Part shown: positions 1-64,000 of the stretch, piece by piece | Numbering within the stretch: position 1 is the stretch's first letter | Layout of the letters: each line of letters opens with the position of its first letter | From: an uncultured Blautia sp. | Lineage (GTDB): Bacteria > Bacillota > Clostridia > Lachnospirales > Lachnospiraceae | DNA: 64,000 nt | Direction of reading: 5' to 3' | NCBI GenBank assembly: GCA_946626695.1 | Contig: CAMOUV010000001.1 | Coordinates: 3,339-67,338, forward strand | Program-made: the position numbers and the translations under genes | The notes under the pieces: generated by a model | What the model was told of the DNA's origin: nothing | What the model saw: the letters and a program-made list of their open reading frames with translations, nothing else | Database searches by the model: none

Positions 1-142
1 AAGCCGGACATCAGCAGGAACATATTTGCAGAAGACCGGGCCCGGGCAGCTGTTTTGTTGGTGATTCTCTGAGTGATTTGGCATTTTCAGGAATTGGGCG
101 GCAGGTGGTTGAGGCCGGGACGCTGTTTTGTCTTCCTCTTTC

Positions 143-171
143 TTGACAATTTTGTCCGGATAGCGTATGGT
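143..171 (+). promoter_or_regulatory. sigma-A type promoter for the PAP2-prmA-rsmE-iscS-thiI operon
   Basis: TTGACA (143-148), 17 bp spacer, TATGGT (166-171). Confidence 0.6.
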
Positions 172-198
172 GATTGATGCGAAACATATTTCGGTGCA

Positions 199-1002
199 GT
201 GAAAATGCTTGCTTGCAAGGGCATTTTCACAAACGTCGATGAAAGAACAAAGTTCTTTCATACTTCAGGCGGGAGGTGTTTTCTGATCAAATCAGAATGT
301 GGATTGCGGTCTTTTCTTTCCCGTTGGATTTTCCGGTGGGAGATCATTCCGCTTTTGGTGATCCTGGCAGTGAATATGGTTGTTTATTTCGGTGGGGGCA
401 GGCTGACGCAGAGCTGGAGGCATTATGATCTTACGTTGGCTTTTGACCGGATGGTTCCGTTGATCCCGGGGTTTATCTGGATTTATCTGCTGCCGTCGTA
501 TCTCTTCTGGGGGATCTGTTATATTCTGTCGGCGCAGAAGGGGAAGGATTATTTTTATCGTTTTGTGGCCTGTGATCTGACGATCCATATGATCTGTCTG
601 GTCTTCTTTTTGCTCCTTCCCACCACCAACGTGCGCCCGGAGATCGCGGGGAACACTCTTTCCGAAAGAATGCTGTTGATGACGTATCAGACGGATGGAG
701 GGGATCTGCCTTCCTGTCTGTTTCCGTCGATCCACTGTTATGTAAGCTGGCTCAGTTTCCGGGTGGTTCGGGAGATCCGGACATTGCCCCGATGGGCGTC
801 GCCGGTTTCCTGTGTGATGGCCTTGCTGATCATTGTCTCCACCCAGGTTCTGAAGCAGCATTATATCGTGGATGCCATCGCTGGTGTGGCGCTGGTAGAG
901 ATCTTCTGGCGGTTTTATCGGAAGGGTGAGCGGCATCGGGGAGTGGAGCGTTTTTTTGAAAAAATCAATTCGATTGTCTGGAAAGGAAAACAGGACTTAT
1001 GA
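199..1002 (+). CDS. PAP2-superfamily (Aur1/PAP2_3-like) integral membrane phosphatase/phosphotransferase; true start probably downstream (possibly CTG at 283)
   Basis: Several hydrophobic segments and an FPSIH motif. GGAGG at 272-276 precedes an in-frame CTG at 283, and the computed start at 199 lies inside a hairpin. Confidence 0.7.
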   Translation: MKMLACKGIFTNVDERTKFFHTSGGRCFLIKSECGLRSFLSRWIFRWEIIPLLVILAVNMVVYFGGGRLTQSWRHYDLTLAFDRMVPLIPGFIWIYLLPSYLFWGICYILSAQKGKDYFYRFVACDLTIHMICLVFFLLLPTTNVRPEIAGNTLSERMLLMTYQTDGGDLPSCLFPSIHCYVSWLSFRVVREIRTLPRWASPVSCVMALLIIVSTQVLKQHYIVDAIAGVALVEIFWRFYRKGERHRGVERFFEKINSIVWKGKQDL

Positions 1003-1949
1003 GATGGAACCGATGTACGGTACGAACGACGGTGGAAGCCGAGGAGATGGTGATCTATACCCTGACGGAGCTGGGGATCGAGGGTGTTGAGATTCAGGAC
1101 AGCCAGCCTCTTACCGAGGAGGACAAGGCGCAGATGTTTGTGGATATCATGCCGGACCAGCCGGAGAACGACGGGCGCGCGGTCCTGAATTTTTATCTGG
1201 ACGAGGAGGATCCGGAGGGAATCCTGCCGAAGGCCCGGGAGGCGCTTCAGGAGCTGAAGAGCTTCATGGATATCGGAGAGGGCACCATCGAGGTGTCGAA
1301 GACGGAGGACAAGGACTGGATCAACAACTGGAAGGAGTATTTCCATCAGTTTTATGTGGATGATATCCTGATCGTCCCCTCCTGGGAGGAGGTCCGTCCG
1401 GAGGACCGGGACAAACTGATCCTGCACATCGATCCGGGGACCGCTTTCGGCACGGGAATGCACGAGACGACTCAGCTGGTGATCCGGCAGATCCGGAAAC
1501 AGATCCGGCCCGGCATGCGGGTGCTGGATGTGGGAACCGGATCCGGCATTCTCGGCATGGTTGCCCTGAAGCTGGGGGCGGGCCATGTGATGGCGACGGA
1601 TCTGGATCCCTGTGCGGAAAATGCCGTGCAGGAAAACCTGGAGGCTAACGATATTCCGGCAGAGGATTTTACCCTTCGGATCGGAAATCTGATCGATGAT
1701 CCGGAGACCCAGGTCTGGGCCGGAAAGGAACAGTATGATATCGTGCTGGCGAACATCCTCACGGAGGTGCTTCTGCCGCTGACTCCCGTGGCGGCAGCCT
1801 GCCTGAAAAAGGGCGGTCTCTATATTACCTCCGGCATCCTGGATACCAAGGAGGAGCAGATCGTTTCGGCCGTGCAGAAGGCGGGCCTGACTCTTGTGGA
1901 AGTGACACGCCAGGGCGAATGGGTATCCGTTACGGCCAGAAAGGACTGA
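999..1949 (+). CDS. prmA: 50S ribosomal protein L11 methyltransferase
   Basis: DWINNWKEYF, IDPGTAFGTGMHETT, VLDVGTGSGIL and ANIL motifs. Confidence 0.95.
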   Translation: MRWNRCTVRTTVEAEEMVIYTLTELGIEGVEIQDSQPLTEEDKAQMFVDIMPDQPENDGRAVLNFYLDEEDPEGILPKAREALQELKSFMDIGEGTIEVSKTEDKDWINNWKEYFHQFYVDDILIVPSWEEVRPEDRDKLILHIDPGTAFGTGMHETTQLVIRQIRKQIRPGMRVLDVGTGSGILGMVALKLGAGHVMATDLDPCAENAVQENLEANDIPAEDFTLRIGNLIDDPETQVWAGKEQYDIVLANILTEVLLPLTPVAAACLKKGGLYITSGILDTKEEQIVSAVQKAGLTLVEVTRQGEWVSVTARKD

Positions 1950-1953
1950 GGAC

Positions 1954-2700
1954 ATGCAGCGTTTTTTTGCGGACCCGTCCTGTATCGATGAAGCGGGAAG
2001 AGAGATCCGTATCGGCGGTACGGATGTCAATCATATCCAGAACGTCCTCCGGATGCGCCCGGGAGAAGAGCTCTGGGTCAGCGACGGTGAACGGAAAGAG
2101 TATCATTGCTCGATCCGGGAATATACGAAGGACCAGGTGATCCTGGAGATTCTGTATGCCCAGGAGCCGGAGTACGAGCTGCCCTGCGATCTGTATCTGT
2201 TCCAGTGCATTCCCAAGGGAGACAAGATGGACATGATCGTCCAGAAGGCGGTGGAGCTGGGAGCGGCGGGAATCGTTCCCGTGGAATCAGCCCGCTGCAT
2301 TGTAAAACTGGATGCCAAGAAGGCGGAAAAGAGACAGGCCCGCTGGCAGCAGATCGCCGAGGGGGCGGCAAAGCAGTCCCGGCGGATGCGTATCCCGGCG
2401 GTGGAAAGGGTCCTGTCTTTTCGGGAAGCGCTGGAAAGAGCCGGAGAGCTGGATCTTCTGCTGATTCCCTATGAGCTGGAAAAAGGGATGAAAAGAACAA
2501 AGGAAGTCCTGCAGGAGATCCGCCCGGGTCGTTCTGTGGGGATCCTGATCGGGCCGGAGGGGGGCTTCGAGGCTTCGGAGGTCGCCCTCGCAGAAAGCAG
2601 AGGAGCCGTTCCTGTTTCTCTGGGAAGGCGGATTCTGCGGACGGAAACGGCCGGAATGGCTCTGCTGTCAGTGCTGATGTTCCGGCTGGAAGAGGAGTAA
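1954..2700 (+). CDS. rsmE: 16S rRNA m3U1498 methyltransferase
   Basis: MQRFF start, HIQNVLRM, KAVELG, IGPEGGF, LGRRILRTETA. Confidence 0.95.
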   Translation: MQRFFADPSCIDEAGREIRIGGTDVNHIQNVLRMRPGEELWVSDGERKEYHCSIREYTKDQVILEILYAQEPEYELPCDLYLFQCIPKGDKMDMIVQKAVELGAAGIVPVESARCIVKLDAKKAEKRQARWQQIAEGAAKQSRRMRIPAVERVLSFREALERAGELDLLLIPYELEKGMKRTKEVLQEIRPGRSVGILIGPEGGFEASEVALAESRGAVPVSLGRRILRTETAGMALLSVLMFRLEEE

Positions 2701-2706
2701 ACAGAC

Positions 2707-3861
2707 ATGGAGGCATATTTTGACAATTCTGCCACCACCCGGGTGTGTGCGGAAGCAGCGGAGATCGTACTCCGGACCATGACGGAGGAGTATGGAAATC
2801 CCTCCGCCATGCACAGCAAGGGTGTGGAGGCGGAACAGTATGTGAGGAAAGCGGCGGAGATCCTTGCCGGGATTCTGAAGGTGCAGCCGAAGGAGATCCT
2901 TTTTACATCCGGAGGGACGGAATCGGACAATCTGGCCCTGATCGGCGGCGCTCTTGCCAACCAGAGAGCGGGGCGTCATATCATCACGACGGCGGTGGAG
3001 CATCCGGCAGTGACGGGCCCGGCAGCCTTTCTGGAGGAGCAGGGCTTTGAGGTGACGTATCTGCCGGTGGACCGGCAGGGCGTGGTGCGTCTGGATGCAC
3101 TGCGGGATGCGCTGCGGGAGGATACCATCCTGGTGTCTGTGATGATGGTGAACAATGAGACCGGTTCCCGGATGCCGGTGGAAGAGATCGCAGAGACGGT
3201 ACACCGGAAGAACCCGAAGATCCTTTTTCATGTGGATGCCATTCAGGCCTTCGGGAAATACCGGATTTTCCCCTCGAGGATGGGGATCGATCTGCTTTCC
3301 GTAAGCAGCCACAAGTTTCATGGGCCGAAGGGGGCCGGGTTTCTCTACATCCGGAACGGTGTGAAGATCCGTCCGCTGATCCTGGGCGGAGGCCAGCAGA
3401 ACGGGATGCGGTCCGGGACGGACAATGTTCCCGGGATCGCCGGGATGGCCGCGGCCGCACAGAAGGTCTGCGGAAATCTGGAGGAGAATGCCGCCCGACT
3501 GCTGCAGCTGAAGAAAAGAATGGCGGAGGGTCTGCTGCTGATTCCCGGGGTCCGGATCAACGGAATGGCTCTGGAGGAAGGAGCCCCGCATATCCTGAGC
3601 GTCACCGTGGAAGGCGTGCGGAGCGAAGTGCTTCTGCACACCCTGGAGGAAAAGAATATCTATGTATCGGCCGGCAGCGCCTGCTCCAGCCATAAAAGAC
3701 GTCCCAGCGCCGTCCTCACTGCGATGGGACTGTCCAAAGCGGATATTGAAAGTACGGTCCGGATCAGCTTTTCAGAAGAGAATACCATCGAGGAGGTCGA
3801 CTATGCCCTGCAGGTTCTGAGGGAGGTCGTACCGGTCCTGCGCCGCTTTGCGCGCAGATAA
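2707..3861 (+). CDS. iscS: Cysteine desulfurase (IscS/NifS family)
   Basis: YFDNSATT, FTSGGTESDN, SSHKFHGPKG PLP-lysine motif, SAGSACSS; adjacent to thiI. Confidence 0.9.
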   Translation: MEAYFDNSATTRVCAEAAEIVLRTMTEEYGNPSAMHSKGVEAEQYVRKAAEILAGILKVQPKEILFTSGGTESDNLALIGGALANQRAGRHIITTAVEHPAVTGPAAFLEEQGFEVTYLPVDRQGVVRLDALRDALREDTILVSVMMVNNETGSRMPVEEIAETVHRKNPKILFHVDAIQAFGKYRIFPSRMGIDLLSVSSHKFHGPKGAGFLYIRNGVKIRPLILGGGQQNGMRSGTDNVPGIAGMAAAAQKVCGNLEENAARLLQLKKRMAEGLLLIPGVRINGMALEEGAPHILSVTVEGVRSEVLLHTLEEKNIYVSAGSACSSHKRRPSAVLTAMGLSKADIESTVRISFSEENTIEEVDYALQVLREVVPVLRRFARR

Positions 3862-3877
3862 AAAGGAGGCAGAGAAA

Positions 3878-5065
3878 ATGCAGCTTATGTATCATGCATT
3901 TCTGATCAAGTATGCGGAAATCGCCATCAAGGGGAAAAACCGCTACCTGTTCGAGGATGCGCTGGTGCGGGAGATCAGACGGTCTCTGGCCCGGACGGGC
4001 GAAGGCTTCAAGGTGGAAAAGGAACAGGGACGGATCTATGTCTATTGTCCGGAAGAATACGATTACGAAGAGACCAGAAGCGCTCTGGAGAAGGTTTTCG
4101 GAATCGTGGAGTTCTGCCCTGTGATGATCTATGAGGATCAGGGAACCGAAAGAATGGCGGAGGATGTCCTTTCCTATATGGAAAAGACCCATCCGGGGTA
4201 CAGCGGATCCTTCAAGGTACATACCCGGAGAGCGAAAAAAAGCTATCCGGTGACTTCGATGGAGGTCAATGCGTTTCTGGGGGAAAGGATCCTGGAGGCA
4301 TTTCCTGCGTCCCATGTGGATGTCCATGATCCGGAGCTGGTCCTCCGGCTGGAGATCCGGGAACGGATCTATGTCTATTCCCTTTCCTATAAAGGACCGG
4401 GAGGAATGCCGGTGGGAACCAGCGGAAAGGCGATGGTGCTGCTTTCCGGCGGGATCGACAGTCCGGTGGCGGGCTATATGATCGCCAAGAGGGGCGTGAC
4501 CATCGACGCGGTCTATTTCCACGCACCGCCCTACACCAGCGAACGCGCAAAGCAGAAGGTGGTGGACCTTGCGCGGATCGTTGCACAGTACAGCGGCCGG
4601 ATCCGTCTGCATGTGGTGAATTTTACGGATATTCAGCTTTATATCTACGAGCAGTGTCCCCATGATGAGCTTACGATCATCATGCGCAGGTACATGATGC
4701 GGATCGCAGAGCATTTCGCGGAGGAATGCAGGTGCCTGGGACTTGTGACCGGAGAGAGCATCGGTCAGGTGGCCAGCCAGACCATGCAGAGCCTGGCGGC
4801 GACGGACGAGGTCTGCACCATGCCCGTGTACCGGCCGGTGATCGGGATGGACAAGCAGGAGATCGTGGAGCTGGCCCGGAAGATCGGGACCTTTGACACC
4901 TCGATTCTGCCCTATGAGGACTGCTGTACCATCTTCGTGGCAAAGCATCCTGTGACAAAGCCCAGTGTGAAGGTGATCCGGAAATCGGAGACAAAGCTGG
5001 AAGAGAAGATTGATGCCCTGATGGAGGAAGCCATCCGGACGACGGAAGTGATCGAAGTCGGATAA
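3878..5065 (+). CDS. thiI: tRNA 4-thiouridine synthase ThiI (no rhodanese domain)
   Basis: IKYAEIAIKGKNR, THUMP region, LLSGGIDSPVA PP-loop, GESIGQVASQT, PYEDCC. Start at ATG 3878 after GGAGG. Confidence 0.95.
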   Translation: MQLMYHAFLIKYAEIAIKGKNRYLFEDALVREIRRSLARTGEGFKVEKEQGRIYVYCPEEYDYEETRSALEKVFGIVEFCPVMIYEDQGTERMAEDVLSYMEKTHPGYSGSFKVHTRRAKKSYPVTSMEVNAFLGERILEAFPASHVDVHDPELVLRLEIRERIYVYSLSYKGPGGMPVGTSGKAMVLLSGGIDSPVAGYMIAKRGVTIDAVYFHAPPYTSERAKQKVVDLARIVAQYSGRIRLHVVNFTDIQLYIYEQCPHDELTIIMRRYMMRIAEHFAEECRCLGLVTGESIGQVASQTMQSLAATDEVCTMPVYRPVIGMDKQEIVELARKIGTFDTSILPYEDCCTIFVAKHPVTKPSVKVIRKSETKLEEKIDALMEEAIRTTEVIEVG

Positions 5066-5092
5066 AAAAAAGACTGCCGCTTTGCGGCAGTC
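5064..5092 (-). terminator. Intrinsic terminator between convergent thiI and the HPr-like gene
   Basis: GACTGCCGC-TTT-GCGGCAGTC hairpin (5072-5092) with an A-run on its left, which is the U-tract on the minus strand. Confidence 0.8.
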
Positions 5093-5129
5093 CGATCCTG
5101 ACGATTGGTTCATGATCCGGGAACCGGTA

Positions 5130-5366
5130 TTACTCCACGATGTATTTGCCGATCACGCTCAGAACTTCTTCAAGAGCGGCACCGTCTGCATGGATGTTCA
5201 GGTCGATGGATTTGGAAAGATCCAGGCTGAAGATACCCATGATCGATTTGGCGTCAATGACATATCTACCGGAAACAAGATCAAAATCGCAGTCAAATCT
5301 GCTGATCTCGTTGACAAAGGCTTTTACTTTATCGATCGAATTGAGAGAGATTTTAATGGTTTTCAT
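5130..5366 (-). CDS. HPr-family protein (short clostridial type, lacks the His15 motif)
   Basis: IDAKSIMGIFSL Ser46-type motif; no GLHARP; RBS GGAGG. Confidence 0.85.
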   Translation of the reverse strand: MKTIKISLNSIDKVKAFVNEISRFDCDFDLVSGRYVIDAKSIMGIFSLDLSKSIDLNIHADGAALEEVLSVIGKYIVE

Positions 5367-5426
5367 CTATGATCACCTCCATATGAAATAGTATACAGAA
5401 GCCTGATTCCCCGGAGCAGGCCTCCG

Positions 5427-5455
5427 TTGCACTTACATATTACCTTCAGCATAAT
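5427..5455 (+). promoter_or_regulatory. sigma-A type promoter of the mtaB operon
   Basis: TTGCAC-17 bp-CATAAT. Confidence 0.5.
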
Positions 5456-5475
5456 GAAAAGTCAAGGGGAACAAA

Positions 5476-6810
5476 ATGAAATATAAAGCCGCAGTTCATA
5501 ATCTGGGCTGCAAAGTAAACGCCTACGAGACAGAAGCCATGCAGCAGATGCTGGAAAAGGCCGGATACGAGATCGTACCCTTTGAGCCCGGAGCCGATGT
5601 CTATGTGATCAATACCTGCAGCGTGACGAATATCGCGGACCGCAAATCCCGTCAGATGCTGCACAAGGCAAGGAAAATGAATCCGGATGCCATCATCGTG
5701 GCAGCCGGCTGTTATGTACAGACGGACACGGAGAGGCTGGCTTCGGACGACAATACAGCAGATCTGATCCTCGGGAACAACCGGAAGCAGAATCTGGTGG
5801 AGGCTTTGGAGGAATACCGGCAGAAGAAGGCCCGGATTCTGGATGTGCCGGAGATCGGACGCACCCGGGAATACGAACCGCTGCAGATCCGGAAGACGGC
5901 GGAGCACGTGCGGGCCTATATCAAGGTGCAGGACGGCTGCAATCAGTTCTGCAGCTACTGTATCATTCCCTATGCGCGGGGACGGGTGCGAAGCAGAAAA
6001 CAGGAAGAGATCGTCTCCGAGATCCGTGCTCTGGCAGAGGCCGGATACAAGGAAGCGGTCCTGACGGGAATCCACCTCAGTTCCTACGGAACGGATTTTC
6101 CGGAAGATGAACGCGCTTCCCTTCTGGACCTGATCCGGACCGTCCACGACATATCCGGGATCGAACGGATCCGTCTGGGATCTTTGGAGCCCGGGATCGT
6201 CACGGAGGAATTTGCCAGGACGCTTTCGGAGATGCCGAAGATCTGCCCTCACTTTCATCTGTCGCTTCAGAGCGGCTGCGACCGGACCCTGGAGCGGATG
6301 AACCGGCGCTACCGGACTGCGGAGTACCGGGAGAAATGCGGGCTTCTCCGGAAATATTTTGTCATGCCGGCCCTCACCACGGACGTGATCACCGGCTTTC
6401 CCGGCGAGACCGACGCGGACTTTGAAGAGTCCCGGCGGTTTGTGGAGGAAATGCATTTCTTCGAGACCCATGTGTTCCCCTATTCCCGCAGACAGGGAAC
6501 CCGGGCAGCTGCGATGGACGGGCAGCTTACGGAAGCGGTCAAGAAGGAACGGGCGGATGTGCTGATCCGGCTCAGCAGAAAACGCGAGCGGGAATTTGCG
6601 GAGGCTTTTGCCGGCCGCAGTCTGTCGGTCCTTCTGGAAGAAGAGATCCTCTCGGGGGACAGAAGATATCTGACAGGGCACAGCAAGGAGTACCTGCGGG
6701 TGTCAGTGCCGGTTACAGAAGGACTGGCAGTCAATGATATCATAACCGTACGGGCAGAGGGTTTTCTGGAAGATTATCATTGTAATTTAACCGGAAATAG
6801 ATTAGAATAA
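5476..6810 (+). CDS. mtaB: tRNA t6A37 methylthiotransferase
   Basis: NLGCKVNAYE, NTCSVT, IKVQDGCNQFCSYCIIP radical SAM motif, TTDVITGFPGE. Confidence 0.93.
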   Translation: MKYKAAVHNLGCKVNAYETEAMQQMLEKAGYEIVPFEPGADVYVINTCSVTNIADRKSRQMLHKARKMNPDAIIVAAGCYVQTDTERLASDDNTADLILGNNRKQNLVEALEEYRQKKARILDVPEIGRTREYEPLQIRKTAEHVRAYIKVQDGCNQFCSYCIIPYARGRVRSRKQEEIVSEIRALAEAGYKEAVLTGIHLSSYGTDFPEDERASLLDLIRTVHDISGIERIRLGSLEPGIVTEEFARTLSEMPKICPHFHLSLQSGCDRTLERMNRRYRTAEYREKCGLLRKYFVMPALTTDVITGFPGETDADFEESRRFVEEMHFFETHVFPYSRRQGTRAAAMDGQLTEAVKKERADVLIRLSRKREREFAEAFAGRSLSVLLEEEILSGDRRYLTGHSKEYLRVSVPVTEGLAVNDIITVRAEGFLEDYHCNLTGNRLE

Positions 6811-6849
6811 AATCAGGTTTCTGGATTTTTTGGGAGAGGCGTGAACGAT

Positions 6850-7122
6850 ATGGCAGATACAAATCTTGGCAATACGCAGTTTTTCAGTACGAAGCCTGAG
6901 CAGGAGCTGCAGGTGAAGGAGGTTCTCGATCTGGTATACAATGCCATGGAAGAAAAGGGGTATAATCCTGTGAACCAGATCGTGGGTTATATCATGTCGG
7001 GAGATCCGACCTACATCACCAGCCATAAAGGCGCCCGCAGCATGATCATGAAGGTGGAACGGGACGAGCTGGTGGAAGAACTGCTGTACGAATATATTAA
7101 GAACCGGGCCTGGGAAGAGTGA
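6850..7122 (+). CDS. IreB/ReoM (UPF0297) family regulatory phosphoprotein
   Basis: [24 protein letters not shown] signature. Confidence 0.92.
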
Positions 7123-7124
7123 GC

Positions 7125-7550
7125 ATGCGGATACTTGGACTGGACTATGGATCCAAAACGGTGGGTGTGGCCGTGAGTGATCCTCTGGGACTGACCGCCC
7201 AGGGGCTGGAGACCATCTGGCGGGAGAAGGAGAACCATCTGCGCCGGACGCTTACACGGCTTTCGGAGATCATCCGGGAATACCAGGTGACGGAGATCGT
7301 CCTTGGATATCCCAAAAATATGAATAACACAGTCGGCGAGCGGGCTTTGAAATCTCTGGAATTCCGGCAGATGCTGGAGAGACGGACAGGCCTGCCTGTT
7401 GTTATGTGGGACGAACGGCTCACGACAGCGGCTGCGGAGCGCGTACTGACGGAAGCGGAGGTGCGCAGGGAAAACCAAAAACAATATCTGGACCAGATGG
7501 CTGCGGTGTTCATCCTGCAGGGATATCTGGACCGGAAACAGAAGATGTAA
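7125..7550 (+). CDS. ruvX: YqgF/RuvX family pre-16S rRNA nuclease / putative Holliday junction resolvase
   Basis: [36 protein letters not shown]. Confidence 0.93.
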
Positions 7551-7565
7551 ACAAGGAAAAATAAG

Positions 7566-7823
7566 ATGGATAAGATCAGTTTTGTGACAGAAGACGGCAC
7601 GACGGTGGAATTTTTCGTGGAGGAACAGACCTGTATTGCGGGAAAAAACTACCTGCTTGTTTCGGATTCCCTGGATGAGGAGGCAAACGCCTACATCATG
7701 CGGGATATTTCAGATCCTGACAGTACGGATGCCTGTTATGAAATGGTAGAGGATGATTCGGAGCTGGCCGCCGTGTCAAAAGTATTCCAGTCACTTCTGG
7801 AGGATGCTGATCTGGAATTCTGA
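7566..7823 (+). CDS. DUF1292 family protein
   Basis: Small acidic protein in the conserved ireB-ruvX-DUF1292 order. Confidence 0.8.
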   Translation: MDKISFVTEDGTTVEFFVEEQTCIAGKNYLLVSDSLDEEANAYIMRDISDPDSTDACYEMVEDDSELAAVSKVFQSLLEDADLEF

Positions 7824-7834
7824 ACCATGGAGGT

Positions 7835-9739
7835 ATGTTTTTGAACAGCAATAAAAACCGTAACAGACATTTTGTCAATAATAAAAATCATCAGGGAAAA
7901 GACGCGAAGAAGATTCCGGCAAAGAATACCGGTAAAAATGCCGAACCTGTTAAGAATAAAACCAAAGAACCTACCAGGAATACCGCTGCCAAGAACAGCA
8001 GAAACAATACAAAAAGCCCATCCCGTCCCGTGACGGGAAAATTCTTCCCGGTGCAGACCAAGGGGAACGGAAAAAAAGGAAAGAAGCATGTCTCTCGGCT
8101 GAAAATCATCCCCCTGGGCGGTCTGGAGCAGATCGGCATGAACATCACGGTCTTCGAGTATGGGGACAGCATCGTTGTGGTGGACTGCGGGCTTTCCTTC
8201 CCGGAAGATGATATGCTCGGCATCGATCTGGTGATCCCGGATATCACCTATCTGAAGGAAAATATTCATAAAGTGAAGGGGTTTGTGATCACCCACGGAC
8301 ATGAGGATCATATCGGCGCCCTTCCCTATGTCCTGCGGGAAGTCAACGTCCCGATCTATTCCACCAAGCTGACCCTCGGCCTGATCACCAACAAGCTGAA
8401 AGAGCACGACATGGTCAAGACGACTAAGATGAAGGAGGTCCGTCATGGCCAGGTGATCAATCTGGGCGATTTCTCCATCGAATTCATCAAGACCAATCAC
8501 AGCATTCAGGATGCGTCGGCCCTGGCGATCTATTCGCCGGTGGGGATCGTTGTCCATACAGGCGATTTCAAGGTGGACTATACACCCGTCTTCGGGGATG
8601 CCATCGATCTGCAGCGTTTTGCGGAGATCGGCAAAAAGGGCGTGCTGGCTCTGATGTGCGACAGCACCAACGCCGAAAGACCGGGCTTTACCATGTCCGA
8701 ACGGACCGTGGGTCATGTGTTCGACAACCTGTTTAATGAAAACCGGAATTCCCGGATCATCATTGCAACCTTCGCTTCCAACGTGGACCGGGTGCAGCAG
8801 ATCATCAATACAGCCTACCGGTATGGCCGGAAGGTCGCCGTGGAAGGCCGCAGCATGGTCAACATCATCGCGGTGGCTTCGGAGCTGGGTTATCTGCGGG
8901 TTCCGGACCAGACCCTGATCGAGATCGATGAAGTCCGGAATTATCCGGACGAGCAGGTGGTGCTGATCACCACCGGAAGCCAGGGAGAGTCCATGGCGGC
9001 GCTTTCCAGAATGGCAGCGAGCATTCATAAAAAGATTACCATCAAGCCGAACGATACCATTATCTTCAGTTCGCATCCCATCCCGGGCAACGAGAAAGCG
9101 GTCTCCAAGGTGATCAACGAGCTTTCCATGAAGGGAGCCAAGGTCATTTTCCAGGATGCCCACGTATCCGGACATGCCTGCCAGGAGGAGATCAAGCTCC
9201 TTTATTCCCTGGTACGGCCGCGCTATGCGATCCCGGTGCACGGGGAATACCGTCATCTGACCGCCCAGGCCCATGTGGTGGAAGAGCTGGGGATCCCGAA
9301 GGACAATATCTTCATCCTTTCCTCCGGGAATGTGCTGGAGCTGGATGAGAGCGGCGCTTCCGTGACCGGAAGCGTACAGACCGGGGCGATCCTGGTGGAC
9401 GGCCTCGGCGTCGGCGATGTCGGCAATGTGGTCCTGCGGGACCGTCAGAGACTGGCGGAGGACGGCATCATCATCGTGGTGATGACACTGGAACGCCGGA
9501 GCAATGTGGTGCTGTCGGGACCGGATATCGTGTCCCGGGGCTTTGTGTATGTCAAGGAATCGGAGGATCTGATGGAGCATGCCAGGGAGGCCGTGCAGGA
9601 AGCCCTGGACACCTGCAGCGCCAGACGGATCAACGACTGGGGCCGGATCAAGAACGAGGTGAAGGACGCCCTTTCTTCCTACGTGTGGAAACGCACGAAA
9701 AGAAGCCCGATGATCCTTCCCATCATCATGGAGGCATAA
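7835..9739 (+). CDS. rnj: Ribonuclease J with a Lys/Asn-rich N-terminal extension
   Basis: IIPLGGLEQIGMN, THGHEDHIG, HTGDFKVD, HVSGHA, PMILPIIME. Confidence 0.95.
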   Translation: MFLNSNKNRNRHFVNNKNHQGKDAKKIPAKNTGKNAEPVKNKTKEPTRNTAAKNSRNNTKSPSRPVTGKFFPVQTKGNGKKGKKHVSRLKIIPLGGLEQIGMNITVFEYGDSIVVVDCGLSFPEDDMLGIDLVIPDITYLKENIHKVKGFVITHGHEDHIGALPYVLREVNVPIYSTKLTLGLITNKLKEHDMVKTTKMKEVRHGQVINLGDFSIEFIKTNHSIQDASALAIYSPVGIVVHTGDFKVDYTPVFGDAIDLQRFAEIGKKGVLALMCDSTNAERPGFTMSERTVGHVFDNLFNENRNSRIIIATFASNVDRVQQIINTAYRYGRKVAVEGRSMVNIIAVASELGYLRVPDQTLIEIDEVRNYPDEQVVLITTGSQGESMAALSRMAASIHKKITIKPNDTIIFSSHPIPGNEKAVSKVINELSMKGAKVIFQDAHVSGHACQEEIKLLYSLVRPRYAIPVHGEYRHLTAQAHVVEELGIPKDNIFILSSGNVLELDESGASVTGSVQTGAILVDGLGVGDVGNVVLRDRQRLAEDGIIIVVMTLERRSNVVLSGPDIVSRGFVYVKESEDLMEHAREAVQEALDTCSARRINDWGRIKNEVKDALSSYVWKRTKRSPMILPIIMEA

Positions 9740-9740
9740 T

Positions 9741-10079
9741 ATGGACCGGATCGAGATGCTTACGGAGCAGCTTCTGCAGGCGATCCTGGAGAGCGATATC
9801 TATAAGGACTACGTGGAACAGGAAGAAAGACTGGAACATATCCCCGGACTCAAAGACCGGGTGAACCGGTTCCGGGCCGATAATTTCCTGATGCAGCAGG
9901 AGAATCCGTCGGATCTCTATGCGGTCTCGGAGATCATGGAACAGCGGTCCGCCGAGCTTCGGAAGGTTCCGGAGGCAAACGCCTATCTGGAGGCGGAGCT
10001 GGCGGTCAACAAAATGATGCAGAAAATCTGCGGGACCCTGTTTGCGGGCATCCGGTACAGCGTACCGGAGGATGTGTGA
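9741..10079 (+). CDS. YlbF/YmcA (RicAFT-like) family regulator
   Basis: Small helical protein with AYLEAELAVNKMMQ; typical position after rnj. Confidence 0.7.
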   Translation: MDRIEMLTEQLLQAILESDIYKDYVEQEERLEHIPGLKDRVNRFRADNFLMQQENPSDLYAVSEIMEQRSAELRKVPEANAYLEAELAVNKMMQKICGTLFAGIRYSVPEDV

Positions 10080-10094
10080 GAAAGGAGACCGGTC

Positions 10095-10499
10095 ATGGGA
10101 AATGCGAAGGATAAAGCCGGAAAGGTAGGTCTTGCGCTGGCGGGCGGCGTCTTTCATATCGCATTGTATGCGTGTGTTGCGGTGCTTTTGTTCTGGCTGG
10201 GCAAAACCGCTTACTACTTCGGCTACGATGTTTTCAACCAGCAGGCCATGAATCCCGGCGCCGGGCAGGAGGTCACGGTGGTGATCCAGGAAAACAGTAC
10301 GCCCTACAAGATCGGAAAGACCCTGGAGAGCAAGGGTCTGATCCGCAATGCCTATGTTTTTGTGGTACAGGAACGGCTTTCCAATTATCACGGAAAGCTG
10401 CAGCCGGGAACCTATCTGCTGAGCACGGCGTATACGCCGAACCGCATCATGGGAATCCTGGCGGGGGATAAAGAACAGGAAGGGGCCGCAAGCTCGTGA
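10095..10499 (+). CDS. Short MltG/YceG-like membrane protein (N-terminal part only)
   Basis: One TM helix, then IGKTLESKGLIRN and KLQPGTYLLS motifs; occupies the mltG (yrrL) position before the O-methyltransferase. Confidence 0.7.
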   Translation: MGNAKDKAGKVGLALAGGVFHIALYACVAVLLFWLGKTAYYFGYDVFNQQAMNPGAGQEVTVVIQENSTPYKIGKTLESKGLIRNAYVFVVQERLSNYHGKLQPGTYLLSTAYTPNRIMGILAGDKEQEGAASS

Positions 10500-11152
10500 C
10501 CGACGGAGAGAGACTGAAGGTTTTTATCGACTCCTTTGACAAAGGAAATACCGGGTTTCTGGACAGCCTGGAACAGGAAGCCCTGGAGATGCATGTGCCT
10601 GTGATCCGCAGGGAGACACAGAAGCTGATCCGGACTCTTCTTGCGCTGCAGAAACCGAAGCAGATTCTGGAGGTGGGGACGGCCGTTGGCTTCTCCACAC
10701 TTCTTATGTGTGAGTATGGTCCTGCGGATCTTCATGTCACCACCATCGAAAATGATGAAGAACGGATCCGCAAGGCTGCCGACAACTTCCGGAGAGCGGG
10801 AAGAGAAGAACAGATCACGCTTCTGGCCGGAGATGCCCAGGATGTCCTGGAACGTCTCGCGGGGCCCTTCGACCTGATCTTTATGGATGCGGCGAAGGGA
10901 CAGTATATCCGCTGGCTGCCGGAGCTGCTGCGGCTCATGCGGCCCGGAAGTCTTCTGATTTCGGACAATGTCCTTCAGAACGGAGATCTGGTGCAGTCCC
11001 ATTATCTGGTGGAACGGCGGAAACGGACCATCTATAAACGGATGCGGGAATATCTGCATGCCCTTACCCATGATCCCGCTCTGGAGACGGTGATCCTTCC
11101 GTCGGGGGACGGAGCTTCACTGAGTGTAAAACTGGAGGAACCTGGAGAATGA
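10496..11152 (+). CDS. trmR: O-methyltransferase (TrmR/YrrM family, tRNA 5-hydroxyuridine methyltransferase)
   Basis: ILEVGTAVGFS, FDLIFMDAAKGQY, LISDNVL; followed by a U32 gene. Confidence 0.8.
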   Translation: MTDGERLKVFIDSFDKGNTGFLDSLEQEALEMHVPVIRRETQKLIRTLLALQKPKQILEVGTAVGFSTLLMCEYGPADLHVTTIENDEERIRKAADNFRRAGREEQITLLAGDAQDVLERLAGPFDLIFMDAAKGQYIRWLPELLRLMRPGSLLISDNVLQNGDLVQSHYLVERRKRTIYKRMREYLHALTHDPALETVILPSGDGASLSVKLEEPGE

Positions 11153-12381
11153 AAAAACCGGAACTGCTGGTGCCTGCCAGCAGCCTTGAGGTGCTGAAGA
11201 TCGCGGTGCTTTACGGAGCGGACGCGGTCTATATCGGCGGGGAAGCCTACGGCCTTCGGGCGAAGGCCAGAAATTTTTCCATGGAGGATATGGAGAAGGG
11301 CATTCGTTTTGCCCATGAACACGGGGTCAAGGTGCACGTGACCGTCAATATCCTGGCGCATAACCGTGATCTGGCCGGTGTGCGGGAATATCTGCAGGAG
11401 CTGAAAGGCCTGGCTCCGGATGCCCTGATCATCGCGGATCCCGGAATTTTCACCCTGGCCCGGGAGATCTGTCCGGAGATCGACATTCATATCAGCACCC
11501 AGGCCAACAACACCAATTCGGAGACCTTCCGGTTCTGGCACAGACTGGGAGCCCGGCGGGTCGTGACAGCCAGGGAGCTTTCCCTGGAGGAAATCCGGGA
11601 GATCCGCGCATCCGTGCCGGAGGATCTGGAGATCGAGACGTTTATTCACGGGGCCATGTGCATTTCCTATTCCGGCCGCTGTCTGCTGAGCAATTTTCTG
11701 ACCGGCAGGGATGCGAACCGGGGAGAATGCACCCATCCCTGCCGCTGGAAATATTCCCTGATGGAAGAAACACGGCCGGGAGAGTACATGCCGGTTTTTG
11801 AAAATGAAAGAGGAACCTATATTTTTAATTCCAAGGATCTGTGCATGATCGAGCATCTGGAGGATCTGGCGGAGAGCGGTGTGGACAGCATGAAGATCGA
11901 GGGCAGGATGAAGACGGCCCTGTATGTCGCCACCGTGGCCCGGACCTACCGGAGAGCCATCGACGATCTGATGAAGGATCCGGCCTTGTATCAGGCCCAC
12001 ATGGACTGGTACAGGGAACAGATCTCCAACTGTACCTACCGGCAGTTCACCACCGGTTTCTTTTATGGCAGACCGACGGAGGAAAGCCAGATCTACGACA
12101 GCAATACCTATATCCGGGAATACACCTATCTCGGATACGCGGAGGAGGTATGCCCGGACGGACGGGTGCGTATCACGCAGCGGAATAAATTTGTGACCGG
12201 GGAGACCATAGAGATCATGAAGCCGGACGGACGGGACATTCCCGTGCAGATCCGCTCGATCCGGGACGAAAGTGGCGCAGAGGTGGAAAGCGCGCCCCAT
12301 CCGCAGCAGGTGCTCTACGTGGATCTGGGACCGGGAATCGAGACCTATGACATTCTTCGCCGTCCGGAGGACGGCCAGTGA
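11149..12381 (+). CDS. U32 family protein (TrhP-like tRNA hydroxylation)
   Basis: KPELLVPA, GADAVYIGG, HGAMCISYSGRC, NRGECTHPCRW, SMKIEGRMK. Confidence 0.9.
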   Translation: MKKPELLVPASSLEVLKIAVLYGADAVYIGGEAYGLRAKARNFSMEDMEKGIRFAHEHGVKVHVTVNILAHNRDLAGVREYLQELKGLAPDALIIADPGIFTLAREICPEIDIHISTQANNTNSETFRFWHRLGARRVVTARELSLEEIREIRASVPEDLEIETFIHGAMCISYSGRCLLSNFLTGRDANRGECTHPCRWKYSLMEETRPGEYMPVFENERGTYIFNSKDLCMIEHLEDLAESGVDSMKIEGRMKTALYVATVARTYRRAIDDLMKDPALYQAHMDWYREQISNCTYRQFTTGFFYGRPTEESQIYDSNTYIREYTYLGYAEEVCPDGRVRITQRNKFVTGETIEIMKPDGRDIPVQIRSIRDESGAEVESAPHPQQVLYVDLGPGIETYDILRRPEDGQ

Positions 12382-12399
12382 CAGAAAAGGGGACCCGAA

Positions 12400-15300
12400 T
12401 TGAAAAAGAGGATCGATGAGCTTTTGAATGGAGAATTTGAATATGAGCCGCCCGTTCTCATGTTTTCCCAGGAAAGCGTGGAGGTGGAGCTTCCGGCCGG
12501 CGAGACAGCCCAGAGAGAGCTGTATATCGGCACGGAACAGAACCGGAAGATCCGCGGGTATGTGACGTCCTCTGACCGGAGACTGGTGCCGGGACTGGAA
12601 ATCTTTTCCGGGACCACCATACGCCTTCCCTTCGGCATCGATGCGGTGGGCCTGCTTCCCGGCGAAGTCCGTGAGGAGTGGCTCTGCTTCACCACGAATG
12701 TGGGCGAGTATAAGATCCCGGTCACGATCCGTACCGGATCGGGGGTCCTGTCCACATCGGAGGGGGAGGTCCGCTCCCTCGATGATTTTGCGAAGATCGC
12801 GGAGGAGGATTTCCGGGAAGCTTATCGAATGTTCACGGATCCGGAGTTTGAGAGACTGTGCGAAAAGCAGTCCGACGGGAGGATCCGTTCCTTGTATGCC
12901 GGTCTGTCCGCGCAGCCGGTCACCTATCAGAACCTGGAGGAATTCCTGATCGCCGCCGGCCGGAAGGAGAAGGTCACGGTGCGACTCCAGGAATACCGGA
13001 GAGAAATTTTCGAGATCACCGAATCCACCCGGGAGTCGGTGCTCCTTACCCGCAGCGGCTGGGGCCATCTGCGGATGGATGTGGTGGTGGAAGGCGGCTT
13101 TATCGAGACGGAAAAGCGTGTGATCACCGATGAAGATTTTATCGGAAGCTCCTACAACCTGGCCTATGTGATCCGGCAGGAAAAGCTGGGAGAGGGCAAT
13201 CAGTACGGAGGGATCCGCATCATCACGCCCTATCAGGAGCTGTTCTTTGAGGTGGTCGCCTCCAGGACCATGCGCTCGGGGGTGCAGATCCATCTGGAGG
13301 AACAGAAATGCCGGCTGAATCTGATGCGGGATTATCTGGATTACCGCTGCCAGACGCTGGACTGTCCCGCCTGGGCGGCGCAGTCGCATTATGAACTGAA
13401 CCGGCTGAAGGATTCGGGCTTTGATTATCCGGAATACCGGATCTATGAGGTTTTTGTCCTCTGGAAGGAGGGCAAAAAGGAAGAGGCAGCGGATCTGCTG
13501 AGAGAGTTTCACAGCCAGTCCTTTATCCGTGACAACCCGGAGATCGCCGGACTGTATCTGTATCTCTGCTCCGAGGCCGGCCTGTACAAGGACAAGGATG
13601 CGGTCCTCCGCAGAATCCAGGCTTTGCGGGCCCGGAACGAAAAAAGCTTTGTCCTGCAGGAGATCCTGCTTCAGGTGGATCCGGAGCTGGTGCGGCTGCC
13701 CTCGAGGGCACTGTACGAGCTGGAGGAGCTTTTTGAGAGAGGCTGCCGGAACCCGGTCCTGTATCTGGAGGCCTGGGTGCGCATCTGCATGGATGAGAGC
13801 CTCCTGCACCGGCTCAGCCGTTTCTGGATCCAGGTATTTCTGTTCGCGGGACGGAAAGGGCTTCTGACCCAGGAGCTTACCAACCGTTTCACCTTCCTGT
13901 CCGGAAACGAAAAAGAATTCCGGGAGAGCCTGTACCGGGCGCTGGTGTACGGGTACGAGGCGTATCCCTCCGACGATTCGCTGGAGGCGATCTGCCAGTA
14001 TATCATGCGCGGAAACCCGCGGAAGAAGGAGTATTTCCGCTGGTTCGAGCTGGCCGTGGAGCGGGACATCCGTCTCACAAGGGTGTTTGAATATTATATG
14101 GAGACCCTGGACATTTCCTATCACCGGGAGCTGCCCAAGTCTCTTCTGATGTATTTCAACTACAACAACAGCAATCTGGGGGATACAAGAAAAGCCTACA
14201 TCTATGCGGATGTGATCGCGAACCGCGATCAGGATCCCCAGACCTACAAAAGCTATCAGGAGACCATCCGTTCCTTTGCCGCCCAGAAGATCCGGGAGGG
14301 CAGGGTCAGCGAGGATTATGCGCTCCTGTATCAGGAATATCTCCATTCACCGGAAAATCAGGAGGAGGCACGGATCCTTTCGGGCATCCTTTTCGTCAAT
14401 CGTCTGTACTGCGACAGCAAGAAGGTCCGCTGTGTGATCGTGCGGCACAGCCAGCTGGTGCGGGAAGAGCTGTATCCCTGTGTCCAGGGCGTTGCGTACC
14501 CGCGGATCTACACGTCGGACGCGGCTGTCCTGTTCCAGGACGACAAGCAGCGCCGTTACAGCGCCACGGTGGATTACAATCTGAAGAAACTGATGGACGA
14601 GCGGGATCTCATCCCGCAGATCCTTGAAAAACGATATACGGAGCCCGGGATCCTTCTGAATTACTGTGAGACCCGGGAGATCACCGAACAGAATCTGGCG
14701 GTTTTCCAGCAGGTGGTCCAGTCCGATTCCTTCACGCCGGAATACCAGAAAGAGATCCGCAGGAGGATCCTTTCCTGGTACCGGGAGAATGTGCGGGGCT
14801 CCGAGCTGGACGGACTTCTGAAAAAGCTGGACTATCGGGAATATGCCCTGGTGGACCGGAAGACGCTTCTGGAGATCCTGATCGAAAGGGGACTGTTCCG
14901 CCAGGCCTACAGGATCGTGGAGGAGTTCGGGGCAGAAGAGGTGAGCCGGCCGGATCTGCTGAAGCTGGTAAGCCGCATGATCATCCGGCGGGATATGCGG
15001 GAGGATGACGAGCTGATCGCGCTTTCTTCCCAGGTGTTCCGGAACGGACTTTATGACGAAATGATCCTCCGTTATCTGATGATGTACCGCAACGGTCCGG
15101 TGGATGAGCTGTTTGCCATCCGCAAAAGCGCCGAGGGCTTTGAACTGGACACCTATTCCTTTGACGAGAAGATCCTGCAGCTTCTGATGCTGACCCAGGA
15201 TTACCGGAAGGAAGGGGAAAAGGTCCTGGAAAGCTATGTCCGTGAGTCCGGCAGGGAGAAAATCATCGGGGCGTATCTGACCCAGCTTTCCTACGGCGCG

Positions 15301-15933
15301 TTCGTGAAGGAGCACGGGATCAGTCCCTTTGTGCGGAGCTGTCTGGAGACGGCCTTCCGGAACGAATGGGAAGTGGATCAGGTCTGCCATCTGGCGCTGT
15401 TCAAATCCCTGGTGCGGGAGAAGGACAGCCGGGGCGATTATAAAGAAATGAAAGAAAAGCTGCTCCGGGAGTGCATGGAAAAAGGAATGGTATTCGGCTT
15501 CTTCCGGAAGCTTCCCCAGGATATCCTGAGCCCCTGGCAGCTGGATGACAAAACCTTTGTGGAATGTCATGCCGGGCCCGATGCCTCGGTGACCCTGTTC
15601 TACCGGCTGGATTCGGGACTGGGGGATGACGGGAATTATGTGTCCCAGCCGCTTGCCCCGGTGTATCAGGGGATTTTTGTGAGAACCTTTACCTTGTTTT
15701 ACGGAGAAACGCTGCGGTATTATTTTGTCATCGAGGAAAACGGGAAGAGCCGTAAGACCTCGGAGCGCGTGCTTACCATGAACCGGGTGGAGGGGAATCC
15801 TTCCTCCCGTTATCAGCTGATCAATCAGCTGCTGTCCTCCCGGAAGCTGAAGAAGGACCGGGAGACGGCTGCGGGCCTGAAACAGTATCTCCGTCAGGAA
15901 CAGTATGTCAATGAAATGTTCAGACTGCAATAA
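12400..15933 (+). CDS. DUF5717-family large cytoplasmic protein (beta-rich N- and C-terminal domains, long helical core)
   Basis: 1177 aa ORF with native codon usage, TTG start after GGGG RBS. MKKRIDELLNGEFEY start and C-terminal FTLFYGETLRYY recalled as DUF5717. Confidence 0.7.
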   Translation: MKKRIDELLNGEFEYEPPVLMFSQESVEVELPAGETAQRELYIGTEQNRKIRGYVTSSDRRLVPGLEIFSGTTIRLPFGIDAVGLLPGEVREEWLCFTTNVGEYKIPVTIRTGSGVLSTSEGEVRSLDDFAKIAEEDFREAYRMFTDPEFERLCEKQSDGRIRSLYAGLSAQPVTYQNLEEFLIAAGRKEKVTVRLQEYRREIFEITESTRESVLLTRSGWGHLRMDVVVEGGFIETEKRVITDEDFIGSSYNLAYVIRQEKLGEGNQYGGIRIITPYQELFFEVVASRTMRSGVQIHLEEQKCRLNLMRDYLDYRCQTLDCPAWAAQSHYELNRLKDSGFDYPEYRIYEVFVLWKEGKKEEAADLLREFHSQSFIRDNPEIAGLYLYLCSEAGLYKDKDAVLRRIQALRARNEKSFVLQEILLQVDPELVRLPSRALYELEELFERGCRNPVLYLEAWVRICMDESLLHRLSRFWIQVFLFAGRKGLLTQELTNRFTFLSGNEKEFRESLYRALVYGYEAYPSDDSLEAICQYIMRGNPRKKEYFRWFELAVERDIRLTRVFEYYMETLDISYHRELPKSLLMYFNYNNSNLGDTRKAYIYADVIANRDQDPQTYKSYQETIRSFAAQKIREGRVSEDYALLYQEYLHSPENQEEARILSGILFVNRLYCDSKKVRCVIVRHSQLVREELYPCVQGVAYPRIYTSDAAVLFQDDKQRRYSATVDYNLKKLMDERDLIPQILEKRYTEPGILLNYCETREITEQNLAVFQQVVQSDSFTPEYQKEIRRRILSWYRENVRGSELDGLLKKLDYREYALVDRKTLLEILIERGLFRQAYRIVEEFGAEEVSRPDLLKLVSRMIIRRDMREDDELIALSSQVFRNGLYDEMILRYLMMYRNGPVDELFAIRKSAEGFELDTYSFDEKILQLLMLTQDYRKEGEKVLESYVRESGREKIIGAYLTQLSYGAFVKEHGISPFVRSCLETAFRNEWEVDQVCHLALFKSLVREKDSRGDYKEMKEKLLRECMEKGMVFGFFRKLPQDILSPWQLDDKTFVECHAGPDASVTLFYRLDSGLGDDGNYVSQPLAPVYQGIFVRTFTLFYGETLRYYFVIEENGKSRKTSERVLTMNRVEGNPSSRYQLINQLLSSRKLKKDRETAAGLKQYLRQEQYVNEMFRLQ

Positions 15934-15944
15934 GGAGCTATGGA

Positions 15945-17210
15945 ATGAATGAGATTCGGGATCTGATCATCGGAATCGATTTTGGAAAAGAAAATACACA
16001 GCTCTGCTACTATGACCGCAAGGCGGATGAGCCCCGCTCGATCTCCATGAAGGTGGGAGCCAATGTCTACGAAGCTCCAACGGCTTTATGCCGGAGAGCC
16101 GGGCAGGCCGAATACTCGGTGGGAATCGAGGCGGAATATTTTTCCCGGGAGAAAAACGGTTATCTGATCGAGAATCTCTACGAGATCACCGGGAAGGAGG
16201 AGCCGGTGCAGGTGCTGGAGGAATCCAGGGAGCCCTGGGAGCTGGCGGCTTCTTTTATCAAAGGCATGCTGCGGTATCTCGGGGTGATGGAAGTGATCCG
16301 GAACACCCGCTGCCTGTGCATCGCCACCCCGTCTCTCACGGATATCCGGGTGAAAAACCTGAAGCGTGCCTGCACATCCCTCGGGATCCCGGAGGACCGT
16401 TTTCTGCTGATGGATTACGGGGAAAGCTTCTTTTATTATGTGATGACGCAGAAAAAAGAGGTGGTGAACCGCAGTGTGGCCTGGTACATTTTTGACGGCA
16501 ATGAGGTCACCTTCCGGAAGCTTTCGGTCAACAACGCCAGAAAGCCCGTCCTGGTACAGCTTGAGGAGCCGGTAACGACGACGCTGCCGGAGACGGCCCG
16601 GGAAAGAGATTCGGCCTTCTGCACGTTTATCCAGGAAACGGTGGGGACGGAGCTGTTCTCCAGCATTCAGATCAGCGGGGAAGGCTTTGACACCGACTGG
16701 GCGAAACAGGCGGTAAAGCTTCTGTGTTTTCAGAAACGGAAGGTATATTATGGAAACAATCTTCATGCGGGAGGAGCCTGCGCGGCGGGAAAGGAACGCA
16801 TGGAGGACCGGAATCTTAAGAATATCCGCTTCTTGAGCCAGTCCATTGTCAGGGAAGACGTGGGGATGGAAATGCTGGTCATGGGGTCTCCGGCCTATGT
16901 GCCGCTGATCACCGGCGGAGAAAACTGGTATGAATGCAGCAGCCGCTGCGAGCTGATCCTCAATAAGACCGAAGACCTGGTGTTTGTGGTTCTGCGGATG
17001 GGCGAGACCGAGAAAAAGCGGGTCGTGATGCATCTTCCCGGACTGCCGGCAAGACCGGACAAGACGACCCGGCTTCTGCTGGAGCTGGCCTATGTTTCGC
17101 CGGACCGCTGCCGCATCACGGTGACGGATCTCGGCTTTGGCGATATGTTCCCCTCCAGCGGAAAGGTCTGGAAGGAGACAGTGAACTGGACAGAGGAGGG
17201 AGTATCATGA
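15945..17210 (+). CDS. DUF5716-family protein; divergent Hsp70/actin-like fold
   Basis: N-terminal IIGIDFG (cf. DnaK IIGIDLG); C-terminal LPGLPARPDKTTRL...VTDLGFG (cf. DnaK SBD-beta). Confidence 0.7.
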   Translation: MNEIRDLIIGIDFGKENTQLCYYDRKADEPRSISMKVGANVYEAPTALCRRAGQAEYSVGIEAEYFSREKNGYLIENLYEITGKEEPVQVLEESREPWELAASFIKGMLRYLGVMEVIRNTRCLCIATPSLTDIRVKNLKRACTSLGIPEDRFLLMDYGESFFYYVMTQKKEVVNRSVAWYIFDGNEVTFRKLSVNNARKPVLVQLEEPVTTTLPETARERDSAFCTFIQETVGTELFSSIQISGEGFDTDWAKQAVKLLCFQKRKVYYGNNLHAGGACAAGKERMEDRNLKNIRFLSQSIVREDVGMEMLVMGSPAYVPLITGGENWYECSSRCELILNKTEDLVFVVLRMGETEKKRVVMHLPGLPARPDKTTRLLLELAYVSPDRCRITVTDLGFGDMFPSSGKVWKETVNWTEEGVS

Positions 17211-18010
17211 CCGGATATATCCTTTGTCAGACAAAACGGACCGAAGTTCCCTTTTATCTGGAGAATATCAGCACCAACATCTACTCTCTGGAGGAGCTTT
17301 GCTATTTTCTGTACAACAATCTGTATCTTGTGGATGAGACTGTGATCCGGGAGGATCTGTGCCGCTGGATCGACACGGAGCTGCATCTGCCCGCCTTGGC
17401 GGCGAAGCTCCGGCCTCATCTGGGCAAGTTTGCGGATCTGCAGGATTTCCTGTATCCGATTTTCAAGGAGATCAATTACCTGACCTATGAGGAGCTGCGG
17501 AATCTGAACGGCCGCCTTGCCTCCCTGGAGGGGGAGACCCTCAGTGTGCGGAAGAAGCTGAAGGGGGATGCCCTGGTGCAGAACGGAATGTATGTCAATG
17601 CCATCCGTTCCTACCGGGAGATCCTTTCTTATGCGGAGTATCGTGTCGAACCGGAGCAGATGACCGAGGGAGAAAGAGAATTCGCATCGAAGGTCTGGCA
17701 TAATCTGGGCTGTGCCTATGCCCGCCTCTTTCAGATGGAAAAAGCGCTGGAATGCTTCTGGAAAAGCTTCGGGATCAGCGGAAAACGGGAGGAACTGAAA
17801 GTTTACCTGCTGGCCTTCCGGAGTGTGAGGACACCGCTGGAATATGAGAGCCGCCTGGCGGAGACCGGAGCGGATCAGGAAATGACGGCGGAGATCGAGC
17901 AGGAGCTGGATCGCTTTGCCCGTCTTCCGGAGACCCCGGTGTACGGGCGGAATATCGACAGTACCCTGGAACGGATCACCCGGGAATATCACAGGAGCAC
18001 AGGATCATAA
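17207..18010 (+). CDS. Conserved hypothetical protein with a TPR-like segment
   Basis: Overlaps the previous stop (ATGA). GDALVQNGMYVNAIRSY and KVWHNLGCAYARLFQMEKALECF are TPR-like helices. Confidence 0.75.
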   Translation: MTGYILCQTKRTEVPFYLENISTNIYSLEELCYFLYNNLYLVDETVIREDLCRWIDTELHLPALAAKLRPHLGKFADLQDFLYPIFKEINYLTYEELRNLNGRLASLEGETLSVRKKLKGDALVQNGMYVNAIRSYREILSYAEYRVEPEQMTEGEREFASKVWHNLGCAYARLFQMEKALECFWKSFGISGKREELKVYLLAFRSVRTPLEYESRLAETGADQEMTAEIEQELDRFARLPETPVYGRNIDSTLERITREYHRSTGS

Positions 18011-18018
18011 TTTTCCGG

Positions 18019-18047
18019 TTGCTTTTGAGAAAGGCCTGTTATATAAT
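18019..18047 (+). promoter_or_regulatory. sigma-A promoter of purC-purB-purA
   Basis: TTGCTT-17 bp-TATAAT. Confidence 0.7.
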
Positions 18048-18116
18048 ACGTGGGTGTGTTAGCCTGAAACATCATTATGAACAATCTGTGTACATCGAAA
18101 GGAACAGGTGCTGGAC

Positions 18117-18824
18117 ATGGAAAAAAGAGAACAGCTCTACGAAGGAAAAGCAAAGAAGGTTTTTGCCACAGAGGATCCGGATGTCGTGATCGTCAGCTAC
18201 AAGGATGATGCCACCGCATTCAACGGAGAGAAGAAAGGCACGATCCAGGGCAAAGGCGTGATCAACAACCGCATGACGAATCTTGTTTTCCGGAAGTTTG
18301 AAGAAGCCGGCATTCCGACGCATTTTATTTCGGAGCTGAATGACAGAGAGACAGCGGTCAAAAAGGTTGACATCGTCCCGCTGGAGGTGATCATCCGGAA
18401 CGTAGCCGCAGGCAGCTTTTCCAAGAGAATGGGCGTGGCGGAAGGAACGGCGCTTCTCTGCCCGATCCTGGAGTTCAGCTACAAGAACGATGCGCTGGGC
18501 GATCCTTTTATCAACGATGATTATGCTCTGGCCCTGGGCCTTGCCACAAAGGAGGAGCTGGACCAGATCCGTGAATATACCCTGAAGGTCAACGAGATCA
18601 TGAAGGAGTATTTCCTTCAGGCCGGTCTGAAGCTGATCGACTTCAAGATCGAGTTCGGCCGTTATCATGGCCAGATCCTGCTGGCGGACGAAGTATCCCC
18701 GGATACCTGCCGTCTCTGGGATGTGGAGACCAACGAAAAACTGGATAAAGACCGTTTCCGCCGGGATCTCGGCAATGTGGAAGAGGCCTACAACGAAGTC
18801 TTCCATCGTCTGGGACTGGATTGA
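18117..18824 (+). CDS. purC: SAICAR synthetase
   Basis: [50 protein letters not shown]. Confidence 0.96.
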
Positions 18825-18852
18825 TCCCGCAGAAGAATATAGGGAGAACAGT

Positions 18853-20286
18853 ATGAGCACAGACCGTTATACAAGCCCCCTGTCCGAGCGCTATGCCAGC
18901 AGGGAAATGCAGTATATATTTTCCCAGGATATGAAATTCCGCACCTGGCGGCGCCTGTGGATCGCCCTGGCCGAGACGGAAAAAGAGCTTGGTCTCGATA
19001 TTACCCAGGAGCAGATCGACGAGCTGAAGGCCCATGCGGAAGACATCAACTATGATGTGGCTGTCGAGAGAGAAAAAGTGGTTCGGCATGATGTGATGTC
19101 CCATGTGTACGCCTATGGCGTGCAGTGCCCCAAGGCCAAGGGGATCATCCATCTTGGCGCCACCTCCTGCTATGTGGGAGACAATACGGACATGATCGTC
19201 ATGCGGGAAGCCCTCCGCCTGATCCGGCGCAAGCTGGTCAACGTGATCGGGCGTCTGGCCTCCTTCGCGGACGAGTACAAGGCGCTTCCGACCCTGGCCT
19301 TCACCCATTTTCAGCCGGCCCAGCCCACCACGGTGGGGAAAAGAGCCACCCTCTGGATCCAGGAATTCATGATGGACCTGGAGGATCTGGAATATGTGCT
19401 GGGAACCCTGAAGCTTCTGGGATCCAAGGGAACCACCGGAACCCAGGCCAGCTTTCTGGAGCTGTTTGAAGGGGATCAGGAGAAGATCGACCGGATCGAT
19501 CCGATGATCGCGGAGAAAATGGGCTTTGAAGCCTGCTATCCCGTGTCCGGGCAGACCTATTCGAGAAAGGTGGACACCCGGGTCCTGAACATTCTTGCGG
19601 GAATCGCATCCAGCGCCCATAAAATGTCCAATGACATCCGTCTCCTGCAACATCTGAAGGAGGTGGAGGAGCCCTTCGAGAAAACCCAGATCGGTTCCTC
19701 GGCCATGGCGTACAAACGAAACCCGATGCGGAGCGAGCGGATCGCTTCGCTGTCCAGATATGTGATGATCGATGCCCTGAATCCGGCCATAACCGCTGCG
19801 ACCCAGTGGTTTGAGCGGACTCTGGATGATTCCGCCAACAAGAGACTTTCCGTGCCGGAAGGCTTCCTGGCGGTGGACGGGATCCTGGACCTGTGCCTGA
19901 ACGTGGCGGATGGTCTTGTGGTCTATCCGAAGGTCATCGAAAAGCACCTGCGTTCGGAGCTTCCTTTTATGGCCACCGAAAATATCATGATGGATGCGGT
20001 AAAGGCCGGCGGTGACCGTCAGGAGCTGCATGAACGGATCCGGACCCTGTCCATGGAAGCCGGACGTCATGTGAAGGAAGAGGGACGCGACAATGATCTG
20101 CTGGAGCTGATCGCGGCGGATCCGGCTTTTGACCTGACTCTGGAGGAGCTTCAGGCCGCGATGGATCCCTCCCGTTATACAGGACGGGCGGCGGAACAGA
20201 CCGGACGGTATCTGGATACCGTGGTACGTCCGGTGCTGGCAGAGCGAGAGGACCTTCTCGGGCTTACAGCCGAGATCAAGGTATGA
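18853..20286 (+). CDS. purB: Adenylosuccinate lyase
   Basis: SPLSERYAS, RHDVMSH, GSSAMAYKRNPMRSE signature. Start at ATG 18853 after GGAG. Confidence 0.96.
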   Translation: MSTDRYTSPLSERYASREMQYIFSQDMKFRTWRRLWIALAETEKELGLDITQEQIDELKAHAEDINYDVAVEREKVVRHDVMSHVYAYGVQCPKAKGIIHLGATSCYVGDNTDMIVMREALRLIRRKLVNVIGRLASFADEYKALPTLAFTHFQPAQPTTVGKRATLWIQEFMMDLEDLEYVLGTLKLLGSKGTTGTQASFLELFEGDQEKIDRIDPMIAEKMGFEACYPVSGQTYSRKVDTRVLNILAGIASSAHKMSNDIRLLQHLKEVEEPFEKTQIGSSAMAYKRNPMRSERIASLSRYVMIDALNPAITAATQWFERTLDDSANKRLSVPEGFLAVDGILDLCLNVADGLVVYPKVIEKHLRSELPFMATENIMMDAVKAGGDRQELHERIRTLSMEAGRHVKEEGRDNDLLELIAADPAFDLTLEELQAAMDPSRYTGRAAEQTGRYLDTVVRPVLAEREDLLGLTAEIKV

Positions 20287-20303
20287 AAGGAATGCGATAG
20301 TCT

Positions 20304-21578
20304 ATGGTAAAAGCAGTTGTAGGAGCAAACTGGGGAGACGAAGGAAAGGGCAAGATCACGGATATGCTTGCCAGAGAGGCGGATATCATCGTCCGTTTTC
20401 AGGGGGGAGCCAACGCGGGGCATACCATCGTAAACAATTACGGAAAATTCGCGCTTCACACTCTTCCCTCCGGTGTCTTTTATAACCATACCACCAGCAT
20501 CATCGGAAATGGTGTGGCGCTGAACATCCCGGTTTTCTTTAAGGAATATCAGGAAGTGGTGGAAAGAGGCGTTCCGGCACCGAAGGTACTGATCTCGGAC
20601 CGGGCCCAGATCGTCATGCCGTATCACATCCTGTTTGATCAGTATGAAGAGGAACGGCTGGGCGGAAAATCCTTCGGATCGACCAAGTCCGGCATCGCTC
20701 CGTTTTATTCGGATAAATATGCAAAGATCGGCTTCCAGGTGAATGAGCTGTTCTTTGAGGATACCCTGAAGGAGAAGCTTGCCCGGGTGCTGGAGACCAA
20801 AAATGTGCTTCTGGAGCATCTGTATCACAAGCCGCTGCTGAAGGTGGATGAGATTTTTGAGGAGCTGATGCGTTACAGAGAGATGGCGGCACCCTATGTG
20901 TGCGATGTTTCCGCCTATCTGTGGAACGCGATCCGGGAAGGAAAACAGATCCTTCTGGAGGGGCAGCTGGGTTCCCTGAAGGATCCCGATCACGGCATTT
21001 ATCCCATGGTGACCTCCTCCTCGACCCTGGCGGCCTTCGGCGCCATCGGCGCGGGGATTCCGCCTTACGAGATCGGAAAGATCGTGACGGTGGTGAAGGC
21101 GTACTCCAGCGCCGTCGGAGCAGGGGCTTTTGTCTCCGAGATCTTCGGGGAAGAAGCCGATGAACTGAGACGCCGCGGCGGTGACGGCGGAGAATACGGC
21201 GCCACCACAGGCCGGCCGAGAAGAATGGGCTGGTTTGACTGCGTTGCCTCCCGGTATGGCTGCCGGATCCAGGGGACGACGGATGTGGCCTTTACGGTTC
21301 TGGATGTTCTCGGATATCTGGATGAGATCCCGGTATGCACCGGATATGAGATCGATGGAAAGGTGACCACGGATTTCCCGACCACCGGGCTTCTGGAAAA
21401 GGCAAAACCGGTGTTCGAAGTGCTTCCGGGATGGAAGACGGACATCCGCGGAATCCGTACCTACGAAGAGCTTCCGGAGAACTGCCGGAATTACATCGAA
21501 TTTGTGGAAAAGAAGATCGGCTTCCCCATCACCATGATCTCCAACGGTCCCGGACGGGATGATATCATTTATCGGTGA
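20304..21578 (+). CDS. purA: Adenylosuccinate synthetase
   Basis: GANWGDEGKGK, RFQGGANAGHT, GATTGRPRRMGWFD. Confidence 0.97.
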   Translation: MVKAVVGANWGDEGKGKITDMLAREADIIVRFQGGANAGHTIVNNYGKFALHTLPSGVFYNHTTSIIGNGVALNIPVFFKEYQEVVERGVPAPKVLISDRAQIVMPYHILFDQYEEERLGGKSFGSTKSGIAPFYSDKYAKIGFQVNELFFEDTLKEKLARVLETKNVLLEHLYHKPLLKVDEIFEELMRYREMAAPYVCDVSAYLWNAIREGKQILLEGQLGSLKDPDHGIYPMVTSSSTLAAFGAIGAGIPPYEIGKIVTVVKAYSSAVGAGAFVSEIFGEEADELRRRGGDGGEYGATTGRPRRMGWFDCVASRYGCRIQGTTDVAFTVLDVLGYLDEIPVCTGYEIDGKVTTDFPTTGLLEKAKPVFEVLPGWKTDIRGIRTYEELPENCRNYIEFVEKKIGFPITMISNGPGRDDIIYR

Positions 21579-22402
21579 AATGCATGAAAGATAAGAAACG
21601 TATCCTGGCTCTGCTGGGGGTGGGACTGCTGCTGATCGTCTGCTGTCTTCCCATGATCTTTGCCTTCCGGAGCGGCGAAAACTCCCAGGGCGAATTCATG
21701 GCGGTCGTGGGGATCGCGATCTTTGTCCCGGTGTTCGCCTATATCTGCATGACGGTCTACCGTGTGCTGAAGGGACGAAAAACGCAGACAAGGGAAGAGG
21801 GGATCCGGAATGTGGTGTTTGACGTCGGAAATGTCCTGATGGATTATAACTGGCCGGATTACCTGAAAAGCTTTGGCTTTGATAAGGAAAAATACGAACG
21901 GCTGGCGGATGTGATCTTCCGGAGCACGACCTGGAACGAACGGGACCGGGGCGGAAAAGAAGAGGAAGAATACATCCAGGCCATGGTGAAGGAAGCCCCG
22001 GAATACGAGAGTGAGATCCGTGAGATCATGCGGCGTTCCTACGAATGTATTCATCCCATGGAATATAATGTGACCTGGGTCCGTTTTCTGAAGGAGCAGG
22101 GCTGCCGTCTGTATGTTCTTTCCAATTTCTGCCGGTACATGCTGGATGTAAACCGGAAGGACATGGCGTTCCTTCCCTATATGGACGGAGCGATCTTTTC
22201 CTGTGAGGTCAATCTGATCAAACCGGGACCGGAGATCTACCGGAAGCTTCTGGAAGAATACCGGCTGGATCCTTCGGAATGCGTCTTCATCGACGACCGG
22301 CAGGAAAACTGTGACACGGCCGCATCTCTGGGAATGAAAACGATCCGTTTTGAAAACTTCCCCCAGGCGGCGAAAAAGCTGGAGGCCATGTTAAAACCGT
22401 GA
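21575..22402 (+). CDS. HAD-family phosphatase fused to two N-terminal transmembrane helices
   Basis: Two hydrophobic segments, then VVFDVGNVL, LSN, KPGPEIY, FIDDRQEN motifs. Confidence 0.85.
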   Translation: MKCMKDKKRILALLGVGLLLIVCCLPMIFAFRSGENSQGEFMAVVGIAIFVPVFAYICMTVYRVLKGRKTQTREEGIRNVVFDVGNVLMDYNWPDYLKSFGFDKEKYERLADVIFRSTTWNERDRGGKEEEEYIQAMVKEAPEYESEIREIMRRSYECIHPMEYNVTWVRFLKEQGCRLYVLSNFCRYMLDVNRKDMAFLPYMDGAIFSCEVNLIKPGPEIYRKLLEEYRLDPSECVFIDDRQENCDTAASLGMKTIRFENFPQAAKKLEAMLKP

Positions 22403-22453
22403 ATGTCCGTGCTGCCCCTGGCAGTCCGGAAAAGATAGAAAAGAGGAGTTATT

Positions 22454-22966
22454 ATGAGCGAAAAGACACTTTTGGAACAGTGGCGCGGGATCGCCTACGA
22501 TCAGAACGCCGACAAAGGAAAGCTCCAGAGATTCTGGGCAGAATATTTCAACATCGAAAAAGGAATCTATGAGCAGCTTCTGTCTGAGCCGGATGTGCAG
22601 GTGACCGGAACCGTGAAAGAGCTGGCGGAAAAATACGGCCAGTCCGTGATGACCATGACCGGTTTTCTGGATGGCATCAATGACAGCCTTGTGGAGCCGA
22701 ACCCCATCGAGACCATGGATGAGGACACTCCGGTTTCCCTGGCCTTTGACAAGGAAAAGCTGTACAAGAATATGGTGGATGCGAAGGCAGACTGGCTGTA
22801 CGGCCTTCCGCAGTGGAACGATATTTTCAGCGAAGAGAAGCAGAAGGAACTGTATCTGGAACAGAAAAAGTCCGGTACCATTGTAAAGCCCCAGAAGATC
22901 GGCCGCAATGATCCCTGCCCCTGCGGAAGCGGGAAAAAGTACAAATACTGCTGCGGCAGAGCATAA
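22454..22966 (+). CDS. SEC-C metal-binding domain protein
   Basis: C-terminal [21 protein letters not shown]. Confidence 0.92.
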
Positions 22967-22979
22967 GATGATTAAGAAG

Positions 22980-23013
22980 AACACCCGTCAGGATGACTCC
23001 CGGCGGGTGTTTT
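22980..23013 (+). terminator. Intrinsic terminator after the SEC-C gene
   Basis: AACACCCGTC...GGCGGGTGTT stem followed by TT. Confidence 0.65.
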
Positions 23014-23057
23014 AAAAAGAGACGGAGACTCCTGTGATCAGCAGGAAAAAGGAAATC

Positions 23058-23813
23058 ATGGAAGCAGTATTTCTTATCCTGGCGGTACTGAGCCTGGCCT
23101 ATTATATGGTTGTAATTATATGCTCCGGATACGGGACCAGCTTTGCATGGTTCTGGATCCTGACGGGAGCTGTTTTTCTGCTGCTTTTCGTTCTTCTCCG
23201 ATATGACCGCACCCATCCGGGGAACGTTCCCCTCTGGGGAAAGAGGATCCTGTTCGGCCTCCTTCTGACCGGGTTTGCCGCCTTTCTTTTTCTGTTTTCC
23301 AGAGTGGTCAGCGGCATGCATGCCCAGGCGCCGGAAGGACTCTCTTATCTGGTGGTTCTGGGAGCGAAGGTCCGGGATGACCGGCCCTCCAGAGCCCTGC
23401 GGAAAAGGCTGGAGACGGCGCTTGCCTACGCGGAGCAGAATCCGGAAACAATGCTGATCCTGTCCGGCGGACAGGGGCCCGACGAGCAGATCTCAGAAGC
23501 CGCCTGCATGGAGAAATGGCTCACGGAGAAGGGGATGGATCCTTCCAGGCTGATCCTGGAGGATGCCTCCACGGACACCCGGGAAAATCTGATCTACGCA
23601 GCGGAGAAAAGCGGCTGCGGGGAAAGTCCGACCGGGATCGTCACCAACAATTTTCATGTATACAGAGCGCTAAGGCTGGCGGAGAGTCTGGGATATACAC
23701 AGGCCAGCGGCATGGCGGCGCCTACAAGCCCGGCGGTCATTCTGCCGCATTATATGGTCCGGGAGGCTTTCGCCCTGGCAAAGGAGCTCGTTACCGGAAA
23801 TATTTCATTCTGA
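23058..23813 (+). CDS. YdcF/DUF218 (ElyC/SanA-like) membrane protein
   Basis: N-terminal TMs, LVVLGAKV, LSGGQG.DE..SEA..M, EDASTDTREN, IVTNNFHVYRA, REAFA. Confidence 0.88.
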   Translation: MEAVFLILAVLSLAYYMVVIICSGYGTSFAWFWILTGAVFLLLFVLLRYDRTHPGNVPLWGKRILFGLLLTGFAAFLFLFSRVVSGMHAQAPEGLSYLVVLGAKVRDDRPSRALRKRLETALAYAEQNPETMLILSGGQGPDEQISEAACMEKWLTEKGMDPSRLILEDASTDTRENLIYAAEKSGCGESPTGIVTNNFHVYRALRLAESLGYTQASGMAAPTSPAVILPHYMVREAFALAKELVTGNISF

Positions 23814-24660
23814 TCTCTTCCACAGGCATCTCCTGTCCGGTCCAGAGCCGGAAGGCTTCGGCGCCCTGATACAGCAGCATGTACATGCCGTTGAAAACGG
23901 CGCAGCCGGCGTCCTCAGCCTGCCTGAGAAGAAGAGTCCGCCTGGGATTGTAAATGATATCCGCCACGGTGAGACCAGGATGAAGGACGGAGGGATCCGG
24001 GAGGATGGATGTTCCGGTATCCGGAGCCATCCCCACGCTGGTGGCATTGATCAGCATGTCAGAGCCGCCCAGTACCTGCGCGAGCGTTTCCGTGTCCTCG
24101 TTGTCATGAAGGCAAGCTCTGCAGGGAAGCGTATCGTTGATGGTACGGATCAGGGCCTCGGCCCTGTCCCGGAAACGGCTTTGGGAGCGGACAAACTGAT
24201 GGATCTCGGCTGCACCGCTTAAGGCAGCCTGGGCACAGATGGCGGTAGCTGCGCCTCCGGCACCCATCAGTACGAGCTTTTTGCCGGTTATGTCATGGCC
24301 GGCATCCCGCGCGGACCGCACAAAACCGATCCCGTCGGTGTTGTACCCGGTCATCCGTCCGTCCGGATCCACCACCACCGTGTTGACGGCGCCGATCAGT
24401 CTGGCTTCGGGAGAAAGGTCATCCAGCAGAGGAACGATCCGGTTCTTCAGCGGCATGGTGAGGTTAAAGCCCCGGATGCGGCAGGCCCGCAGACCGCGGA
24501 CAGCTTCCTCCAGCGTTTCTTCCGTGACGTCAAAGCAGAGATAGACCGAGTCGATTCCCAGCAGCCGGAAGGCTTCGTTGTGCATGAGGGGAGAGATGCT
24601 GTGAGAGACCGGACTGCCCAGCAGGGCGGTCAGACCGGTGGTTCCTGTGATTGTATTCAT
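23791..24660 (-). CDS. aroE: Shikimate/quinate dehydrogenase (AroE/YdiB-like)
   Basis: LLGSPVSHSISPLMHN, GFNLTMP, GAVNT, YNTDGIG, GAGGAA, INATSVGM, MLLYQGA. Confidence 0.93.
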   Translation of the reverse strand: MNTITGTTGLTALLGSPVSHSISPLMHNEAFRLLGIDSVYLCFDVTEETLEEAVRGLRACRIRGFNLTMPLKNRIVPLLDDLSPEARLIGAVNTVVVDPDGRMTGYNTDGIGFVRSARDAGHDITGKKLVLMGAGGAATAICAQAALSGAAEIHQFVRSQSRFRDRAEALIRTINDTLPCRACLHDNEDTETLAQVLGGSDMLINATSVGMAPDTGTSILPDPSVLHPGLTVADIIYNPRRTLLLRQAEDAGCAVFNGMYMLLYQGAEAFRLWTGQEMPVEEIRMKYFR

Positions 24661-24782
24661 GGGTAAATCCTTTCAGAACATGATTACGGCGCTGCGGGAG
24701 AGGCAGCAGACGCTGGTCTCCGGCCTGCCTTCAGCTGAATCTATGATAAAGAAATGCGTCTGATTTTGTCAAGGAGGAACAT

Positions 24783-25544
24783 ATGACAAAACCCGTTTTT
24801 GTGAAAGACTGTATCATCGGGGAGGGAATCCCCTGTATCTGTGTGCCGGTGACCGGTAAAACCCGGGAGGAGATCCTCTCTCAGACGGCCGAAGCAGTAA
24901 AGGCCGGAGCCGATCTGGTGGAATGGCGGGCGGATCTGTGGGAAGAAGAGAACCGCCTGGCCCGGGTGGAAGAAATGCTCTTTGCCCTGGACGGTGTCCT
25001 GAAGGGAATTCCGCTTCTGTTCACGGTCCGGTCCTCGGAGGAGGGGGGGATCCTTGCGATCTCGCCGGAGGAGCAGACGGCACTGATCGAACGGGCGGCC
25101 GCCAGCGGAAAAACGGATCTGGCGGATGTGGAATATCTGCGGGATCCCGAGGCGATGAAACGTCTGATCCGGAATCTGCATTCCCGGGGCGTGGCCGTGA
25201 TCGCTTCCTCCCATGATTTTGAAAGAACGGGAACCAGGGAGGAGCTTCTGGAAAAGCTGGACCGGCTGGATCAAAGCGGGGCAGACATCCTGAAACTGGC
25301 CGTCATGCCGGAAAACAGCGAAGATGTGGAGGTGCTGATGGAAGCGGTCTCCGAGATGAGCCGGAACCATACGCAGAAACCGCTGATCGCCATGTCCATG
25401 GGAGACCTGGGGCAGATCAGCCGGATCCGGGGCGAAGCCTTCGGATCTTCCGTCACCTTCGGAACAGCCGGACCCGGGTCTGCGCCCGGACAGCTTCCCG
25501 TGGCGGAGCTGCGTGAAAAGATGGAAGCCTTTCATACCGTGTAA
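24783..25544 (+). CDS. aroD: Type I 3-dehydroquinate dehydratase
   Basis: ADLVEWRAD, LLFTVRSSEEGG, SSHDFERT, KLAVMP, IAMSMGDLGQISR, APGQ. Confidence 0.94.
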   Translation: MTKPVFVKDCIIGEGIPCICVPVTGKTREEILSQTAEAVKAGADLVEWRADLWEEENRLARVEEMLFALDGVLKGIPLLFTVRSSEEGGILAISPEEQTALIERAAASGKTDLADVEYLRDPEAMKRLIRNLHSRGVAVIASSHDFERTGTREELLEKLDRLDQSGADILKLAVMPENSEDVEVLMEAVSEMSRNHTQKPLIAMSMGDLGQISRIRGEAFGSSVTFGTAGPGSAPGQLPVAELREKMEAFHTV

Positions 25545-25559
25545 CCGGTTTTCGTGCAA

Positions 25560-25593
25560 CAAAATCTCGAAAAACCTCGAAAAAGCTCGAACG
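25560..25593. repeat. Three-unit 10-bp tandem array (A)AAAA[T/C/G]CTCG + AACG, copy 1
   Basis: caaaatctcg aaaaacctcg aaaaagctcg aacg; nearly identical array at 61661-61704. Confidence 0.9.
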
Positions 25594-25606
25594 ATTTTCC
25601 TTCGGA

Positions 25607-25650
25607 TTCGACAGGGTTCGACAAGATTCTGAAAAGAGATCCGTTATAAT
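25607..25650 (+). promoter_or_regulatory. Putative Spo0A-dependent promoter: two perfect 0A boxes over the -35 region plus TATAAT
   Basis: TTCGACA at 25607-25613 and 25617-25623 (reverse complement of TGTCGAA); TATAAT at 25645-25650; no consensus -35. Confidence 0.7.
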
Positions 25651-25718
25651 ACCCCTGCACAACATACAGTAAGCGAAGCGTTTTTCTTCGTTTACGGGAA
25701 AGTGAGGGGGCAGGGCGT

Positions 25719-26336
25719 ATGTACGGCACACAGGCGGAAAAAACGGCCGGTTACAAAGAAGAACAGGATCTGCTGCGGCGGATGCGGAGAGAGAAGGACA
25801 GGAAGGCCCGGGAACGGCTGATCTGCGGATCTCTCTGGATGGTCCGGCATATTGCAGGGCAGTTTCACGTATATGGAACCGCTGAGGATCTGGTTTCCGT
25901 GGGAACACTGGGCCTGATCAAGGCCGTGGATTCCTACGACAGCCGGAAGAAAAACCGGCTTGGCTGTTACGCGGTCCGCTGTATTGCCAACGAGATCCGC
26001 ACCTATCTTCGCAAAGAAGGCGCTCACATGACGGTATCGCTGGAGACATTGCCGGACCAGAATCTGTTGTACAGGGAGGGCTCCATGGAACCGATCGGAA
26101 AAACCTATCCAGAGCCGCAGAAAGCGGCGGAAAAAGCCTGGGAGCTGCAGTGCCTCGCGGCGCTGCTGGAGAAACTGCCGGAGATGGACCGGGAGCTGCT
26201 CCGTCTTCGGTTTCTGGAGGACCGGCCGATGACCCAGAGGGAAACGGCAGAGAAACTCGGAACCAGCCAGTCCTATGTCTCCCGCCGGGAAAAAAAGATC
26301 CTCGCCGCTTTACGGGGCGGACTGGAGGCAGAATGA
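25719..26336 (+). CDS. SigE/SigK-family RNA polymerase sigma factor without pro-sequence (SigE-like, divergent)
   Basis: EDLVSVGTLGLIKAVDSY (region 2.2-2.3), YAVRCIANEI, TQRETAEKLGTSQSYVSRREKKIL (region 4.2, SigE-like SQSY); RBS GAGGGGG. Confidence 0.85.
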   Translation: MYGTQAEKTAGYKEEQDLLRRMRREKDRKARERLICGSLWMVRHIAGQFHVYGTAEDLVSVGTLGLIKAVDSYDSRKKNRLGCYAVRCIANEIRTYLRKEGAHMTVSLETLPDQNLLYREGSMEPIGKTYPEPQKAAEKAWELQCLAALLEKLPEMDRELLRLRFLEDRPMTQRETAEKLGTSQSYVSRREKKILAALRGGLEAE

Positions 26337-26386
26337 AGGTTGCTTAATTTATTGCTTTAAAGCGACAATGCTTTACAAAAAAGAAG

Positions 26387-26415
26387 TTTACCTTTCGGGC
26401 AAAGAGTGTTATGAT
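26387..26415 (+). promoter_or_regulatory. sigma-A promoter of the paaK-ACT operon
   Basis: TTTACC-17 bp-TATGAT with extended TG. Confidence 0.55.
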
Positions 26416-26495
26416 TATCCTGTAAACCTTTCATCCGGCCATGCCCGCCGGAACGACCGAGATTCAGATATACAGAAAGAGAGGGAACGAAGCAA

Positions 26496-27803
26496 ATGGG
26501 AAGATATTTTCAGCCGGAGATCGAGACTGCATCGCAGGAACAGATCCGGGAGTGGCAGAGTGAACGTCTTGTAAGACAGATTCAGAACGTCTGGGACAAT
26601 GTACCAATATATCGTAAAAGGATGGAAGAAGCAGGGCTGACCCCCGCGGACATTCAGTCGGTGGATGACCTGAAAAAGCTTCCGTTTATCACAAAAGATG
26701 ATCTCAGAGATGAATACCCCTTTGGACTTCTGGCAAGACCTCTCAGTGAGTGTGTCCGTATTCAGTCAACAAGCGGTACTACCGGACGCCGTGTGGTAGC
26801 CTTCTACACCCAGCATGACGTGGACCTGTGGGAGGAGTGCTGTGCAAGAGCGATCGTGGCAGCCGGAGGAACGGAAGAGGATGTCTGCCAGATCTGCTAC
26901 GGCTATGGACTGTTTACCGGCGGCCCCGGACTGAACGGCGGTTCCCACAAGGTGGGATGCCTTACCCTTCCCATGTCTTCCGGAAATACAGAGAGACAGA
27001 TCCAGTTCATGACGGACCTTGGCTCCACCATTCTCTGCTGCACGCCTTCCTATGCAGCCTATCTGGCAGAAAGCATTCATGAAAGAGGCGTTCGCGACCA
27101 GATCAGACTGAAGGCAGGCATCTTCGGCGCAGAAGCATGGACCGAAGAAATGCGTCATGACATCGAAGACAAGCTTGGCATCAAGGCATATGATATTTAC
27201 GGACTGACCGAGATCTCCGGCCCCGGCGTATCCTTCGAGTGTTCCGAACAGCGCGGCATGCATGTCAATGAGGATCATTTTATCGCGGAGGTCATCAATC
27301 CGAAGACCGGCGAGGTTCTGCCGGACGGTGAAAAAGGCGAACTGGTGTTTACCAGCATCACCAAGGAAGCCTTCCCGCTGATCCGTTACCGTACAAGGGA
27401 CATCTGCATCCTGACCCACGAGAAGTGCTCCTGCGGCCGTACCCATGTCCGCATGACCAAACCGCTGGGCCGCAGCGACGACATGCTGATCGTCAAGGGC
27501 GTCAATGTATTCCCGTCCCAGATCGAGACCGTTCTGATCAACAAGGGATATCCGGCAAACTATCAGATCATCGTCGACCGTGTGAACAACAGCGATACCA
27601 TTGAGGTTCAGGTGGAGATGACACCGGAGATGTTCTCCGACAGTCTGAGTGCGGTTTCCGCCAAGGAAAAAGAACTGGTCGACGCGCTGAAGGCGATGCT
27701 CGGCATCTATGCGAAAGTGAAGCTGGTCAATCCGAAAGCCATTACCCGGAGCGAGGGCAAGGCCGTCCGTGTCATTGACAAGCGTAACCTGTATCAGGGA
27801 TAA
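26496..27803 (+). CDS. paaK: Phenylacetate (arylacetate)-CoA ligase
   Basis: QSTSGTTG P-loop, YGYGLFTGG, DIYGLTEISGPGV, PLIRYRTRD, GRSDDMLIVKGVNVFPSQIE, GKAVRVID. Confidence 0.92.
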   Translation: MGRYFQPEIETASQEQIREWQSERLVRQIQNVWDNVPIYRKRMEEAGLTPADIQSVDDLKKLPFITKDDLRDEYPFGLLARPLSECVRIQSTSGTTGRRVVAFYTQHDVDLWEECCARAIVAAGGTEEDVCQICYGYGLFTGGPGLNGGSHKVGCLTLPMSSGNTERQIQFMTDLGSTILCCTPSYAAYLAESIHERGVRDQIRLKAGIFGAEAWTEEMRHDIEDKLGIKAYDIYGLTEISGPGVSFECSEQRGMHVNEDHFIAEVINPKTGEVLPDGEKGELVFTSITKEAFPLIRYRTRDICILTHEKCSCGRTHVRMTKPLGRSDDMLIVKGVNVFPSQIETVLINKGYPANYQIIVDRVNNSDTIEVQVEMTPEMFSDSLSAVSAKEKELVDALKAMLGIYAKVKLVNPKAITRSEGKAVRVIDKRNLYQG

Positions 27804-27837
27804 GGATCCTGCAAGGAAGAGAAAAGGAGGGAAGACC

Positions 27838-28269
27838 ATGACAGTAAAACAGATTTCTGTATTTTTGGAGAACAAACCCGGAAAACTGGCTGATTTTACG
27901 GATGTCCTTTCCGCAAACGGCATCGACATGCGTGCGATGTCCCTGGCGGAAGCGGCGGATTTCGGTATTGTCCGTATTATCGTGGATGACGTGTACAATG
28001 CGTCGACGGTGATCAAGGATGCCGGCTATATCTTCTCCATCACCAAGGTCCTGGCAATCGAGATGCCGGATGAGCCCGGCGCACTTTCCAGGATCATCCG
28101 CCTGCTGGGCGACAACGAGATCAATCTGGAGTACATGTATGCTTTTACGGCTCCGAAAAAGAACTCTGCGTATATGATCCTCCGCGTGCCGGATAATGAG
28201 AAAGCCATCGAGGTGCTGGGAAGAAAAGGAATCCGTCCCGTGTGTCATGATGACCTGGTGGAGATGTGA
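27838..28269 (+). CDS. Tandem ACT-domain protein
   Basis: MTVKQISVFLENKPGKLA and DEPGALS; typical paaK neighbour. ATG at 27838 after GGAGG. Confidence 0.9.
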   Translation: MTVKQISVFLENKPGKLADFTDVLSANGIDMRAMSLAEAADFGIVRIIVDDVYNASTVIKDAGYIFSITKVLAIEMPDEPGALSRIIRLLGDNEINLEYMYAFTAPKKNSAYMILRVPDNEKAIEVLGRKGIRPVCHDDLVEM

Positions 28270-28292
28270 TACCGACCGTGAGAGAAGAGGAA

Positions 28293-29183
28293 ATGAATCA
28301 TTGTTGTCTGTGCCCGCGTAACTGCAGCGCTTCACGCAGTGAGGGAATGGCAGGTTTCTGCGGGATGACAGACCGGATAAGGGCGGCGAGAGCCGCCCTT
28401 CATATGTGGGAAGAACCCTGCATATCCGGGACAAAGGGCTCGGGCGCGGTCTTTTTCAGCGGATGCTCCCTGCGGTGCATTTTCTGCCAGAATCATGAGA
28501 TCGCGGCAGGAAAGGCAGGAAAAGAGATTTCCGAAGAACGCCTGGCGGAAATCTTTCTGGAGCTCCAGGAAAAAGGCGCCGCGAATATCAACCTCGTGAC
28601 AGGAACCCATTTTGCGCCTTCGATCCGGAAGGCTCTGGAACGAGCCAGAGAACAAGGCCTGTCCCTTCCGGTCGTCTATAACTGCGGAGGCTATGAAAGC
28701 CTCCGGACCCTTCGCATGCTGGAGGGCTTTGTCGATGTCTATCTGCCTGATTTCAAGTACATGGATTCTCAGCTGGCTGAGAAGTTTTCCCATGCTCCGG
28801 ATTACCCGGAGGCAGCGAAAACCGCTCTGGCAGAGATGGTTCGTCAGACCGGCCCCTGCGTTTTTGATCCGGAAGGGTATATCCGGAAAGGCACCATCGT
28901 GCGGCATCTGATCCTTCCGGGTCACACACGGAATTCGAAGGATGTGCTGCGCTATCTCCATGAAACCTACGGAGACCGGATCTACATCAGCATCATGAAC
29001 CAGTACACGCCTGTCCGTCCTCTCCCGGACTATCCCGAACTGAACCGCAAGGTAACACGGCGGGAGTACGAGAAGGTACTGGATGAGGCAGTCCGGCTGG
29101 GAATCGAAAAAGCCTATATCCAGGAAGGGGAAACGGCAGACGAAAGCTTCATTCCCGCTTTTGATCTGGAAGGCATTGAGTGA
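28293..29183 (+). CDS. Radical SAM protein (PflX-like family)
   Basis: CCLCPRNC, HMWEEPCISG, FFSGCSLRCIFCQN, INLVTGTH, YLPDFKY, IVRHLILPG. Confidence 0.88.
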   Translation: MNHCCLCPRNCSASRSEGMAGFCGMTDRIRAARAALHMWEEPCISGTKGSGAVFFSGCSLRCIFCQNHEIAAGKAGKEISEERLAEIFLELQEKGAANINLVTGTHFAPSIRKALERAREQGLSLPVVYNCGGYESLRTLRMLEGFVDVYLPDFKYMDSQLAEKFSHAPDYPEAAKTALAEMVRQTGPCVFDPEGYIRKGTIVRHLILPGHTRNSKDVLRYLHETYGDRIYISIMNQYTPVRPLPDYPELNRKVTRREYEKVLDEAVRLGIEKAYIQEGETADESFIPAFDLEGIE

Positions 29184-29311
29184 GTCACCCGGGCTCTCCG
29201 GGCAGGTAATTCGTAATTTTACTATGGCAATTTTATATGAAATGTCTTATAATACAGAGAATGGGCACTTTGATACGTTGAAGAGTAACAGAAGCAAATC
29301 AGGAGGATCCT

Positions 29312-31090
29312 ATGAAAAAACTGATGACAGGCGATGAAGCCATTGCGAGAGGCGCATATGAAGCAGGCGTTTCCTATGCCTCCGCATATCCGGGAACCCC
29401 GAGTACCGAGATCCTGGAGAATCTGTCCACTTATAAAGAAATCTACGCGGAATGGGCACCGAATGAAAAGGTAGCCATGGAATCCGCGATCGGCGCTTCG
29501 GTAGCAGGGCTCCGCAGCATGGTATCCATGAAGCATGTCGGAATGAACGTGGCTGCAGACCCGATGTTTACCTGGGCTTATATGGGCGTCAACGGCGGTA
29601 ACGTGATCGTGACGGCGGATGAACCGGGAATGTTTTCCTCCCAGAACGAACAGGACAACAGAAATTACGCCAAAGCGGCCAATATCGCCATGCTGGAGCC
29701 CTCGGACAGCCAGGAGTGCATCGATATGATGAAGGCTGCCTTCGAGCTGGGTGAACAGTATGACACCCCCTTTATCATTCGTATGACCACCCGGGTCTGC
29801 CATTCCAAATCCATCGTGGAACTGAAGGAAAGAGCAGATGTGCAGCCGAAGGAATGGAGCAAAAACCCGGCTAAATATGTATGTCTTCCGGCCATAGCCC
29901 GCAAGCTGAAGGTCCGGCTCATGGAAAGAATGGAACAGCTTGCCGCATACAGCGAGACGTCTCCCTTTAACCGTGTGGAGATGGGCAGCGGCAGGACCGG
30001 TGTGATCGCATCGGGGATCTGTTATTACTACGCGAAGGAAGTTTTCGGAGAAGAGGCTTCCTATCTGAAGCTTGGATTTACCAATCCTCTTCCCGCAGGC
30101 CTGATCAAGGATTTCTGTTCGAAGATGGACAAGGTCTACGTCCTGGAAGAGAATGATCCCTATATTGAAGAGTTTGTCCGCCAGCAGGGCTGTGAATGCA
30201 TCGGAAAGGATCTGTTCCCCTCAACGGGCGAGCTGACACCGGATGTGATCCGTGAGTGCGTGACCGGCAAAGCGGCCGAGACCATCGCCTTTGACCGGAG
30301 CAGACTCATCAGCCGGGCGCCGGCTTTCTGCGCGGGATGTCCCCACAGAGGACTTTTCTACCGGCTGGGCAAACGGAAGGACATCATGATCAGCGGCGAT
30401 ATCGGGTGCTATACCCTGGCGGCCGGAAAACCCTACCAGGCGATGGATTCCACGGTATGCATGGGCGCCAGCATCAGTCTGGGAGCCGGTGCACAGCGGG
30501 CCTTCAACATGATCGGAGAAAAACGCCGGGTCGTCACCGTGCTCGGGGATTCCACCTTCTTCCACACGGGAATCAATTCGCTGATCAATACCGTCTACAA
30601 CAAGACCAATACCGTCAATATCATTCTGGATAACCGGATCACGGGCATGACCGGACATCAGGACAATCCCGGAACCGGCTACACAGCCAAAGGGGACGAG
30701 ACCACGGCCATCGTGATCGAGGATCTGGTGCGCGCCATCGGTGTGAAGCATGTGTTTGTGATCAACCCGAATGATCTGAAGGAAGTGGACGAGACACTGG
30801 ACAAATGCCTTGCCATCACGGATGAACCCTCGGTGATCATCACCCGCTGGCCCTGCGCCCTGAAGAAGTTCTCAAAGGAGGACAAAGCGGAGTTTGACAG
30901 TCTGTTCGTGACCCGGAACAAAGTGGTGGAAGAGGACTGCATCGGCTGCCGGGCCTGCCTGAAGGCCGGCTGTCCCGCCATGTCCTACAATGCGGAAACG
31001 AAGAAGGTTTCCATCAACGGTGCACAGTGCGTCGGATGTGATGTCTGCACCCAGATCTGTCCGAAAAAAGCCATTGTGAAGGAGGACTGA
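29312..31090 (+). CDS. iorA: Indolepyruvate:ferredoxin oxidoreductase alpha subunit
   Basis: MTGDEAIARG, YPGTPSTE, SMKHVGMN, FCAGCPHR, GDIGCY, LDNRITGMTG, two C-terminal 4Fe-4S motifs. Confidence 0.95.
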   Translation: MKKLMTGDEAIARGAYEAGVSYASAYPGTPSTEILENLSTYKEIYAEWAPNEKVAMESAIGASVAGLRSMVSMKHVGMNVAADPMFTWAYMGVNGGNVIVTADEPGMFSSQNEQDNRNYAKAANIAMLEPSDSQECIDMMKAAFELGEQYDTPFIIRMTTRVCHSKSIVELKERADVQPKEWSKNPAKYVCLPAIARKLKVRLMERMEQLAAYSETSPFNRVEMGSGRTGVIASGICYYYAKEVFGEEASYLKLGFTNPLPAGLIKDFCSKMDKVYVLEENDPYIEEFVRQQGCECIGKDLFPSTGELTPDVIRECVTGKAAETIAFDRSRLISRAPAFCAGCPHRGLFYRLGKRKDIMISGDIGCYTLAAGKPYQAMDSTVCMGASISLGAGAQRAFNMIGEKRRVVTVLGDSTFFHTGINSLINTVYNKTNTVNIILDNRITGMTGHQDNPGTGYTAKGDETTAIVIEDLVRAIGVKHVFVINPNDLKEVDETLDKCLAITDEPSVIITRWPCALKKFSKEDKAEFDSLFVTRNKVVEEDCIGCRACLKAGCPAMSYNAETKKVSINGAQCVGCDVCTQICPKKAIVKED

Positions 31091-31093
31091 AAT

Positions 31094-31666
31094 ATGACGA
31101 AGAGTATTCTGCTGGTGGGTGTCGGCGGACAGGGAACCATTCTTGCAAGCAAGATCCTGACCAACGGCCTGATGGAAGCCGGCTATGACGTAAAGATGAG
31201 TGAGATCCACGGTATGTCCCAGAGAGGCGGCTCCGTTTCCTCCCAGGTACGGTACGGGGAAAAGGTGATGTCTCCGGTGATCGAAAAGGGACAGGCAGAC
31301 ATCATTGTGTCCTTTGAAAAAATGGAAGCGCTGCGGGCTCTGGATTATCTGAAGCCGGACGGAACCATTGTGGTCAACACGGTGGAGATCCCGTCCATGT
31401 CCGTCATCACGGGCGATGAGGTCTATCCGGAGGATGTCCTTCAGGAGATCGAGAAGCATGCGAAGACGGTGGCCGTGGATGCGACGGCACTGGCCCGGGA
31501 GCTTGGAAACGAAAAAGCCGCCAACATCATTCTTCTGGGAACCATCATCAAGGCGATGGGACTGACCCAGATCGACTGGGATGCCATTCTGGAAGCCAAT
31601 ATCAAGCCGCGTTTCCTGGAGCTCAACAAAAAGGCGCTGCAGGTGGGCATCGAGGCGGTTGCATAA
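31094..31666 (+). CDS. iorB: Indolepyruvate:ferredoxin oxidoreductase beta subunit
   Basis: GVGGQGTILAS, SEIHGMSQRGGSV. Confidence 0.95.
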   Translation: MTKSILLVGVGGQGTILASKILTNGLMEAGYDVKMSEIHGMSQRGGSVSSQVRYGEKVMSPVIEKGQADIIVSFEKMEALRALDYLKPDGTIVVNTVEIPSMSVITGDEVYPEDVLQEIEKHAKTVAVDATALARELGNEKAANIILLGTIIKAMGLTQIDWDAILEANIKPRFLELNKKALQVGIEAVA

Positions 31667-31708
31667 GAATAAACAGCATCATATGAACTGACAGAAGGAG
31701 ACGAGATC

Positions 31709-32893
31709 ATGGTTGCAGAAAAAATGAAACCTTATCTGAAAAACAATTCGGCGATCCGGATGATGTTTGAGGAAGGAAACCGCCTGAAGGCTTTGTACGG
31801 CCCGGAGAATGTGTTCGATTTCAGCCTGGGCAATCCGTCGGTGCCGGCTCCGGACAGCGTCCGGAAGGCGATCATCGACCTGGTCAACGAGACAGAGCCT
31901 ACGGTGATCCACGGTTATATGAGCAATGCCGGCTTCGAGGATGTCCGCCAGACGATCGCGGAGTCCCTGAACCGCCGTTTCGGAACCGCCTTTTCAGCAA
32001 AAAACCTGATCATGACCGTCGGCGCGGCCAGCGGACTGAATGTGATTCTGAAAACCGTCCTGAATCCCGGCGAAGAGGTGATCGTTTTTGCACCGTATTT
32101 TCTGGAGTACGGCGCCTATGTCCGGAACTATGACGGGGTGCTGGTGGAAGTGTCGCCGGATACGGAGACCTTCCAGCCGAACCTGGAGGAGCTGGCCGGG
32201 AAGATCAATAAGAACACCCGTGCGGTGATCGTGAATACGCCCCATAATCCCACGGGTGTCGTGTACTCGGAAGAGACGATCCGCCGTCTTGCAGCGATCC
32301 TGGAAGAAAAGCAGAAGGAATACAACTCCGTGATCTATCTGATCTCGGATGAACCCTACCGCGAGCTGGCCTATGACGGAGTCGAGGTCCCCTATCTGAC
32401 AAAGTATTACAACAATACGGTGGTAGGCTATTCCTACAGCAAATCCCTTTCGCTCCCCGGAGAACGGATCGGGTATCTGGTCATTCCCGACGAAGTGGAC
32501 GGAGCGGAGGATGTGATCTCTGCGGCCACCATCGCCAACCGGATCAGCGGCGCGGTGAATGCGCCTTCACTGATCCAGAAGGTGATCGCCCGCTGTGTGG
32601 ATGAGCAGACGGATGTGGCGGCTTATGACCGAAACCGGAAGGCACTGTATGAAGGGCTTACCAGCCTGGGCTTTACCTGCGTAAAACCCGAAGGCGCCTT
32701 TTACCTGTTTGTCAAATCTCCGGTGCCCAATGAAAAAGAATTCATTGAAGCGGGGAAAAAGTATAATATCCTGATGGTTCCCGGATCCTCCTTCGCCTGC
32801 CCGGGCTATGTGCGGCTGGCCTACTGTGTGTCCTACGATACCATCATCCATTCTCTGCCGCAGTTTAAAAAGCTGGCGGAGGAATTCTTCTGA
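31709..32893 (+). CDS. PLP-dependent class I/II aminotransferase (aspartate/aromatic)
   Basis: DFSLGNP, NTPHNPTG, SDEPYREL, SYSKSLSLPGERIG. Confidence 0.92.
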   Translation: MVAEKMKPYLKNNSAIRMMFEEGNRLKALYGPENVFDFSLGNPSVPAPDSVRKAIIDLVNETEPTVIHGYMSNAGFEDVRQTIAESLNRRFGTAFSAKNLIMTVGAASGLNVILKTVLNPGEEVIVFAPYFLEYGAYVRNYDGVLVEVSPDTETFQPNLEELAGKINKNTRAVIVNTPHNPTGVVYSEETIRRLAAILEEKQKEYNSVIYLISDEPYRELAYDGVEVPYLTKYYNNTVVGYSYSKSLSLPGERIGYLVIPDEVDGAEDVISAATIANRISGAVNAPSLIQKVIARCVDEQTDVAAYDRNRKALYEGLTSLGFTCVKPEGAFYLFVKSPVPNEKEFIEAGKKYNILMVPGSSFACPGYVRLAYCVSYDTIIHSLPQFKKLAEEFF

Positions 32894-32900
32894 TTTCTGC

Positions 32901-32936
32901 AGAACGGTGACAGCCCTCCGGGGCTGTCACCGTTCT
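32901..32936. terminator. 16-bp perfect inverted repeat between convergent genes (probably bidirectional terminator)
   Basis: AGAACGGTGACAGCCC-tccg-GGGCTGTCACCGTTCT. Confidence 0.8.
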
Positions 32937-33586
32937 TCCATATGCTGTACGGAAACCTCACAGACCGTGTGAAACTCCGGCCCGCCGCAGGCGGGCCTTT
33001 TTACGTAGACCCGGCTCTGAATCTCCCCCCAGACAGCCAGATGGGATCCGGGATGAAACGCTGCGGCGGACTCTGCGGCATCGTCCCGGAAAACGCAGGG
33101 AATATAATCCGTGCGGGAATAGTTCCGGTTGACCGCAAGGATGAGACTGGTGATCAGCCGTCTGGTCCGGAGCTGCCGGATCGACGGTTCTTTGCAGACA
33201 AAACCGTCCAGAAAGATCTGGTCCATGCAGGGAAGGGCTTGGAAGCGTCCCTTCGGATTCATCTGACGGGCATAAACCTGCATGGCCGTGTGCTCTTTGT
33301 CGCCTTCCGTATAATTGTAAGACCGGAATTCGCCGATGATCTCCACGAAACGGCCCCGGTTGCTTCCCCGGACAGGGATCGACGACTGGGGAACCAGGAC
33401 CGGGATCGAGAACTCCGTGCCTGTGTTCCGCAGGATACATAGGGTATTTGTAAAATAGCTGTCGCTTCTCCCGCGCCGCAGGAACGAAAACTCCTCTGTC
33501 AGTGTGCCGGCCAGCGCTGCCTGATTTGTGACGATCCTTCTCCCCGGAGTGACCGTCCGTCTGTCTCTGAGTCTGATGCTTTCCAT
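32927..33586 (-). CDS. Divergent tandem-OB single-stranded DNA-binding protein paralog
   Basis: GEFRSYN, QIFLDGFVCKEP, LAVNR..RTDYIPC, WGEIQSRVYVK, EVSV; RBS GGGGAGG. Confidence 0.75.
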   Translation of the reverse strand: MESIRLRDRRTVTPGRRIVTNQAALAGTLTEEFSFLRRGRSDSYFTNTLCILRNTGTEFSIPVLVPQSSIPVRGSNRGRFVEIIGEFRSYNYTEGDKEHTAMQVYARQMNPKGRFQALPCMDQIFLDGFVCKEPSIRQLRTRRLITSLILAVNRNYSRTDYIPCVFRDDAAESAAAFHPGSHLAVWGEIQSRVYVKRPACGGPEFHTVCEVSVQHMEER

Positions 33587-33806
33587 AAAAAACCTCCCCT
33601 TGTCTTTTGTGATGGGCCTGCCGTGAGGACTGAAATCAGCCTCTTGTTCCCGCCCTCATAGTATATATACTCGGCATCCCCGGATTTTATGCAGAAAAAT
33701 CCGGTTTTTCTGATTTTTTTTGACAAAAGGAATAACGCGCAGTTCTGCGGGCGGGCTTTGTCCTTCTGCGGGGATCCGGATCCTGGCAGGAAAACAAAAA
33801 AAGGAT

Positions 33807-33835
33807 TGGACAGTGTGGAGGTTCTGTGGTACTAT
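33807..33835 (+). promoter_or_regulatory. sigma-A promoter of typA
   Basis: TGGACA-17 bp-TACTAT with TG extension. Confidence 0.55.
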
Positions 33836-33875
33836 AGGGTTTTGAGAAAACGAGAAAGAAGAGGAATGACCAGAT

Positions 33876-35708
33876 ATGAAAATAAAACGGGATGATGTCC
33901 GGAATGTTGCCATAATCGCCCATGTAGATCATGGCAAGACGACCCTGGTGGATCAGCTGCTGAGGCAGAGCGGCGTTTTCCGTGAGAATCAGGAAGTCGT
34001 GGAACGTGTGATGGACTCGAATGACATTGAAAGAGAGAGAGGCATCACGATCCTGTCCAAGAATACAGCCGTGCATTATAAGGGAGTAAAGATCAATATC
34101 GTTGACACCCCGGGCCACGCGGATTTCGGCGGCGAGGTGGAACGTGTACTGAAGATGGTGGACGGCGTGATCCTTCTGGTGGATGCCTTTGAAGGAGCCA
34201 TGCCCCAGACCCGGTTCGTGCTGAAAAAGGCGCTGGAGCTGGATCTGCATGTGATCGTCTGCATCAACAAGATCGACCGTCCGGAAGCAAGACCCAACGA
34301 AGTCATCGACGAGGTGCTGGAGCTTCTGATGGATCTGGACGCATCGGATGAACAGCTGGACTGCCCCTTCCTGTACGCCTCCGCCAAGACCGGCCATGCC
34401 GTGCTGGATCTGCAGGATACGCCGGAGAACATGGCGCCGCTGTTTGAGACGATCCTCAAATATATTCCTGCGCCGGAGGGAGATCCGGAGGCGGATACCC
34501 AGGTTCTGATCAGTACCATCGATTACAATGAATATGTGGGCCGGATCGGCGTAGGAAAGGTGGAGAACGGCACCATCGCCGTCAATCAGGAGCTGACTCT
34601 TCTGAATCATCACGAGCCGGACAAAAAGCATAAGGTGAAGATCAGCCGGCTGTATGAGTTTGACGGCCTGAACAAGATCGATGTGAAGGAAGCCACCGTG
34701 GGCTCCATCGTGGCGATCTCCGGCATCTCCGAGATCCATATCGGGGATACGCTGGCCGGAGGGGAAAATCCGGAGGCGATCCCGTTCCAGAAGATCTCCG
34801 AGCCGACCATCGCCATGAACTTCCTGGTCAATGACAGTCCGCTGGCCGGCCAGGAGGGCAAATACGTGACCTCCCGCCATATCCGGGACCGTCTGTACCG
34901 GGAGCTGAACACGGACGTGAGTCTCCGGGTCGAGGACACCGATACCACGGAATGCTTTAAGGTTTCCGGAAGAGGAGAGCTCCATCTGTCGGTCCTGATC
35001 GAGAACATGCGCAGAGAAGGCTACGAGTTCGCGGTGAGCAAACCCGAGGTTCTGTATAAATATGACGAACGGGGCAAGAAGCTGGAACCCATGGAAATTG
35101 CCTATGTGGATGTGCCGGAGGAATACTCCGGGACCGTGATCCAGATGCTGAGCGAACGGAAGGGAGAACTGCAGGGGATGAGCACCCTGTCGGACGGGTC
35201 CATGCGTCTAGAGTTTCACATTCCCTCCAGAGGGCTGATCGGTTTCCGGGGCGATTTTCTGACCTCCACCAAGGGAACCGGTATCCTGAATACGATGTTT
35301 GACGGGTATTCTCCGTATAAAGGAGACCTCAACTACCGGAAGCAGGGATCTCTGATCGCCTTCGAAGCGGGCGAGACCGTCACCTATGGTCTTTTCTCCG
35401 CCCAGGAAAGAGGAACCCTCTTTGTGGGCCCCGGGGAAAAGGTATACAGCGGCATGGTCATCGGACAGAACGGAAAGACCGATGACATCGAGCTGAATGT
35501 GTGCAAGACGAAGCACCTGACCAATACCCGTTCTTCCAATGCGGATGAGGCGCTGAAGCTCACACCGCCCAGGATTCTTTCTCTGGAGCAGGCCATCGAG
35601 TATATTGACCGGGACGAGCTCCTGGAGGTGACCCCCCAGAGCCTGCGGATCCGCAAACGGATCCTGGATCCCAGAGAACGGAAAAGAGCCGCCTTTAAGA
35701 AAGAATAA
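33876..35708 (+). CDS. typA: Translational GTPase TypA/BipA
   Basis: RNVAIIAHVDHGKTTLVD, ERERGITI, DTPGHADFGGEVER, GRGELHL. Confidence 0.97.
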   Translation: MKIKRDDVRNVAIIAHVDHGKTTLVDQLLRQSGVFRENQEVVERVMDSNDIERERGITILSKNTAVHYKGVKINIVDTPGHADFGGEVERVLKMVDGVILLVDAFEGAMPQTRFVLKKALELDLHVIVCINKIDRPEARPNEVIDEVLELLMDLDASDEQLDCPFLYASAKTGHAVLDLQDTPENMAPLFETILKYIPAPEGDPEADTQVLISTIDYNEYVGRIGVGKVENGTIAVNQELTLLNHHEPDKKHKVKISRLYEFDGLNKIDVKEATVGSIVAISGISEIHIGDTLAGGENPEAIPFQKISEPTIAMNFLVNDSPLAGQEGKYVTSRHIRDRLYRELNTDVSLRVEDTDTTECFKVSGRGELHLSVLIENMRREGYEFAVSKPEVLYKYDERGKKLEPMEIAYVDVPEEYSGTVIQMLSERKGELQGMSTLSDGSMRLEFHIPSRGLIGFRGDFLTSTKGTGILNTMFDGYSPYKGDLNYRKQGSLIAFEAGETVTYGLFSAQERGTLFVGPGEKVYSGMVIGQNGKTDDIELNVCKTKHLTNTRSSNADEALKLTPPRILSLEQAIEYIDRDELLEVTPQSLRIRKRILDPRERKRAAFKKE

Positions 35709-35711
35709 TAT

Positions 35712-35793
35712 AAAAGAGTCACGGGGACAGGTTCCCTGACTCATTGCCGCCGAGTGGCAACGAGTCAGCGGAACCTGTCCCCGTGACTCTTTT
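35712..35793. repeat. REP/REPIN-like element: two inverted copies of a ~27-bp palindromic unit
   Basis: AAAAGAGTCACGGGGACAGGTTCCCTGACTC...GAGTCAGCGGAACCTGTCCCCGTGACTCTTTT; the same unit recurs at 45470-45496. Confidence 0.8.
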
Positions 35794-35797
35794 TTCT

Positions 35798-37237
35798 TTA
35801 CAGTTTACGCCATGTCCTGGGATAGAAGAGCATCAGCAGGGGGAAGATTTCCAGTCTGCCGGCCAGCATATCGAAGGTCAGGACAAGCTTGGGGAGGGAC
35901 GAGAACAGAGAATAATTCTGTGCCGGTCCCACCAGATCAAGGCCGGGGCCGATGTTGTTGAGGGTGGCGGCCACGGCGGAAAAATTGGTGGTATAGTCAA
36001 AGTTGTCCACGCTGATGATCAGGGTGGAGAAGGCGAAGATGACCACATACACGACGATGAAGATGTTCGTGGAACGGACCACCTCGTGGGCCACCGGCTT
36101 TCCGTCGATCTTGATCTTTTTGACCGCATTCGGATGCAGGAACAGAAGAAGCTCCTTTCCGACGGACTTGATCAGGATCATGATCCGGGAGACCTTGATG
36201 CCTCCTCCTGTACTGCCGGCGCAGGCGCCGATGAACATCAGCATCAGAAGGATGGTCTTGGAAAACATGGGCCACTGGTCAAAGTCCACGGTGGAATATC
36301 CCGTGGTGGTGATGATGGAGCCCACCTGGAAGGCGGCATGATGGAAGGCCTGGAACACATTCCCGAACATGTGGGAAATATTGATGGTAATGGTGATGAC
36401 CGCCACCGCGATGATGCCCAGATAGTAGCGGACCTCCTCCGTGTGGAAGGCCTGACCGAACTTTTTCATGATCAGGAAAAAGTAGACGTTGAAATTAACG
36501 CCGAACAGGATCATGAATACGGTGATGATCCCCTGCTGCAGCATGGTATAGTCCCCGCAGCTGGAGTTCAGGACTCCGAAGCCACCGGTTCCTGCCGTAC
36601 CAAAAGAGATACAGAGCGCATCGAAGAGCGGCATCCGGGTCAGAAGCATCAGGGCGATCTGGATCAGGGTCAGACCGATGTAGATGGCATAGAGGATCTT
36701 TGCGGTGGACTGTACCTTCGGAAGCATACGGCTGACCGAAGGGCCCGGGCTCTCTGCCTTCATCAAGGCCATATGATAGCCGCCGGTCAGAGGCAGGATC
36801 GCCAGCACAAAGACCAGCACGCCCATGCCGCCGATCCAGTGCGTGAAGCTGCGCCAGAGCAGCACACATTTGGGAAGGACCTCCACATCCGTCAGGATGC
36901 TGGCTCCCGTGGTGGTAAAACCGGAAACCGTCTCGAAAAGCGCGTTGACCGGATTGGGGATGCTGCCTGTCAGGACAAAGGGCGCGGCGCCTACGATACT
37001 CAGCGTGATCCAGCTCAAGGCAACCGCCACAAAGCTTTCCCTGGCATAAAAGGCCTTTTTCTTCGGCTTGTGCAGGGCAATGGGAATGCCAAAAACCAGA
37101 CAGAACAGGATGACAGCCAGAAAAGAAAAGCCTGCTTTTTCGCCGTAGATCAGGGCCGTAATGGATGGGAGCAGCATCAGCGCGGCTTCCAGATTCAGGA
37201 TCATCCCGACAATGTAGACAATGATCGAATAATTCAT
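35798..37237 (-). CDS. trkH: Trk potassium uptake membrane subunit
   Basis: FETVSGFTTTGAS, WIGGMG, GTAGTGGF, TTTGYST, GSTGGGIKV, NNIGPG, MLAGRLE. Confidence 0.95.
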   Translation of the reverse strand: MNYSIIVYIVGMILNLEAALMLLPSITALIYGEKAGFSFLAVILFCLVFGIPIALHKPKKKAFYARESFVAVALSWITLSIVGAAPFVLTGSIPNPVNALFETVSGFTTTGASILTDVEVLPKCVLLWRSFTHWIGGMGVLVFVLAILPLTGGYHMALMKAESPGPSVSRMLPKVQSTAKILYAIYIGLTLIQIALMLLTRMPLFDALCISFGTAGTGGFGVLNSSCGDYTMLQQGIITVFMILFGVNFNVYFFLIMKKFGQAFHTEEVRYYLGIIAVAVITITINISHMFGNVFQAFHHAAFQVGSIITTTGYSTVDFDQWPMFSKTILLMLMFIGACAGSTGGGIKVSRIMILIKSVGKELLLFLHPNAVKKIKIDGKPVAHEVVRSTNIFIVVYVVIFAFSTLIISVDNFDYTTNFSAVAATLNNIGPGLDLVGPAQNYSLFSSLPKLVLTFDMLAGRLEIFPLLMLFYPRTWRKL

Positions 37238-37246
37238 GCTGTCGGC

Positions 37247-38605
37247 CTACCTTTCCAGAATGTCGGTAATGTCCCGCAGTCCGCGGTTCGTGGTGACAAT
37301 GATGACAGAGTCGTCGATCTGGATCATGTCCTGGCCGCGGGGGATACGGATCTCGCCGCGGCGGTTGATGCAGGCCACCAGCAGGTCCTTTTTGAGGTTC
37401 AGCTTTGCCAGAGGAACGCCCACCACCGGAGAAGACTCACGGATCCGGAACTCCAGCGCTTCCGCCCGGTTGTCCAGAATATGGTACAGTGTCTCCACAT
37501 TGCTTCCGATGCTGTTCTGCATGGCACGTACATACTGCAGAATATAATCGGCGGTGATGTATTTGGGATAGATCACGCTTCCGATATCCAGCTCATCGAT
37601 GACATCATCGTAGGAAAGCCGGTTGACCTTGGCGATCCGTTTGGCGTTGGAATACTTGCGGGCGGACAGGGAAAGGAAAATATTCTCCTCGTCCATATTG
37701 GTGAGGGTGACGACCGCTTCCGCCTGCCGGAGCCCTTCCTCGAGAAGCAGAGAACGGTCGGTGCCGTCCCCGCAGATGATGGTGGCCTCCGGGAGCAGCT
37801 CGCACAGAAGCTCACACCGGTCCTTGTCCTTCTCGATGATCTTGACGGAGATCTTCATTTCCATCAGCATCTGGGCCAGATAATAAGAGATGGTGCCGCC
37901 GCCGATAATCATGGCATCCCGCACCTGCGTGGTCTTCAGACCAATCTTCCGGAAGAAAAGGGCAGCGTTCCGGGGTGTGGTCATCACGGAAATCAGGTCT
38001 CCGTCATGCACCACCGAGTCGCCGTTGGGGATCTCGATGCCGCGGTTGTTCTCTATGGCGCAGAACAGCATGTCAAAATGAAAGCGTTCCGCGATCGTTG
38101 ACAGGGAAAGATCGTTCAGCCCGAATTCGGGTTCGACCTTGAATTTGATCAGCTCCACCTTCCCCCTGGCGAAGGTATCGATCTTCATGGCGGAAGGGAA
38201 ACGGAGAATCCGGGAGATCTCCATGGCAGCGGCATACTCCGGATTGATGAAGGCGGAAAGCCCCAGCCTCTCACGGATAAAACCGATCTCCTTGCTGTAG
38301 ATGGGATTGCGTACCCGGGCGATGGTGTGACATTTGCTGGTCTTCTGTGCGATGAGGCAGCAGAGCAGATTCAGCTCGTCCGAGTTGGTTACCGCGATCA
38401 GGATGTCGGTGGATTCGATACCGGCCTCCATCAGGGTATTGATACTGGCGCCATTGCCGACGATGGCCAGCGCGTCGATATCGTCGCTCAGCTCGTTCAG
38501 CTTGCTTTCCCGGGTATCCACCAGGGTCAGATCTATGTTTTCTTCCTGCAGCTGTTCTGCAAGGGTACGTCCCACTTTGCCGCAGCCGACTATCATTACT
38601 CTCAT
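37247..38605 (-). CDS. trkA: Trk potassium uptake RCK regulatory subunit
   Basis: MRVMIVGCGKVG, VTNSDELN, TIARVRN, second RCK_N IIGGG. Start at 38605 after GAGG. Confidence 0.95.
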   Translation of the reverse strand: MRVMIVGCGKVGRTLAEQLQEENIDLTLVDTRESKLNELSDDIDALAIVGNGASINTLMEAGIESTDILIAVTNSDELNLLCCLIAQKTSKCHTIARVRNPIYSKEIGFIRERLGLSAFINPEYAAAMEISRILRFPSAMKIDTFARGKVELIKFKVEPEFGLNDLSLSTIAERFHFDMLFCAIENNRGIEIPNGDSVVHDGDLISVMTTPRNAALFFRKIGLKTTQVRDAMIIGGGTISYYLAQMLMEMKISVKIIEKDKDRCELLCELLPEATIICGDGTDRSLLLEEGLRQAEAVVTLTNMDEENIFLSLSARKYSNAKRIAKVNRLSYDDVIDELDIGSVIYPKYITADYILQYVRAMQNSIGSNVETLYHILDNRAEALEFRIRESSPVVGVPLAKLNLKKDLLVACINRRGEIRIPRGQDMIQIDDSVIIVTTNRGLRDITDILER

Positions 38606-38663
38606 GATCCACCTCGTATTTGTGTTGTATGAACAATGCGGTTCCACATGAACCGTACATTTC

Positions 38664-38691
38664 ATTATAACACTCCCGGTTTTTTTATCAA
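38664..38691 (-). promoter_or_regulatory. sigma-A promoter of trkA-trkH
   Basis: Minus strand TTGATA-16 bp-TATAAT with TG extension. Confidence 0.6.
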
Positions 38692-38740
38692 TCCTTTTTC
38701 ACAGAATTCCCTTCGATTCACGTTGCGGTTCACGGGCATC

Positions 38741-39340
38741 TCAGTACATGTGCGCCGCGAGAATGGCCCGGATGGTGTGATACAGATCCGGCTTGTAGGC
38801 GGAAAGCTCCACCGGCTGCTGGAAAAGAATGCAGCTGTAGCACGCCGAACCCACCAGTTCCAGGATGGAAAAAAGCATCAGCTCCGGATCCCGGTATCGG
38901 ACGCCGGCCTGGCGCAGGATATCGGGGAAGGCATTTCCGTAGGGATCGTCCTCCTCCGAGATCTCGCGGTCCAGGATCCCGCGGAACATCCCCCAGGAAA
39001 GATTCTTGGAGATAAAAATAAGAAGCGGATGATTATGCTCCAGCTCGTTCAGAATATAATCAACGATGAAAAGAAGCTGATCCTCGAAGGAGGTGAGGGA
39101 GGTCCCTGCCAGGGCGAGGCGCGCCTTATGAAACAGTTCTCCGGTTTTCCGGGAAACCAGCTTGTTCCGGATGTCGTACTTATCCTTGAAATAGAGATAA
39201 AAGGTTCCTTTTGCGACACCGGCCTGTTCCACGATGTCTGAGATGGTCGTTTTTGTCAGTCCCTTTGTGGTAAAAAGCTCAAAGGCGGTCTGGTACATGG
39301 CGTCCTTTTTTTGTTTTTTGTTTACTTCCAGTTTTCCCAT
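38741..39340 (-). CDS. TetR/AcrR family transcriptional regulator
   Basis: AFELFTTKGLTKTTISDIVEQAGVAKGTFYLYFKDK HTH. Confidence 0.93.
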   Translation of the reverse strand: MGKLEVNKKQKKDAMYQTAFELFTTKGLTKTTISDIVEQAGVAKGTFYLYFKDKYDIRNKLVSRKTGELFHKARLALAGTSLTSFEDQLLFIVDYILNELEHNHPLLIFISKNLSWGMFRGILDREISEEDDPYGNAFPDILRQAGVRYRDPELMLFSILELVGSACYSCILFQQPVELSAYKPDLYHTIRAILAAHMY

Positions 39341-39415
39341 TTTAAATCACCCCGCAAAAAAACTTCCGGCACGGTCCGACAGCGGGAGACCGGCCTTTTC
39401 TGTACAGTATGAAGC

Positions 39416-39521
39416 AAAAATGACCGTAAGTCAATTATTTTCCTGAAAATAAAGAAAATAGTTGACTAATGGTCATTTTTGGAGTATAACAGGAACGTGA
39501 TAAAAAATGACCGACAGTCAA
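39416..39521. promoter_or_regulatory. Three AAAAATGAC-N5-GTCAA operator sites and the MMPL-operon promoter
   Basis: Sites at 39416-39434, 39462-39480 (inverted) and 39503-39521; TTGACT(39462)-17 bp-TATAAC(39485-39490) overlaps site 2. Confidence 0.8.
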
Positions 39522-39598
39522 AAAGCCCGAAGAGGAATGGACAGACAGCGAAGTTCGGGTCTTTTGGCAAGTAACAGAAAAAGAAGGAGAAGAGAAGA

Positions 39599-41731
39599 AT
39601 GATACAGACAGGGAAATGGATTGCAAAACATAAAAAGCTGATCCTCCTGATCTCCGTGCTGCTTCTGATCCCGTCCGCGTTCGGGTATGTATCCACCAGA
39701 GTCAATTATGACCTGCTGAGCTACCTGCCCACATCGCTGGATACGGTGAAGGGCCAGAACATCATGGTGGATGATTTCGGGATGGGAGCTTTTTCCATGA
39801 TCGTTGTTGAGGACATGCCTTTGAAGGATGTCGCCGCTATGAAGGAGGATCTGGAGAAGGTGGATCATGTGAAGAGCGTTCTCTGGTATGACAGCATCAT
39901 GGATCTGTCGGTGCCGGTGGAAATGCTTCCGGAGAGGATCCGGGAGGCGTTCTTCCAGGGAGACGCCACGATGATGATCGCGCTTTTTGATGACTCCACA
40001 TCCTCCGACGCTTCCATGAAAGCCGTGGAGGATCTGCGGAAGATCGTGAAGAAGGACTGTTTTGTGAGCGGCATGACCAGCGTGATCCTGGACGTTCGGG
40101 ATCTTGCCATGCAGGAAATGCCGATCTATGTGGTGATCGCCGCCCTCCTTTCCCTGGTGGTCCTGATGCTGGCCATGGAATCGACGCTGGTGCCTGTATT
40201 GTTCCTCTTAAGCATCGGCTTTGCCGTGGTCTACAACCTGGGCACCAATTTCCTGATGGGACAGATTTCCTATGTGACCCAGGCGCTGGCGGCGGTGCTG
40301 CAGCTGGGTGTGACCATGGATTACTCCATCTTCCTGCTGCACAGCTATCAGCGTTTCAAAAAGGAAATGGAAGGAGACAATGATACGGCCATGGCCTATG
40401 CCATAGCGGCCACCTTCAAATCCGTGGTCGGAAGCTCCGTTACCACCATCGCAGGGTTTGTGGCTCTTTGCTTCATGACCTTCACGCTGGGGCTGGATAT
40501 GGGGATCGTCATGGCCAAGGGTGTCGTGATCGGAGTGATCGTCTGCATCACGGTGCTGCCGGCGATGGTGCTCCTTTTTGACAAGGCGATCGAAAAGACG
40601 ACCCACCGCTCGATCCTTCCTTCCTTTGAAAAAACATCGGCTTTCATCACAAAGCATTCGATCTTCGGACTGGTCCTGTTTGCAGTGCTCTTGTATCCGG
40701 CCGTATACGGCAACAATCATGTGAATGTTTACTACAATATGGATGCCACGCTTCCGAAGGATCTGCCGAGCCAGGTGGCCAACGCAAAGCTGGAAGAGGA
40801 CTTCAACATGAACACCGTCCACATGGTGATGCTGAAAAAAGGAATGTCCTCCAGCGACAAGATTGCCATGAGCGATGAGATCAAAGCGCTGGACGGTGTC
40901 CGCTGGGCACTGGGGGGAAGCACGCTGATCGGCCCGGCCTTCCCGGAATCCATGATCCCGCAGACGCTTCGGGACAAGCTGGAGAGCGACGAGTACGAGA
41001 TGCTTTTTGTCTGCTCGGAGTACCATGTGGCCACGCCGGAGATCAACCGGCAGATCGACCAGCTGAAGGAGATCGTGGAACGGTACAGTCCGTCCTCTCT
41101 GGTGATCGGCGAAGGACCGCTGACCGAGGATCTGATCAAGGTGACGGATACGGACTTCAAAAACGTGAGCGCGGTATCCATCATCGCGATCCTGGTGATC
41201 ATCCTGATTGTGTTCCGTTCGGTGTCCCTGCCGTTCATCCTGGTGGCCGTGATCGAATTTGCCATTTTCATCAACATGGCGGTGCCTTACTACCAGGGCG
41301 TCACGCTTCCCTTTGTGGCGAGCATTATCATCGGAACGGTACAGCTGGGGTCCACCGTTGACTACGCGATCCTGATGACCAGCCGCTTTCAGGCCGAAAG
41401 GTCGGCGGGGAAGAGCAAGAAGGAAGCCATCGCCATCGCCCACAGCGCCAACATGAAATCCATCGTGACAAGCGGTCTGGCTTTCTTTGCGGCGACCTTC
41501 GGCGTAGGTCTGTACTCCGAGGTAGATATGATCAGTGCGATCTGCACGCTGCTGGCCAGAGGCGCTTTGGTCAGCATGGCGGTGGTGCTCCTGGTGCTGC
41601 CGGCCATGTTCATGATCTTTGATCCGCTGATCTGCCATACATCGATGGGCTTTCTGCCCCCGAAGGCAAAGAAAAACAAAAACCAGAACGCAGTATCGGA
41701 CACGGATCTGCGCTCATCACATACCGCGTAA
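39599..41731 (+). CDS. MMPL/RND-family transporter
   Basis: Two repeats of TM + extracytoplasmic domain + 5 TM; QLGVTMDYSIFL and QLGSTVDYAILM motifs. Confidence 0.9.
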   Translation: MIQTGKWIAKHKKLILLISVLLLIPSAFGYVSTRVNYDLLSYLPTSLDTVKGQNIMVDDFGMGAFSMIVVEDMPLKDVAAMKEDLEKVDHVKSVLWYDSIMDLSVPVEMLPERIREAFFQGDATMMIALFDDSTSSDASMKAVEDLRKIVKKDCFVSGMTSVILDVRDLAMQEMPIYVVIAALLSLVVLMLAMESTLVPVLFLLSIGFAVVYNLGTNFLMGQISYVTQALAAVLQLGVTMDYSIFLLHSYQRFKKEMEGDNDTAMAYAIAATFKSVVGSSVTTIAGFVALCFMTFTLGLDMGIVMAKGVVIGVIVCITVLPAMVLLFDKAIEKTTHRSILPSFEKTSAFITKHSIFGLVLFAVLLYPAVYGNNHVNVYYNMDATLPKDLPSQVANAKLEEDFNMNTVHMVMLKKGMSSSDKIAMSDEIKALDGVRWALGGSTLIGPAFPESMIPQTLRDKLESDEYEMLFVCSEYHVATPEINRQIDQLKEIVERYSPSSLVIGEGPLTEDLIKVTDTDFKNVSAVSIIAILVIILIVFRSVSLPFILVAVIEFAIFINMAVPYYQGVTLPFVASIIIGTVQLGSTVDYAILMTSRFQAERSAGKSKKEAIAIAHSANMKSIVTSGLAFFAATFGVGLYSEVDMISAICTLLARGALVSMAVVLLVLPAMFMIFDPLICHTSMGFLPPKAKKNKNQNAVSDTDLRSSHTA

Positions 41732-41789
41732 GGAGCTGCTCTGCTTCTGCAACAGATCCTGAGCTTCATCTGGATGGAGGAATGATAGT

Positions 41790-44700
41790 ATGAACAGAAA
41801 CAGGAAAATAGCAAGTGTGACCATGGCAGCAGGAATGGCTGTGGTTCTGGGCAGCAGCCCGGTCCTTGCCGCCGGAGACGAAACGCTTCCGGTGACGAAG
41901 GAAGAGACCGTATACGTCAATGCAGATGCGTCCGGAGAGACCGAACAGATCATCGTTTCCGACTGGCTGAAAAATTCCGGGAATGCCGGAGGCCAGGTGG
42001 AAGATCTGTCAGATCTTTCGGATATTGAAAATGTGAAGGGCGATGAGACCTTTACCCAGGAAGGAAGCAGGCTGATATGGAATACAGACGGGGCCGATAT
42101 CTATTATCAGGGAACCACGGACAAAGAGCTTCCGGTTTCCATGAAGATCACCTATTATCTGGACGGGCAGGAGATCAGCGCGAAGGAGCTGGCAGGAAAG
42201 AGTGGTCATCTTCGCATGGAGGTTTCGTATGAGAACCATACCGGAGTGGAAAAAATGATCGGCGGAGAAAAGACCACGGTGTATTCCCCCTTCCTTCTGG
42301 CCACGGCCACGCTGCTTCCGACAGACAAATTCACCAATGTGGAGGTGACCAACGGGAAGCTGATCTCGGACGGCAGCCGGGATGTGGTGATCGGATTTGC
42401 GATCCCGGGACTTCAGGAGAGCCTCGATCTTCCGGAAGAGCTTACGGATGAGCTCGAGATCCCGGAAGGTTTTTCCATGGAGGCGGATGTGACGGACTGC
42501 GAACTGAATTCCACCTATACCATCGCCCTGACGGACAGCATCAAGGATCTGGACCTGACCGGCATGGACGGGCTGGACAGCCTGAAGGACAAGATGGATC
42601 AGCTGGAAGAGGCTTCGATGAAGCTGGTGGACGGATCCGGTGAACTGTATGACGGCGTGGATACATTATATACGAAATACAAGGATTTCCACGATGGCGT
42701 GAAGGAGCTGATGAACGGCTCTGCCGAGCTGAACAGCGGCGTGGGGACGCTTGCCTCCGGCGCCGGCGATCTGGCGGATGGAGCGGCAGCTCTCCGGGAC
42801 GGCGCAAGGGATCTGAACAGCGGCGTATCCCAGGTGAATTCCGGGGCTGCGGAACTGGACAGCGGTGCGGGAGAGCTGCGGGACGGCGCCCGGGAACTGG
42901 CAACGGGAGCCCTGCAGGTGAACAGCGGAACGACTGCGCTGTATGACGGTGCGGTGCAGCTGCGGGACGGCGCCCGGGAACTGAGTACGGGAGCCGGATC
43001 CCTGAAGAGCGGAGCATCGGAAGTAAACGACGGTGCAGTGAAGCTTCGCGACGGAGCAAAGGAACTGAGCGCCGGCGCCGATACGCTGAAAGATGGTATT
43101 CAGAGTGCGAAGAGCGGGACGGACGAACTGAAAAGCGGCGCAGCCAGCCTGAATACCGGTGCCGGAACCTTGAAAGCCGGTACCCGGAAGCTTTCCGACG
43201 GAGCGAAGGATCTGGCAGGCGGCGCAGGACAGCTGTCCTCAGGCGTAAAGAATTACACGGACGGAGCGGACAGTCTCTCTGCCGGCGTACAGCAATTCGT
43301 AAGCGGCGTACAGGAAGCACTCACCAAGGTTTCTGAGTACGGGAAAGGCGTGAATACGCTGGCAGAAGGCGTAAAGTCCTATGTGGCCGGCAGCAGCCAG
43401 CTGACCGCCGGTGTAACAGAGTATACGACCGGAGCAGCTTCGCTGGCCAACGGAGTCTTGAGCCTGAACGAGAAATCCGGCGCGCTGATCAGCGGCATCA
43501 CGGATCTTTCCGACGGGATCGATGCATATACATCGGGCGTAGAGTCCGTAAAGAAAGGCTTTGATCAGTATTCGCAGGCTGTCGGTACTCTTTCACAGGG
43601 AACGGCGGCCTTGCAGGAAGGGGCAAAGGCTCTTCCGGATGGAATGGCATCTCTTTCGGAAGGAATCACTGCGGCACAGACAGGAGCTGCGGATCTGCAG
43701 ACCGGCAGCGATTCGCTCGCGTCGAACCTCTCCTCCATAGCAGAGCAGCTGCAGACGGCGGCCGGATCGGTTCCTTCCGTGGATCTTTCCGGCATCAGCG
43801 GTGCGAAGGACAACATCGCAGGAGGGCTTACCACCGCGCAGACCGGTGTTCAGTCCGCAGCCGGATCCGCAGCATCCGTACAGGCAGACCTGACACAGGC
43901 AGCTGCCGTTCTCCAGGGAATCGACACGAGCGCACTGTCTCCGGAAGCCCAGACCGCCATTGCCGGTGCCCTCGCCCAGATCGGGGCGGCGGGAACAGAC
44001 CTTGGCGGGGTATCCGCGGGACTTACCAGCGCGGGCGGCGGACTGCAGACAGCCGCAGCCGGAGCCGAAGCGATCGGTACGGCGGCAGCATCGTTGTCAG
44101 GGATCGATGTATCCGGGATCCAGAGCAGTCTGACTGCCGCCGCTTCCGGAATCAGCCAGTGCGCAGACGGAGCCGGCCGGCTCAGTGCAGGGATCACCCA
44201 GCTGTCCGGCGGACTCACCCAGCTGAAGAGCGGCGCCGATGCGGCGAAGCAGGGAGCTTCCGAAGTCGTTGACAATCTGGGCAAGGTTTCGGAAGGGCTG
44301 AAGGAGCTGGCTTCCAACACACAGCTTACCGAAGGACTGGAGGAGCTCTCCTCCAAGGGAACGGAACTCTCTTCCGGTGCACAGCAGCTGAGCGGTGCCG
44401 TTCCGGAACTGAGCACGGGTCTTTCCCAGCTGGCAGCAGGAGCCCGGACCCTGATCTCTTCCGGCCAGACACTGGCGGCAGGGGCAAAATCTCTGCAGGA
44501 GAACGATACTACACTGACATCCGGGGCAAACGAGCTTTCGGAGGCGACCGGTCAGCTTTCCGGCGGCCTTACACAGATCACGGATGCCGCCGGAAAACTC
44601 TCCGACGGCGCAAAGGAGCTCTCGGCAAACAGCGCAGCTTTGAACAGCGGTGCATCTCAGATCGCGGCGGGCTCGACAGCGCTCGCCTCCGGTGCCGCCG

Positions 44701-45446
44701 AATTGGATACCGGAGCCGCTGCTCTTTCCGGCGGCAGCGGGAAACTGTATGAGGGAATCCGCACTCTTTCTTCCGGCGCAGCCAGACTCTATGACGGAGC
44801 GGCAAATCTTGCGACCGGAGCCGGAACCCTGTACAGCGGGACGAGTACTCTTGCGTCAGGAACAAAGCAGCTCTCTGACGGAGCCGCCGAGCTCTCTACA
44901 GGAGCCGGAACCCTGTACAAAGGAACCCGGGATCTTACGTCCGGGACACAGACTCTTTCGAGCGGAACCTCTCAGCTTGCGGATGGCGCAAAGACATTGT
45001 ATGCCGGCACCAGAACACTGAAATCCGGGACGAGTGAGCTGAGCAGCGGCACTTCGAAGCTCGCAGAAGGAAGCAGTACTTTGTACAAAGGAACCCAGGA
45101 TCTGGCAGCCGGTTCCAACAAACTGTACGCCGGAACGGGAACATTACAGGACGGTACGCTCCAGCTGGCGGACGGAAGCCGTGACCTGTTCAAGGGCAGC
45201 CGTCAGGTGTATGACGGGATCGAAGATCTCCGGGACGGCGCTGAGCAGCTCCGGGATGGAGAAGAGAAATTCAACGAGCAAGGCATAGAAAGGCTGAAAG
45301 AGGTGCTCGGAGATGAGTTTGACAAGATCATGGATCGTCTCGCCGCGGTGCAGGATGAGGATGTGACCTACACCTCCTTTACGGAAAAAGCAGAAGGGAT
45401 GGACGGAAGCATCCGCTTCATCATCGAGACCGAGCCGGTACGATAA
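41790..45446 (+). CDS. Secreted X-X-X-Leu-X-X-Gly heptad-repeat protein (YhgE/Pip-N-like partner of MMPL)
   Basis: Signal peptide, TKEETVYV/YYQGT globular N-domain, roughly 880 residues dominated by xxxLxxG heptads, short C-terminal FIIETEPV. Confidence 0.85.
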   Translation: MNRNRKIASVTMAAGMAVVLGSSPVLAAGDETLPVTKEETVYVNADASGETEQIIVSDWLKNSGNAGGQVEDLSDLSDIENVKGDETFTQEGSRLIWNTDGADIYYQGTTDKELPVSMKITYYLDGQEISAKELAGKSGHLRMEVSYENHTGVEKMIGGEKTTVYSPFLLATATLLPTDKFTNVEVTNGKLISDGSRDVVIGFAIPGLQESLDLPEELTDELEIPEGFSMEADVTDCELNSTYTIALTDSIKDLDLTGMDGLDSLKDKMDQLEEASMKLVDGSGELYDGVDTLYTKYKDFHDGVKELMNGSAELNSGVGTLASGAGDLADGAAALRDGARDLNSGVSQVNSGAAELDSGAGELRDGARELATGALQVNSGTTALYDGAVQLRDGARELSTGAGSLKSGASEVNDGAVKLRDGAKELSAGADTLKDGIQSAKSGTDELKSGAASLNTGAGTLKAGTRKLSDGAKDLAGGAGQLSSGVKNYTDGADSLSAGVQQFVSGVQEALTKVSEYGKGVNTLAEGVKSYVAGSSQLTAGVTEYTTGAASLANGVLSLNEKSGALISGITDLSDGIDAYTSGVESVKKGFDQYSQAVGTLSQGTAALQEGAKALPDGMASLSEGITAAQTGAADLQTGSDSLASNLSSIAEQLQTAAGSVPSVDLSGISGAKDNIAGGLTTAQTGVQSAAGSAASVQADLTQAAAVLQGIDTSALSPEAQTAIAGALAQIGAAGTDLGGVSAGLTSAGGGLQTAAAGAEAIGTAAASLSGIDVSGIQSSLTAAASGISQCADGAGRLSAGITQLSGGLTQLKSGADAAKQGASEVVDNLGKVSEGLKELASNTQLTEGLEELSSKGTELSSGAQQLSGAVPELSTGLSQLAAGARTLISSGQTLAAGAKSLQENDTTLTSGANELSEATGQLSGGLTQITDAAGKLSDGAKELSANSAALNSGASQIAAGSTALASGAAELDTGAAALSGGSGKLYEGIRTLSSGAARLYDGAANLATGAGTLYSGTSTLASGTKQLSDGAAELSTGAGTLYKGTRDLTSGTQTLSSGTSQLADGAKTLYAGTRTLKSGTSELSSGTSKLAEGSSTLYKGTQDLAAGSNKLYAGTGTLQDGTLQLADGSRDLFKGSRQVYDGIEDLRDGAEQLRDGEEKFNEQGIERLKEVLGDEFDKIMDRLAAVQDEDVTYTSFTEKAEGMDGSIRFIIETEPVR

Positions 45447-45451
45447 ACTTT

Positions 45452-45513
45452 GAGCCGCGGGGGCGGTTTGAGTCACGGGGACAGGTTCCCTGACTCAAAC
45501 CCCTCCGCGACTC
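45452..45513. repeat. Second REP-like element (single unit with extended inverted repeats)
   Basis: GGTTTGAGTCA-cggggacaggttccc-TGACTCAAACC; 27 nt identical to 35716-35742. Confidence 0.8.
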
Positions 45514-45517
45514 GCTC

Positions 45518-45546
45518 TTGCGTCTTGTTTTCTTCTTTGCTATAAT
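45518..45546 (+). promoter_or_regulatory. sigma-A promoter of the ftsW-like gene
   Basis: TTGCGT-17 bp-TATAAT with TG extension. Confidence 0.65.
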
Positions 45547-45600
45547 CAGGAGATAAACTGTTGACATAGGTGCGGCTTTGCCGGATGAGCGGGTGTTTCC

Positions 45601-46812
45601 ATGGCGGATAGCAAACAGAAAAAGAATCCCCTGGCCCGGGTGTTCCCGGGGAATAAGGGGAAGCTGAAAGAAAAAAAATATGATTATTATGACTTCAGTC
45701 TGCTGGCGGTGATCATTCTTCTGACCTGTTTCGGCCTGGTCATGCTCTACAGCACCAGCGCCTATATGGCGGAGCTGGACTTCGATGACGACATGCATTA
45801 CTTCCGACGGCAGGCGCTGATCAGTGTGTTCAGCATTGCCATGGCGATCGTGATCTCGAAGATCGATTATCATATCCTTTCGAATTTCACCTCCATCGCC
45901 TATTTCGGATCCCTGTTTCTGATGGCCCTGGTCAAAACGCCCTTGGGGGTGACCTCCCACGGCGCGAGACGATGGCTGGGGGTTACGGAGACCATCAGCT
46001 TTCAGCCGGCGGAGGTGGCCAAGATCGCTTTGATCCTGTATCTGGCGCAGCTGGTCGTTACGATGGGACGAAGCATTCGGAGCACGCGGGCCTTTTTCCT
46101 GATGCTCATTGCGGGAGGCTTCCAGGCCTTTGCCGCCTATGCCTTTACAGACAACCTGAGTACCGCCATCATCATTCTCGGCATCACCGTAGGGATGGTG
46201 TTCATAGCCCATCCCAACAGGCGCCTTTTCTGGCTGTTGATGGGAGCCGGCGCTTTTGTGGTTCTCATCGCGGTCATCGTCATCATGACAACGATGCAGG
46301 GAAGCGACAACTTCCGGATCCAGCGTATCCTGGTATGGCTTCATCCCGAGGATTATGCTTCCGGGGACGGCTACCAGACGCTTCAGGCCCTGTATGCCAT
46401 CGGGTCCGGCGGATTTTTCGGAAGAGGGCTGGGCAACAGCATCCAGAAGCTCGGCAGTGTGCCGGAGGCGCAGAACGACTTCATTTTCTCCATCATCTGC
46501 GAAGAGCTGGGGATGGTGGGGGGCATCATCGTGCTTCTGTTTTTCGGCTATCTTCTGTACAGACTGTTTTTTATCGCCCAGAATGCCCCGGACATGTACG
46601 GGTCCCTGATCGTGACGGGGATCTTCATCCATATTTCTCTGCAGGTGATCCTGAACATTGCGGTGGTATTGAACATCCTTCCGAACACGGGCGTGACGCT
46701 GCCGTTTATCAGCTACGGGGGCACCTCGGTCCTCTTTCTGATGGCGGAAATGGGCCTTGCTCTTTCGGTGGCGAGAAAAATACGGCTGCAGGATTCACAA
46801 GTGCTGCTCTGA
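45601..46812 (+). CDS. SEDS family peptidoglycan polymerase (FtsW/RodA/SpoVE)
   Basis: FGLVMLYSTS, GARRW, FQPAEVAK, AIGSGG.FGRG, DFIFSIICEELG, TGVTLPFISYGG. Confidence 0.92.
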   Translation: MADSKQKKNPLARVFPGNKGKLKEKKYDYYDFSLLAVIILLTCFGLVMLYSTSAYMAELDFDDDMHYFRRQALISVFSIAMAIVISKIDYHILSNFTSIAYFGSLFLMALVKTPLGVTSHGARRWLGVTETISFQPAEVAKIALILYLAQLVVTMGRSIRSTRAFFLMLIAGGFQAFAAYAFTDNLSTAIIILGITVGMVFIAHPNRRLFWLLMGAGAFVVLIAVIVIMTTMQGSDNFRIQRILVWLHPEDYASGDGYQTLQALYAIGSGGFFGRGLGNSIQKLGSVPEAQNDFIFSIICEELGMVGGIIVLLFFGYLLYRLFFIAQNAPDMYGSLIVTGIFIHISLQVILNIAVVLNILPNTGVTLPFISYGGTSVLFLMAEMGLALSVARKIRLQDSQVLL

Positions 46813-46825
46813 CATGAACTAAGAC

Positions 46826-46854
46826 TTGACAAACAGAAAGACGGATACTATGAT
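46826..46854 (+). promoter_or_regulatory. sigma-A promoter of acpP
   Basis: TTGACA-17 bp-TATGAT. Confidence 0.75.
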
Positions 46855-46918
46855 GAAAATTGCAGCAGCGCCATGTGCTGCCTGCCAGGAAAAGAAAATG
46901 ATTTGAGGAGACAACACG

Positions 46919-47152
46919 ATGTTAGAGAAGATGAAAACCATGCTGGCAGAACAGCTGAACTGTGATGCCGAATCCATTACACCGGACACTTCATTCAAGG
47001 ATGACCTCGGCGCCGATTCGCTGGACCTGTTCGAGCTGATCATGCTTCTTGAGGATGAATACAACATGGAGTTTCCGGCCGATGAGCTGGCCGGGCTTAA
47101 CACGGTGGGAGATGTTATCGAGTATCTGAAACAGAACGGTATCGACGCATAA
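46919..47152 (+). CDS. acpP: Acyl carrier protein
   Basis: SFKDDLGADSLDLFEL phosphopantetheine site. Confidence 0.93.
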   Translation: MLEKMKTMLAEQLNCDAESITPDTSFKDDLGADSLDLFELIMLLEDEYNMEFPADELAGLNTVGDVIEYLKQNGIDA

Positions 47153-47215
47153 ACAGATCCTGAATGATAATGGCTCTTCGGATTTTTCCGGAGAGCTTCT
47201 TTATGGGAGGAAATC

Positions 47216-48670
47216 ATGAGCACAAAGATCAGAACCAGATTTGCACCGAGCCCCACGGGAAGAATGCATGTGGGCAACCTGAGAACCGCACTGTACGCCT
47301 ATCTGATCACAAAACACGAGGGCGGCGATTTCATTCTGCGGATCGAGGATACGGATCAGGAGCGCCTGGTGGAAGGCGCAGTGGATATTATCTACCGCAC
47401 GCTGGAGGCTACGGGACTTGTCCATGACGAGGGCCCGGACAAGGATGGCGGAGTGGGTCCCTATGTGCAGAGTGAACGGCAGGCCCAGGGCATCTATCAG
47501 AAATATGCGCAGCAGCTGATCGATCAGGGGGATGCCTACTGCTGCTTCTGTAAAAAGGAAGAGCTGGAAGGCATGAAGAGGGTTGTTGGAGGCAAGGAAA
47601 TCTCCATCTATGACAAACGCTGTCTGCATCTTTCCAAGGAAGAAGTGCAGCGCCGCCTGGAGGCAGGAGAGCCCCATGTGGTGCGGTTCAACATGCCCAC
47701 CGAAGGCACCACGACCTTCCACGATGTCATCTACGGGGACATCAGTGTGGACAACGCGGAGATGGAGGATCTGATTCTGATCAAATCCGACGGATATCCG
47801 ACCTACAATTTTGCCAATGTGGTGGATGATCATCTGATGGGAATCACCCATGTGGTCCGCGGAAACGAATATCTTTCCTCCGCGCCGAAATACAACCGGA
47901 TCTACGAAGCCTTCGGCTGGGAGATCCCGACCTATGTACACTGCCCGCTGATCACGGACGAAGAGCACCAGAAGCTGTCCAAGCGGTCCGGCCATTCCTC
48001 CTATGAGGATCTGATCGATCAGGGATATGTGACCGAGGCGGTCGTCAACTACGTGGCTCTTCTGGGCTGGAGCCCGGCCGAAAACCGGGAGATCTTCAGC
48101 CTCCCCGAGCTGGTGGAAGCCTTCGACTATCATCATATCAACAAGTCCCCGGCGGTCTTTGACGTGCCGAAGCTGAAATGGATGAACGGGGAATACATCA
48201 AGAATATGGACCCGGAGGTCTTTTATGAGAGAGCCCTTCCCTACATGAAGAAGGTTCTCAAGGGGGATTATGACTTCCGCCGGATCGCAGCGATGGTGCA
48301 GACCCGGATCGAGATCTTCCCGGACATCTGTGAGCTGATCGACTTTTTTGCCGAGGTACAGCCCTATGATATCTCCATGTACACCCATAAAAAGATGAAG
48401 ACCACGGCCGAATCCTCCCTGGAGGTTCTGAAGGAGACCCTTCCCATCCTGGAAAAGCAGGAGGACTATTCCAATGACGCACTGTACGCGTCTCTTTCCG
48501 CCTATGTGCAGGAAAAGGGAGTCAAAAACGGGTATGTGATGTGGCCGCTCCGCACGGCACTTTCGGGCAAGCAGATGACCCCGGCCGGCGCGACGGAGAT
48601 CATGGAGATCATCGGAAAAGAAGAAACCCTGCAGCGCGTCCGCGCGGCCATCGAGAAACTATCCGCATGA
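47216..48670 (+). CDS. gltX: Glutamate--tRNA ligase
   Basis: [39 protein letters not shown]. Confidence 0.96.
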
Positions 48671-50493
48671 AACTGAATTCTTCTCAGAAGAGGGCAGTCG
48701 CCCACCTGTCGGGACCGATGCTGGTCCTGGCAGGCCCCGGTTCGGGGAAAACTTCCGTTATCGTTGAGCGAATTTCATATCTGACCGAAGAAGGCAAGGT
48801 GCCGCCGGGGCATATCCTGGTGGTGACCTTTTCTCGTGCTGCCGCGAAGGAGATGAAGGACCGGTATCTGGCAAAGACCGGCCAGAGCCGTTCGGATGTG
48901 ACCTTCGGGACCTTTCACGGCGTGTTTTTCGGGATCCTCATGCAGGCCTATCATCTTACCTCCGCCAATATTCTGTCCGGAAACGAAAAGATGAACATTC
49001 TGCGGGAGCTGGCTTTGGAAGAATGCCCGGATCTGGCGGGAGAGGGAGATTTCCTCGAGGATATCGCCAGGGAAATCAGTACGGTCAAAGAGAACCGGAT
49101 CGATCCGGAGCATTACTATTCGGCCTCCTGTCCCGACGAGATCTTCCGGAAGCTGTTCCACGGATACGTGCGCTGTCTGAATGAGAAGAGAAAGCTGGAT
49201 TTTGACGATATGCTGCTGTACAGCTACAGGCTGTTTGTCACGAGGCCGGATATCCTGAAGGTCTGGCAGCAGAAATTCACCTACATTCTGGTAGATGAAT
49301 TCCAGGACATCAACCATCTGCAGTATGATGTGATCCGTATGCTTGCGGAGCCGGAAAAGAACCTTTTTGCGGTGGGAGATGACGACCAGTCCATCTATCA
49401 TTTCCGGGGAGCCAGGCCGGAGATCATGCTGCAGTTCGAAAAGGAATACCCGGAGGCCCGGCGCGTGCTGCTGGATGTGAACTACCGCTGCAGCCGGAAT
49501 GTGCTGTCCCGGGCCATGCAGCTGATCGGTCATAACCGGAACCGGTTCGACAAAAAACTGACCACGCCGAATCCGCCGGGGGAAGCGGTCCTCTCCCTTC
49601 CCTTCGAAACGCCGTCGGAGCAGTTCCGCTTCGTGGTGAAAACCCTGCGGGAAAGGCTGGACAGGGGCGAGAAGCTTTCGGATACCGTCCTTCTGTTCAG
49701 AACCAACCAGGAGGCGGAGGAGCTGGTACGGATCCTCATGGAATACCAGGTCCCCTTTGTCATGCGGGAACGGCTTCCCAATCTGTTTGAGCACTGGATC
49801 TGCCAGGACATGCTGGCCTACCTTCATCTGGCCGCAGGCCCCATCACGCGGAAGGATTTTCTCGTGGTGATGAACCGGCCGAACCGCTATATCCGGAGGG
49901 AGGCCGTACCGGCCGTCATGGACAGCCTGAAGCCTCTTCTGGATTATTATGCGGACAAGGACTGGATGGCCGACCGGATCACGACCCTGGAGACTCATCT
50001 GCGGATCCTGTCTGGACTGAACCCTTTTGCCTCCGTCAATTTTATCCGGAAGGCAGCCGGGTACGACGTTTACTTGCAGGAATATGCAGAGTATCGTAAA
50101 ATAAAGCCGGAAGAGCTGACGGAAACGCTGGACAGGATCCAGGAAAGCACCCGGGGAATGAAAACGCTTTCCGACTGGGAAAGGTTCATCGGGGAATACA
50201 CGGAGAAGCTGGCCGAACAGGCCCGACAGACGGAAGCCCGGGCGGAGGGCGTGGTGATCTCGACCCTTCACCGGGTGAAGGGGCTGGAATATCCGAAGGT
50301 GTATATCCTGAATGTGAACGAGGGGAGCATCCCGTACCGGAAAGCCGTGCTGCCGGAAGCGCTGGAAGAGGAAAGACGTCTTTTTTATGTGGGGATGACA
50401 CGGGCATCCGGAGAGCTGACCCTGTGCCATGTCCGCAGACAGTACGAAAAAACGCGGGAGCCGTCACGGTTTTTGAAGGAGGCCGGTTTATGA
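48667..50493 (+). CDS. UvrD/PcrA-family ATP-dependent helicase
   Basis: [61 protein letters not shown] 48667 overlaps the gltX stop. Confidence 0.92.
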
Positions 50494-51038
50494 AAGGGAC
50501 AATCTACTTTACAACCATATCGAAAGAGGAACAGAAAAAACGTCTGAGCCATATGATCGGTGAGGAGCTTCTGCGGATCGGCCTGGAGAAGGAATACGGA
50601 AAAGATCTGCGTTTTGAACCCCGGGCCAAGGGGGAGTTCGGCAAGCCCTTCTTCACCCGGGAACCGGGGATTCACTACAATATCAGCCATTCCGGCAAAT
50701 ATGTCATGTGCATCCTGTCGGACCAGGAGGTAGGGATCGATGTACAGGAGCACCGGCCCGTCAACCGGGAGCGGATGCTTTCCCGCATGGTGCCGGCGGA
50801 GCTGATCCGGCCGATCCTGGACGCGGACGAGCCGGAGAAAGCGTTTTTTGCCCAGTGGGTGCTCCGGGAGGCCTATGTCAAATGGACCGGACAGGGACTG
50901 TCCCGGGATCTGCGGACCATCCCCATGGACGAAGGGACCTCCATGATGCTGGATCTGGAACCGGGATACAGTGCGGCCGTCTGGTCACAGCACCCCATGA
51001 AACTGACAATGCAGGAAGAAACCATCAATCTGCCCTGA
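50490..51038 (+). CDS. 4'-phosphopantetheinyl transferase (Sfp type)
   Basis: GKP, YNISHSG, VGIDVQE, WVLREAYVKWTGQGL. Confidence 0.88.
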   Translation: MKGTIYFTTISKEEQKKRLSHMIGEELLRIGLEKEYGKDLRFEPRAKGEFGKPFFTREPGIHYNISHSGKYVMCILSDQEVGIDVQEHRPVNRERMLSRMVPAELIRPILDADEPEKAFFAQWVLREAYVKWTGQGLSRDLRTIPMDEGTSMMLDLEPGYSAAVWSQHPMKLTMQEETINLP

Positions 51039-51053
51039 GAGAGGAGATACATT

Positions 51054-52643
51054 TTGCCTGACTATAGAAAAGAAATCGAAAAGAGACGCACCTTTGCCAT
51101 CATCTCTCACCCGGATGCAGGCAAGACGACCCTGACCGAGAAATTTCTGCTGTATGGAGGAGCCATCAATCTTGCCGGCTCCGTCAAGGGGAAAGCCACT
51201 GCCAGACATGCGGTTTCGGACTGGATGGAGATCGAGAAGGAGAGAGGTATCTCCGTGACCTCCTCGGTGCTGCAGTTCCATTATGACGGATACTGCATCA
51301 ATATTCTGGACACGCCGGGACACCAGGACTTCTCGGAGGATACCTACCGGACCCTGATGGCGGCCGATTCCGCCGTCATGGTGATCGACGGCTCCAAAGG
51401 TGTGGAGGCCCAGACCCGGAAGCTGTTCAAGGTATGCGTCATGCGGCATATCCCGATCTTCACCTTCATCAATAAGATGGACCGGGACGCCAATGATACC
51501 TTCGACCTCCTGGATGAGATCGAGAAGGAGCTGGGCATCGCCACCTGTCCGGTCAACTGGCCCATCGGATCCGGCAAGAAGTTCCGCGGTGTGTACGACC
51601 GGAATACCCGACGGATCCTGACCTTCTCCGATACCCAGAAGGGAACGAAGGAAGGAATTCAGGAGGAGATTCCGCTTTCCGACGAGCATGCGGCGGAGGT
51701 GATGGACCCGGAGCAGATGGAACAGCTGCTGGAGGAGATCGAGCTTCTGGACGGGGCCAGCGCAGATTTTGACCAGGAAAAAGTGAGCAGGGGAGAGCTG
51801 ACGCCCGTGTTCTTCGGCTCCGCCCTTACGAACTTCGGTGTGGAGACCTTCCTGCAGCATTTCCTGCAGATGACCACATCCCCCCTGCCGAGAAATTCGG
51901 ACAACGGACTGATCGATCCGATGGACGATTATTTTTCCGCCTTCGTATTCAAGATTCAGGCAAACATGAACAAAGCCCACCGGGACCGGATCGCCTTTAT
52001 GCGGATCTGCTCCGGACGTTTTGACGCCTCCGAAGAAATCTATCACGTACAGGGCGGTAAAAAGATGCGTCTGCTGCAGCCCCAGCAGATGATGGCGGAA
52101 TCCCGCCATGTGGTGGATGAAGCCTATGCGGGCGACATCATCGGCGTGTTTGACCCGGGCATTTTCTCCATCGGGGACACTGTGGCCGCTCCGGGACATA
52201 CCTTCGCCTTCGAAGGCATCCCCACCTTCGCGCCGGAACATTTCGCCCGGGTGACCCAGCTGGATACCATGAAGAGAAAACAGTTCGTCAAAGGCATCAA
52301 TCAGATCGCCCAGGAGGGTGCCATCCAGATCTTCCAGGAGCTGAACACGGGTCTCGAAGAGATCATCGTGGGCGTGGTGGGCGTGCTGCAGTTCGATGTG
52401 CTGAAATACCGCCTGGAGAACGAATACAATGTGGACATCCGTCTTGACATGCTTCCCTACGAGCATATCCGCTGGATCTCCAACAAGGAGGAAGTGGATG
52501 TGGGCAGGCTCACCGGAACCTCCGACATGAAAAAGGTGACGGACCTCAAAGGCAATCCCCTGCTTCTCTTTGTGAACGCCTGGAGCGTCGGCATGACCCT
52601 CGACCGCAACCCGGGGCTGGTCCTGGCGGAATTCTCGCGCTAA
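51054..52643 (+). CDS. prfC: Peptide chain release factor 3
   Basis: RRTFAIISHPDAGKTT, DWMEIEKERGISV, DTPGHQDFSEDTYR, FKIQANM...HRDRIAF. Confidence 0.97.
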   Translation: MPDYRKEIEKRRTFAIISHPDAGKTTLTEKFLLYGGAINLAGSVKGKATARHAVSDWMEIEKERGISVTSSVLQFHYDGYCINILDTPGHQDFSEDTYRTLMAADSAVMVIDGSKGVEAQTRKLFKVCVMRHIPIFTFINKMDRDANDTFDLLDEIEKELGIATCPVNWPIGSGKKFRGVYDRNTRRILTFSDTQKGTKEGIQEEIPLSDEHAAEVMDPEQMEQLLEEIELLDGASADFDQEKVSRGELTPVFFGSALTNFGVETFLQHFLQMTTSPLPRNSDNGLIDPMDDYFSAFVFKIQANMNKAHRDRIAFMRICSGRFDASEEIYHVQGGKKMRLLQPQQMMAESRHVVDEAYAGDIIGVFDPGIFSIGDTVAAPGHTFAFEGIPTFAPEHFARVTQLDTMKRKQFVKGINQIAQEGAIQIFQELNTGLEEIIVGVVGVLQFDVLKYRLENEYNVDIRLDMLPYEHIRWISNKEEVDVGRLTGTSDMKKVTDLKGNPLLLFVNAWSVGMTLDRNPGLVLAEFSR

Positions 52644-52668
52644 AACATCCTGCGGAAAAGAATTTCCG

Positions 52669-52697
52669 TTTACTTTTCATGCCGGATATGCTATAAT
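52669..52697 (+). promoter_or_regulatory. sigma-A promoter of the asp23-nusB-xse-isp-dxs operon
   Basis: TTTACT-17 bp-TATAAT with TG extension. Confidence 0.65.
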
Positions 52698-52766
52698 TCT
52701 TGTTCAGGATTTATTTCGTTTACGATCCGGTAAGGAACCGTTCCTAAGCGGGACATGGAGGTCACA

Positions 52767-53150
52767 ATGGCTGAGAAAAGAACAGTATATAAAATCAAAG
52801 ATGCAGAAGGGATCGGAGAGGTCCACATTTCCGACGAAGTCATCGCCATGATCGCGGCTCTGGCAGCGACGGACGCGGAAGGCGTTTCCCTGAACGGAAA
52901 CAGCACAAAAGAACTTCGCTCAAAGTCGAGCACAAAGAACCTGTCCAAGGGCGTACGCCTGACGATCCAGGACGGTACGGTCAAGGCAGACCTGAACCTG
53001 AACCTTGCCTATGGCAAAAACATTCTGGAAACCAGCAAGACAGTACAGGAAAGAGTAAAATCTTCCATCGAGAACATGACGGGACTGAGTGTTTCCGATG
53101 TAAACATTCATGTCGGAAGCGTCAACATGGTAGAAGAAAAAGCAAAGTAA
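52767..53150 (+). CDS. Asp23/Gls24 family protein (YqhY-like)
   Basis: GEVHISDEVIAMIA, YGKNI, VQERVKSSIENMTGLSV..VNIHV; precedes nusB. Confidence 0.9.
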   Translation: MAEKRTVYKIKDAEGIGEVHISDEVIAMIAALAATDAEGVSLNGNSTKELRSKSSTKNLSKGVRLTIQDGTVKADLNLNLAYGKNILETSKTVQERVKSSIENMTGLSVSDVNIHVGSVNMVEEKAK

Positions 53151-53246
53151 AGAAATGTCTGCTTTGGGACATTGGGCAGGGCTGTTGCAAAATTCAGTAT
53201 GCATCTGTTTTTTACAACAGCCTTCTGTATTATTCGGGAGGAAATC

Positions 53247-53660
53247 ATGCGTCGACGGGAATTGCGGGAGCATATTTTCAAGCTGCTTTTCATGGCAGAA
53301 TTCAACACGCCGGAGGAAATGCCGGAGCAGCTCAGACTGTATTTTGAGAACATGGAGGCCCTGGAGGAGAGCGATCAGCAGTACATGGAGCAGAAGTATG
53401 CGGCGGTCCGGGAAAAGCTGTCCGGGATCGATGAACGGCTGAACGGGACCAGCAAGGGGTGGAAGACCGGCAGAATGAACAAGGTGGATCTTTCCGCGCT
53501 CCGCCTGGCGGTCTACGAAATGCTCTATGACGAGACGATCCCGGCAGGGGTTGCCATCAACGAGGCGGTGGAGATCGCGAAGAAATTCGGCGGGGAAGAT
53601 TCCCGGTCCTTCGTGAACGGGATCCTCGGAAAGATCGCCGCAGGGGAAGAGAATGCATAA
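53247..53660 (+). CDS. nusB: Transcription antitermination factor NusB
   Basis: RRRELRE, GWKTGRMNKVD..ALRLA, VAINEAVEIAKKFG, FVNGIL. Confidence 0.95.
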   Translation: MRRRELREHIFKLLFMAEFNTPEEMPEQLRLYFENMEALEESDQQYMEQKYAAVREKLSGIDERLNGTSKGWKTGRMNKVDLSALRLAVYEMLYDETIPAGVAINEAVEIAKKFGGEDSRSFVNGILGKIAAGEENA

Positions 53661-54870
53661 TGTCTATTCGGTGGGCCAGGTGAACCGCTATATCAAAAAC
53701 ATGTTCACCCAGGATTTTTTTCTGCAGCGGATCCATGTCAAGGGAGAGGTATCCAACTGCAAGTACCACACCAGCGGCCATATCTATTTTTCCCTGAAGG
53801 ACGAGACCGGGTCCATCAGCTGCGTCATGTTTGCCGGCGCCCGCAGAGGTCTTGCCTTCCGGATGAAGGACGGGGACCGGATCGTGGCCGGCGGGTCGGT
53901 GGATACCTATGAGCGGGACGGAAAATACCAGCTCTATGTCCGGGAGATCACGCTGGAGGGTGCAGGCGCCCTGTACGAGCGGTATCTTGCCCTGAAGCAG
54001 GAGCTGGAGGATATGGGGATGTTTGCCGAAGAGTACAAACAGCCGATCCCGCGGTATATCCGCCGGCTCGGCGTGGTGACGGCTCCGACCGGGGCGGCCG
54101 TGCAGGATATCCGCACGGTATCGCTTCGCAGAAATCCCTATCTGCAGATCATCCTGTACCCTGCGCTGGTGCAGGGAGAAGGAGCGGCGGAAAGCATTGC
54201 CCGGGGCATCCGCATGCTGGATGCGGCCGGGGTGGATGTGATCATAGCAGGCCGGGGAGGCGGTTCCATCGAGGATCTCTGGGCCTTCAACGAAGAGACC
54301 GTGGCCCGGGCCATTTTTGAGTGCCGGACACCGGTCATTTCCGCCGTGGGACATGAGACGGATTTTACGATCGCGGATTTTGTGGCGGATCTGCGGGCGC
54401 CCACGCCTTCGGCGGCGGCCGAGCTGGCGGTGGACGATTTTGCATCCCTTTTGGATTCCATCGAAAAGGAAAGACGGAGGATGAGCCTTGCCATGACGGA
54501 AAAGATCCGCCGGGAACGGCAGAATCTGAGCTTTCTGCAGCAGCGGCTGCGCTATCTGAGTCCGGAAAACCGGCTCCGGGAGGACCGGCTACATCTGGAC
54601 CAGCTGGACGAACGGATCCGCAGTCTGTTCGACCGCATCCTGCAGAGGGACCGGCAGCGGCTTCTTCTGCTCGCGGAACGGTTTTCCGGTCTGTCTCCGC
54701 TGGAGAAGCTGAAGAGCGGCTATGCCTATGTGCAGGGACAGGACGGAAAGGCAGTGACGCGGGCCGGACAGGTACGGCCGGGGGATGAGCTGACGATCTT
54801 TGTGACGGACGGGCAGATTCATGCCCGGGTCACGGATACGGAGGAAAAGAATGGCTTTACAGGAAAATGA
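53653..54870 (+). CDS. xseA: Exodeoxyribonuclease VII large subunit
   Basis: GEVSN, SGHIYFSLKD, AGRGGGSIEDLWAFNEE, SAVGHETD, RAPTPSAAAE. Confidence 0.96.
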   Translation: MHNVYSVGQVNRYIKNMFTQDFFLQRIHVKGEVSNCKYHTSGHIYFSLKDETGSISCVMFAGARRGLAFRMKDGDRIVAGGSVDTYERDGKYQLYVREITLEGAGALYERYLALKQELEDMGMFAEEYKQPIPRYIRRLGVVTAPTGAAVQDIRTVSLRRNPYLQIILYPALVQGEGAAESIARGIRMLDAAGVDVIIAGRGGGSIEDLWAFNEETVARAIFECRTPVISAVGHETDFTIADFVADLRAPTPSAAAELAVDDFASLLDSIEKERRRMSLAMTEKIRRERQNLSFLQQRLRYLSPENRLREDRLHLDQLDERIRSLFDRILQRDRQRLLLLAERFSGLSPLEKLKSGYAYVQGQDGKAVTRAGQVRPGDELTIFVTDGQIHARVTDTEEKNGFTGK

Positions 54871-55084
54871 AAACATGGAGGAAAAGACGCTGCAGGAGGC
54901 CTTTTCGGAGCTGGAAAAGCTGGCGGAGCGTCTGGAGGACAGGGAGACCTCTCTGGAGGAATCCTTTGCCCTGTACCAGAAGGGAATCGGGCTGATCCGT
55001 TCCTGTACGGAAAAGCTGGATACGGTGGAAAAAAAGATGCTTCAGCTGAATGAGGATGGGACATACAGTGAATTTTCAAGATGA
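54851..55084 (+). CDS. xseB: Exodeoxyribonuclease VII small subunit
   Basis: EAFSELE..LE....SLEESFALYQKG; follows xseA. Confidence 0.9.
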   Translation: MALQENENMEEKTLQEAFSELEKLAERLEDRETSLEESFALYQKGIGLIRSCTEKLDTVEKKMLQLNEDGTYSEFSR

Positions 55085-55955
55085 GTTGACCAGAAAAACA
55101 ACGGAAGCGGATCAGATCCTGCGGAATTATCTTCCGGACAGCGAGGGTTTTCCCAGGACGCTGGCGGAAGCAATGAGCTACAGTCTCACGGCGGGAGGAA
55201 AGCGTCTCCGCATGCTTCTGCTGGCGGAAAGCTACCGGGCGGCCGGCGGCAGGGAGAAGGTATACGAGCCTTTCATGGCAGGGATCGAGATGATCCATAC
55301 CCATTCTCTGATCCATGATGATCTGCCGGCGCTGGATAACGATGATTACCGGCGGGGACGCCTTACGACCCACAAGGTTTACGGCGAAGCCCTGGGGATC
55401 CTGGCGGGGGATGCGCTGCTGAATTATGCCTACGAGGTGATGCTGGAGGGCTTTTCCCTGACCGCATATCCGGACCGGGCAGCCGCCGCTTTGTCGGTCA
55501 TCGCGCGTAAAACCGGGATCCGGGGCATGCTGGGCGGGCAGAGCTTTGATGTAGAAAATGACGGAAAGCCGCTGGATGCGGCTTCCCTGGACTATATATA
55601 CCGGAATAAGACCTCGGCTCTGATCGAAGCGCCGCTGATGGCGGGGGCGGTCCTTGCGGGGGCGGACAGCCGGACGGAACAGCTTCTGGAACAGGCCGGC
55701 ACCTATATCGGCCTTGCCTTTCAGATCCGGGACGATATCCTGGATGTGACGTCGGACAGCAAGACGCTCGGCAAACCGGTATACAGCGATGAAAAGAACC
55801 ACAAGGTCACCTATGTGACCCTGTATGGAACCGGGAAGGCCGCCGAAAAAGTACATGACCTGACCGGCAGGGCTGTTGAATATCTGCGCTCTGCTTTCGG
55901 GCAGGAAAGCTTTCTGGAGGAGCTGGTACAGAGCATGGCGGTCAGAAATAAATAA
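55068..55955 (+). CDS. ispA: Polyprenyl (farnesyl/geranylgeranyl) diphosphate synthase
   Basis: GGKRLR, HTHSLIHDDLPALDNDDYRRG, AGDALL, FQIRDDILD. Confidence 0.93.
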   Translation: MNFQDELTRKTTEADQILRNYLPDSEGFPRTLAEAMSYSLTAGGKRLRMLLLAESYRAAGGREKVYEPFMAGIEMIHTHSLIHDDLPALDNDDYRRGRLTTHKVYGEALGILAGDALLNYAYEVMLEGFSLTAYPDRAAAALSVIARKTGIRGMLGGQSFDVENDGKPLDAASLDYIYRNKTSALIEAPLMAGAVLAGADSRTEQLLEQAGTYIGLAFQIRDDILDVTSDSKTLGKPVYSDEKNHKVTYVTLYGTGKAAEKVHDLTGRAVEYLRSAFGQESFLEELVQSMAVRNK

Positions 55956-55970
55956 AAAGGAACTATTGAA

Positions 55971-57827
55971 ATGATTCTTGACAGGATTAACCAACCGAAT
56001 GATCTTCATGGAATCCCCCTGGAGGACTTTCCGGCCCTGGCCGCAGAGATCCGGGAGCTTCTGATCCGTACCGTGAGCACAAACGGCGGGCATCTGGCCT
56101 CCAATCTGGGGACGGTGGAGCTTACGCTGGCGCTTCATAACGTGCTGCATCTGCCCGAGGACAAGATCATCTGGGACGTGGGGCACCAATGCTACACCCA
56201 CAAAATACTGACCGGACGGAAGGAGGAGTTTTCCACCCTTCGTACGGAAAAGGGGCTCAGCGGATTTCCGAAACGGAATGAGAGCCCCTGTGATGTCTTT
56301 GACACGGGACACAGCTCCAACTCCATCTCTGCGGGACTGGGATATGTCCGGGCCCGCGATTTTTGTCATGAAGAGTATCATGTGGTCTCGGTGATCGGGG
56401 ACGGCTCGCTGACAGGAGGCATGGCCTATGAGGCCATGAACAACGCGGCTCTCCTGAAGACCAATTTTATCATCGTTCTGAACGACAACACCATGTCCAT
56501 CTCCAAAAACGTGGGGGGCATGTCCACCTATCTGAGCGCCATCCGGACGGCGGAAACCTACACGGGGATGAAAATGGGCGTCACGAAAGCGCTGAACCGT
56601 GTGCCCGTGGTGGGCGAATCCATCGTGGAATCGGTCCGCAGGACCAAGAAAAGCATCAAACAGCTGTTCATTCCGGGCATGCTTTTCGAGAATATCGGGC
56701 TGACCTACCTGGGGCCGGTGAACGGTCACGACATGCGGCAGATGATGCGGCTTTTCAACGAAGCCAAAAAGGTCAAAGGACCGGTGCTTGTCCATGTCCT
56801 GACGGAAAAGGGTCATGGGTATGAGCCGGCGGAGAAGAATCCGGACCGGTTCCACGGGACCGGCCCCTTCGAGATCGCCACGGGCAGACAGAAGGAAAGC
56901 GGCGGTACGAGCTTTACCGACGTCTTTTCCGATGCGCTGACGGAGCTTGGCAGAAAGAATAAAAGGCTGGCCGCCATCACGGCCGCCATGCCTTCGGGAA
57001 CCGGCCTCCAGAGATTTTCGGAGGAATTCCCTTCCCGTTTTTTTGACGTGGGAATCGCGGAGGAGCATGCGGTGACCTTTGCGGCGGGACTGGCCCTGGG
57101 AGGGATGATCCCCGTCGCGGCGGTCTATTCCTCCTTCCTGCAGAGAGCGGTGGATCAGATCCTGCAGGATGTATGCATGCAGAATCTGCATGTGATCTTT
57201 GCGGTGGATCGGGCCGGCCTGGTCGGAGCGGACGGAGAAACCCATCAGGGCTGTTTTGATCTGTCGTACCTGAGCATGATGCCGAATATGACGGTGATGG
57301 CTCCGTCGAATGCTTCCGAGCTGCGGGAGATGCTCGCCTGGGCAGTATCCTGCGACGGTCCCGTGGCCATCCGCTATCCCCGGGGAGGAGCCCCGGAGGG
57401 GGCCGGAGAGGCAATGGTGCCGGTGCAGAGCGGACGGAGCGAGGTCGTGATCGAAGGAGAAGGAATCGCTTTCCTGGCCGTGGGCAGCATGAACGGTCCA
57501 TGCCGGGAGGCGGTCGGACGTCTCGCCGGGGAGGGGCTTCATCCCACCCTGGTCAACGTACGGTTCGTAAAACCCATGGATACGGAGCTTCTGGACCAAC
57601 TTGCCCGGACCCATTCCCTGGTGATCACCGTGGAAGAAAACACCTTATGCGGCGGATACGGATCTGCTGTCTGCGCCTATATGGAAAGCAGCCATCCCGA
57701 AGACCGTGTGGTCAGCATGGGGATTCCCGACCGGTTTATCCCCCACGGGAAAACGGAGGATCTTCTCTCGGAGATCGGACTGGATGCGGACGGAATCGTA
57801 AAAAGGACAAAAGAGGAGTTTCGATGA
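55971..57827 (+). CDS. dxs: 1-deoxy-D-xylulose-5-phosphate synthase
   Basis: GGHLASNLG, WDVGHQCY, GHSSNSIS, GDGSLTGG, DVGIAEEHA, DRAGLVG.DGETHQG, IRYPRG. Confidence 0.97.
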   Translation: MILDRINQPNDLHGIPLEDFPALAAEIRELLIRTVSTNGGHLASNLGTVELTLALHNVLHLPEDKIIWDVGHQCYTHKILTGRKEEFSTLRTEKGLSGFPKRNESPCDVFDTGHSSNSISAGLGYVRARDFCHEEYHVVSVIGDGSLTGGMAYEAMNNAALLKTNFIIVLNDNTMSISKNVGGMSTYLSAIRTAETYTGMKMGVTKALNRVPVVGESIVESVRRTKKSIKQLFIPGMLFENIGLTYLGPVNGHDMRQMMRLFNEAKKVKGPVLVHVLTEKGHGYEPAEKNPDRFHGTGPFEIATGRQKESGGTSFTDVFSDALTELGRKNKRLAAITAAMPSGTGLQRFSEEFPSRFFDVGIAEEHAVTFAAGLALGGMIPVAAVYSSFLQRAVDQILQDVCMQNLHVIFAVDRAGLVGADGETHQGCFDLSYLSMMPNMTVMAPSNASELREMLAWAVSCDGPVAIRYPRGGAPEGAGEAMVPVQSGRSEVVIEGEGIAFLAVGSMNGPCREAVGRLAGEGLHPTLVNVRFVKPMDTELLDQLARTHSLVITVEENTLCGGYGSAVCAYMESSHPEDRVVSMGIPDRFIPHGKTEDLLSEIGLDADGIVKRTKEEFR

Positions 57828-58654
57828 AAAAACGTTTGGATTTGCTGCTGACGGAGAAGGGCCTTGCCGCCTCCCGGGAGAAGGCAAAGGCATTGATCAT
57901 GGCCGGCAATGTCTATGTGAACGGACAGAAGGTAGAGAAAGCCGGGACCCTGTTCCCGGAGGAAGCGTCTCTGGAGGTGCGGGGAAACCCGCTTCCATAC
58001 GTGAGCCGGGGAGGCCTGAAGCTGGCCAAGGCAGTGCAGACCTTTTCCCTTGGCTTCGACGGCATGGTCTGTATGGACATCGGGGCTTCCACGGGAGGCT
58101 TTACGGACTGCATGCTGCAGAACGGAGCCGCAAAGGTCTATGCGGTGGACGTGGGATACGGCCAGCTGGACTGGGGACTCCGGAACGATCCGAGAGTCGT
58201 CTGCATGGAAAAAACCAATATCCGGTATGTGAAACCGGAGGACATCCCGGACCGGATCCGTTTTGCTTCGGTGGATGTTTCCTTCATTTCCCTGACGAAG
58301 GTGCTTCCCCCGGCGAAGGAGCTGATGACGGAGGATGGTGAGATCGTCTGTCTGATCAAGCCCCAGTTTGAAGCCGGGAGGGAAAAGGTGGGCAAGAAGG
58401 GTGTGGTGAGGGACCCTTCGGTGCACGAGGAAGTGATCCGGAAGGTGATGGAGTTTGCTTCCGGAGAAGGCTTCGTGCTGAAAGGCCTGACCTGGTCTCC
58501 GGTGAAGGGGCCGGAAGGAAATATCGAATATCTGCTGTATATGGCTCTGCAGGGAACCGCTGTGCCGTTGGATGCGAAATGTACGGAAATTGTGAAAGAG
58601 GCACACGAAAATCTGGACCGGCAGGCACTGCCGGGTCCGAAACAGGAAATCTGA
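57824..58654 (+). CDS. tlyA: TlyA family rRNA 2'-O-methyltransferase
   Basis: S4 domain, YVSRGGLKL, DIGASTGGFTD, DVSFISL, LIKPQFE, GPEGNIEY. Confidence 0.93.
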   Translation: MKKRLDLLLTEKGLAASREKAKALIMAGNVYVNGQKVEKAGTLFPEEASLEVRGNPLPYVSRGGLKLAKAVQTFSLGFDGMVCMDIGASTGGFTDCMLQNGAAKVYAVDVGYGQLDWGLRNDPRVVCMEKTNIRYVKPEDIPDRIRFASVDVSFISLTKVLPPAKELMTEDGEIVCLIKPQFEAGREKVGKKGVVRDPSVHEEVIRKVMEFASGEGFVLKGLTWSPVKGPEGNIEYLLYMALQGTAVPLDAKCTEIVKEAHENLDRQALPGPKQEI

Positions 58655-58658
58655 AGAA

Positions 58659-59528
58659 ATGAAGTCTTTTTATATCATTACCAACAGGAGTAAAGATACG
58701 GACCTTCGTCTGACCGGCGAGATCGCGTCCTTCCTGGAAAAAAACGGCTGCCGCTGCCGGATCTGCCCGGAAACCCGGGAGGCCGGAGGAAGGTGGCATT
58801 ATACCGATCCGTCTGCGGTTCCGGAGGATACGGAATGCGTGCTGGTGCTGGGAGGCGACGGAACGCTTCTTCAGGCGGCGCGGGACCTGGTGGGAAGGAA
58901 TATCCCGCTTCTGGGGATCAATATGGGAACCCTGGGATTTCTGGCGGAGGTGGAGCAGAGCTCCATCCATTCCTCCTTGGAAAAGGTGATCTGCGGAGAA
59001 TACGCGGTGGAAGAGCGGATGATGCTGAAGGGGACGGTCTGGCATGAAAACCGGATATCCGGAGCGGATGTGGCCCTGAATGACATCACCATCGCCCGGG
59101 AAGGCCATCTCCGCGTTGTCCGCTTCAAAAATTTTGTCAACGATGAATTTCTGAACGCCTATTCGGCGGACGGCATCATCATCGCGACTCCCACCGGCTC
59201 GACGGGGTATAATCTGTCCGCCGGAGGACCGCTGGTATCGCCGCAGGCATCGATGTTTATCATGACTCCGGTGGCTCCCCATACGATGAACAGCCGGAGC
59301 TTTGTTTTTCCGCCGGAGGATGTGATCACGGTGGAGATCGGTCAGAGCCGACGCTATGAGAACGAAAAGGCCTTTGCCTGCTTTGACGGGGACACGGTCT
59401 TTCCCATGGCTACCGGAGACCGCATAGAGATCCGCAGGGCAGAGACGGCGACAAAGATCATCAAGCTGAAAAGCCTGAGCTTTGTGGAGGTCCTGCGGCA
59501 GAAAATGAGCGCCACACAGGAGGTGTAG
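58659..59528 (+). CDS. nadK: NAD kinase
   Basis: LGGDGTLL, GINMGTLGFL, LND, DGIIIATPTGSTGYNLSAGGP. Confidence 0.95.
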   Translation: MKSFYIITNRSKDTDLRLTGEIASFLEKNGCRCRICPETREAGGRWHYTDPSAVPEDTECVLVLGGDGTLLQAARDLVGRNIPLLGINMGTLGFLAEVEQSSIHSSLEKVICGEYAVEERMMLKGTVWHENRISGADVALNDITIAREGHLRVVRFKNFVNDEFLNAYSADGIIIATPTGSTGYNLSAGGPLVSPQASMFIMTPVAPHTMNSRSFVFPPEDVITVEIGQSRRYENEKAFACFDGDTVFPMATGDRIEIRRAETATKIIKLKSLSFVEVLRQKMSATQEV

Positions 59529-59983
59529 TGTTGAAAACGGAGAGACATAAGAAAATCCTGGAGCTGATCCGGACCGAGTCCATTGACACCCAGGAGGAAC
59601 TGGCGCTGCGGCTGAATGAGGCCGGCTTCGGCGTCACCCAGGCAACGGTCTCCAGAGATATCCGCGCGTTAAAACTGACGAAAGTGACCGGAAAGGACGG
59701 AAAGTCCCATTATGCCGTCCTGCAGGAGCACAGCCCTGTCCTGGGTGACAAATACACCCGGGTCATGCGGGAGGCGCTGGTTTCCATGGATGCCGCCCAG
59801 AATCTTGTGGTGCTCCACACGGTCCCGGGCATGGCCATGGGGGTGGCGGCCGCACTGGATGCCATGAAATGGGAAGAGCTGCTGGGCTGCATTGCCGGCG
59901 ATGACACGATCCTGTGCGCGGCCCGCTCGGAAGCCAGGGCGAAGGATGTTCTCCGGAAACTGTCGGATATGTTGAAGGAGTAA
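59528..59983 (+). CDS. argR: Arginine repressor
   Basis: TQEELA, TQATVSRDI, GCIAGDDT. Confidence 0.95.
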   Translation: MLKTERHKKILELIRTESIDTQEELALRLNEAGFGVTQATVSRDIRALKLTKVTGKDGKSHYAVLQEHSPVLGDKYTRVMREALVSMDAAQNLVVLHTVPGMAMGVAAALDAMKWEELLGCIAGDDTILCAARSEARAKDVLRKLSDMLKE

Positions 59984-59988
59984 TAGAA

Positions 59989-61662
59989 ATGCTGGTACAT
60001 CTTCACGTAAAGAATCTGGCCCTGATCGCGGAGGCGGAGGTATCCTTCGGACCCGGGCTTAACATACTGACCGGCGAGACCGGAGCCGGCAAATCGATCC
60101 TGCTGGGCTCCATGCAGCTGATCCTTGGAAGCAAGATCAGCCGCAGCATGATCCGGGATCCCGAGACCTATGCGCTGGTGGAACTGCTGTTTGAGGTCGA
60201 AAACGAGAAGGCTTTGAAGGAACTGCGCGCGATGGACATCGAGCCGGAGGATGGGCAGGTCCTCCTGTCCCGGAAGATCACCGGCGGCCGGAGCGTGAGC
60301 AAGATCAACGGTGAAACCTGTACGGTCAGCCAGATGAAGGCGGCAGCCTCCTGTCTTCTGGATATTCACGGACAGCATGAGCATCAGTCTCTTCTGTACC
60401 GGGACAGACAACTGGAGATCCTGGACGCCTTTGCGCAGGATACCGTCCGTCCTCTGGCGGAAAAGACGGCTGAAAGCTTCCGGGCACTGCGGGAGAGCCG
60501 GAAGGCGCTTTCGTCTCTCACGATGGATCAGGAACAGCGGGCCAGAGAAATGGCTTTCCTGGAATACGAGATCCAGGAGATCGAACAGGCGGATCTGAAA
60601 CCCGGAGAGGACGAGGAGCTGGAAAAACGCTACCGCAAGCTGTCCAACAGCCGGCGGATGATGGAGACCCTGTCCCGGGTCCGTGCCCTGACGGGATATG
60701 AACAAGGCGCGTCCGAACAGACCGGGGAAGCGGTGCACGAAATGGCGAAGATCCTTCAGTTTGACGAAGATCTGCAGGACTGTCATGAGCTGCTGGTGCA
60801 GGCGGATGCCCTGCTCTCGGATTTCGGCCGTGAGCTGTCCTCCTATATGGACGACCTGGTCTTCGACGAAGAGACCTACTATGAGACGGAAAAACGGCTG
60901 GATCTGATCAACGGTCTGAAATCACGCTTCGGACAAAGCATTCCGGACATACTGGCCTACCGGGACCGGCAGGCGGAAAAATACGCCCTTCTTGCGGATC
61001 TGGAAAAGCATCTGGCGCAGGCTCAGCGAAAAGCACAGGAAGCGAAGGATGTCTATGACAAGGCCGCTTGCGCTCTGTCCGCGGAACGGAAAAAAGCCGC
61101 GTCGGAGCTGGAAAAACAGGTGATCCGGTCCTGCAAGGACCTGAATTTCCTGGATGTCCGGTTCTCGATCCGCTTTGACGAAAAGAACGAGTCGGCGGAC
61201 GGAACGGATGATGTGGAATATGAGATCTCCACCAACCCGGGGGAGGAAATCCGTCCTCTGGGAGAGATCGTGTCGGGCGGAGAACTGTCCCGTATCATGC
61301 TTGCGCTGAAAACCATCCTGGCAGACCGGGATCAGATCGATACGCTGATCTTCGATGAGATCGATACCGGCATCAGCGGCCGCACGGCCCAGAAGGTATC
61401 CGAGAAGATGGCGCAGATCGCCCGTCACCGTCAGGTGATCTGCATCACCCATCTGCCCCAGATCGCGGCCATGGCGGATCAGCATTATGAGATCGAAAAG
61501 CACGGCGATGAGGTGAACGGGACCGAGACCCAGATCCACCTTCTCGACGCGGAGGAGTCCGTGCGGGAACTGGCCAGACTCCTGGGGGGAGCCTCCATCA
61601 CCCCCGCCGTACTGCAGAACGCGCGGGAAATGAGGGCCATGGCTCTGGAACAAAAAGGATAA
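59989..61662 (+). CDS. recN: DNA repair protein RecN
   Basis: LTGETGAGKS, IHGQHEHQ, STNPGE, SGGELSRIML, FDEIDTGISG, ITHLPQIAA. Confidence 0.96.
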   Translation: MLVHLHVKNLALIAEAEVSFGPGLNILTGETGAGKSILLGSMQLILGSKISRSMIRDPETYALVELLFEVENEKALKELRAMDIEPEDGQVLLSRKITGGRSVSKINGETCTVSQMKAAASCLLDIHGQHEHQSLLYRDRQLEILDAFAQDTVRPLAEKTAESFRALRESRKALSSLTMDQEQRAREMAFLEYEIQEIEQADLKPGEDEELEKRYRKLSNSRRMMETLSRVRALTGYEQGASEQTGEAVHEMAKILQFDEDLQDCHELLVQADALLSDFGRELSSYMDDLVFDEETYYETEKRLDLINGLKSRFGQSIPDILAYRDRQAEKYALLADLEKHLAQAQRKAQEAKDVYDKAACALSAERKKAASELEKQVIRSCKDLNFLDVRFSIRFDEKNESADGTDDVEYEISTNPGEEIRPLGEIVSGGELSRIMLALKTILADRDQIDTLIFDEIDTGISGRTAQKVSEKMAQIARHRQVICITHLPQIAAMADQHYEIEKHGDEVNGTETQIHLLDAEESVRELARLLGGASITPAVLQNAREMRAMALEQKG

Positions 61663-61704
61663 AAAGCTCGAAAAACCTCGAAAAATCTCGAAAAAGCTCG
61701 AACG
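61661..61704. repeat. Four-unit 10-bp tandem array AAAAA[G/C/T]CTCG + AACG, copy 2
   Basis: aaaaagctcg aaaaacctcg aaaaatctcg aaaaagctcg aacg; matches 25560-25593. Confidence 0.9.
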
Positions 61705-61740
61705 AAAAAGGGGCCGGAAGGCCTCTTTTTCCTTGCTTTT
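61705..61740 (+). terminator. Probable intrinsic terminator after recN
   Basis: AAAAAGGGGCC-GGAA-GGCCTCTTTTT followed by further T-runs. Confidence 0.6.
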
Positions 61741-61848
61741 TTCGCCGTAAAATGATAAGTATTTGTGTGGGAGGACAATCCGGAAAGCGGAGGGTCCTGC
61801 CGGAAGCGGCCGCTTCGGAAACGAATCGGAAGGAGGGGAGCTTATCCA

Positions 61849-62487
61849 TTGAACAAAATTAATGTTGCCGTTGCCTCGGAGGGAGAGCTGCAGTCGGATG
61901 ATGTGCTGGGACGGATGATCCTGGAGGATGACTCGCTGCAGTATGTGGGAACGGTGAGAGGAGAAAAAGATCTGGAAACGCTGATGGAGGTGAATCCGCC
62001 GGATGTTATCCTGTTCCACACGATCGTCCCGAAGCTCTGGAGACGGAACGGACGGCTCTTTTTCGGGGCCCAGAACGTGGGAGGCACCCGGTATGTCATC
62101 CCGGGAACGGTCCTTCCCCTGCGGGAAGAGAATCTGGAGCTCATCATCAGCAATCTTTTTCATGAGCTGGGGATCCCGGCCCATATCAGCGGGTTCCAGT
62201 TCCTGCGGGACGCGGTGGTCCTGGCGGTCTATGACCGGGAGATGATCCGGAACATCACAAAGGTCATGTATCCCACCATCGCGAAGAAAAACATGACCAC
62301 GCCTTCCCGGGTGGAACGGGCGATCCGCCATGCCATCGACACGGCCTGGGAAAGAGGAAACATGTCCCGCATCAACGAACTCTTCGGCTTTACGGTGAAG
62401 GAGGAGACTGCAAAACCATCCAACCGCGAATTCATCGCGATGATCTCCGACAAGATCCGCACGGACTGGAAAAACCGCAGCTACTGA
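61849..62487 (+). CDS. spo0A: Spo0A ortholog with intact DNA-binding domain and degenerate, truncated receiver domain (212 aa)
   Basis: HELGIPAHISG, ITKVMYPTIAKK, TTPSRVERAIRHAI, KPSNREFIAMISDK; sits after recN; TTG start after GGAGGGGAG. Confidence 0.88.
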   Translation: MNKINVAVASEGELQSDDVLGRMILEDDSLQYVGTVRGEKDLETLMEVNPPDVILFHTIVPKLWRRNGRLFFGAQNVGGTRYVIPGTVLPLREENLELIISNLFHELGIPAHISGFQFLRDAVVLAVYDREMIRNITKVMYPTIAKKNMTTPSRVERAIRHAIDTAWERGNMSRINELFGFTVKEETAKPSNREFIAMISDKIRTDWKNRSY

Positions 62488-62550
62488 AAAAAGAGAGGCT
62501 TTCCGGCCGGAAATTCTAACAATCTGCCGAAATGTTTTCGCTGAAACGGG

Positions 62551-62579
62551 TTGCCCGTTGTGGAATTTTGCGGTATAAT
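62551..62579 (+). promoter_or_regulatory. sigma-A promoter of glgA, with TGCCGAA (0A-box consensus TGNCGAA) at 62525-62531
   Basis: TTGCCC-17 bp-TATAAT. Confidence 0.65.
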
Positions 62580-62649
62580 CAGAGGGAAAGAGCGGGCAGC
62601 GGGCCCGCCGTACGATTCCGTGGAAAAATAACCCTGAGGAGGACACCAA

Positions 62650-64000
62650 ATGAAGAATATACTGTATGCCACATCAGAAGCTGTACCCTTTATCAAAACA
62701 GGAGGACTTGCTGACGTTGCGGGCGCTCTGCCCAAATGCTTTGACAAAAGATATTTTGATGTCCGTGTCATCCTTCCCAAGTATGCCTGCATGAAGCAGG
62801 AGTGGAAGGATCGTATGGAATATGTGACCCATTTTTATATGGACATCGGCTATAAAAACTGTTATGTGGGCGTGATGCACATCGAACATGAAGGGATCCA
62901 TTTCTACTTCATCGACAATGAATATTACTTCAGCGGACCGACCCCCTACGACAGCGCACCGTGGGATCTGGAGAGATTTGCCTACTTCTCCAAAGCGGTT
63001 CTGTCCGTGCTTCCGGTGATCGGCTTCCGCCCGGACATCATTCACTGTCATGACTGGCAGACAGGCCTTGTGCCGGTATATCTGCATGATTCCTTCCAGC
63101 AGAATGAGTTTTTCCGCGGGATCAAGTCGATCATGACGATCCACAACCTGAAATTCCAGGGCGTGTGGGATGTCAAGACCGTACAGGAGCTGACCGGCCT
63201 TTCGGATTATTATTTCACGCCGGACAAGCTGGAAGCCTACAAGGATGCGAATTTCCTGAAGGGCGGCATCGTCTTTGCGGATGCGGTCACGACGGTGAGC
63301 AATACCTATGCCGAGGAGATCAAGACACCCTTCTACGGCGAGCGGCTGGACGGGCTTCTCAATGCGAGATCCAACAGCCTGCGGGGCATTGTCAACGGAA
63401 TCGATTATGACATCTTCAATCCGGAGACCGATCCCTTCATCCCGGCACCCTACAATGCGGTGACCTTCCGCAAGGAGAAGGTCAAGAACAAAATCCAGCT
63501 CCAGAAGGATCTGGGCCTGGATCAGGATCCGAAGGTGATGATGATCGGCATCGTCTCCCGTCTGACGGATCAGAAGGGCTTTGACCTGATCGCCTATATG
63601 ATGGACGAGCTCTGCCAGGATGCGGTGCAGATCGTAGCCCTTGGAACCGGTGAGGAACGGTATGAGAACATGTTCCGTCACTTTGACTGGAAATATCACG
63701 GCAAGGTATCCGCGCAGATCTATTACGATGACGCACTGTCCCACAAGATCTACGCGGCCTCGGATGCGTTCCTGATGCCCTCGCTCTTCGAGCCCTGCGG
63801 CCTCAGTCAGCTGATGAGCCTTCGCTACGGCACACTGCCCATCGTGAGGGAGACCGGCGGCCTGAAGGATACGGTGGAACCTTTCAACGAGTATGAAAGC
63901 ACCGGGACCGGCTTCTCCTTCCGCAACTATAATGCCCATGAGATGCTGAGTACGATCCGCAATGCGGAGAGGATCTTCTACGACAAGAAACGGGAATGGA
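62650..64000 (+). CDS. glgA: Glycogen synthase (runs off the window end)
   Basis: SEAVPFIKTGGLADV, HCHDWQTG, TIHNLKFQG, VSRLTDQKG, PSLFEPCGLSQL. Confidence 0.96.
   Translation, partial: MKNILYATSEAVPFIKTGGLADVAGALPKCFDKRYFDVRVILPKYACMKQEWKDRMEYVTHFYMDIGYKNCYVGVMHIEHEGIHFYFIDNEYYFSGPTPYDSAPWDLERFAYFSKAVLSVLPVIGFRPDIIHCHDWQTGLVPVYLHDSFQQNEFFRGIKSIMTIHNLKFQGVWDVKTVQELTGLSDYYFTPDKLEAYKDANFLKGGIVFADAVTTVSNTYAEEIKTPFYGERLDGLLNARSNSLRGIVNGIDYDIFNPETDPFIPAPYNAVTFRKEKVKNKIQLQKDLGLDQDPKVMMIGIVSRLTDQKGFDLIAYMMDELCQDAVQIVALGTGEERYENMFRHFDWKYHGKVSAQIYYDDALSHKIYAASDAFLMPSLFEPCGLSQLMSLRYGTLPIVRETGGLKDTVEPFNEYESTGTGFSFRNYNAHEMLSTIRNAERIFYDKKREW

Follow-up and report, generated by a model that had tools for sequence, protein, structure and literature searches.

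What do three adjacent genes do on which Lachnospiraceae, among the most abundant gut bacteria of humans and animals, spend about 5.6 kb in nearly every genus, and which have no published study, function or phenotype to their name? We addressed this question in an uncultured Blautia sp. (assembly GCA_946626695.1, contig CAMOUV010000001.1), where the window, i.e. the whole stretch of DNA analyzed, comprises 64,000 nt. On its forward strand, gene A (12400..15933) starts with TTG and encodes a 1177-aa putative scaffold of the DUF5717_N and DUF5717 families, gene B (15945..17210) encodes a 421-aa lid-less pseudo-Hsp70 with a DUF5716_C domain, and gene C (17207..18010) encodes a 267-aa TPR protein. 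A and B are separated by 11 nt, and the stop codon of B overlaps the start codon of C in an ATGA arrangement (17207..17210, forward strand), as seen from the ORF coordinates and translations, which suggests translational coupling. A purine-rich AAAGGGG element lies 7 nt upstream of the TTG codon of A, and the start site of A coincides with that of its orthologue in a syntenic relative (L131). Judging from the tight packing of the ORFs, the three genes are probably co-transcribed. Promoter and terminator scans of the locus gave no signal above chance, and a scan for CIRCE elements, as a sign of heat-shock control, found none in the window and three elsewhere in the genome.

The surroundings of the operon are those of an ordinary chromosomal locus. 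Upstream of A lie an O-methyltransferase and a U32 peptidase gene, with known roles in tRNA hydroxylation and methylation, and downstream of C follow purC, purB and purA; generic housekeeping genes form the neighborhood both in this window and at the sampled loci. The GC3 values of A, B and C (0.69–0.74) are similar to those of the neighboring genes. A search for transmembrane (TM) segments and signal-peptide-like N-termini in the three proteins found none, with a maximum 19-residue Kyte-Doolittle mean of 1.27. An initial annotation, made from the sequence alone, had described the tight spacing with its 11-bp gap and ATGA overlap, the flanking tRNA-hydroxylation and pur genes, native codon usage and the lack of signal peptides or obvious TM segments; all of these descriptions hold, the ORF coordinates exactly so.

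The operon is a stable trait of the family. A is found in single copy in 148 of 151 sampled Lachnospiraceae genera and B likewise in 148 of 151, with the reading frames of both intact in the same proportion (148/151). The three genes are adjacent in all 20 sampled genera or loci, and they are jointly missing from two genomes that are 98% complete; in one further genus, B occurs without a neighboring A or C in an assembly of 67% completeness. Adjacent and co-oriented A, B and C genes with the Pfam signatures are present both here and in the syntenic relative. The dN/dS values, computed with relatives closer than the same-genus genome, where dS was saturated, are 0.09 for A, 0.06–0.13 for B and 0.12 for C, comparable to the housekeeping neighbors, indicating that purifying selection equals in strength that acting on RNase J or the pur genes. 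These data show that A-B-C is an ancient, vertically inherited Lachnospiraceae operon under strong purifying selection, and the proposal of vertical inheritance in this family is supported by the genus counts, the 20/20 adjacency and the joint absence in two genomes. Because the presence of A and B is nearly flat across Lachnospiraceae, the trait profiling suggested in the initial annotation is uninformative.

The product of A matches PF18984 (DUF5717_N, E = 7e-246) and PF18983 (DUF5717, E = 8e-94) in Pfam. In its AlphaFold2 model (pLDDT 87.2), a beta-sandwich (aa 1–125) and a second one (aa 193–289) flank a conserved five-helix insert (aa 127–185) and are followed by a TPR-like solenoid (aa 293–664), a small beta domain (aa 666–730), a second solenoid (aa 737–1046), a beta-sandwich on the C-terminal side (aa 1052–1126) and a C-terminal helical hairpin (aa 1137–1176). 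Foldseek relates the model to ASH/PapD-like tandem domains and to solenoids of the Ctr9, SKI3 and Naa15 type. On the basis of the model, A is a scaffold in which two ASH/PapD-like beta-sandwiches precede a pair of TPR-like solenoids. The layout predicted in the initial annotation, with two beta-rich N-terminal segments, a helical repeat core and a beta-rich C-terminus, agrees with the model; the beta domain at 666–730 and the C-terminal hairpin had been missed. Neither the A nor the B sequence found a match among PDB chains, a search of NCBIfam yielded no family for either, and a domain-wise Pfam scan of the beta modules of A returned only the DUFs. A search with the A profile in Clostridia outside Lachnospirales yielded no real homologues, only short marginal TPR-like matches.

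B matches PF18980 (DUF5716_C, E = 4e-93), and its AlphaFold2 model (pLDDT 89.8, pTM 0.85) comprises a two-lobed actin-like nucleotide-binding domain (NBD) of reduced size (about aa 1–283) followed by a beta-sandwich substrate-binding domain (SBD-beta, about aa 294–414), the arrangement of the Hsp70 superfamily. The model aligns with the NBD and SBD-beta of DnaK in Foldseek (E = 2.5e-19, TMq 0.62), further fold matches include lid-less BiP and Ssz1 (6sr6), and the B family profile reaches the DnaK sequence with E = 6e-6. B is thus a true Hsp70 homologue with NBD and SBD-beta and without a lid. The protein ends a few residues past the last SBD-beta strand (E408–414 of 421 aa), leaving no alpha-helical lid (SBD-alpha); subdomain IIB is shrunk to about one helix, as read from the secondary structure of the model, and no conserved EEVD-like or acidic C-terminal tail was found in the B family. 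The motifs of an ATPase chaperone, i.e. phosphate-1 (DxGTTxS), equivalents of the catalytic Lys70 and Glu171, phosphate-2 (DxGGGT) and the adenosine motif (GGxTRxP), are not preserved in B: the phosphate-1 region reads GIDFGKENTQ, IKR is missing, DYGESFFYY stands where EPTAAA is expected, and YIFDGNEV and SGEGF replace DLGGGTFD and GGST, respectively. The residues at these degenerate positions differ among genera, and the genome's own DnaK retains all ATPase motifs. The operon carries neither a J-domain protein nor a nucleotide exchange factor.

The origin of this motif loss can be traced in other Lachnospirales families, e.g. in Defluviitalea phaphyphila Alg1 and 'Ca. Epulonipiscium' MAGs, which carry a cluster of eight genes in rigid order: A_N, A_C, Hsp70-1, a GrpE-like gene, the pseudo-Hsp70 H2, Hsp70-3, an Hsp70-4-vWA fusion and a TPR gene. 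The Hsp70 paralogues of these sister families match PF00012 directly. GIDxGTTNS, IKR, EPxAAA, DxGGGTxD and GGS(T/S) are kept in H1, H3 and H4, whereas all are gone in B and H2, and in the tree B and H2 fall on the same side of a branch with 100/100 support. B is therefore orthologous to H2, the one catalytically dead paralogue of the cluster, and descent from Hsp70, which the initial annotation had suggested, is supported by the motif table, the fold match, the tree and the profile match. The idea of an Hsp70-like protein working as an ATPase fares differently: with the phosphate-1 motif, the K70 equivalent, the EPxAAA glutamate, phosphate-2 and the adenosine motif lost, and the same motifs kept by the sister paralogues, B is predicted to lack a working Hsp70-type ATPase, although some atypical Hsp70s retain nucleotide binding.

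The cluster also accounts for the other two genes. A, B and C are orthologous to A_N plus A_C, H2 and the TPR gene, and their relative order is conserved. Hsp70-1, the GrpE-like gene, Hsp70-3 and the Hsp70-vWA fusion have no counterpart in the window, and A is a single fused gene. By sequence alignment, C is an orthologue of the ~386-aa TPR protein with which the cluster closes, shortened by about 115 aa of TPR repeats. None of H1, H3, H4 or the GrpE-like protein was found in this genome (94% complete), where the housekeeping DnaK is the only canonical Hsp70, and H3 orthologues occur in 0/81 genomes of the family vs 6/6 controls. Thus, in the Lachnospiraceae ancestor A_N and A_C were fused, the TPR protein was shortened, and of the Hsp70s the three ATPase-competent ones were lost, along with the GrpE-like factor. 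The picture of a self-contained three-gene module gives way to that of a remnant left by the reduction of an eight-gene multi-Hsp70/GrpE/vWA cluster found in the order, and because H2 is already dead in the full cluster, the motif loss is older than the reduction.

C matches TPR_1 (E = 9e-8) in Pfam and otherwise generic TPR profiles. It consists of a system-specific N-terminal domain (aa 1–110), two to three TPR motifs (about aa 113–200) and a conserved C-terminal helix beyond them. In a search of 1.84 billion representatives, the 150 best matches listed, from which the architectures were taken, show the N-domain either opening a C-like protein or directly after B, and in no other arrangement; a Pfam scan of this domain gave nothing apart from one wHTH family, matched below the threshold (E = 0.001, 19 bits vs a cut-off of 27). 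In-frame B-C fusions were verified in three genera (B, aa 4–426; C, aa 431–666), and B ORFs of ~700 aa are present in seven, such that the two are fused in at least three genera and probably in seven. Because they are fused in several genera, B and C can be regarded as partners. The nature of the partnership seems to differ from the Hsp70 co-chaperone analogy drawn for the TPR protein: B has no lid or conserved EEVD-like tail, and the residues of C that are conserved when it is aligned to the extended-cluster TPR proteins (K117, D121, Y136, A132 and A180) show no obvious K/N/N/K/R carboxylate clamp.

We considered several explanations of the operon. B might be a working, divergent Hsp70-type ATPase that, with C as a TPR co-chaperone, remodels or folds A or clients bound to A. 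Eukaryotic Hsp70s do have TPR protein partners, the many TPRs matched by the C profile include those of the Hop, CHIP and Tom70 type, and the Hsp70 fold of B with its intact SBD-beta and the B-C fusions would fit; against this stand the family-wide loss of all nucleotide-binding and catalytic motifs that H1, H3 and H4 retain, a subdomain IIB of about one helix in the model, a B protein with neither a lid nor a conserved acidic tail for a TPR clamp, and a module devoid of a J-protein or exchange factor, so we consider this mechanism unlikely. A somewhat larger, still minor share of our confidence goes to a morphogenetic or assembly scaffold with a link to the membrane or envelope, rather than a proteostasis adaptor, which would be tethered, where it is present, by the product of a fourth gene, D. 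This two-TM coiled-coil protein is encoded 3' of C in 9/20 sampled genera, about half, and certain extended clusters (L083, L084, L105 and L126) likewise have it 3' of their TPR gene; consequently, the term 'cytoplasmic' used in the initial annotation is not general. The Ig-like ASH/PapD modules and long solenoids of A are also typical of structural assemblies, yet A-B-C persist without D in about half of the genera and in this genome, and envelope genes are not consistently nearby.

A role in anti-phage defense or biological conflict might be considered on the basis of published gene neighborhoods. Firmicute and actinobacterial neighborhoods of GAP1-N2 GTPases encode Hsp70, GrpE and a second Hsp70-domain protein without a peptide-binding domain (Kaur et al. 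2020, PMC7159879), and also carry a protein in which FNIII repeats are joined to TPR or DnaJ (PMC7159879), a combination that resembles the one described here; the wHTH family weakly matched by the N-domain of C comes from such systems as well. GTPase and effector genes are absent, however, PADLOC gave no match for A, B, C or three extended-cluster proteins, and a near-universal, single-copy, syntenic operon of native composition in a housekeeping context is unlike patchy mobile defense islands, which makes this role very improbable. We likewise disfavor, and give next to no credence to, the view that the operon is a relic of the ancestral cluster that is decaying and has no function: the loss of five of the eight functions and a remaining Hsp70 that is catalytically dead would fit, but the dN/dS of all three genes is near 0.1, the frames have remained intact in 148/151 genera, and H2 was dead before the reduction began.

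The best reading, to which we assign about an even chance, is a stable, ATP-independent complex of A, B and C with B as a structural peptide clamp. In such a complex, A would form a platform of Ig-like modules and TPR-like solenoids, and the SBD-beta of B would permanently grip a segment of a partner or client, as Ssz1 does. C would be located directly behind SBD-beta, at the canonical position of the lid, linking B to the rest; both the clamp and this 'trans-lid' are suggested by analogy and fusion topology. In the ancestral multi-Hsp70 machine, the complex would have been the core that serves as adaptor or holds substrates; in Lachnospiraceae it may act passively or borrow the housekeeping DnaK. 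A more tentative and clearly less probable extension is that this core selected clients for an undescribed, J-protein-independent Hsp70 machine of Lachnospirales, where several lid-less Hsp70 motors might receive substrates positioned by a giant scaffold of Ig modules and solenoids and by a dead Hsp70 acting as a 'decoy', and that Lachnospiraceae rewired the core onto DnaK or made it ATP-independent. The operon constitutes a natural experiment in chaperone evolution, as every motor of a multi-Hsp70 machine was lost and its scaffold, dead Hsp70 and TPR partner remained indispensable. Its role, once worked out, would show how bacterial pseudo-enzymes of the Hsp70 family act, and its study could uncover a core lineage-specific process of Lachnospirales.

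Among known systems, the closest entries are Pfam DUF5717_N, DUF5717 and DUF5716_C, of which A and B are full-length members; PF18984, PF18983 and PF18980 are, however, catalogue names with neither a function nor a paper attached, and a literature search on DUF5716/DUF5717, Hsp70-like proteins of Lachnospiraceae and atypical prokaryotic Hsp70 neighborhoods found no study of the A-B-C system, the one full-text match to the DUF names being unrelated. In Firmicutes, the GAP1-N2 theme (PMC7159879) likewise brings together an Hsp70, GrpE, a second Hsp70 in truncated form and a protein of beta-sandwich plus TPR, but A-B-C lacks the GTPase and effectors and its spread is vertical and near-universal instead of patchy. 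With the canonical DnaK-DnaJ-GrpE system, B has in common the NBD and SBD-beta fold and detectable sequence homology; it differs in lacking the ATPase motifs and the alpha-helical lid and in its reduced subdomain IIB, and the module in having no J-protein, exchange factor or nearby CIRCE. Ssz1 of the yeast ribosome-associated complex, a lid-less Hsp70 homologue bound stably to Zuotin, retains nucleotide binding, unlike what is predicted for B. No sign of ribosome association or of a J-domain partner was seen for B, and the likeness is one of analogy, not orthology. It lies in the absent lid and in the role of a structural subunit with a helical partner, predicted for B, and the title of PDB entry 6sr6 names a pseudo-substrate in the SBD of Ssz1.

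The three genes lie on the plus strand at positions 12400-18010 of the window, with gene A, encoding the DUF5717 scaffold, at 12400-15933 (TTG start, 1177 aa), gene B, encoding the Hsp70-like DUF5716 protein, at 15945-17210 (421 aa) and gene C, encoding the TPR protein, at 17207-18010 (267 aa). These ORFs coincide exactly with the initial annotation, as do the 11-nt gap between A and B and the ATGA overlap of the B stop with the C start. A purine-rich AAAGGGG is located 7 nt 5' of the TTG codon, and the A orthologue in the syntenic relative L131 starts at the same position. The GC3 values of A, B and C (0.69-0.74) are indistinguishable from those of RNase J, U32 and the pur genes, and none of the three proteins has a membrane-spanning hydrophobic stretch (highest 19-residue Kyte-Doolittle mean, 1.27), bearing out the native codon usage and lack of TM segments noted initially. 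The co-directional genes 5' of A are prmA, rsmE, a cysteine-desulfurase-like gene, thiI, mtaB, ruvX, rnj, ylbF/ymcA, a short YceG-like ORF, an O-methyltransferase and a U32 peptidase; C is followed, also co-directionally, by purC after 97 nt, then purB, purA, a HAD hydrolase and a SEC-C protein, so that the module sits between the O-methyltransferase/U32 genes and the pur genes as first described. The 18-nt gap between U32 and A suggests that, in this species, transcription reads into the operon from the genes before it. Promoter and terminator scans of the operon gave results not above chance, and no CIRCE element was found near it, with three located elsewhere in the genome.

Several features of the surroundings were observed separately. 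The sole canonical Hsp70 gene of the window's genome, dnaK, occupies the contig start just upstream of the window (contig C1:1-1896), on the strand of the operon and ~14 kb before it, a linkage that none of the other sampled genera showed. In two genomes, perfect CIRCE inverted repeats (TTAGCACTC-N9-GAGTGCTAA) occur ~3.7 kb upstream of gene A (L048:4288 and L074:4341) and are probably part of another heat-shock operon beside the cluster there. The YceG-like ORF (10095-10499, 134 aa) covers just positions 1-66 of the 275-position YceG (MltG) profile; the same short form is present in L131, indicating a conserved mini-protein and ruling out a gene fragment.

Protein A matches the Pfam families DUF5717_N (E 7e-246) and DUF5717 (E 8e-94); NCBIfam has no family for A or B, and a literature search found no study of DUF5716 or DUF5717. 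The AlphaFold2 model of A (51 sequences, pLDDT 87.2) reproduces the layout of two N-terminal beta segments, a helical core and a beta C-terminus proposed initially, and resolves it into a beta-sandwich (aa 1-125), a five-helix insert (127-185), a second beta-sandwich (193-289), alpha-solenoid 1 (293-664), a small beta domain (666-730), solenoid 2 (737-1046), a further beta-sandwich (1052-1126) and a C-terminal helical hairpin (1137-1176). In Foldseek searches, the tandem N-terminal sandwiches match ASH/PapD-like Ig domains, including those of ciliary central-pair proteins (E 2.6e-7), the CEP192 SPD-2 domain and PDB 2qsv, and the solenoids match TPR/HAT-type complex scaffolds (Ctr9, SKI3, Naa15, IFT-A subunits). 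Both are generic scaffold folds, from which no function can be read.

The N-terminus of B (IIGIDFGKENTQ) is reminiscent of the Hsp70 phosphate-1 loop. The homology of B to Hsp70 is secure, because in a Foldseek search of the PDB the confident AlphaFold2 model of B (30 orthologues, pLDDT 89.8, pTM 0.85) matches DnaK constructs that span the nucleotide-binding domain (NBD) together with the beta substrate-binding domain (SBD-beta), with 7kru_A on top (E 2.5e-19, TMq 0.62), and a B-family profile recovers DnaK from sequence only (E 6e-6). Further Foldseek matches are to lid-truncated BiP, to Hsp110 and to Ssz1, an atypical Hsp70 of the ribosome-associated complex; in Pfam, residues 124-415 match DUF5716_C (E 4e-93). 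The model stops a few residues past the last SBD-beta strand, indicating that the helical lid is missing, and by our reading of its secondary structure the NBD appears ~100 residues shorter than that of DnaK, with subdomain IIB seemingly cut to about one helix. We aligned B with the DnaK of its own genome and with the sister families' four Hsp70 paralogues (H1-H4). All five ATPase motifs present in H1, H3, H4 and DnaK are lost in B and in H2: GIDxGTTNS (phosphate-1) reads GIDFGKENTQ in B, the K70 equivalent in IKR is absent, EPxAAA in the catalytic Glu region reads DYGESFFYY, DxGGGTxD (phosphate-2) reads YIFDGNEV and GGS(T/S) (adenosine) reads SGEGF. Residues at the lost positions vary freely between genera; kept in B are RRVFxGNNLYAKGAC at the NBD end, the SGEGF...W segment, and LPGLPxRPxKTTRL and DLGFGExYPSSGK in SBD-beta. 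Given the lost motifs and the missing lid, B is best described as a putative lid-less pseudo-Hsp70.

The third protein, annotated as a TPR protein and with one clear Pfam TPR, consists of an N-terminal domain of ~110 residues with the motif PY...IYS.EELCYY, 2-3 TPR motifs in the middle and a conserved W+xEYR helix at the C-terminal end. A profile of the N-domain gave 1720 matches among 1.84 billion representative proteins; in the best 150 of these it always either opens a C-like protein or, in fusions, comes immediately behind B, and among them it appears private to this system. Residues 60-106 of C (within 17207-17536) resemble PF24408 ('wHTH-Calcineurin_assc'), which has been described in conflict systems, with a score below threshold (19 bits, cut-off 27; E 0.001).

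The nearest homologues of B carry the label Blautia, which makes the family Lachnospiraceae. The initial annotation had let its reading depend on co-conservation, and within Lachnospiraceae A (as a single copy) and B were each found in 148/151 sampled genera, with A, B and C adjacent and co-oriented in all 20 genera whose locus was fetched. All three are jointly absent from two 98%-complete genomes (G471, G524), with C found in positive controls. The only exception seen to the adjacency is a lone B with neither A nor C beside it (L134:7547-8782, on a 164-kb contig of a small, 67%-complete Lachnospiraceae assembly, G430:C1). In seven genera the B frame extends to ~690-728 aa, and three of these were verified as in-frame B-C fusions (B 4-426, C ~431-666), in which C begins where a canonical Hsp70 would begin its lid. 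Comparison with L131, which shares the gene order from mtaB to SEC-C, yielded dN/dS values that are approximate because dS is 1.1-1.4, near saturation: 0.09 for A, 0.13 for B (0.06 against the closer copy L133), 0.12 for C, 0.10 for RNase J, 0.08 for U32 and 0.06 for purA and purB. These values show purifying selection on A, B and C. In a phylum-wide sample, A was confined to its own family (4/401), and a broader A profile applied to a class-wide sample gave only marginal short matches outside the order.

Within the order, divergent DUF5717 homologues are present in 89/183 genomes of other families, usually split into a ~395-aa gene (A_N) and a ~900-aa gene (A_C) at the exact border of beta-sandwich 2 and solenoid 1 in the A model. 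The fetched loci form a rigid cluster of A_N, A_C, H1 (Hsp70, ~559 aa), a ~620-aa protein with a C-terminal GrpE domain, H2 and H3 (Hsp70s with DUF5716_C, ~525 and ~545 aa), H4 (Hsp70 fused to a vWA domain, ~692 aa) and a TPR protein (~386 aa), confirmed in Defluviitalea phaphyphila Alg1, Defluviitaleaceae MAGs and MAGs labelled 'Ca. Epulonipiscium'. Conservation is high in H1, H3 and H4, in contrast to the fast-diverging A, GrpE-like protein and H2. In a maximum-likelihood tree, Lachnospiraceae B groups with H2: B and the H2 of the nearest outgroup family make up one clade (100/100), and H2 and B together are set apart from H1, H3, H4 and DnaK by another 100/100 branch; C aligns end-to-end with the cluster TPR protein except for a ~115-residue deletion of repeats. 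These sequence relationships establish B as the orthologue of H2 and C as that of the cluster TPR gene. The window's genome, with its one canonical Hsp70, lacks H1, H3, H4 and the GrpE-like protein, and H3 orthologues (E<=1e-60) were found in 0/81 own-family genomes versus 6/6 control genomes of other families. Combined with the orthology of B and C, this absence identifies the window operon as the remnant of the cluster, left after the Lachnospiraceae ancestor lost every ATPase-competent component. Since H2 is already dead in the full cluster, the motif loss is old and does not indicate decay. At one locus of the family nearest to Lachnospiraceae (L065:412-2456, G552), the Hsp70-vWA gene is broken into overlapping ORFs of 198 and 494 aa, and the GrpE-like protein has just 279 aa, which may represent an intermediate stage of reduction or an assembly error.

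A fourth gene, encoding a ~380-410-aa protein that has no Pfam family and combines a coiled coil at the N-terminus with two TM helices in the centre, lies just downstream of C in 9/20 Lachnospiraceae genera (L045-L055, L064; e.g. L046:13704-14927, L053:5060-6262). Some extended clusters, too, have a homologue after their TPR gene (L083:1-1144, L084, L105, L126:13397-14614). The HMM of this protein found no match in the window's 94%-complete genome, and purC comes next after C, so the window carries the minimal three-gene form.

A role of A-B-C in defence is unlikely: PADLOC returned no hits, the distribution is vertical and near-universal, and the operon contains neither GTPase nor effector, unlike the GAP1-N2 Hsp70-GrpE theme (Kaur et al. 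2020, PMC7159879). Under the reading we prefer, to which as a whole we give about an even chance, A, B and C would form one stable complex with A as its platform and C placed behind SBD-beta of B, at the would-be lid position. The complex would probably have served as an adaptor core for the ancestral lid-less Hsp70s, and in Lachnospiraceae it may be passive or rely on the housekeeping DnaK. Within it, B could act through its conserved SBD-beta as an ATP-free structural peptide clamp, by analogy with Ssz1, whose SBD, according to the title of PDB entry 6sr6, holds a pseudo-substrate.

Follow-up and report, generated by a model that had tools for sequence, protein, structure and literature searches.

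A predicted lid-less Hsp70 derivative without subdomain IIB in a conserved three-gene module of the Lachnospiraceae

The window, by which is meant the whole 64,000-nucleotide stretch of DNA analysed, from an uncultured Blautia sp., carries three consecutive genes for a giant DUF5717 protein, a DUF5716 protein and a TPR protein (Table 1). The 421-aa open reading frame of the DUF5716 protein was found at 15945-17210 (+), where the original prediction had placed it, and the strings quoted from its product were all present: DLIIGIDFGKENTQLCYY at residues 6-23, IFDGNE at 182-187, ISGEGF at 243-248, LPGLPARPDKTTRLLLEL at 364-381 and RITVTDLGFG at 390-399. The protein is a member of Pfam family PF18980 (DUF5716_C), which it matches over residues 124-415 with 312 bits (E = 4.2e-93), passing the gathering cut-off of 34.7. 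The three genes are tightly packed, with the DUF5716 ribosome-binding site overlapping the DUF5717 stop codon (15931-15933) and the DUF5716 stop sharing 4 nt with the start of the TPR gene. A scan of positions 7000-19000 for sigma-70 promoters and terminators gave counts no higher than background. The neighbouring genes encode RNase J (rnj), a YlbF-like and a YceG-like protein, an O-methyltransferase and a U32 protein, with trmR-like and trhP-like genes among them, and include purC, purB and purA, with purC next after the TPR gene. The database copy of the DUF5717 protein is 1169 aa long, and no relative of this protein was found in the PDB with its single sequence or with a 12-sequence profile.

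Table 1. Features of the three-gene module, in positions of the window
Feature	Position	Strand	Details and basis
DUF5717 gene (giant partner)	12400..15933	+	1177 aa from TTG start; Pfam DUF5717_N E 4.5e-247, DUF5717 (C-terminal) E 7.6e-94
Ribosome-binding site of DUF5716 gene, AAGGAG	15932..15937	+	direct sequence reading
DUF5716 gene	15945..17210	+	421 aa; predicted Hsp70 derivative without lid and without subdomain IIB
Reduced actin-like NBD (IA, IB, IIA only), residues 1 to ~290	15945..16814	+	family profile, hhalign, model secondary structure
Phosphate-1 remnant IIGIDFGKENT, residues 8-18	15966..15998	+	aligned to DnaK IIGIDLGTTNS
Phosphate-2 remnant YIFDGNEVTF, residues 181-190	16485..16514	+	aligned to VYDLGGGTFD
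Single helix in place of DnaK IIB and two flanking helices, residues 218-233	16596..16643	+	alignment gap, hhalign, model
Adenosine-motif remnant IQISGEGFDTDW, residues 241-252	16665..16700	+	aligned to VLLVGGSTRIPAV
Interdomain linker region, residues ~291-300 (boundaries approximate)	16815..16844	+	model secondary structure
SBD-beta sandwich, residues ~301-415, stopping where the DnaK lid would start	16845..17189	+	model, profile, hhalign
SBD-beta signature LPGLPARPDKTTRL...DLGFG, residues 364-399	17034..17141	+	most conserved part of SBD-beta; aligns with DnaK L.GIPPA.RG.PQIEV...DLGTG
TPR gene (partner)	17207..18010	+	267 aa; Pfam TPR_1/TPR_2/TPR_8 at residues 162-187

Used as a single sequence, the 421-aa protein had no meaningful match in the PDB and no Pfam family other than DUF5716_C at E ≤ 10. 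The Pfam HSP70 model (PF00012) was not matched at E ≤ 10 by the whole protein or by its N-terminal 195 residues, leaving the protein short of the gathering threshold of that model. Because single-sequence searches were blank, profile-level methods were required. A profile built from 111 family sequences matched the DnaK structure 2v7y (E = 1.9e-5), with residues 9-154 on DnaK 4-142, and a weak second stretch placed residues 352-398 on residues 415-461 of the DnaK SBD-beta. This second stretch is exactly the pairing with SBD-beta that had been proposed. When the family was aligned by hhalign with four true Hsp70s, in a template that held no DUF5716 member, the probability was 99.4% (E = 1.4e-21) and the alignment spanned NBD and SBD-beta in 390 columns, from query residues 5-413 to DnaK 1-480. 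With the DnaK of the same genome as the only template, the probability was 94% and residues 7-196 were placed on DnaK 3-183.

The AlphaFold2 model of the DUF5716 protein (pLDDT 96.0, pTM 0.92) gave the same picture, showing an actin-like NBD as well as an SBD-beta sandwich, as expected from the proposed Hsp70 fold. All of the 50 matches listed by Foldseek were Hsp70s, with E values from 1.4e-20 to ∼1e-14 and a probability of 1.00. The best TM-scores, 0.60-0.61, were obtained with the SBD-docked 'stimulating state' DnaK structures 7kru, 7krv and 7krw, and the Ssz1 structures 6sr6 and 7x3k were also among the matches listed. The resemblances between DUF5716 and Hsp70 are not due to chance, and profiles and model together indicate that the DUF5716 protein is an Hsp70 derivative, placed in the superfamily by both fold and homology.

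Two parts of Hsp70 have been deleted. Subdomain IIB, which in canonical Hsp70s provides contacts to the adenosine of the nucleotide and a surface for exchange factors, is missing, as seen from ∼100 columns left empty when the protein is aligned with DnaK and with four Hsp70 paralogues from operons, and hhalign gave the same gap. The linker region holds a short strand in the model (residues 294-297) and lies opposite the DnaK VLLLD linker in the hhalign alignment. The SBD-beta strands of the model run from E304 to E414, and within the signature of this domain Leu364, Pro368, Arg370, Arg376, Asp395, Gly397, Phe398 and Gly399 are near-invariant in the 111 sequences. The last of these strands is E408-414, the chain stops 7 residues later, and the model has no helices beyond residue 288. 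Since the protein ends past the last SBD-beta strand, the absence of the SBD-alpha lid is confirmed. The original prediction was thus right about the lid but understated the extent of the reduction, since IIB, the phosphate-1 threonines and the equivalent of Lys70 have been lost as well.

The nucleotide-site motifs are degenerate across the family. In the phosphate-1 remnant Asp12 is retained but Lys-Glu stands in place of the two threonines (GKEN); an acidic residue (D or E) occupies position 12 in 108 of the 111 family sequences (97%), and positions 14-17, corresponding to the GTT loop, are variable. In the phosphate-2 remnant the GGGT loop is gone and two residues are missing from the hairpin, and position 182 is Ile in the window protein versus an acidic residue in 66% of relatives. 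In place of the adenosine motif the family has LxGxGFxxxW, of which Gly245 is invariant and Phe248 and Trp252 are found in 106 and 104 of the 111 sequences. The degeneracy of these last two motifs had been proposed for the window protein; it extends to the family, the GGGT being absent from all 111 members. The Lys70 equivalent is Glu64 in the window protein and L, E, I, V or K across the family, whilst the counterpart of DnaK Glu171 is either Asp157 or Met156, according to the alignment used. The canonical catalytic set (GTT, Lys70, Glu171, DxGGGT and GG(S/Q)TR) was not found in the window protein, which has GKEN, Glu64, Asp157 or Met156, IFDGNE and SGEGFD at these positions; throughout the family they are variable or replaced. 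Judged from these residues, the DUF5716 protein is very probably a pseudo-ATPase. It had been described as possibly ATPase-impaired; with IIB, the phosphate-1 threonines and the Lys70 equivalent lost too, the lack of any canonical nucleotide site is the likelier description. Around the former cleft, Asp12, Glu160 (88%), Ser161 (92%), invariant Gly245 and Gly247 (77%) are conserved, and these residues could form a candidate non-canonical ligand site.

The linkage of the three genes is strict. In each of the 30 genera checked, the DUF5716 gene has the DUF5717 gene as its immediate upstream neighbour and the TPR gene as its immediate downstream one, and three genomes lack all three genes together. 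Natural fusions of DUF5716 with the TPR protein were found (n = 16), and C-terminal halves of such fusions matched the TPR partner as homologues (E = 1e-40 and 2e-30). A model of the fusion protein, based on just 16 fused sequences, had a pLDDT of 91 and a pTM of 0.79. Linkage and fusion tie DUF5716 functionally to its partners, though this need not mean a stable complex, and give substance to the dedicated operon partners of the original prediction. A membrane coiled-coil gene follows the TPR gene in some genera; this gene was taken as accessory, and not part of the core, because it is present in only 14 of the 30 genera and is missing from the genome of the window, where purC takes its place. 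A Pfam scan of the neighbouring genes found no J-protein and no GrpE or other exchange factor encoded in the module. The TPR partner has a region weakly similar to the TPR domains of FKBP51 (E = 7e-5 to 8e-4) and Sec72 (E = 0.04-0.07), which are of the type that binds Hsp90/Hsp70 tails. A carboxylate clamp in the TPR partner was considered on this basis and not accepted, as the similarity comes mostly from one generic consensus TPR motif and is a weak lead only.

Of 151 sampled genomes of the Lachnospiraceae, the family of the window, 148 have DUF5716, and these represent 147 of 150 genera (∼98% of genera). The gene occurs once per genome, except for one split copy and one weak additional match below threshold. 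Of the 241 class-sample genomes scored outside this family, 240 belong to other orders, and none of these has DUF5716. A single copy in nearly all genomes and a setting among housekeeping genes speak for a core cellular function, not for one in defence. In the genome of the window DnaK is the sole true Hsp70, with no other Hsp70 in cis; a second Hsp70-like match proved to be MreB. No paper mentioning DUF5717 was found, the single mention of DUF5716 was unrelated and no published function was found; a search for papers joining Lachnospiraceae, Hsp70, TPR and operon was equally blank.

Long forms of DUF5716, of 494-526 aa, occur in sister families of the Lachnospirales. They belong to the same Pfam family and occupy the same place beside DUF5717 and the TPR gene, and their motifs are already degenerate, but they keep subdomain IIB, and the one tested (L013, 526 aa) scored above the Pfam HSP70 threshold. 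Their operons, which reach nine genes, differ from that of the window in that the DUF5717/DUF5716/TPR core is surrounded by a GrpE-like protein and three lid-less Hsp70s with intact motifs, together with an Hsp70-vWA fusion and TPR proteins. The three motif-intact Hsp70s, the GrpE-like protein and the vWA fusion are all missing from the genome of the window. In the tree, the long forms group with the short forms and branch between these and the active Hsp70s.

Compared with DnaK and other canonical Hsp70s (PF00012), the DUF5716 protein is predicted to share the actin-like NBD (IA, IB and IIA), the linker and the eight-stranded SBD-beta sandwich, and it retains the GIDxG start and the L.G(I/L)P...D.G.G signature. 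It differs in having no IIB, SBD-alpha lid, phosphate-1 Thr pair, Lys70, GGGT loop or adenosine motif, in a sequence that falls below the Pfam HSP70 model and in a module with no J-protein or GrpE. A functional analogy can be drawn with Ssz1 (HSPA14) of the RAC, also a non-canonical lid-less Hsp70 that is unable to run the canonical cycle. Ssz1 is a stable subunit with a dedicated partner, the strands of which embrace and fill the Ssz1 SBD-beta (PMC7083937). However, Ssz1 has all four NBD subdomains, binds ATP without hydrolysing it and pairs with a J-protein on the ribosome, whereas the DUF5716 partners are the giant DUF5717 protein and the TPR protein. With no J-domain in the neighbouring genes and IIB absent, the lid-less DUF5716 protein does not belong to the Ssz1/HSPA14 type, so that the resemblance is a functional analogy only and the filling of the DUF5716 SBD by a partner is hypothesised by analogy.

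The reading we prefer, with a probability of roughly 60%, is that the DUF5716 protein is a pseudo-ATPase with the Hsp70 fold, one that does not cycle and that plays, in a complex of scaffold and TPR protein, an adaptor part like that of Ssz1 in RAC. The protein has kept IA, IB, IIA, the linker and a complete SBD-beta, and has shed the residues that bind and hydrolyse ATP together with IIB and the lid. It would not bind ATP, nor would it still run the ATP-driven cycle of opening and closing. It may instead be an adaptor that stays fixed and docked, in stable association with the giant DUF5717 scaffold (1177 aa) and the TPR protein (267 aa). The groove of SBD-beta, which is still hydrophobic and has its lining at about residues 308-311, 335, 345 and 347, would then be a site where an extended partner segment, or else a client, binds permanently or with low affinity. 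The adaptor or chaperone activity of the original prediction is, in this sense, something we infer.

An active but very divergent ATPase chaperone, cycling like a minimal Hsp70 with a site remodelled around Asp12, Glu160/Ser161 and Gly245-x-Gly247-Phe248, would account for the conservation round the cleft and for the retention of linker and complete SBD-beta. We nevertheless consider it improbable: the family throughout has lost the two phosphate-loop signatures, the Lys70 equivalent and the entire IIB lobe, which in known Hsp70 structures makes the adenine and ribose contacts, the window protein has Ile182 where most relatives are acidic, and no exchange factor or J-protein accompanies it. 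We give the same low weight to a scheme in which the pseudo-Hsp70/TPR pair recruits or regulates the housekeeping DnaK in trans, for clients on the DUF5717 scaffold, with DnaK standing in for the active Hsp70s and the GrpE-like factor of the extended operons in the sister families. The presence of three motif-intact Hsp70s and a GrpE-like protein round the same core, the status of DnaK as the only true Hsp70 of the genome and the FKBP51- and Sec72-like TPR region all point in this direction. Against it, the TPR similarity is governed by the one generic motif and does not establish a carboxylate clamp, the module has no J-domain and the present data contain no physical link between DnaK and the module.

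The extended operons, with their Hsp70-vWA fusion, GrpE-like and TPR proteins, also recall the GAP1-N2 GTPase conflict systems, in which an Hsp70-GrpE theme occurs in conserved prokaryotic neighbourhoods (Kaur et al., eLife 2020, PMC7159879) and members of the Hsp70 family occur together with GrpE, with proteins rich in repeats and with TPR fusions. Those systems are GTPase-defined, patchy and equipped with effectors, whereas the DUF5716 module is near-universal in one family, and no GTPase or effector domain was found among its neighbouring genes, which places it outside the GAP1-N2 class. An anti-phage or conflict system of Hsp70/GrpE/vWA/TPR type is very unlikely, given a single copy in 147 of 150 genera, unlike patchy defence islands, and neighbours such as rnj, the trmR-like and trhP-like genes, purC, purB and purA. 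Because PADLOC-DB gave no match at E ≤ 0.01 for the DUF5717, DUF5716 or TPR protein, defence was rejected as the main explanation. Scarcely credible is an actin- or MreB-like filament-forming ASKHA protein unrelated to Hsp70. The actin-like ATPase fold is shared and the NBD is reduced, but the listed structural matches are Hsp70s without exception, in alignments that cover SBD-beta, the profile matches are specific to DnaK, the genome has its own MreB, and L013, the intermediate member of the family that was checked, lies above the Pfam HSP70 threshold.

Building on the preferred adaptor, we tentatively put forward a wider scheme, which we would not rate as probable. The triad may be an undescribed core machine found throughout the Lachnospiraceae, built on an ATP-independent Hsp70-fold clamp, and the reduced end-point of a separate prokaryotic multi-Hsp70 system. 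In this reduced form the pseudo-Hsp70 would keep a client, or a segment of a partner, on the scaffold and possibly pass it to the housekeeping DnaK. If this is true, the separate system would exist beside DnaK, HscA and HscC and consist of a scaffold, a GrpE-like factor of its own and three lid-less Hsp70s.

Hsp70 is one of the best-studied protein machines, and bacterial pseudo-Hsp70s are, to our knowledge, essentially undescribed. With neither lid nor IIB, the DUF5716 protein would mark a limit to which the Hsp70 fold can be reduced under strong selection. The Lachnospiraceae are one of the major families in the human gut microbiota, and a core, taxon-defining module for which no published function was found is a direct target for the genetics of gut commensals. 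The passage from nine-gene multi-Hsp70 operons to a three-gene remnant may provide a natural experiment on the conversion of a chaperone system driven by ATP into a static scaffold.

The DUF5716 ORF of the window follows a closely packed, co-directional run of genes (table below). An AAGGAG at 15932-15937 overlaps the stop codon of the preceding gene, and the last 4 nt of DUF5716 are shared with the beginning of the next gene. Residues 124-415 were assigned by Pfam to DUF5716_C (312 bits, E 4.2e-93), in a family catalogued as a domain of unknown function; the first 123 residues have no Pfam assignment, and NCBIfam has no model for the protein. When 1.84 billion cluster representatives were searched exhaustively, 1191 relatives were found at E <= 1e-3, of which 111 full-length sequences were aligned (alignment A1).

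Genes of the DUF5716 module and its surroundings (window positions)
Feature	Position	Strand	Remark
RNase J	7835-9739	+	634-aa ORF
YlbF-like protein	9741-10079	co-directional	
Short YceG-like protein	10095-10499	+	134 aa
TrmR-like O-methyltransferase	10496-11152	+	
Single U32/TrhP-like protein	11149-12381	+	
DUF5717	12400-15933	co-directional	
DUF5716	15945-17210	+	421 aa
TPR protein	17207-18010	co-directional	
purC	about 18117-18824	+	after TPR gene, then purB, purA

As a single sequence, the protein gave one chance match in the PDB (E 1) and no match to Pfam HSP70, even at E <= 10. The A1 profile matched DnaK chains, the best being 2v7y (E 1.9e-5), with residues 9-154 aligned on DnaK 4-142. 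In a weak second stretch, residues 352-398 on DnaK 415-461, L.GLP.RP..TTRL falls opposite LTGIPPAPRGVPQIEV and DLGFG opposite DLGTG, precisely the pairing on which the original prediction had based a C-terminal likeness to the DnaK substrate-binding beta domain (SBD-beta). Alignment of A1 by hhalign gave 94% probability (E 1.3e-7) against the genome's own DnaK alone, and 99.4% (E 1.4e-21; 390 columns, query 5-413 on DnaK 1-480) against a four-protein profile of that DnaK and three operon paralogues, all of which pass Pfam HSP70 and none of which is a DUF5716 member. An AlphaFold2 model made from A1 (pLDDT 96.0, pTM 0.92) was searched against the PDB with Foldseek, and the 50 matches listed were Hsp70s only (DnaK, BiP, Hsc70, mortalin, Ssb, Ssz1 and Sse1; E 1.4e-20 to about 1e-14, probability 1.00). 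Their alignments cover both the nucleotide-binding domain (NBD) and SBD-beta, so the proposed divergent Hsp70 fold held up under structural comparison. DnaK structures of the SBD-docked 'stimulating state' (7kru, 7krv and 7krw) have the top query TM-scores, 0.60-0.61, while undocked ADP-state structures score 0.42-0.48. Because of this difference, and given the high pTM, the NBD and SBD-beta are predicted to be docked on each other in the model.

Two parts of the Hsp70 fold are missing. The modelled chain ends 7 residues past the last SBD-beta strand (E408-414), and thus there is no helical lid, as originally proposed. A second deletion had been missed: when the query was aligned by MAFFT to DnaK and four operon Hsp70 paralogues, a gap of ~100 columns opened in it after ...AFCTFIQE (about residue 232) and closed before TVGTELFSS..., and hhalign reproduced this gap. 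In the model, a single helix (218-233) links the third IIA strand to the strand before the adenosine motif. From established Hsp70 domain maps, we take the deleted piece to be NBD subdomain IIB, the lobe that in Hsp70 bears adenine/ribose contacts and the GrpE-binding surface.

The nucleotide site was read from column counts over the 111 A1 sequences, alongside the profile, hhalign and MAFFT alignments. In phosphate-1, Gly10 and Asp12 are retained (D/E 97%), and the GTT positions are G/N/S, D/N/E and E/D/K across A1 (G-K-E in the window protein). The Lys70 equivalent, residue 64, is L, E, I, V or K, and Glu in the window protein. Glu171 aligns with M156 or D157, depending on the method, with D in only 39%; close by, a Glu160-Ser161 pair is conserved (88% and 92%). 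The phosphate-2 and adenosine motifs had been called degenerate, and the counts bear this out: the GGGT loop is absent and its hairpin two residues shorter, position 182 being acidic in 66% of the family (Ile in the window protein), and in place of VGG(S/Q)TR the family has a motif of its own, LxGxGFxxxW, with invariant Gly245. This degeneration and the missing IIB lobe together make it appear very unlikely that the protein binds and hydrolyses ATP in the canonical way. In SBD-beta, positions matching the DnaK hydrophobic groove are still hydrophobic in the hhalign alignment with the four Hsp70s, and Leu364, Pro368, Arg370, Arg376 and Asp395-x-Gly-Phe-Gly are near-invariant in A1.

Longer operons occur in other families of the same order (L013 1093-15990, L014 3099-16929). 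Besides a split DUF5717 and a DUF5716 of 494-526 aa, these encode one Hsp70 of ~555 aa and another of ~540-560 aa, an Hsp70-vWA fusion and a GrpE-like protein (635 or 279 aa); L013 also has a TPR protein. All three Hsp70s are motif-intact and lid-less (GIDxGTTNS, DFGGGT and VGGS in L013), and no J-domain was found among the scanned genes of the two operons. In L013, the long DUF5716 scores above the Pfam thresholds of both DUF5716_C and HSP70 and keeps IIB, its motifs being already degenerate (GIDLGNDSS, DFASREIRGG, GGGFEMLW). The short forms make up a single clade (100/99) in a maximum-likelihood tree, with the long forms placed between this clade and the active Hsp70s. Because these IIB-bearing intermediates are already motif-degenerate, the motifs were lost first and IIB afterwards. 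The window's family has neither the active paralogues nor the GrpE-like factor, and the window's genome contains no true Hsp70 other than DnaK; a second HSP70-model match was rejected as MreB. On the module's contig, some 18 kb upstream from DUF5716, the housekeeping dnaK (C1:25-1767) encodes a 627-aa protein with all motifs intact and the C-terminus ...DDVVDADYKEV.

PF18980 was found in 148/151 genomes (147/150 genera) of the window's family, in one copy per genome, the exceptions being a split copy and a weak additional match below threshold, and in none of 240 genomes from other orders of the class (240 of the 241 genomes scored outside the family). Organism names among the matches (Blautia, Lachnospiraceae bacterium) point to Lachnospiraceae as the window's family. 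Dedication to operon partners, as first suggested, is borne out. Among 30 genera picked across the score range, the DUF5717 C-domain lay directly upstream on the same strand and a TPR-protein homologue directly downstream in all 30; in the three genomes without DUF5716, neither partner was found; and 16 natural DUF5716-TPR fusions exist. Two fusions match the window's TPR protein in their C-terminal halves (E 1e-40, 2e-30), and fusion P0141 was modelled with pLDDT 91 and pTM 0.79. Three other homologues (P0124, P0155, P0221) carry long, low-complexity Pro/Glu/Ala-rich C-terminal tails in place of the TPR fusion. In 14/30 genera a gene for a two-TM coiled-coil protein comes after the TPR gene, for example at L017 870-2060 (+; 396 aa, long coiled coils, two transmembrane helices). 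This protein has no match in the window's genome (94% complete) and is absent from genera whose TPR protein most resembles the window's.

Several neighbouring genes have unusual boundaries. RNase J models align only from residue 87-90 on, so that either the ORF has a ~89-aa N-terminal extension or its true start lies further downstream. The YceG-like protein matches only the first 66/275 positions of the YceG/MltG model; its gene occupies the place that full-length mltG has in Bacillus, in the mltG-trmR-trhP synteny. The protein may be an MltG relative that is truncated or consists of the N-terminal part only. The TrmR/YrrM-like and U32 TrhP-like genes, a pair associated with tRNA ho5U/mo5U34 modification, overlap by 4 nt, and 19 nt separate the latter from DUF5717. 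A weak promoter-like TTGCTT-17 nt-TATAAT lies at 18019-18047, between the TPR gene and purC; in other genera, too (L016, L017), purC comes after the module. The listed purB ORF (18667-20286) overlaps purC, and its match to the purB model starts only at residue 72; its true start is probably near 18880.

The best-supported reading is that DUF5716 is a non-cycling Hsp70-fold adaptor, which would be locked in the docked conformation and would work together with the scaffold DUF5717 and the TPR protein in one complex. We also considered an ATPase that is remodelled but active, a protein that recruits the housekeeping DnaK, an actin-like filament and an Hsp70-GrpE-type conflict system (PMC7159879). 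The near-universal single-copy distribution, the housekeeping neighbour genes and the lack of any PADLOC match argue against a conflict system, and the specificity of the matches to Hsp70 against an MreB-like role. For the adaptor, the closest functional analogue would be Ssz1, the lid-less Hsp70 of the ribosome-associated complex. Ssz1 binds ATP without hydrolysing it, is unable to go through the canonical cycle, and holds in its SBD-beta partner strands and a pseudo-substrate that stabilise it (PMC7083937). DUF5716, however, is reduced further, lacking IIB, and its partners differ.

Our literature search found nothing on DUF5717, nothing relevant on DUF5716 and no work combining Lachnospiraceae, Hsp70, TPR and operon. 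DUF5716 is an Hsp70 derivative, neither a new fold nor a new principle, and belongs to a core module of one of the major families of gut bacteria.

What the first reader, a model, noticed from the sequence alone, without database searches (positions are those of the whole stretch)
25560..25593. The same 10-bp-phased AAAAA(N)CTCG array upstream of the sigma gene and of spo0A, 36 kb apart
Seen: three units here and four units at 61661-61704. Both end in AAAAAGCTCGAACGA, and I saw the array in no other intergenic region of the window. Each unit places an xxTCGAA (5/7 match to the 0A box) and a 5-bp A-tract on the same helical face. Established: phased A-tracts bend DNA, and Spo0A binds tandem boxes head-to-tail with roughly 10-bp spacing. 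Inference: these are low-affinity cooperative loading arrays for the altered Spo0A (autoregulation plus sigma control), possibly reflecting evolved specificity. With the two perfect boxes, the sigma promoter has five TCGA cores in about 60 bp.
Basis: partly seen in the sequence, partly recalled or inferred. Interest (0 to 1): 0.8.

Follow-up and report, generated by a model that had tools for sequence, protein, structure and literature searches.

The report
Phased weak Spo0A-box promoter arrays
Two promoters in an uncultured rumen Clostridium, one for a stripped-down spo0A master-regulator gene and one for a lone sporulation-type sigma factor, carry the same conserved run of 10-bp repeats that look like weakened Spo0A binding sites lined up on one face of the DNA; this is a new layout of a known kind of control element, and binding has not been shown.

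Summary
Three (25560-25594) and four (61661-61705) head-to-tail 10-bp units A5-N-CTCG, both ending AAAAAGCTCGAACGA, are the only phased A-tract/TCGAA arrays in the 64 kb (5 two-unit hits against 0.01 expected). They lie upstream of an orphan SigE/K-like sigma gene and of a receiver-less spo0A.

The core is under selection. At the sigma site 25 consecutive columns are invariant in two other species whose sigma proteins are only 54-59% identical. At the spo0A site the TCG cores persist in two of three orthologues, while N and copy number (3 or 4) vary.

In other Clostridia the same array type, mostly xGTCGAAAAA (consensus 0A box plus AAA), sits directly upstream of Spo0A-family genes in 7 of 58 cases, in helical register with the -10.

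Best reading: tandem, weakened (G2 to C) 0A boxes that load Spo0A cooperatively on one DNA face. "Evolved specificity" is not supported, because the recognition helix is identical to that of B. subtilis Spo0A and two consensus boxes are conserved beside the array.

A generic phased-A-tract promoter element remains a live rival, since similar arrays precede rRNA promoters in organisms without Spo0A. No binding or transcript data could be obtained. New variant of a known kind; moderate interest.

The parts
25560..25594 (+). Array 1: three 10-bp units (CAAAATCTCG, AAAAACCTCG, AAAAAGCTCG) plus AACGA. TCG cores at 25567, 25577 and 25587. Lies 16 nt after the aroD stop, with no terminator in between.
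   Evidence: The 25 columns CTCGAAAAACCTCGAAAAAGCTCGA are invariant in L031 and L168. The array is identical in 10 strain contigs.
25607..25623 (-). Two consensus 0A boxes (TGTCGAA on the minus strand, TTCGACA on the plus strand) at 25607-25613 and 25617-25623, 10 bp apart. They point the opposite way to the array but sit on the same helical register (21 bp from the last array core). They overlap the place where a -35 would lie.
   Evidence: Invariant in L031 and L168.
25645..25650 (+). TATAAT, inferred -10 of the sigma gene. It lies 58 nt from the last array TCG, and there is no good -35 at 16-18 nt (an activator-dependent look).
   Evidence: TACAAT sits at the same column in L031 and L168. 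No transcript data.
25719..26336 (+). Orphan sporulation-type sigma factor, 205 aa. Best matches are SigE/SigK, far below their cut-offs. No pro-sequence and no spoIIGA.
61661..61705 (+). Array 2: four 10-bp units (AAAAAGCTCG, AAAAACCTCG, AAAAATCTCG, AAAAAGCTCG) plus AACGA. TCG cores at 61668, 61678, 61688 and 61698. Begins inside the recN stop codon.
   Evidence: Copy number is 3 in L001 and 4 in the other nine strain contigs, one of which (L006) carries an N-position variant. Orthologous arrays are in L180 and L011, and a degenerate one in L181.
61704..61731 (+). recN intrinsic-terminator hairpin (GAAAAAGGGGCC GGAA GGCCTCTTTTTC) between the array and the spo0A promoter region.
   Evidence: Pairing is kept through changed bases in L180, L011 and L181.
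61733..61761 (+). Conserved TTGCTT-17 nt-TAAGTA, a candidate spo0A promoter. TAAGTA starts 58 nt from the last array TCG, the same distance as at site 1. It is a weak match to a sigma-A promoter, so the assignment is tentative.
   Evidence: Conserved in L180 and L011 (TTGCAT/TAACAA in L181). Not picked by the consensus scans.
61849..62487 (+). spo0A-like gene, 212 aa, TTG start. The Spo0A_C DNA-binding domain is intact. The N-terminus is a 63-aa remnant of the receiver, with DD changed to SE and the phospho-acceptor Asp changed to His.

Best explanation
Each array is a run of three or four head-to-tail, deliberately sub-optimal Spo0A boxes. The units read NCTCGAA and keep T3, C4, G5, A6 and A7 of TGTCGAA, but have C where the contacted G2 should be. 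They are joined by AAA spacers, so that all TCGA cores and all A5 tracts fall on one face of the helix.

The Spo0A encoded here cannot be phosphorylated. Its receiver is truncated and the acceptor Asp is His. Its activity must therefore follow its concentration. The arrays would be occupied cooperatively once that concentration is high enough, with the A-tract bend helping the protein line up.

At the sigma promoter the array (about -66 to -98 from the inferred start) extends the register set by two consensus boxes at about -37.5 and -47.5. These boxes overlap the missing -35, a spoIIG-like, activator-dependent layout. At spo0A the array gives autoregulation.

Shown: the sequence, its rarity, its conservation, its association with Spo0A-family genes elsewhere, and the intact recognition helix.

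Inferred: that Spo0A binds it, that binding is cooperative, where transcription starts, and whether the effect is activation, repression or a block to read-through from aroD or recN.
For: 1. Rarity and placement. These are the only phased TCGAA or A-tract arrays in 64 kb, and both stand before Spo0A-circuit genes.

2. Selection on the core. CTCGAAAAACCTCGAAAAAGCTCGA, the two TTCGACA boxes and the -10 are invariant in L031 and L168. The sigma proteins of those species are only 54-59% identical to this one, and the L168 aroD is 76% identical. At spo0A, the TCG cores are kept at 10-bp spacing in L180 (86%) and L011 (70%), while the N base and copy number change.

3. Independent recurrence. Among 58 unique clostridial arrays from the genome scan, 7 lie directly upstream and in the same orientation as a gene with Spo0A_C; four of the five gene products scanned against Pfam (L045, L069, L094, L067) carry Response_reg plus Spo0A_C. 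One more lies upstream of a SigF/G-like sigma. About 0.1 would be expected by chance (my estimate).

4. Match to the 0A consensus. In Clostridia the base before TCG is G in 59% of units and TG is the commonest dinucleotide (23%). In other phyla the figures are 36% and 8%. Arrays before Spo0A genes mix GTCG and CTCG units (L069, L094, L140, L043).

5. Helical register. In the five such loci with a clear sigma-A promoter, the last TCG lies 27, 37, 48, 48 or 58 nt from the -10, that is, in steps of a helical turn. Site 1 and its orthologues are at 58, and the two consensus boxes of site 1 are at 27 and 37.

6. The protein. The DNA-binding domain aligns end to end with 1LQ1 and 1FC3, and the recognition helix is identical.

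7. Precedent. Spo0A footprints on two imperfect boxes 3 bp apart and on four consecutive boxes at the phi29 origins (PMC2731898). spo0A autoregulation through several interacting 0A boxes is established (PMC12090719).
Against: - No unit has the contacted G2, and a single G2 change lowers affinity about 10-fold (PMC3485338). An isolated unit would be a poor site.
- Arrays of the same build occur in organisms that have no Spo0A (Saccharibacteria, cyanobacteria, spirochaetes, Proteobacteria, Streptococcus). Two of them sit just upstream of 16S rRNA promoters. The form alone therefore does not imply Spo0A.
- Most clostridial arrays precede ordinary genes such as hrcA, gap and mscL.
- The array points the opposite way to the two consensus boxes at site 1.
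- At site 2 a terminator hairpin separates the array from a promoter that is only weakly defined.
- In one orthologue (L181) the cores have decayed to ACGA.
- A sporulating relative (Blautia, L183) has no array.
- No RNA or binding data exist for this organism.
Confidence: 0.55

Rival explanations
1. Generic upstream promoter element. Phased A5 tracts bend the DNA, or contact the RNA polymerase alpha subunit, and so raise or set promoter strength without any specific regulator. The TCG is carried along only because the unit arose by tandem duplication.
For: - Arrays of TCGAAAAANN units lie immediately upstream of TTGACA-type promoters in many genomes. These include the 16S rRNA promoters of a Saccharibacteria MAG (L077) and a Clostridia MAG (L065), and phyla without Spo0A.
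- Spacing to the -10 in steps of a helical turn is what curved-DNA elements also require.
- That phased A-tracts bend DNA is established knowledge.
Against: - If only the A-tracts mattered, the CTCG spacers should drift. They are invariant across species at site 1 and keep TCG at site 2, whereas an A-tract base (GGAAAAC in L011) and the N base do change.
- The arrays lie at about -66 to -108 by the inferred -10, not at -40 to -60.
- No other promoter in the 64 kb has one.
- The 7 of 58 association with Spo0A-family genes is unexplained.
Confidence: 0.2
2. Operator for a different regulator that binds direct repeats with a 10-11 bp period (for example an OmpR/PhoB-type response regulator). This regulator would control both spo0A and the sigma gene from above.
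For: Head-to-tail direct repeats at one helical turn are the usual site form for winged-helix response regulators (established knowledge). All 10 positions of the two downstream units are invariant at site 1, including the N bases, which is more than a 0A box needs.
Against: No candidate regulator or matching known motif was identified. The association elsewhere is with Spo0A_C genes themselves, and the units grade into perfect TGTCGAA boxes. The two consensus 0A boxes continue the same register.
Confidence: 0.1
3. Functionless microsatellite. A 10-bp unit was expanded by replication slippage at two A-rich intergenic spots and is tolerated.
For: Copy number differs between strains (3 units in L001, 4 in the others) and one N base differs (L006). 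The metagenome scan returns many unrelated simple repeats of the same unit.
Against: Conservation across species with 54-59% sigma identity. The same 19-nt end (CTCGAAAAAGCTCGAACGA) and the same 58-nt distance to a conserved hexamer at two loci 36 kb apart. Invariance in 10 strain contigs at site 1.
Confidence: 0.05

Closest known systems
Consecutive 0A boxes on phage phi29/Nf DNA (four consecutive boxes at each phi29 origin; two imperfect boxes 3 bp apart at the A2c promoter)
   Same: Several head-to-tail 0A-type boxes with a 10-bp period. Imperfect boxes that all carry the same single deviation are still footprinted by Spo0A (PMC2731898).
   Different: Those are phage sites used to repress early promoters and to block replication initiation. 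The deviation there is at C4 (TGTtGAA), not G2. They are not exact 10-bp repeats with A5 spacers.
B. subtilis spo0A promoter region with boxes 0A1-0A4 (autoregulation)
   Same: Several Spo0A sites in front of spo0A itself, with attractive interactions between bound boxes. Sites downstream of a promoter can act as a roadblock (PMC12090719).
   Different: There the boxes are dispersed between two promoters (sigma-A Pv and sigma-H Ps), not a tandem array, and the protein needs phosphorylation. Here no sigma-H-type promoter is recognisable, the array precedes a terminator, and the protein has no acceptor Asp.
B. subtilis spoIIG (pro-sigma-E operon) promoter
   Same: A sigma gene of the E/K type behind a good -10 with no usable -35 at normal spacing. 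0A boxes overlap the -35 region and there is a further upstream Spo0A site. The spoIIG side of this comparison is from my own knowledge of the literature and was not re-read here.
   Different: The sigma here has no pro-sequence and no spoIIGA partner. The upstream site is a regular three-unit repeat. The orientation of the boxes was not compared.
abrB tandem 0A boxes / Spo0A-C-DNA crystal structure 1LQ1
   Same: Two boxes head-to-tail, 3 bp apart, each bound by one DNA-binding domain. The domain here is alignable over its full length and has an identical recognition helix. G2, C4 and G5 are the contacted bases (PMC3485338).
   Different: Two boxes there, three or four here. Those boxes keep G2.
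Phased A-tract (curved DNA) upstream elements and UP elements of strong bacterial promoters
   Same: A5 tracts once per helical turn, upstream of a promoter and in register with it. Comparable arrays precede rRNA promoters in L065 and L077.
   Different: UP elements lie at -40 to -60 and are almost pure A/T. Here half of each unit is a conserved G/C-containing core, and the arrays lie further upstream.

Membership tests
Spo0A binding site (0A box) cluster | Core keeps the contacted C4 and G5 and the flanking T3, A6 and A7 of TGTCGAA | tested here: met
   All seven units read NCTCGAA. The contacted bases are as stated in PMC3485338.
Spo0A binding site (0A box) cluster | Contacted G at position 2 | tested here: not met
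   C in all seven units, and also in L031, L168 and L180. G is present in two of three units in L011 and in most clostridial arrays. A weak site is predicted, not a non-site.
Spo0A binding site (0A box) cluster | Neighbouring boxes head-to-tail, 3 bp apart (10-bp period) | tested here: met
   Exact period of 10. Precedent in PMC2731898.
Spo0A binding site (0A box) cluster | A Spo0A with an intact DNA-recognition helix is encoded in the genome | tested here: met
   Spo0A_C hit at 2.1e-39. SRVERAIRHAI is identical to 1LQ1 and 1FC3.
Spo0A binding site (0A box) cluster | Lies in the control region of genes of the Spo0A circuit | tested here: met
   Upstream of spo0A and of a SigE/K-like sigma that also carries two consensus boxes. 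Seven further arrays lie upstream of Spo0A_C genes.
Spo0A binding site (0A box) cluster | Protected or shifted by Spo0A (footprint, EMSA, ChIP) | not testable with these tools
   No experimental data exist for this uncultured organism.
Phased A-tract / UP-type upstream promoter element | A-tracts of 4-6 bases repeated once per helical turn | tested here: met
   A5 (once A4) every 10 bp, in three and four copies.
Phased A-tract / UP-type upstream promoter element | Sequence between the A-tracts is free to vary | tested here: not met
   The TCG cores are invariant at site 1 across three species and are kept at site 2 in L180 and L011.
Phased A-tract / UP-type upstream promoter element | UP element proper: A/T-rich block at -40 to -60, abutting the -35 | tested here: not met
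   The arrays end 50 nt before the inferred -10, that is, about -62 and further upstream. The units are 40% G+C. The start sites are inferred only.
Phased A-tract / UP-type upstream promoter element | Measured curvature, or alpha-CTD-dependent stimulation | not testable with these tools
   Needs gel or transcription assays.
Direct-repeat operator of an OmpR/PhoB-type response regulator | Direct repeats with a 10-11 bp period, plus a cognate regulator with a matching known motif | tested here: inconclusive
   The repeat form fits. No cognate regulator or motif was sought beyond Spo0A.
Contingency (phase-variable) simple sequence repeat | Copy number varies between strains AND the repeat sits in a -35/-10 spacer or a reading frame, so that unit changes switch expression | tested here: not met
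   Copy number does vary (3 or 4 units). However, the unit is one helical turn long and lies upstream of the core promoter, so register is preserved.

The most novel reading that the evidence does not exclude
In a clade of rumen Clostridia that lost spoIVB and the Spo0A receiver, a phosphorylation-independent Spo0A and an orphan sporulation-type sigma may form a small self-contained switch. Its only inputs would be protein concentration and cooperative filling of (A5-N-CTCG)n arrays of deliberately weakened boxes. Array length (3 or 4 units between strains) would tune the threshold.

More broadly, one-helical-turn arrays of 0A boxes in fixed register with the -10 may be a general, so far undescribed, autoregulatory signature of Spo0A-family genes across Clostridia.

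A bolder extension rests only on my recalled consensus sequences. The conserved TGCTT-15 nt-GGTAAGTAT before spo0A resembles a forespore-type (sigma-F-like) promoter left over from the lost spoIVB. If so, the orphan sigma would transcribe spo0A and close a positive loop.
Probability: 0.3. Interest if true: 0.65.

Novelty: new variant of a known kind. Interest (0 to 1): 0.5.

Why it matters
Spo0A is kept by most non-sporulating Clostridia (32 of 42 in one survey, bioRxiv 10.1101/2022.02.25.481979), and what it does there is unknown.

Here the protein has lost the ability to be phosphorylated, yet its DNA-binding domain, two consensus boxes and two conserved arrays are under selection. That points to a working regulator controlled by dose rather than by a phosphorelay, and it names its first two likely targets.

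If the arrays are Spo0A loading sites, they offer a simple, testable example of how the number, strength and phasing of sites set a threshold. The recurrence of (TGTCGAAAAA)n before Spo0A-family genes would also give a sequence signature for finding autoregulated Spo0A paralogues in gut and rumen genomes.

If the arrays are only bent-DNA promoter elements, the finding is ordinary.

Tried and rejected
- RNA evidence. Only two metatranscriptome runs from the source sample were found. They hold none of the sigma region and give no coverage at 61343-62676, so there are no start sites and no expression data.

- Rfam. No RNA family is in the window. An RNA-level role for the repeats was not pursued, because they are A-rich and unstructured, and only site 2 is certainly transcribed, as the recN 3' end.

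- Consensus promoter scan. It finds nothing at either site. My own scoring finds TATAAT at site 1 with no -35, and does not pick TTGCTT/TAAGTA at site 2. The site-2 promoter therefore rests on conservation only.

- Sigma-H-type promoter before spo0A. None is conserved; a GAAT is present only in L180.

- Altered specificity of Spo0A. Rejected, because the recognition helix is identical.

- Whole-genome regulon scan. The metagenome scan with the strict CTCG pattern returned both known sites of this species and one orthologue, with no third site, but coverage of the genome there is unknown.

- Literature. A search for GTCGAAAAA as a motif returned only unrelated primer sequences.

- Flagellar gene downstream of L080/L117. 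My by-eye guess was not confirmed by Pfam.

- Sporulating relative (Blautia obeum). No array before spo0A or after recN, so the array is not ancestral to the family.

Full report
THE SEQUENCE. Site 1 (25560-25594) is CAAAATCTCG AAAAACCTCG AAAAAGCTCG AACGA. Site 2 (61661-61705) is AAAAAGCTCG AAAAACCTCG AAAAATCTCG AAAAAGCTCG AACGA. Tandem Repeats Finder reports both with period 10. The two-unit pattern occurs five times, only at these sites, against 0.01 expected. TCGAA-N5-TCGAA occurs six times against 0.30 expected, and the sixth is the pair of consensus boxes at the sigma promoter. No other run of three phased A4 tracts exists on either strand of the window. Perfect 0A boxes as such are not enriched (6 against 8 expected), but two of them stand 10 bp apart at 25607 and 25617.

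CONTEXT. The window is about 55% G+C, with most genes on the plus strand. Site 1 lies 16 nt after the stop of aroD (24783-25544), with no terminator, and 125 nt before a 205-aa sigma-70-family gene. The best matches of that gene are SigE and SigK, far below their cut-offs. Its closest relatives are one protein at 54% identity and then ordinary SigE/K at about 40%.

Site 2 begins inside the recN stop codon. It is followed by a 12-pair hairpin with a T-run (61704-61731), then by a conserved TTGCTT-17-TAAGTA, and then by a 212-aa gene with a TTG start and a strong ribosome-binding site. The gene order xseA-xseB-ispA-dxs-tlyA-nadK-argR-recN-spo0A-glgA-recA is the usual one. The exception is spoIVB, which is present between recN and spo0A in Blautia obeum and missing here.

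The Spo0A protein has a full Spo0A_C domain (2.1e-39) and no receiver hit. Its first 63 residues still align with the start of a canonical receiver. However, the acidic pair is SE and the phospho-acceptor Asp is His, and about 88 residues are replaced by about 31. Relatives with this short form (212-226 aa) come from sheep, goat and cattle rumen metagenomes. The organism is an uncultured rumen clostridium, and its nearest canonical Spo0A sequences are from Blautia and other Lachnospiraceae.

CONSERVATION AT SITE 1. Ten strain contigs carry an identical array. Two other species have sigma proteins 54% and 59% identical to this one (L031, L168; the L168 aroD is 76% identical). They keep 25 consecutive columns, CTCGAAAAACCTCGAAAAAGCTCGA, without a single change. 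They also keep ATTTTC, both TTCGACA boxes, GATCCG, the -10 (TACAAT) and TACCCCTGCA, with no gaps between array and -10. This control region is far better conserved than the protein it controls.

CONSERVATION AT SITE 2. L180 (Spo0A 86% identical) has TCTCG, GCTCG, GCTCG plus AACGA. L011 (70%) has AAGTCG, CCTCG, CGTCG, so the consensus G appears in two units. L181 (68%) has decayed to TTACGAATATTTACGAG. The hairpin keeps its pairing through base changes, and TTGCTT-17-TAAGTA is kept, as TTGCAT/TAACAA in L181. Among strain contigs of the window's species, one has three units instead of four and one has a different N base. The more distant short-Spo0A clade (48% identity; L012, L016) has no array but does have discrete boxes, AGTCGAT-TAT-TGTCGAA, 10 bp apart. 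Blautia has only a single AAGTCGAAA. The pattern is a constrained TCG(A) core and period, with a free N base and free copy number. The array arose within the receiver-less clade.

THE SAME BUILD ELSEWHERE. Half of them are from Clostridia. In those, the base before TCG is G in 59% of units and TG is the commonest dinucleotide (23%), which gives TGTCGAAAAA, the consensus 0A box plus three A. In other phyla the figures are 36% and 8%.

A Spo0A_C profile finds a Spo0A-family gene directly downstream, in the same orientation, in 7 of the 58 unique clostridial arrays (L043, L045, L067, L069, L094, L110, L140). Four of the five gene products I scanned against Pfam (L045, L069, L094, L067) carry Response_reg plus Spo0A_C. 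L083 precedes a SigF/G-like sigma. L067 and L110 are orthologous, so at least six cases are independent. With one to three such genes among a few thousand per genome, about 0.1 would be expected (my estimate). Several of these arrays mix GTCG and CTCG units, and L094 even ends in GTCGAACGA like the arrays here.

In the five loci with an unmistakable sigma-A promoter, the last TCG lies 27, 37, 48, 48 and 58 nt before the -10, which is in steps of one helical turn. Site 1 and its orthologues are at 58, and the two consensus boxes of site 1 are at 27 and 37. This places box centres near -37.5, -47.5, -58.5 and -68.5, all on one face. That regularity was noticed after the fact, on few loci.

WHAT SPEAKS AGAINST A SPO0A-ONLY READING. 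Arrays of the same form occur in Saccharibacteria, cyanobacteria, Sphaerochaetaceae, Proteobacteria, Bacteroidota and Streptococcus. In a Saccharibacteria MAG and a Clostridia MAG they stand just upstream of the promoter of a 16S rRNA gene. Most clostridial arrays precede ordinary genes such as hrcA, gap and mscL. Phased A-tracts with a TCG spacer are therefore also a generic promoter-upstream form.

The strict CTCG pattern in metagenomes gives 30 stretches. Three of them belong to this clade: both known sites of this species, and the sigma site of L168. The rest are unrelated simple repeats. This argues weakly that the species has no third array, but coverage of the genome there is unknown.

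MECHANISM. Published work states that Spo0A contacts G2, C4 and G5 of TGTCGAA, and that single changes at these bases lower affinity about 10-fold without abolishing binding (PMC3485338). It also shows that Spo0A protects pairs of imperfect boxes 3 bp apart and four consecutive boxes at the phi29 origins (PMC2731898). Finally, the boxes before B. subtilis spo0A interact and can act as activators, repressors or roadblocks (PMC12090719). Every unit here keeps C4 and G5 and lacks G2. The recognition helix of the protein (SRVERAIRHAI) is identical to that in the solved complexes, and consensus boxes are conserved beside the array. The simplest reading is a set of weak sites for an unchanged specificity, not a new specificity.

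The protein cannot be phosphorylated, so I infer that its concentration is the signal. Runs of weak, phased sites would give a cooperative, thresholded response at its own gene and at the sigma gene. The sigma promoter has a good -10, no -35, and two boxes over the -35 region plus an upstream site. This resembles B. subtilis spoIIG (my own knowledge).

Whether the arrays activate, repress or block read-through cannot be told. Read-through matters because there is no terminator after aroD, and because array 2 lies before the recN terminator. I put 0.55 on Spo0A binding, 0.2 on a regulator-independent bent-DNA element, 0.1 on another direct-repeat regulator and 0.05 on a neutral repeat.

VERDICT. 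Clusters of 0A boxes and autoregulation of spo0A are known. The exact one-turn repeat of G2-less boxes is a new variant. So are its conservation at two promoters of a receiver-less Spo0A and orphan-sigma pair, and the recurrence of such arrays before Spo0A-family genes. Interest is moderate.

Noticed in passing
window 61849-62487: The Spo0A here is a 212-aa form with a receiver remnant: DD changed to SE, the phospho-acceptor Asp changed to His, and about 88 residues replaced by about 31. It still has a fully conserved DNA-binding domain. spoIVB is missing between recN and spo0A. Short relatives (212-226 aa) occur in several rumen metagenomes.
   Followed up: partly
window 61803-61816: Perfect 14-bp palindrome GAAGCGGCCGCTTC in the spo0A leader, invariant in L180 and L011 and partly kept in L181. 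It could be an operator or an RNA hairpin.
   Followed up: no
L001 9823-9852 and L006 456-495 versus window 61661-61700: The array differs between strain contigs of the same species. L001 has three units where the other nine have four, and L006 has G for C at one N position. The sigma-site array is identical in all ten contigs.
   Followed up: partly
window 61733-61764; L180, L011: The conserved TGCTT-15 nt-GGTAAGTAT (GATAAGTAT in the window) directly after the recN terminator is a poor sigma-A promoter. From my recalled consensus it resembles a forespore (sigma-F-type) promoter, possibly the former spoIVB promoter. In Blautia a TTGCTT also follows the recN terminator, ahead of spoIVB (L183 1500-1530).
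   Followed up: no
L043, L045, L067, L069, L094, L110, L140 (arrays as listed): Arrays of three to five xGTCGAAAAA or xCTCGAAAAA units lie directly upstream of diverged Spo0A-family response-regulator genes in Oscillospiraceae, Faecousia, Faecalicatena and other Clostridia, often right after the terminator of the gene before. Some of these proteins have changed recognition-helix residues (VEHAMR, VEINIR).
   Followed up: partly
L077 5150-5172 and L065 5113-5135: TCGAAAAANN arrays lie immediately upstream of TTGACA promoters of 16S rRNA genes, one of them in a Saccharibacteria MAG that cannot have Spo0A.
   Followed up: partly
L033, L048, L057, L060, L074, L091, L098, L099, L115, L122, L129, L131: Twelve loci of the Streptococcus parasanguinis group share GGTCGAAAAAAATCGAAAAAAATCGG in a nearly identical flank. 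In nine of them a 546-aa ORF starts 412 nt downstream. This looks like part of a conserved mobile or prophage element.
   Followed up: no
L053 285-318 and L106 (array at 605-627, minus strand): Arrays of TGTCGAAAAA or CGTCGAAAAA lie upstream of ParB-domain genes in a Mageeibacillus MAG and a Clostridia MAG.
   Followed up: no
window about 12400-17210: Large genes carrying DUF5717 (about 1170 aa) and DUF5716 domains, followed by a TPR protein, lie upstream of the purine genes. The annotation is taken from the matching strain contig L022.
   Followed up: no

Follow-up and report, generated by a model that had tools for sequence, protein, structure and literature searches.

In the window, by which we mean the whole 64-kb stretch of DNA analyzed here, two perfect 0A boxes lie in tandem over the promoter of an orphan SigE/SigK-like sigma factor gene, and a gene at 61849-62487 encodes a Spo0A homolog with a truncated receiver. 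We propose that the promoter is a spoIIG-type, Spo0A-dependent sigma-A promoter that is activated by this Spo0A homolog independently of phosphorylation, and we consider the proposal probable. We observed the sequence of the promoter and its conservation, a geometry that it shares with spoIIGA promoters, an intact DNA-binding domain in the Spo0A homolog, and purifying selection on both genes; from these observations, we infer binding, activation, the start site, and phosphorylation independence. The results suggest that a minimal switch from Spo0A to sigma factor survives in a ruminant-gut bacterium whose Spo0A is crippled.

Results

Sequence of the promoter

A reading of this DNA made earlier from the letters alone (the sequence-only reading) had reported TTCGACA at 25607 and at 25617, 10 bp apart, followed by TATAAT at 25645 without a consensus -35. 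Both observations were borne out when we read the sequence again. Box 1 (25607..25613, about -50 to -44) and box 2 (25617..25623, about -40 to -34) each read TGTCGAA on the minus strand (TTCGACA on the plus strand), a perfect match to the 0A box, and they stand head-to-tail with a 3 bp spacer and with centres 10 bp apart. The -10 hexamer TATAAT (25645..25650, plus strand), which is TACAAT in orthologs, is separated from box 2 by a 21-bp spacer (25624..25644, plus strand) that contains conserved ATTC-GAA and GATCCG (25638-25643) sequences. A promoter consensus scan found no TTGACA-like hexamer, and so no canonical -35, at 16-18 bp from TATAAT. The hexamer TCGACA within box 2 (25618-25623) matches TTGACA at 5/6 positions, but it lies 21 bp from the -10. 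Immediately downstream of the -10 is a conserved segment, ACCCCTGCA (25651..25659, plus strand), that comprises the discriminator and, to judge from where the -10 lies, the transcription start, which is predicted at about 25657-25659. The 5′-UTR (25660..25718, plus strand) carries a ribosome-binding site, GAGGGGG (25704-25710), outside of which it is not conserved, and it has a 32-nt insertion relative to orthologs. A scan of the same region found no terminator between aroD and the sigma gene.

We then asked how often such boxes occur in the window. The single 7-mer TGTCGAA was not enriched (6 found vs 8.05 expected). The perfect tandem pair was unique, with about 3.4e-4 pairs expected per 64 kb given the base composition. 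The remaining four perfect 0A boxes all fell within coding sequence, and the ~8.3 kb of intergenic DNA in the window contains no perfect 0A box besides the tandem pair. When genome contigs were scanned with CTCGAAAAANCTCGAAAAA, the matches listed were mostly chance and were spread over all phyla.

Other motifs near the promoter were also considered. A candidate SigE/SigK-type -10 (CATACAGT, 25663-25670), which would suggest autoregulation, is polymorphic in the population (CATGCAGT) and absent from orthologs, and it was rejected. A CodY-box-like sequence, AAGATTCTGAAAAGA, at 25623-25637 matches at 11/15 positions in the window and at fewer positions in orthologs, as judged by eye.

Conservation of the promoter in three lineages

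We aligned the upstream region of the window with those of two orthologous loci, L001 (the locus of protein P0002) and L152 (an ortholog from a metagenome scan). The aroD-sigma-paaK synteny is common to all three, and the loci have diverged to 54-60 % protein identity. Across the three lineages, 7/7 positions were invariant in box 1, 7/7 in box 2, 5/6 in the -10, 9/9 in the segment at 25651-25659, and 25/25 in a phased array further upstream that is described below; the spacer between box 2 and the -10 was invariant at 14/21 positions and in its length. The flanks, in contrast, have diverged, with 6/16 invariant positions in the segment at 25591-25606, 14/59 in the 5′-UTR, and 18/42 in the first 42 bp of coding sequence. 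From the array to the -10, there was no indel in any of the three lineages, all of which read TTCGACA-N3-TTCGACA-N21-TATAAT or -TACAAT, and substitutions near the boxes fell only outside the 7-mers. The sequence-only reading had tied its claim to conservation of the boxes wherever the gene is conserved; we found that the boxes have been kept together with the gene, at 14/14 positions in the three lineages.

Comparison with spoIIGA-sigE promoters

Our comparison set consisted of eight genuine spoIIGA-sigE loci, independent of one another, that were retrieved from other Clostridia. Genuine spoIIGA promoters are activated by Spo0A. In 5/8 of them, exactly 21 bp separate a 0A box from a TAnnnT -10 downstream of it, and the box is oriented as in the window. 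Two of these promoters (L166 and L176) read TTCGACA-N21-TATAAT; L164 reads ATTCGTTCAAGTTCGACA-N21-TTTAAT with a perfect TTCGACA, L169 reads GGCGACA-N21-TATAAT, and L175 (Ruminococcus sp. YE71) reads TTCGAGC-N21-TATACT. A relaxed form of the box-N21-(-10) pattern occurred 5 times in ~1.9 kb of spoIIGA upstream DNA vs 6 times in ~135 kb of background (both strands), a ~60-fold enrichment of this geometry at spoIIGA upstream DNA. The histogram of spacer lengths peaked at 21 (6 cases), and other lengths were represented by single cases. In B. subtilis, 0A boxes at the spoIIG and spoIIE promoters reportedly likewise overlap a -35-like element that is set 21-22 bp away from the -10. Because the boxes are conserved and 5/8 genuine spoIIGA-sigE promoters show the same N21 geometry and orientation, we assign the promoter at 25607-25650 to the spoIIG type on the basis of its sequence, in agreement with the spoIIG-like architecture that had been claimed for it. 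A second relaxed box-N21-(-10) match in the window, at 39375, lies in a divergent intergenic region between a regulator and an MMPL gene that has its own TTGACT-N17-TATAAC promoter; we judged this match to be chance.

The Spo0A-like protein might instead bind these boxes and act as a repressor. Occupancy of -50 to -34 would then occlude RNA polymerase or block read-through from aroD, and the sigma factor would be expressed only when the Spo0A-like protein is low. Tandem 0A boxes 3 bp apart over the core promoter do repress the phi29 and Nf A2c promoters (PMC2731898), and the missing terminator after aroD would leave read-through to be blocked. Transcript data are also compatible with repression, in that no sigma RNA was seen in four public metatranscriptomes, where coverage is sparse: no contig spanned 25336-26400, the neighboring genes were themselves sparsely covered, and coverage was too thin to show expression or a start site. 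RNA runs X3, X5, and X9 covered only the paaK-like gene, from 26446 onward, and runs X14 and X15, which come from the sample richest in the organism, contained nothing over the sigma or spo0A-like genes at thin coverage. Against repression, activator-dependent promoters typically lack a usable -35 at 16-18 bp, as this one does, and the geometry is identical to that of genuine spoIIGA promoters, which are known as Spo0A-activated. We consider it unlikely that the boxes serve repression and so confine the sigma factor to times when the Spo0A-like protein is low.

The phased 10-bp array

Upstream of the 0A boxes lies a tandem array of 10-bp units (CTCGAAAAAC, CTCGAAAAAG, and CTCGAACGAT; 25566..25595, plus strand; about -91 to -62) with phased A5 tracts and a TCGA core. 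The linker between the array and the boxes (25596..25606, plus strand) varies in sequence and is fixed in length, which keeps the TCGA cores in helical phase at a distance of 21 bp. A second (CTCGAAAAAN)n array, with four units (61667..61706, plus strand), follows the recN stop codon and precedes a terminator hairpin; it lies ~30 bp upstream of the putative promoter of the spo0A-like gene and is partly conserved in L130. The hairpin, GGGGCC-GGAA-GGCCTC followed by a T-run (61710..61730, plus strand), was read by eye, is likely the recN terminator, and is conserved in L130; the putative spo0A-like promoter, TTGCTT-N17-TAAGTA (61733..61761, plus strand), has hexamers and spacing that are conserved in L130. 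In the window, phased A-tract arrays of this (CTCGAAAAAN)n kind occur only before the sigma gene and before the spo0A-like gene (~0.01 expected). The array is absent from the account given in the sequence-only reading.

A strict 3-unit search of metagenome contigs returned, for this lineage, only sigma loci (L152 and L153) and a spo0A-like locus (L142). In an unrelated Clostridiales contig (L031), the array repeat precedes a gene for a regulator of the receiver + Spo0A_C family. In several Oscillospiraceae and in other Clostridia, two-unit CTCGAAAAA repeats directly adjoin consensus promoters, one of them ~230 bp upstream of a 16S rRNA gene (L062), and at L016, L062, and other loci the repeat stands in the UP position. 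Such placement would be expected of a UP element or of curved DNA. In the 0A core, TGTCGAA, the contacted bases are G2, C4, and G5 (PMC3485338). Read on the minus strand, the array unit is TTTTTCGAG vs TTTGTCGAA, which keeps C4 and G5 and lacks the contacted G2. The array may act as a generic promoter enhancer, as a set of weak auxiliary 0A boxes, or as the site of another shared factor.

The array resembles UP elements and phased A-tract curved DNA in that its A5 tracts recur at a 10 bp phase and identical repeats abut Clostridia promoters, including an rRNA promoter. Unlike UP elements, it sits beyond the 0A boxes, where its A-tracts are phased with the helical repeat but at about -62 to -91, not -40 to -60; also unlike them, it was found in the window and in the lineage-matched metagenome matches only before sigma and spo0A-like genes. 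These comparisons bear on a further explanation, in which read-through from aroD, or the phased A-tract array by itself as an UP element or curved DNA, drives the sigma gene and the boxes are minor. Such a role would fit the lack of a terminator after aroD and the CTCGAAAAA repeats that abut promoters elsewhere, one of them upstream of the L062 16S rRNA gene. The array ends ~40 bp upstream of the expected UP-element site, however, and it is the boxes that occupy that site and that are as invariant as the array. We regard this explanation as improbable.

The orphan sigma factor gene

The gene downstream of the promoter (25719..26336, plus strand) encodes a SigE/SigK-like sigma factor of 205 aa with regions 2 and 4. 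Its neighbors are aroD and a paaK-like gene. We found no gene for Peptidase_U4 (SpoIIGA) beside it, and the promoter thus stands before a lone sigma gene rather than a spoIIGA-sigE operon. The protein scored 121.8 bits against a SigE profile with a cutoff of 339 and 112.2 against one with a cutoff of 348.6 (NF006158 / TIGR02835), both below the cutoff, and its SigK score of 114.2 was almost equal to its SigE score. Position 44 of the SigE profile is the first that aligns, so the protein has no part of the pro-sequence (compared with P0012, P0019, and P0042). P0042 had been a candidate for a distant ortholog of the orphan sigma factor and was rejected, as it is a true sigE adjoining spoIIGA.

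Among 5.8 billion proteins, the sigma factor has one close homolog family, in which P0001 is nearly identical and P0002 is 54 % identical; all other database relatives are at most 46 % identical. Classification, not a tree, assigns nine of the best ten database relatives to SigE and one to SigK. Because 9/10 of these relatives classify as SigE, a SigE origin of the protein is favored but not proven. The sequence-only reading had called the gene sigE, which holds insofar as the protein is SigE/SigK-like and modestly closer to SigE; the specific name is tentative, as the protein is below the equivalog cutoffs and has a similar SigK score.

Substitution patterns were examined for this gene at several depths. 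The dN/dS was ~0.23 between the window and L001, with dS saturated. In near-identical metagenome copies, 10-11 of 11-12 differences were synonymous, and regions 2 and 4 compared between L001 and L152 showed 10 synonymous and 2 non-synonymous changes. The L152 gene carries an in-frame stop (GAG to TAG at codon 148), which stems either from an error in the assembly or from recent inactivation. The spo0A-like gene had a dN/dS of ~0.11 (against a 70 % ortholog). Judged from these patterns, the sigma and spo0A-like genes are both under purifying selection.

The Spo0A homolog

The Spo0A homolog (61849..62487, plus strand) is 212 aa long, has a TTG start, and combines half a receiver (beta1-alpha1-beta2-alpha2-beta3) with an intact Spo0A_C DNA-binding domain. 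Pfam matched Spo0A_C alone (1.6e-39) and gave no Response_reg match, and the score against the TIGR02875 equivalog was 167.2 bits, below the cutoff of 200. The C-terminal domain aligned gap-free to 1FC3 and 1LQ1 (E ~1e-40) with an identical recognition helix, SRVERAIRHAI, and the AlphaFold model of the protein superposed on these structures with a TM of 0.88-0.94 and an rmsd of 1.1-1.7 Å. At the N-terminus, only beta1 to beta3 of a receiver were modeled (pLDDT about 80), followed by a disordered linker; relative to full-length Spo0A, the protein lacks the remaining ~60 aa of the receiver. In the acidic pocket, SE replaces DD, and a His stands in place of the phospho-acceptor Asp. A sequence of B. 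subtilis Spo0A was used in one alignment as a guide only, and the conclusions rest on Spo0A proteins from databases and on the PDB alignments. The description of this protein as a Spo0A with a pseudo-receiver was thus confirmed, with a truncated receiver, a replaced phospho-acceptor Asp, and no Response_reg match.

The gene order around the Spo0A homolog, nusB-xseAB-ispA-dxs-tlyA-nadK-argR-recN-[gene]-glgA-recA, identifies its location as the orthologous spo0A slot, downstream of argR-recN, from which spoIVB is absent. The truncation is common to a small family of proteins (P0121-P0126 and P0130, 212-226 aa), the more distant members of which keep the DD pocket and the Asp. Because these distant members still have both, the truncation came first. 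One distant member, at L131, has AGTCGAT-N3-TGTCGAA upstream of its own spo0A-like gene, which is consistent with continued use of 0A boxes by truncated Spo0A proteins. We found no other recognizable sporulation genes in the 64-kb window, the rest of which consists of housekeeping genes; outside this stretch, the genome may still hold a second, full-length Spo0A, a true spoIIGA-sigE operon, or a complete set of sporulation genes. The setting is the ruminant gut, with a GC content of 55 % and samples from goat, sheep, and other gut metagenomes.

Given these losses, the promoter and the sigma gene could be fossils, that is, functionless remnants of a decaying sporulation pathway that are conserved for lack of time. 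At the loci in the window, spoIVB, spoIIGA, and the pro-sequence have been lost, as has part of the receiver, the L152 sigma gene carries a nonsense codon, and no RNA was detected in the sparsely covered public metatranscriptomes. Lack of time is difficult to reconcile with lineages that are 54 % identical in protein and saturated in dS, yet have invariant boxes beside diverged non-coding DNA. It also sits poorly with the dN/dS of both genes, with population variants that are almost all synonymous, and with the excess of synonymous changes that sigma regions 2 and 4 show when L001 is compared with L152. We find the fossil explanation quite improbable.

It is very improbable, in our estimate, that a different regulator (for example, of the OmpR/PhoB type) binds the direct repeat and that the 0A match is coincidental, or inherited but re-used. 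Direct repeats of 10-11 bp are, as is generally known, generic sites of response regulators, and the flanking array of the same period is a poor 0A box without the G2 contact. Both 7-mers are nevertheless exact matches to the 0A consensus, in the position and orientation seen in real spoIIGA promoters, and the genome encodes a Spo0A homolog with an unchanged recognition helix. Finally, the idea that the boxes are chance, or a neutral local duplication of a 10-mer, can draw on the 10-bp tandem repeat that they form, which replication slippage could produce, and on the lack of enrichment of the single 7-mer, but it is effectively refuted by the statistics (the small number of pairs expected per window), by conservation in diverged lineages with substitutions only outside the 7-mers, and by a position identical to that in real spoIIGA promoters.

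Discussion

The sequence-only reading had also proposed a functional link between the sigma promoter and the pseudo-receiver Spo0A. Conserved boxes, spoIIG geometry, and an intact DNA-binding domain support this link at the level of sequence. In the mechanism that we favor, activation by the Spo0A homolog, two of its DNA-binding domains would bind the tandem boxes head to tail, at about -50 to -34. Sigma-A RNA polymerase alone would be inefficient at a promoter with a displaced -35-like hexamer; the proximal Spo0A, once bound, would provide the contact that is lacking and, as happens at spoIIG, promote initiation near 25657. The SigE-like sigma factor would be made in a pro-less form, so that no SpoIIGA processing would be needed. 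Because the Spo0A homolog is without a phospho-acceptor and has only half a receiver, there would be no switching by phosphorylation. The truncated receiver is without the surface through which Spo0A~P normally dimerises, so cooperative binding by the truncated protein is uncertain, and the consensus-strength boxes may compensate for lost receiver-mediated dimerisation. The phosphorelay threshold and SpoIIGA controls would not apply, since there is no phospho-acceptor, the boxes are consensus rather than weak, and the sigma factor has no pro-sequence. With the normal checkpoints gone, output would follow the abundance of the Spo0A-like protein.

A wider reading, which we offer tentatively as a possibility, is that a lineage of ruminant-gut Clostridia with dismantled sporulation has kept a selected two-gene remnant. 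In this remnant, a phosphorylation-blind Spo0A would control a processing-free, SigE-derived sigma factor through the tandem boxes, the (CTCGAAAAAN)n array would serve both genes as a cis-element (such as a set of weak auxiliary Spo0A sites for feedback and co-regulation), and the output would be a new, non-sporulation program. If the link between the Spo0A homolog and the sigma promoter holds, it shows how a developmental cascade can shrink to one regulator and one sigma factor and take on a new role, and the truncated protein would be a natural analogue of constitutively active laboratory Spo0A constructs.

Many gut Firmicutes keep spo0A without sporulation, and this locus offers a concrete, testable answer on its role in one lineage. 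It points to a direct target (the orphan sigma gene), a defined two-box operator, and a natural Spo0A variant that, to judge from its residues, cannot be phosphorylated. The box-N21-(-10) rule across clostridial spoIIGA promoters gives a practical means of predicting which promoters of uncultured Clostridia are activated by Spo0A. Non-spore-formers are already known to retain spo0A: in one study, 32/42 non-spore-forming Clostridia still had the gene after other sporulation genes had been lost (Galperin et al., bioRxiv 10.1101/2022.02.25.481979). The lineage studied here resembles that set in having retained spo0A, here beside the loss of spoIVB; it differs in its receiver-truncated Spo0A and in its Spo0A-box promoter on a stand-alone SigE-like sigma gene, which are not described there. 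A limited literature search found no report of a receiver-truncated Spo0A or of a Spo0A-box promoter kept on a stand-alone SigE-like sigma gene.

Of the known systems, spoIIG is the closest in promoter architecture, both in B. subtilis and in the Clostridia sampled here (L164, L166, L169, L175, and L176). The promoter in the window shares with spoIIG a sigma-A type -10, the lack of a functional -35 at normal spacing, a 0A box (TTCGACA on the coding strand) that overlaps a -35-like hexamer displaced to 21 bp from the -10, and a SigE-like sigma gene downstream. Unlike the sampled spoIIG promoters, which have one good box and a degenerate upstream partner, it has two perfect boxes. It also differs from spoIIG in its locus, aroD-sigma-paaK with a phased A-tract/TCGA array upstream and no spoIIGA, and in its sigma factor, which is without a pro-sequence and far below SigE cutoffs (122 vs 339 bits).

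Two 0A boxes 3 bp apart correspond to a footprinted Spo0A site of 25-30 bp (PMC2731898). At abrB, tandem 0A boxes with a 3-bp spacer serve repression (PMC3485338). The operator in the window is like the abrB, phi29, and Nf A2c sites in having two head-to-tail 0A boxes with a 3-bp spacer. Unlike these sites of repression, its position relative to the -10 matches activated, spoIIG-type promoters.

Forms of Spo0A that are free of receiver control have been made in the laboratory. A receiver deletion of the sad67 type is a constitutively active form of Spo0A. The isolated DNA-binding domain of Spo0A binds legitimate targets without phosphorylation (PMC3485338). As in that isolated domain, the effector domain here is freed from an intact inhibitory receiver. 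Whereas the isolated-domain and sad67-type forms are laboratory constructs or mutants, the truncation described here is natural and has been kept in a lineage (P0121-P0126 and P0130), and, according to the structural model, the Spo0A homolog retains a confidently folded half receiver.

Phased arrays upstream of the orphan sigma and spo0A-like genes

Within the window, a 10-bp phased array of the form (CTCGAAAAAN)n is confined to two regions: three units at 25566-25595, upstream of the orphan SigE/SigK-like sigma gene (25719-26336), and four units at 61667-61706, upstream of the spo0A-like gene (61849-62487). The array preceding the sigma gene is invariant across the sigma orthologs, and the array preceding the spo0A-like gene is conserved in part in the related locus L130. 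These arrays could represent UP-like A-tract elements, weak 0A boxes (predicted Spo0A sites), or a shared operator.

Leader of the sigma gene and the adjoining paaK-like gene

Compared with the orthologous loci L001 and L152, the window's lineage carries a 32-nt insertion in the 5'-UTR of the sigma gene (25660-25700); this insertion contains a small hairpin, GCGAAG-N7-CTTCGT, with no T-run after it. The CATACAGT sequence at 25663-25670 in the same leader fits a SigE/SigK-type -10 element. This match is probably due to chance, as the site is polymorphic, with most metagenome copies reading CATGCAGT, and is not present in the sigma orthologs. In L152, codon 148 of the sigma gene (about 2237-2239) is an in-frame TAG, versus GAG in L001, dividing the protein into a region-2 half and a region-4 half; either the assembly is wrong at this codon or the gene was recently inactivated in that strain. 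The paaK-like gene downstream has its own promoter, TTTACC-N17-TATGAT with a TG extension (26387-26415), and its transcription is separate from that of the sigma gene, as metatranscriptome contigs from two runs both start at 26446.

The receiver-truncated Spo0A family and its neighborhood

The receiver-truncated Spo0A family comprises P0121-P0126 and P0130, proteins of 212-226 aa (alignment A2). Truncation of the receiver is older than the loss of its catalytic residues, because in this alignment the DD pocket and the phospho-acceptor Asp are retained by the distant truncated members P0125, P0126, and P0130, whereas the window's sub-lineage has neither and shows H, R, or S in place of the Asp. 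The conserved recN-spo0A slot of the window (59914-62487) lacks spoIVB, which is likewise absent between recN and spo0A in relatives with a truncated Spo0A (L131 and L132), and there is no spoIIIA operon upstream of nusB. Together, the absence of spoIVB and spoIIIA suggests that sporulation has been dismantled.

Tandem boxes, AGTCGAT-N3-TGTCGAA, are located at 9885-9901 of L131, roughly 100 bp upstream of its spo0A-like gene, and are followed by TATAAT at 9964-9969. This arrangement suggests possible autoregulation in L131, a 48%-identical relative. In place of a good 0A box, the promoter of the window's spo0A-like gene offers just TTCGCCG (61741-61747), a sequence that L130 does not share.

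Other sites and genes in the window

A weak tandem box-like site, TCCGGCA-N3-TCCGACA-N21-TACAGT (39365-39408), lies between a minus-strand ORF (38741-39340) and an MMPL transporter gene (39599-41731). Repeated AATGACC/GGTCATT palindromes and a separate TTGACT-N17-TATAAC promoter are also present in this intergenic region (39410-39500), which resembles a pair of efflux genes under repressor control rather than a Spo0A target. Two long ORFs of 785 aa (35744-38101) and 1218 aa (41790-45446) have no significant Pfam domain, the latter giving weak coiled-coil-type matches only. Elsewhere, two large adjacent genes (12400-17210) specify a DUF5717 protein of 1177 aa and a DUF5716 protein of 421 aa, neither with a known function, and a TPR protein gene follows them.

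The repeat in other Clostridia

L031, an unrelated high-GC Clostridiales contig, carries CTCGAAAAAGCTCGAAAAACCTCGGTAAAAAG on the minus strand (5314-5345), just upstream of TTGAAA-N17-TAAATT and, on the same strand, a gene for a divergent receiver and Spo0A_C regulator (4481-5230) that lies outside the recN locus. With this contig, the array is seen for the third time ahead of a gene for a Spo0A-family or sporulation regulator. Two copies of CTCGAAAAA directly adjoin near-consensus TTGACA...TAnnAT promoters in Oscillospiraceae and other Clostridia (L062, L014, L016, L032, L041, L057, and L128). The repeat behaves like a UP element there, since in L062 the promoter that it abuts (repeat at 343-362, minus strand) precedes a 16S rRNA gene (from 112, minus strand) by ~230 bp.
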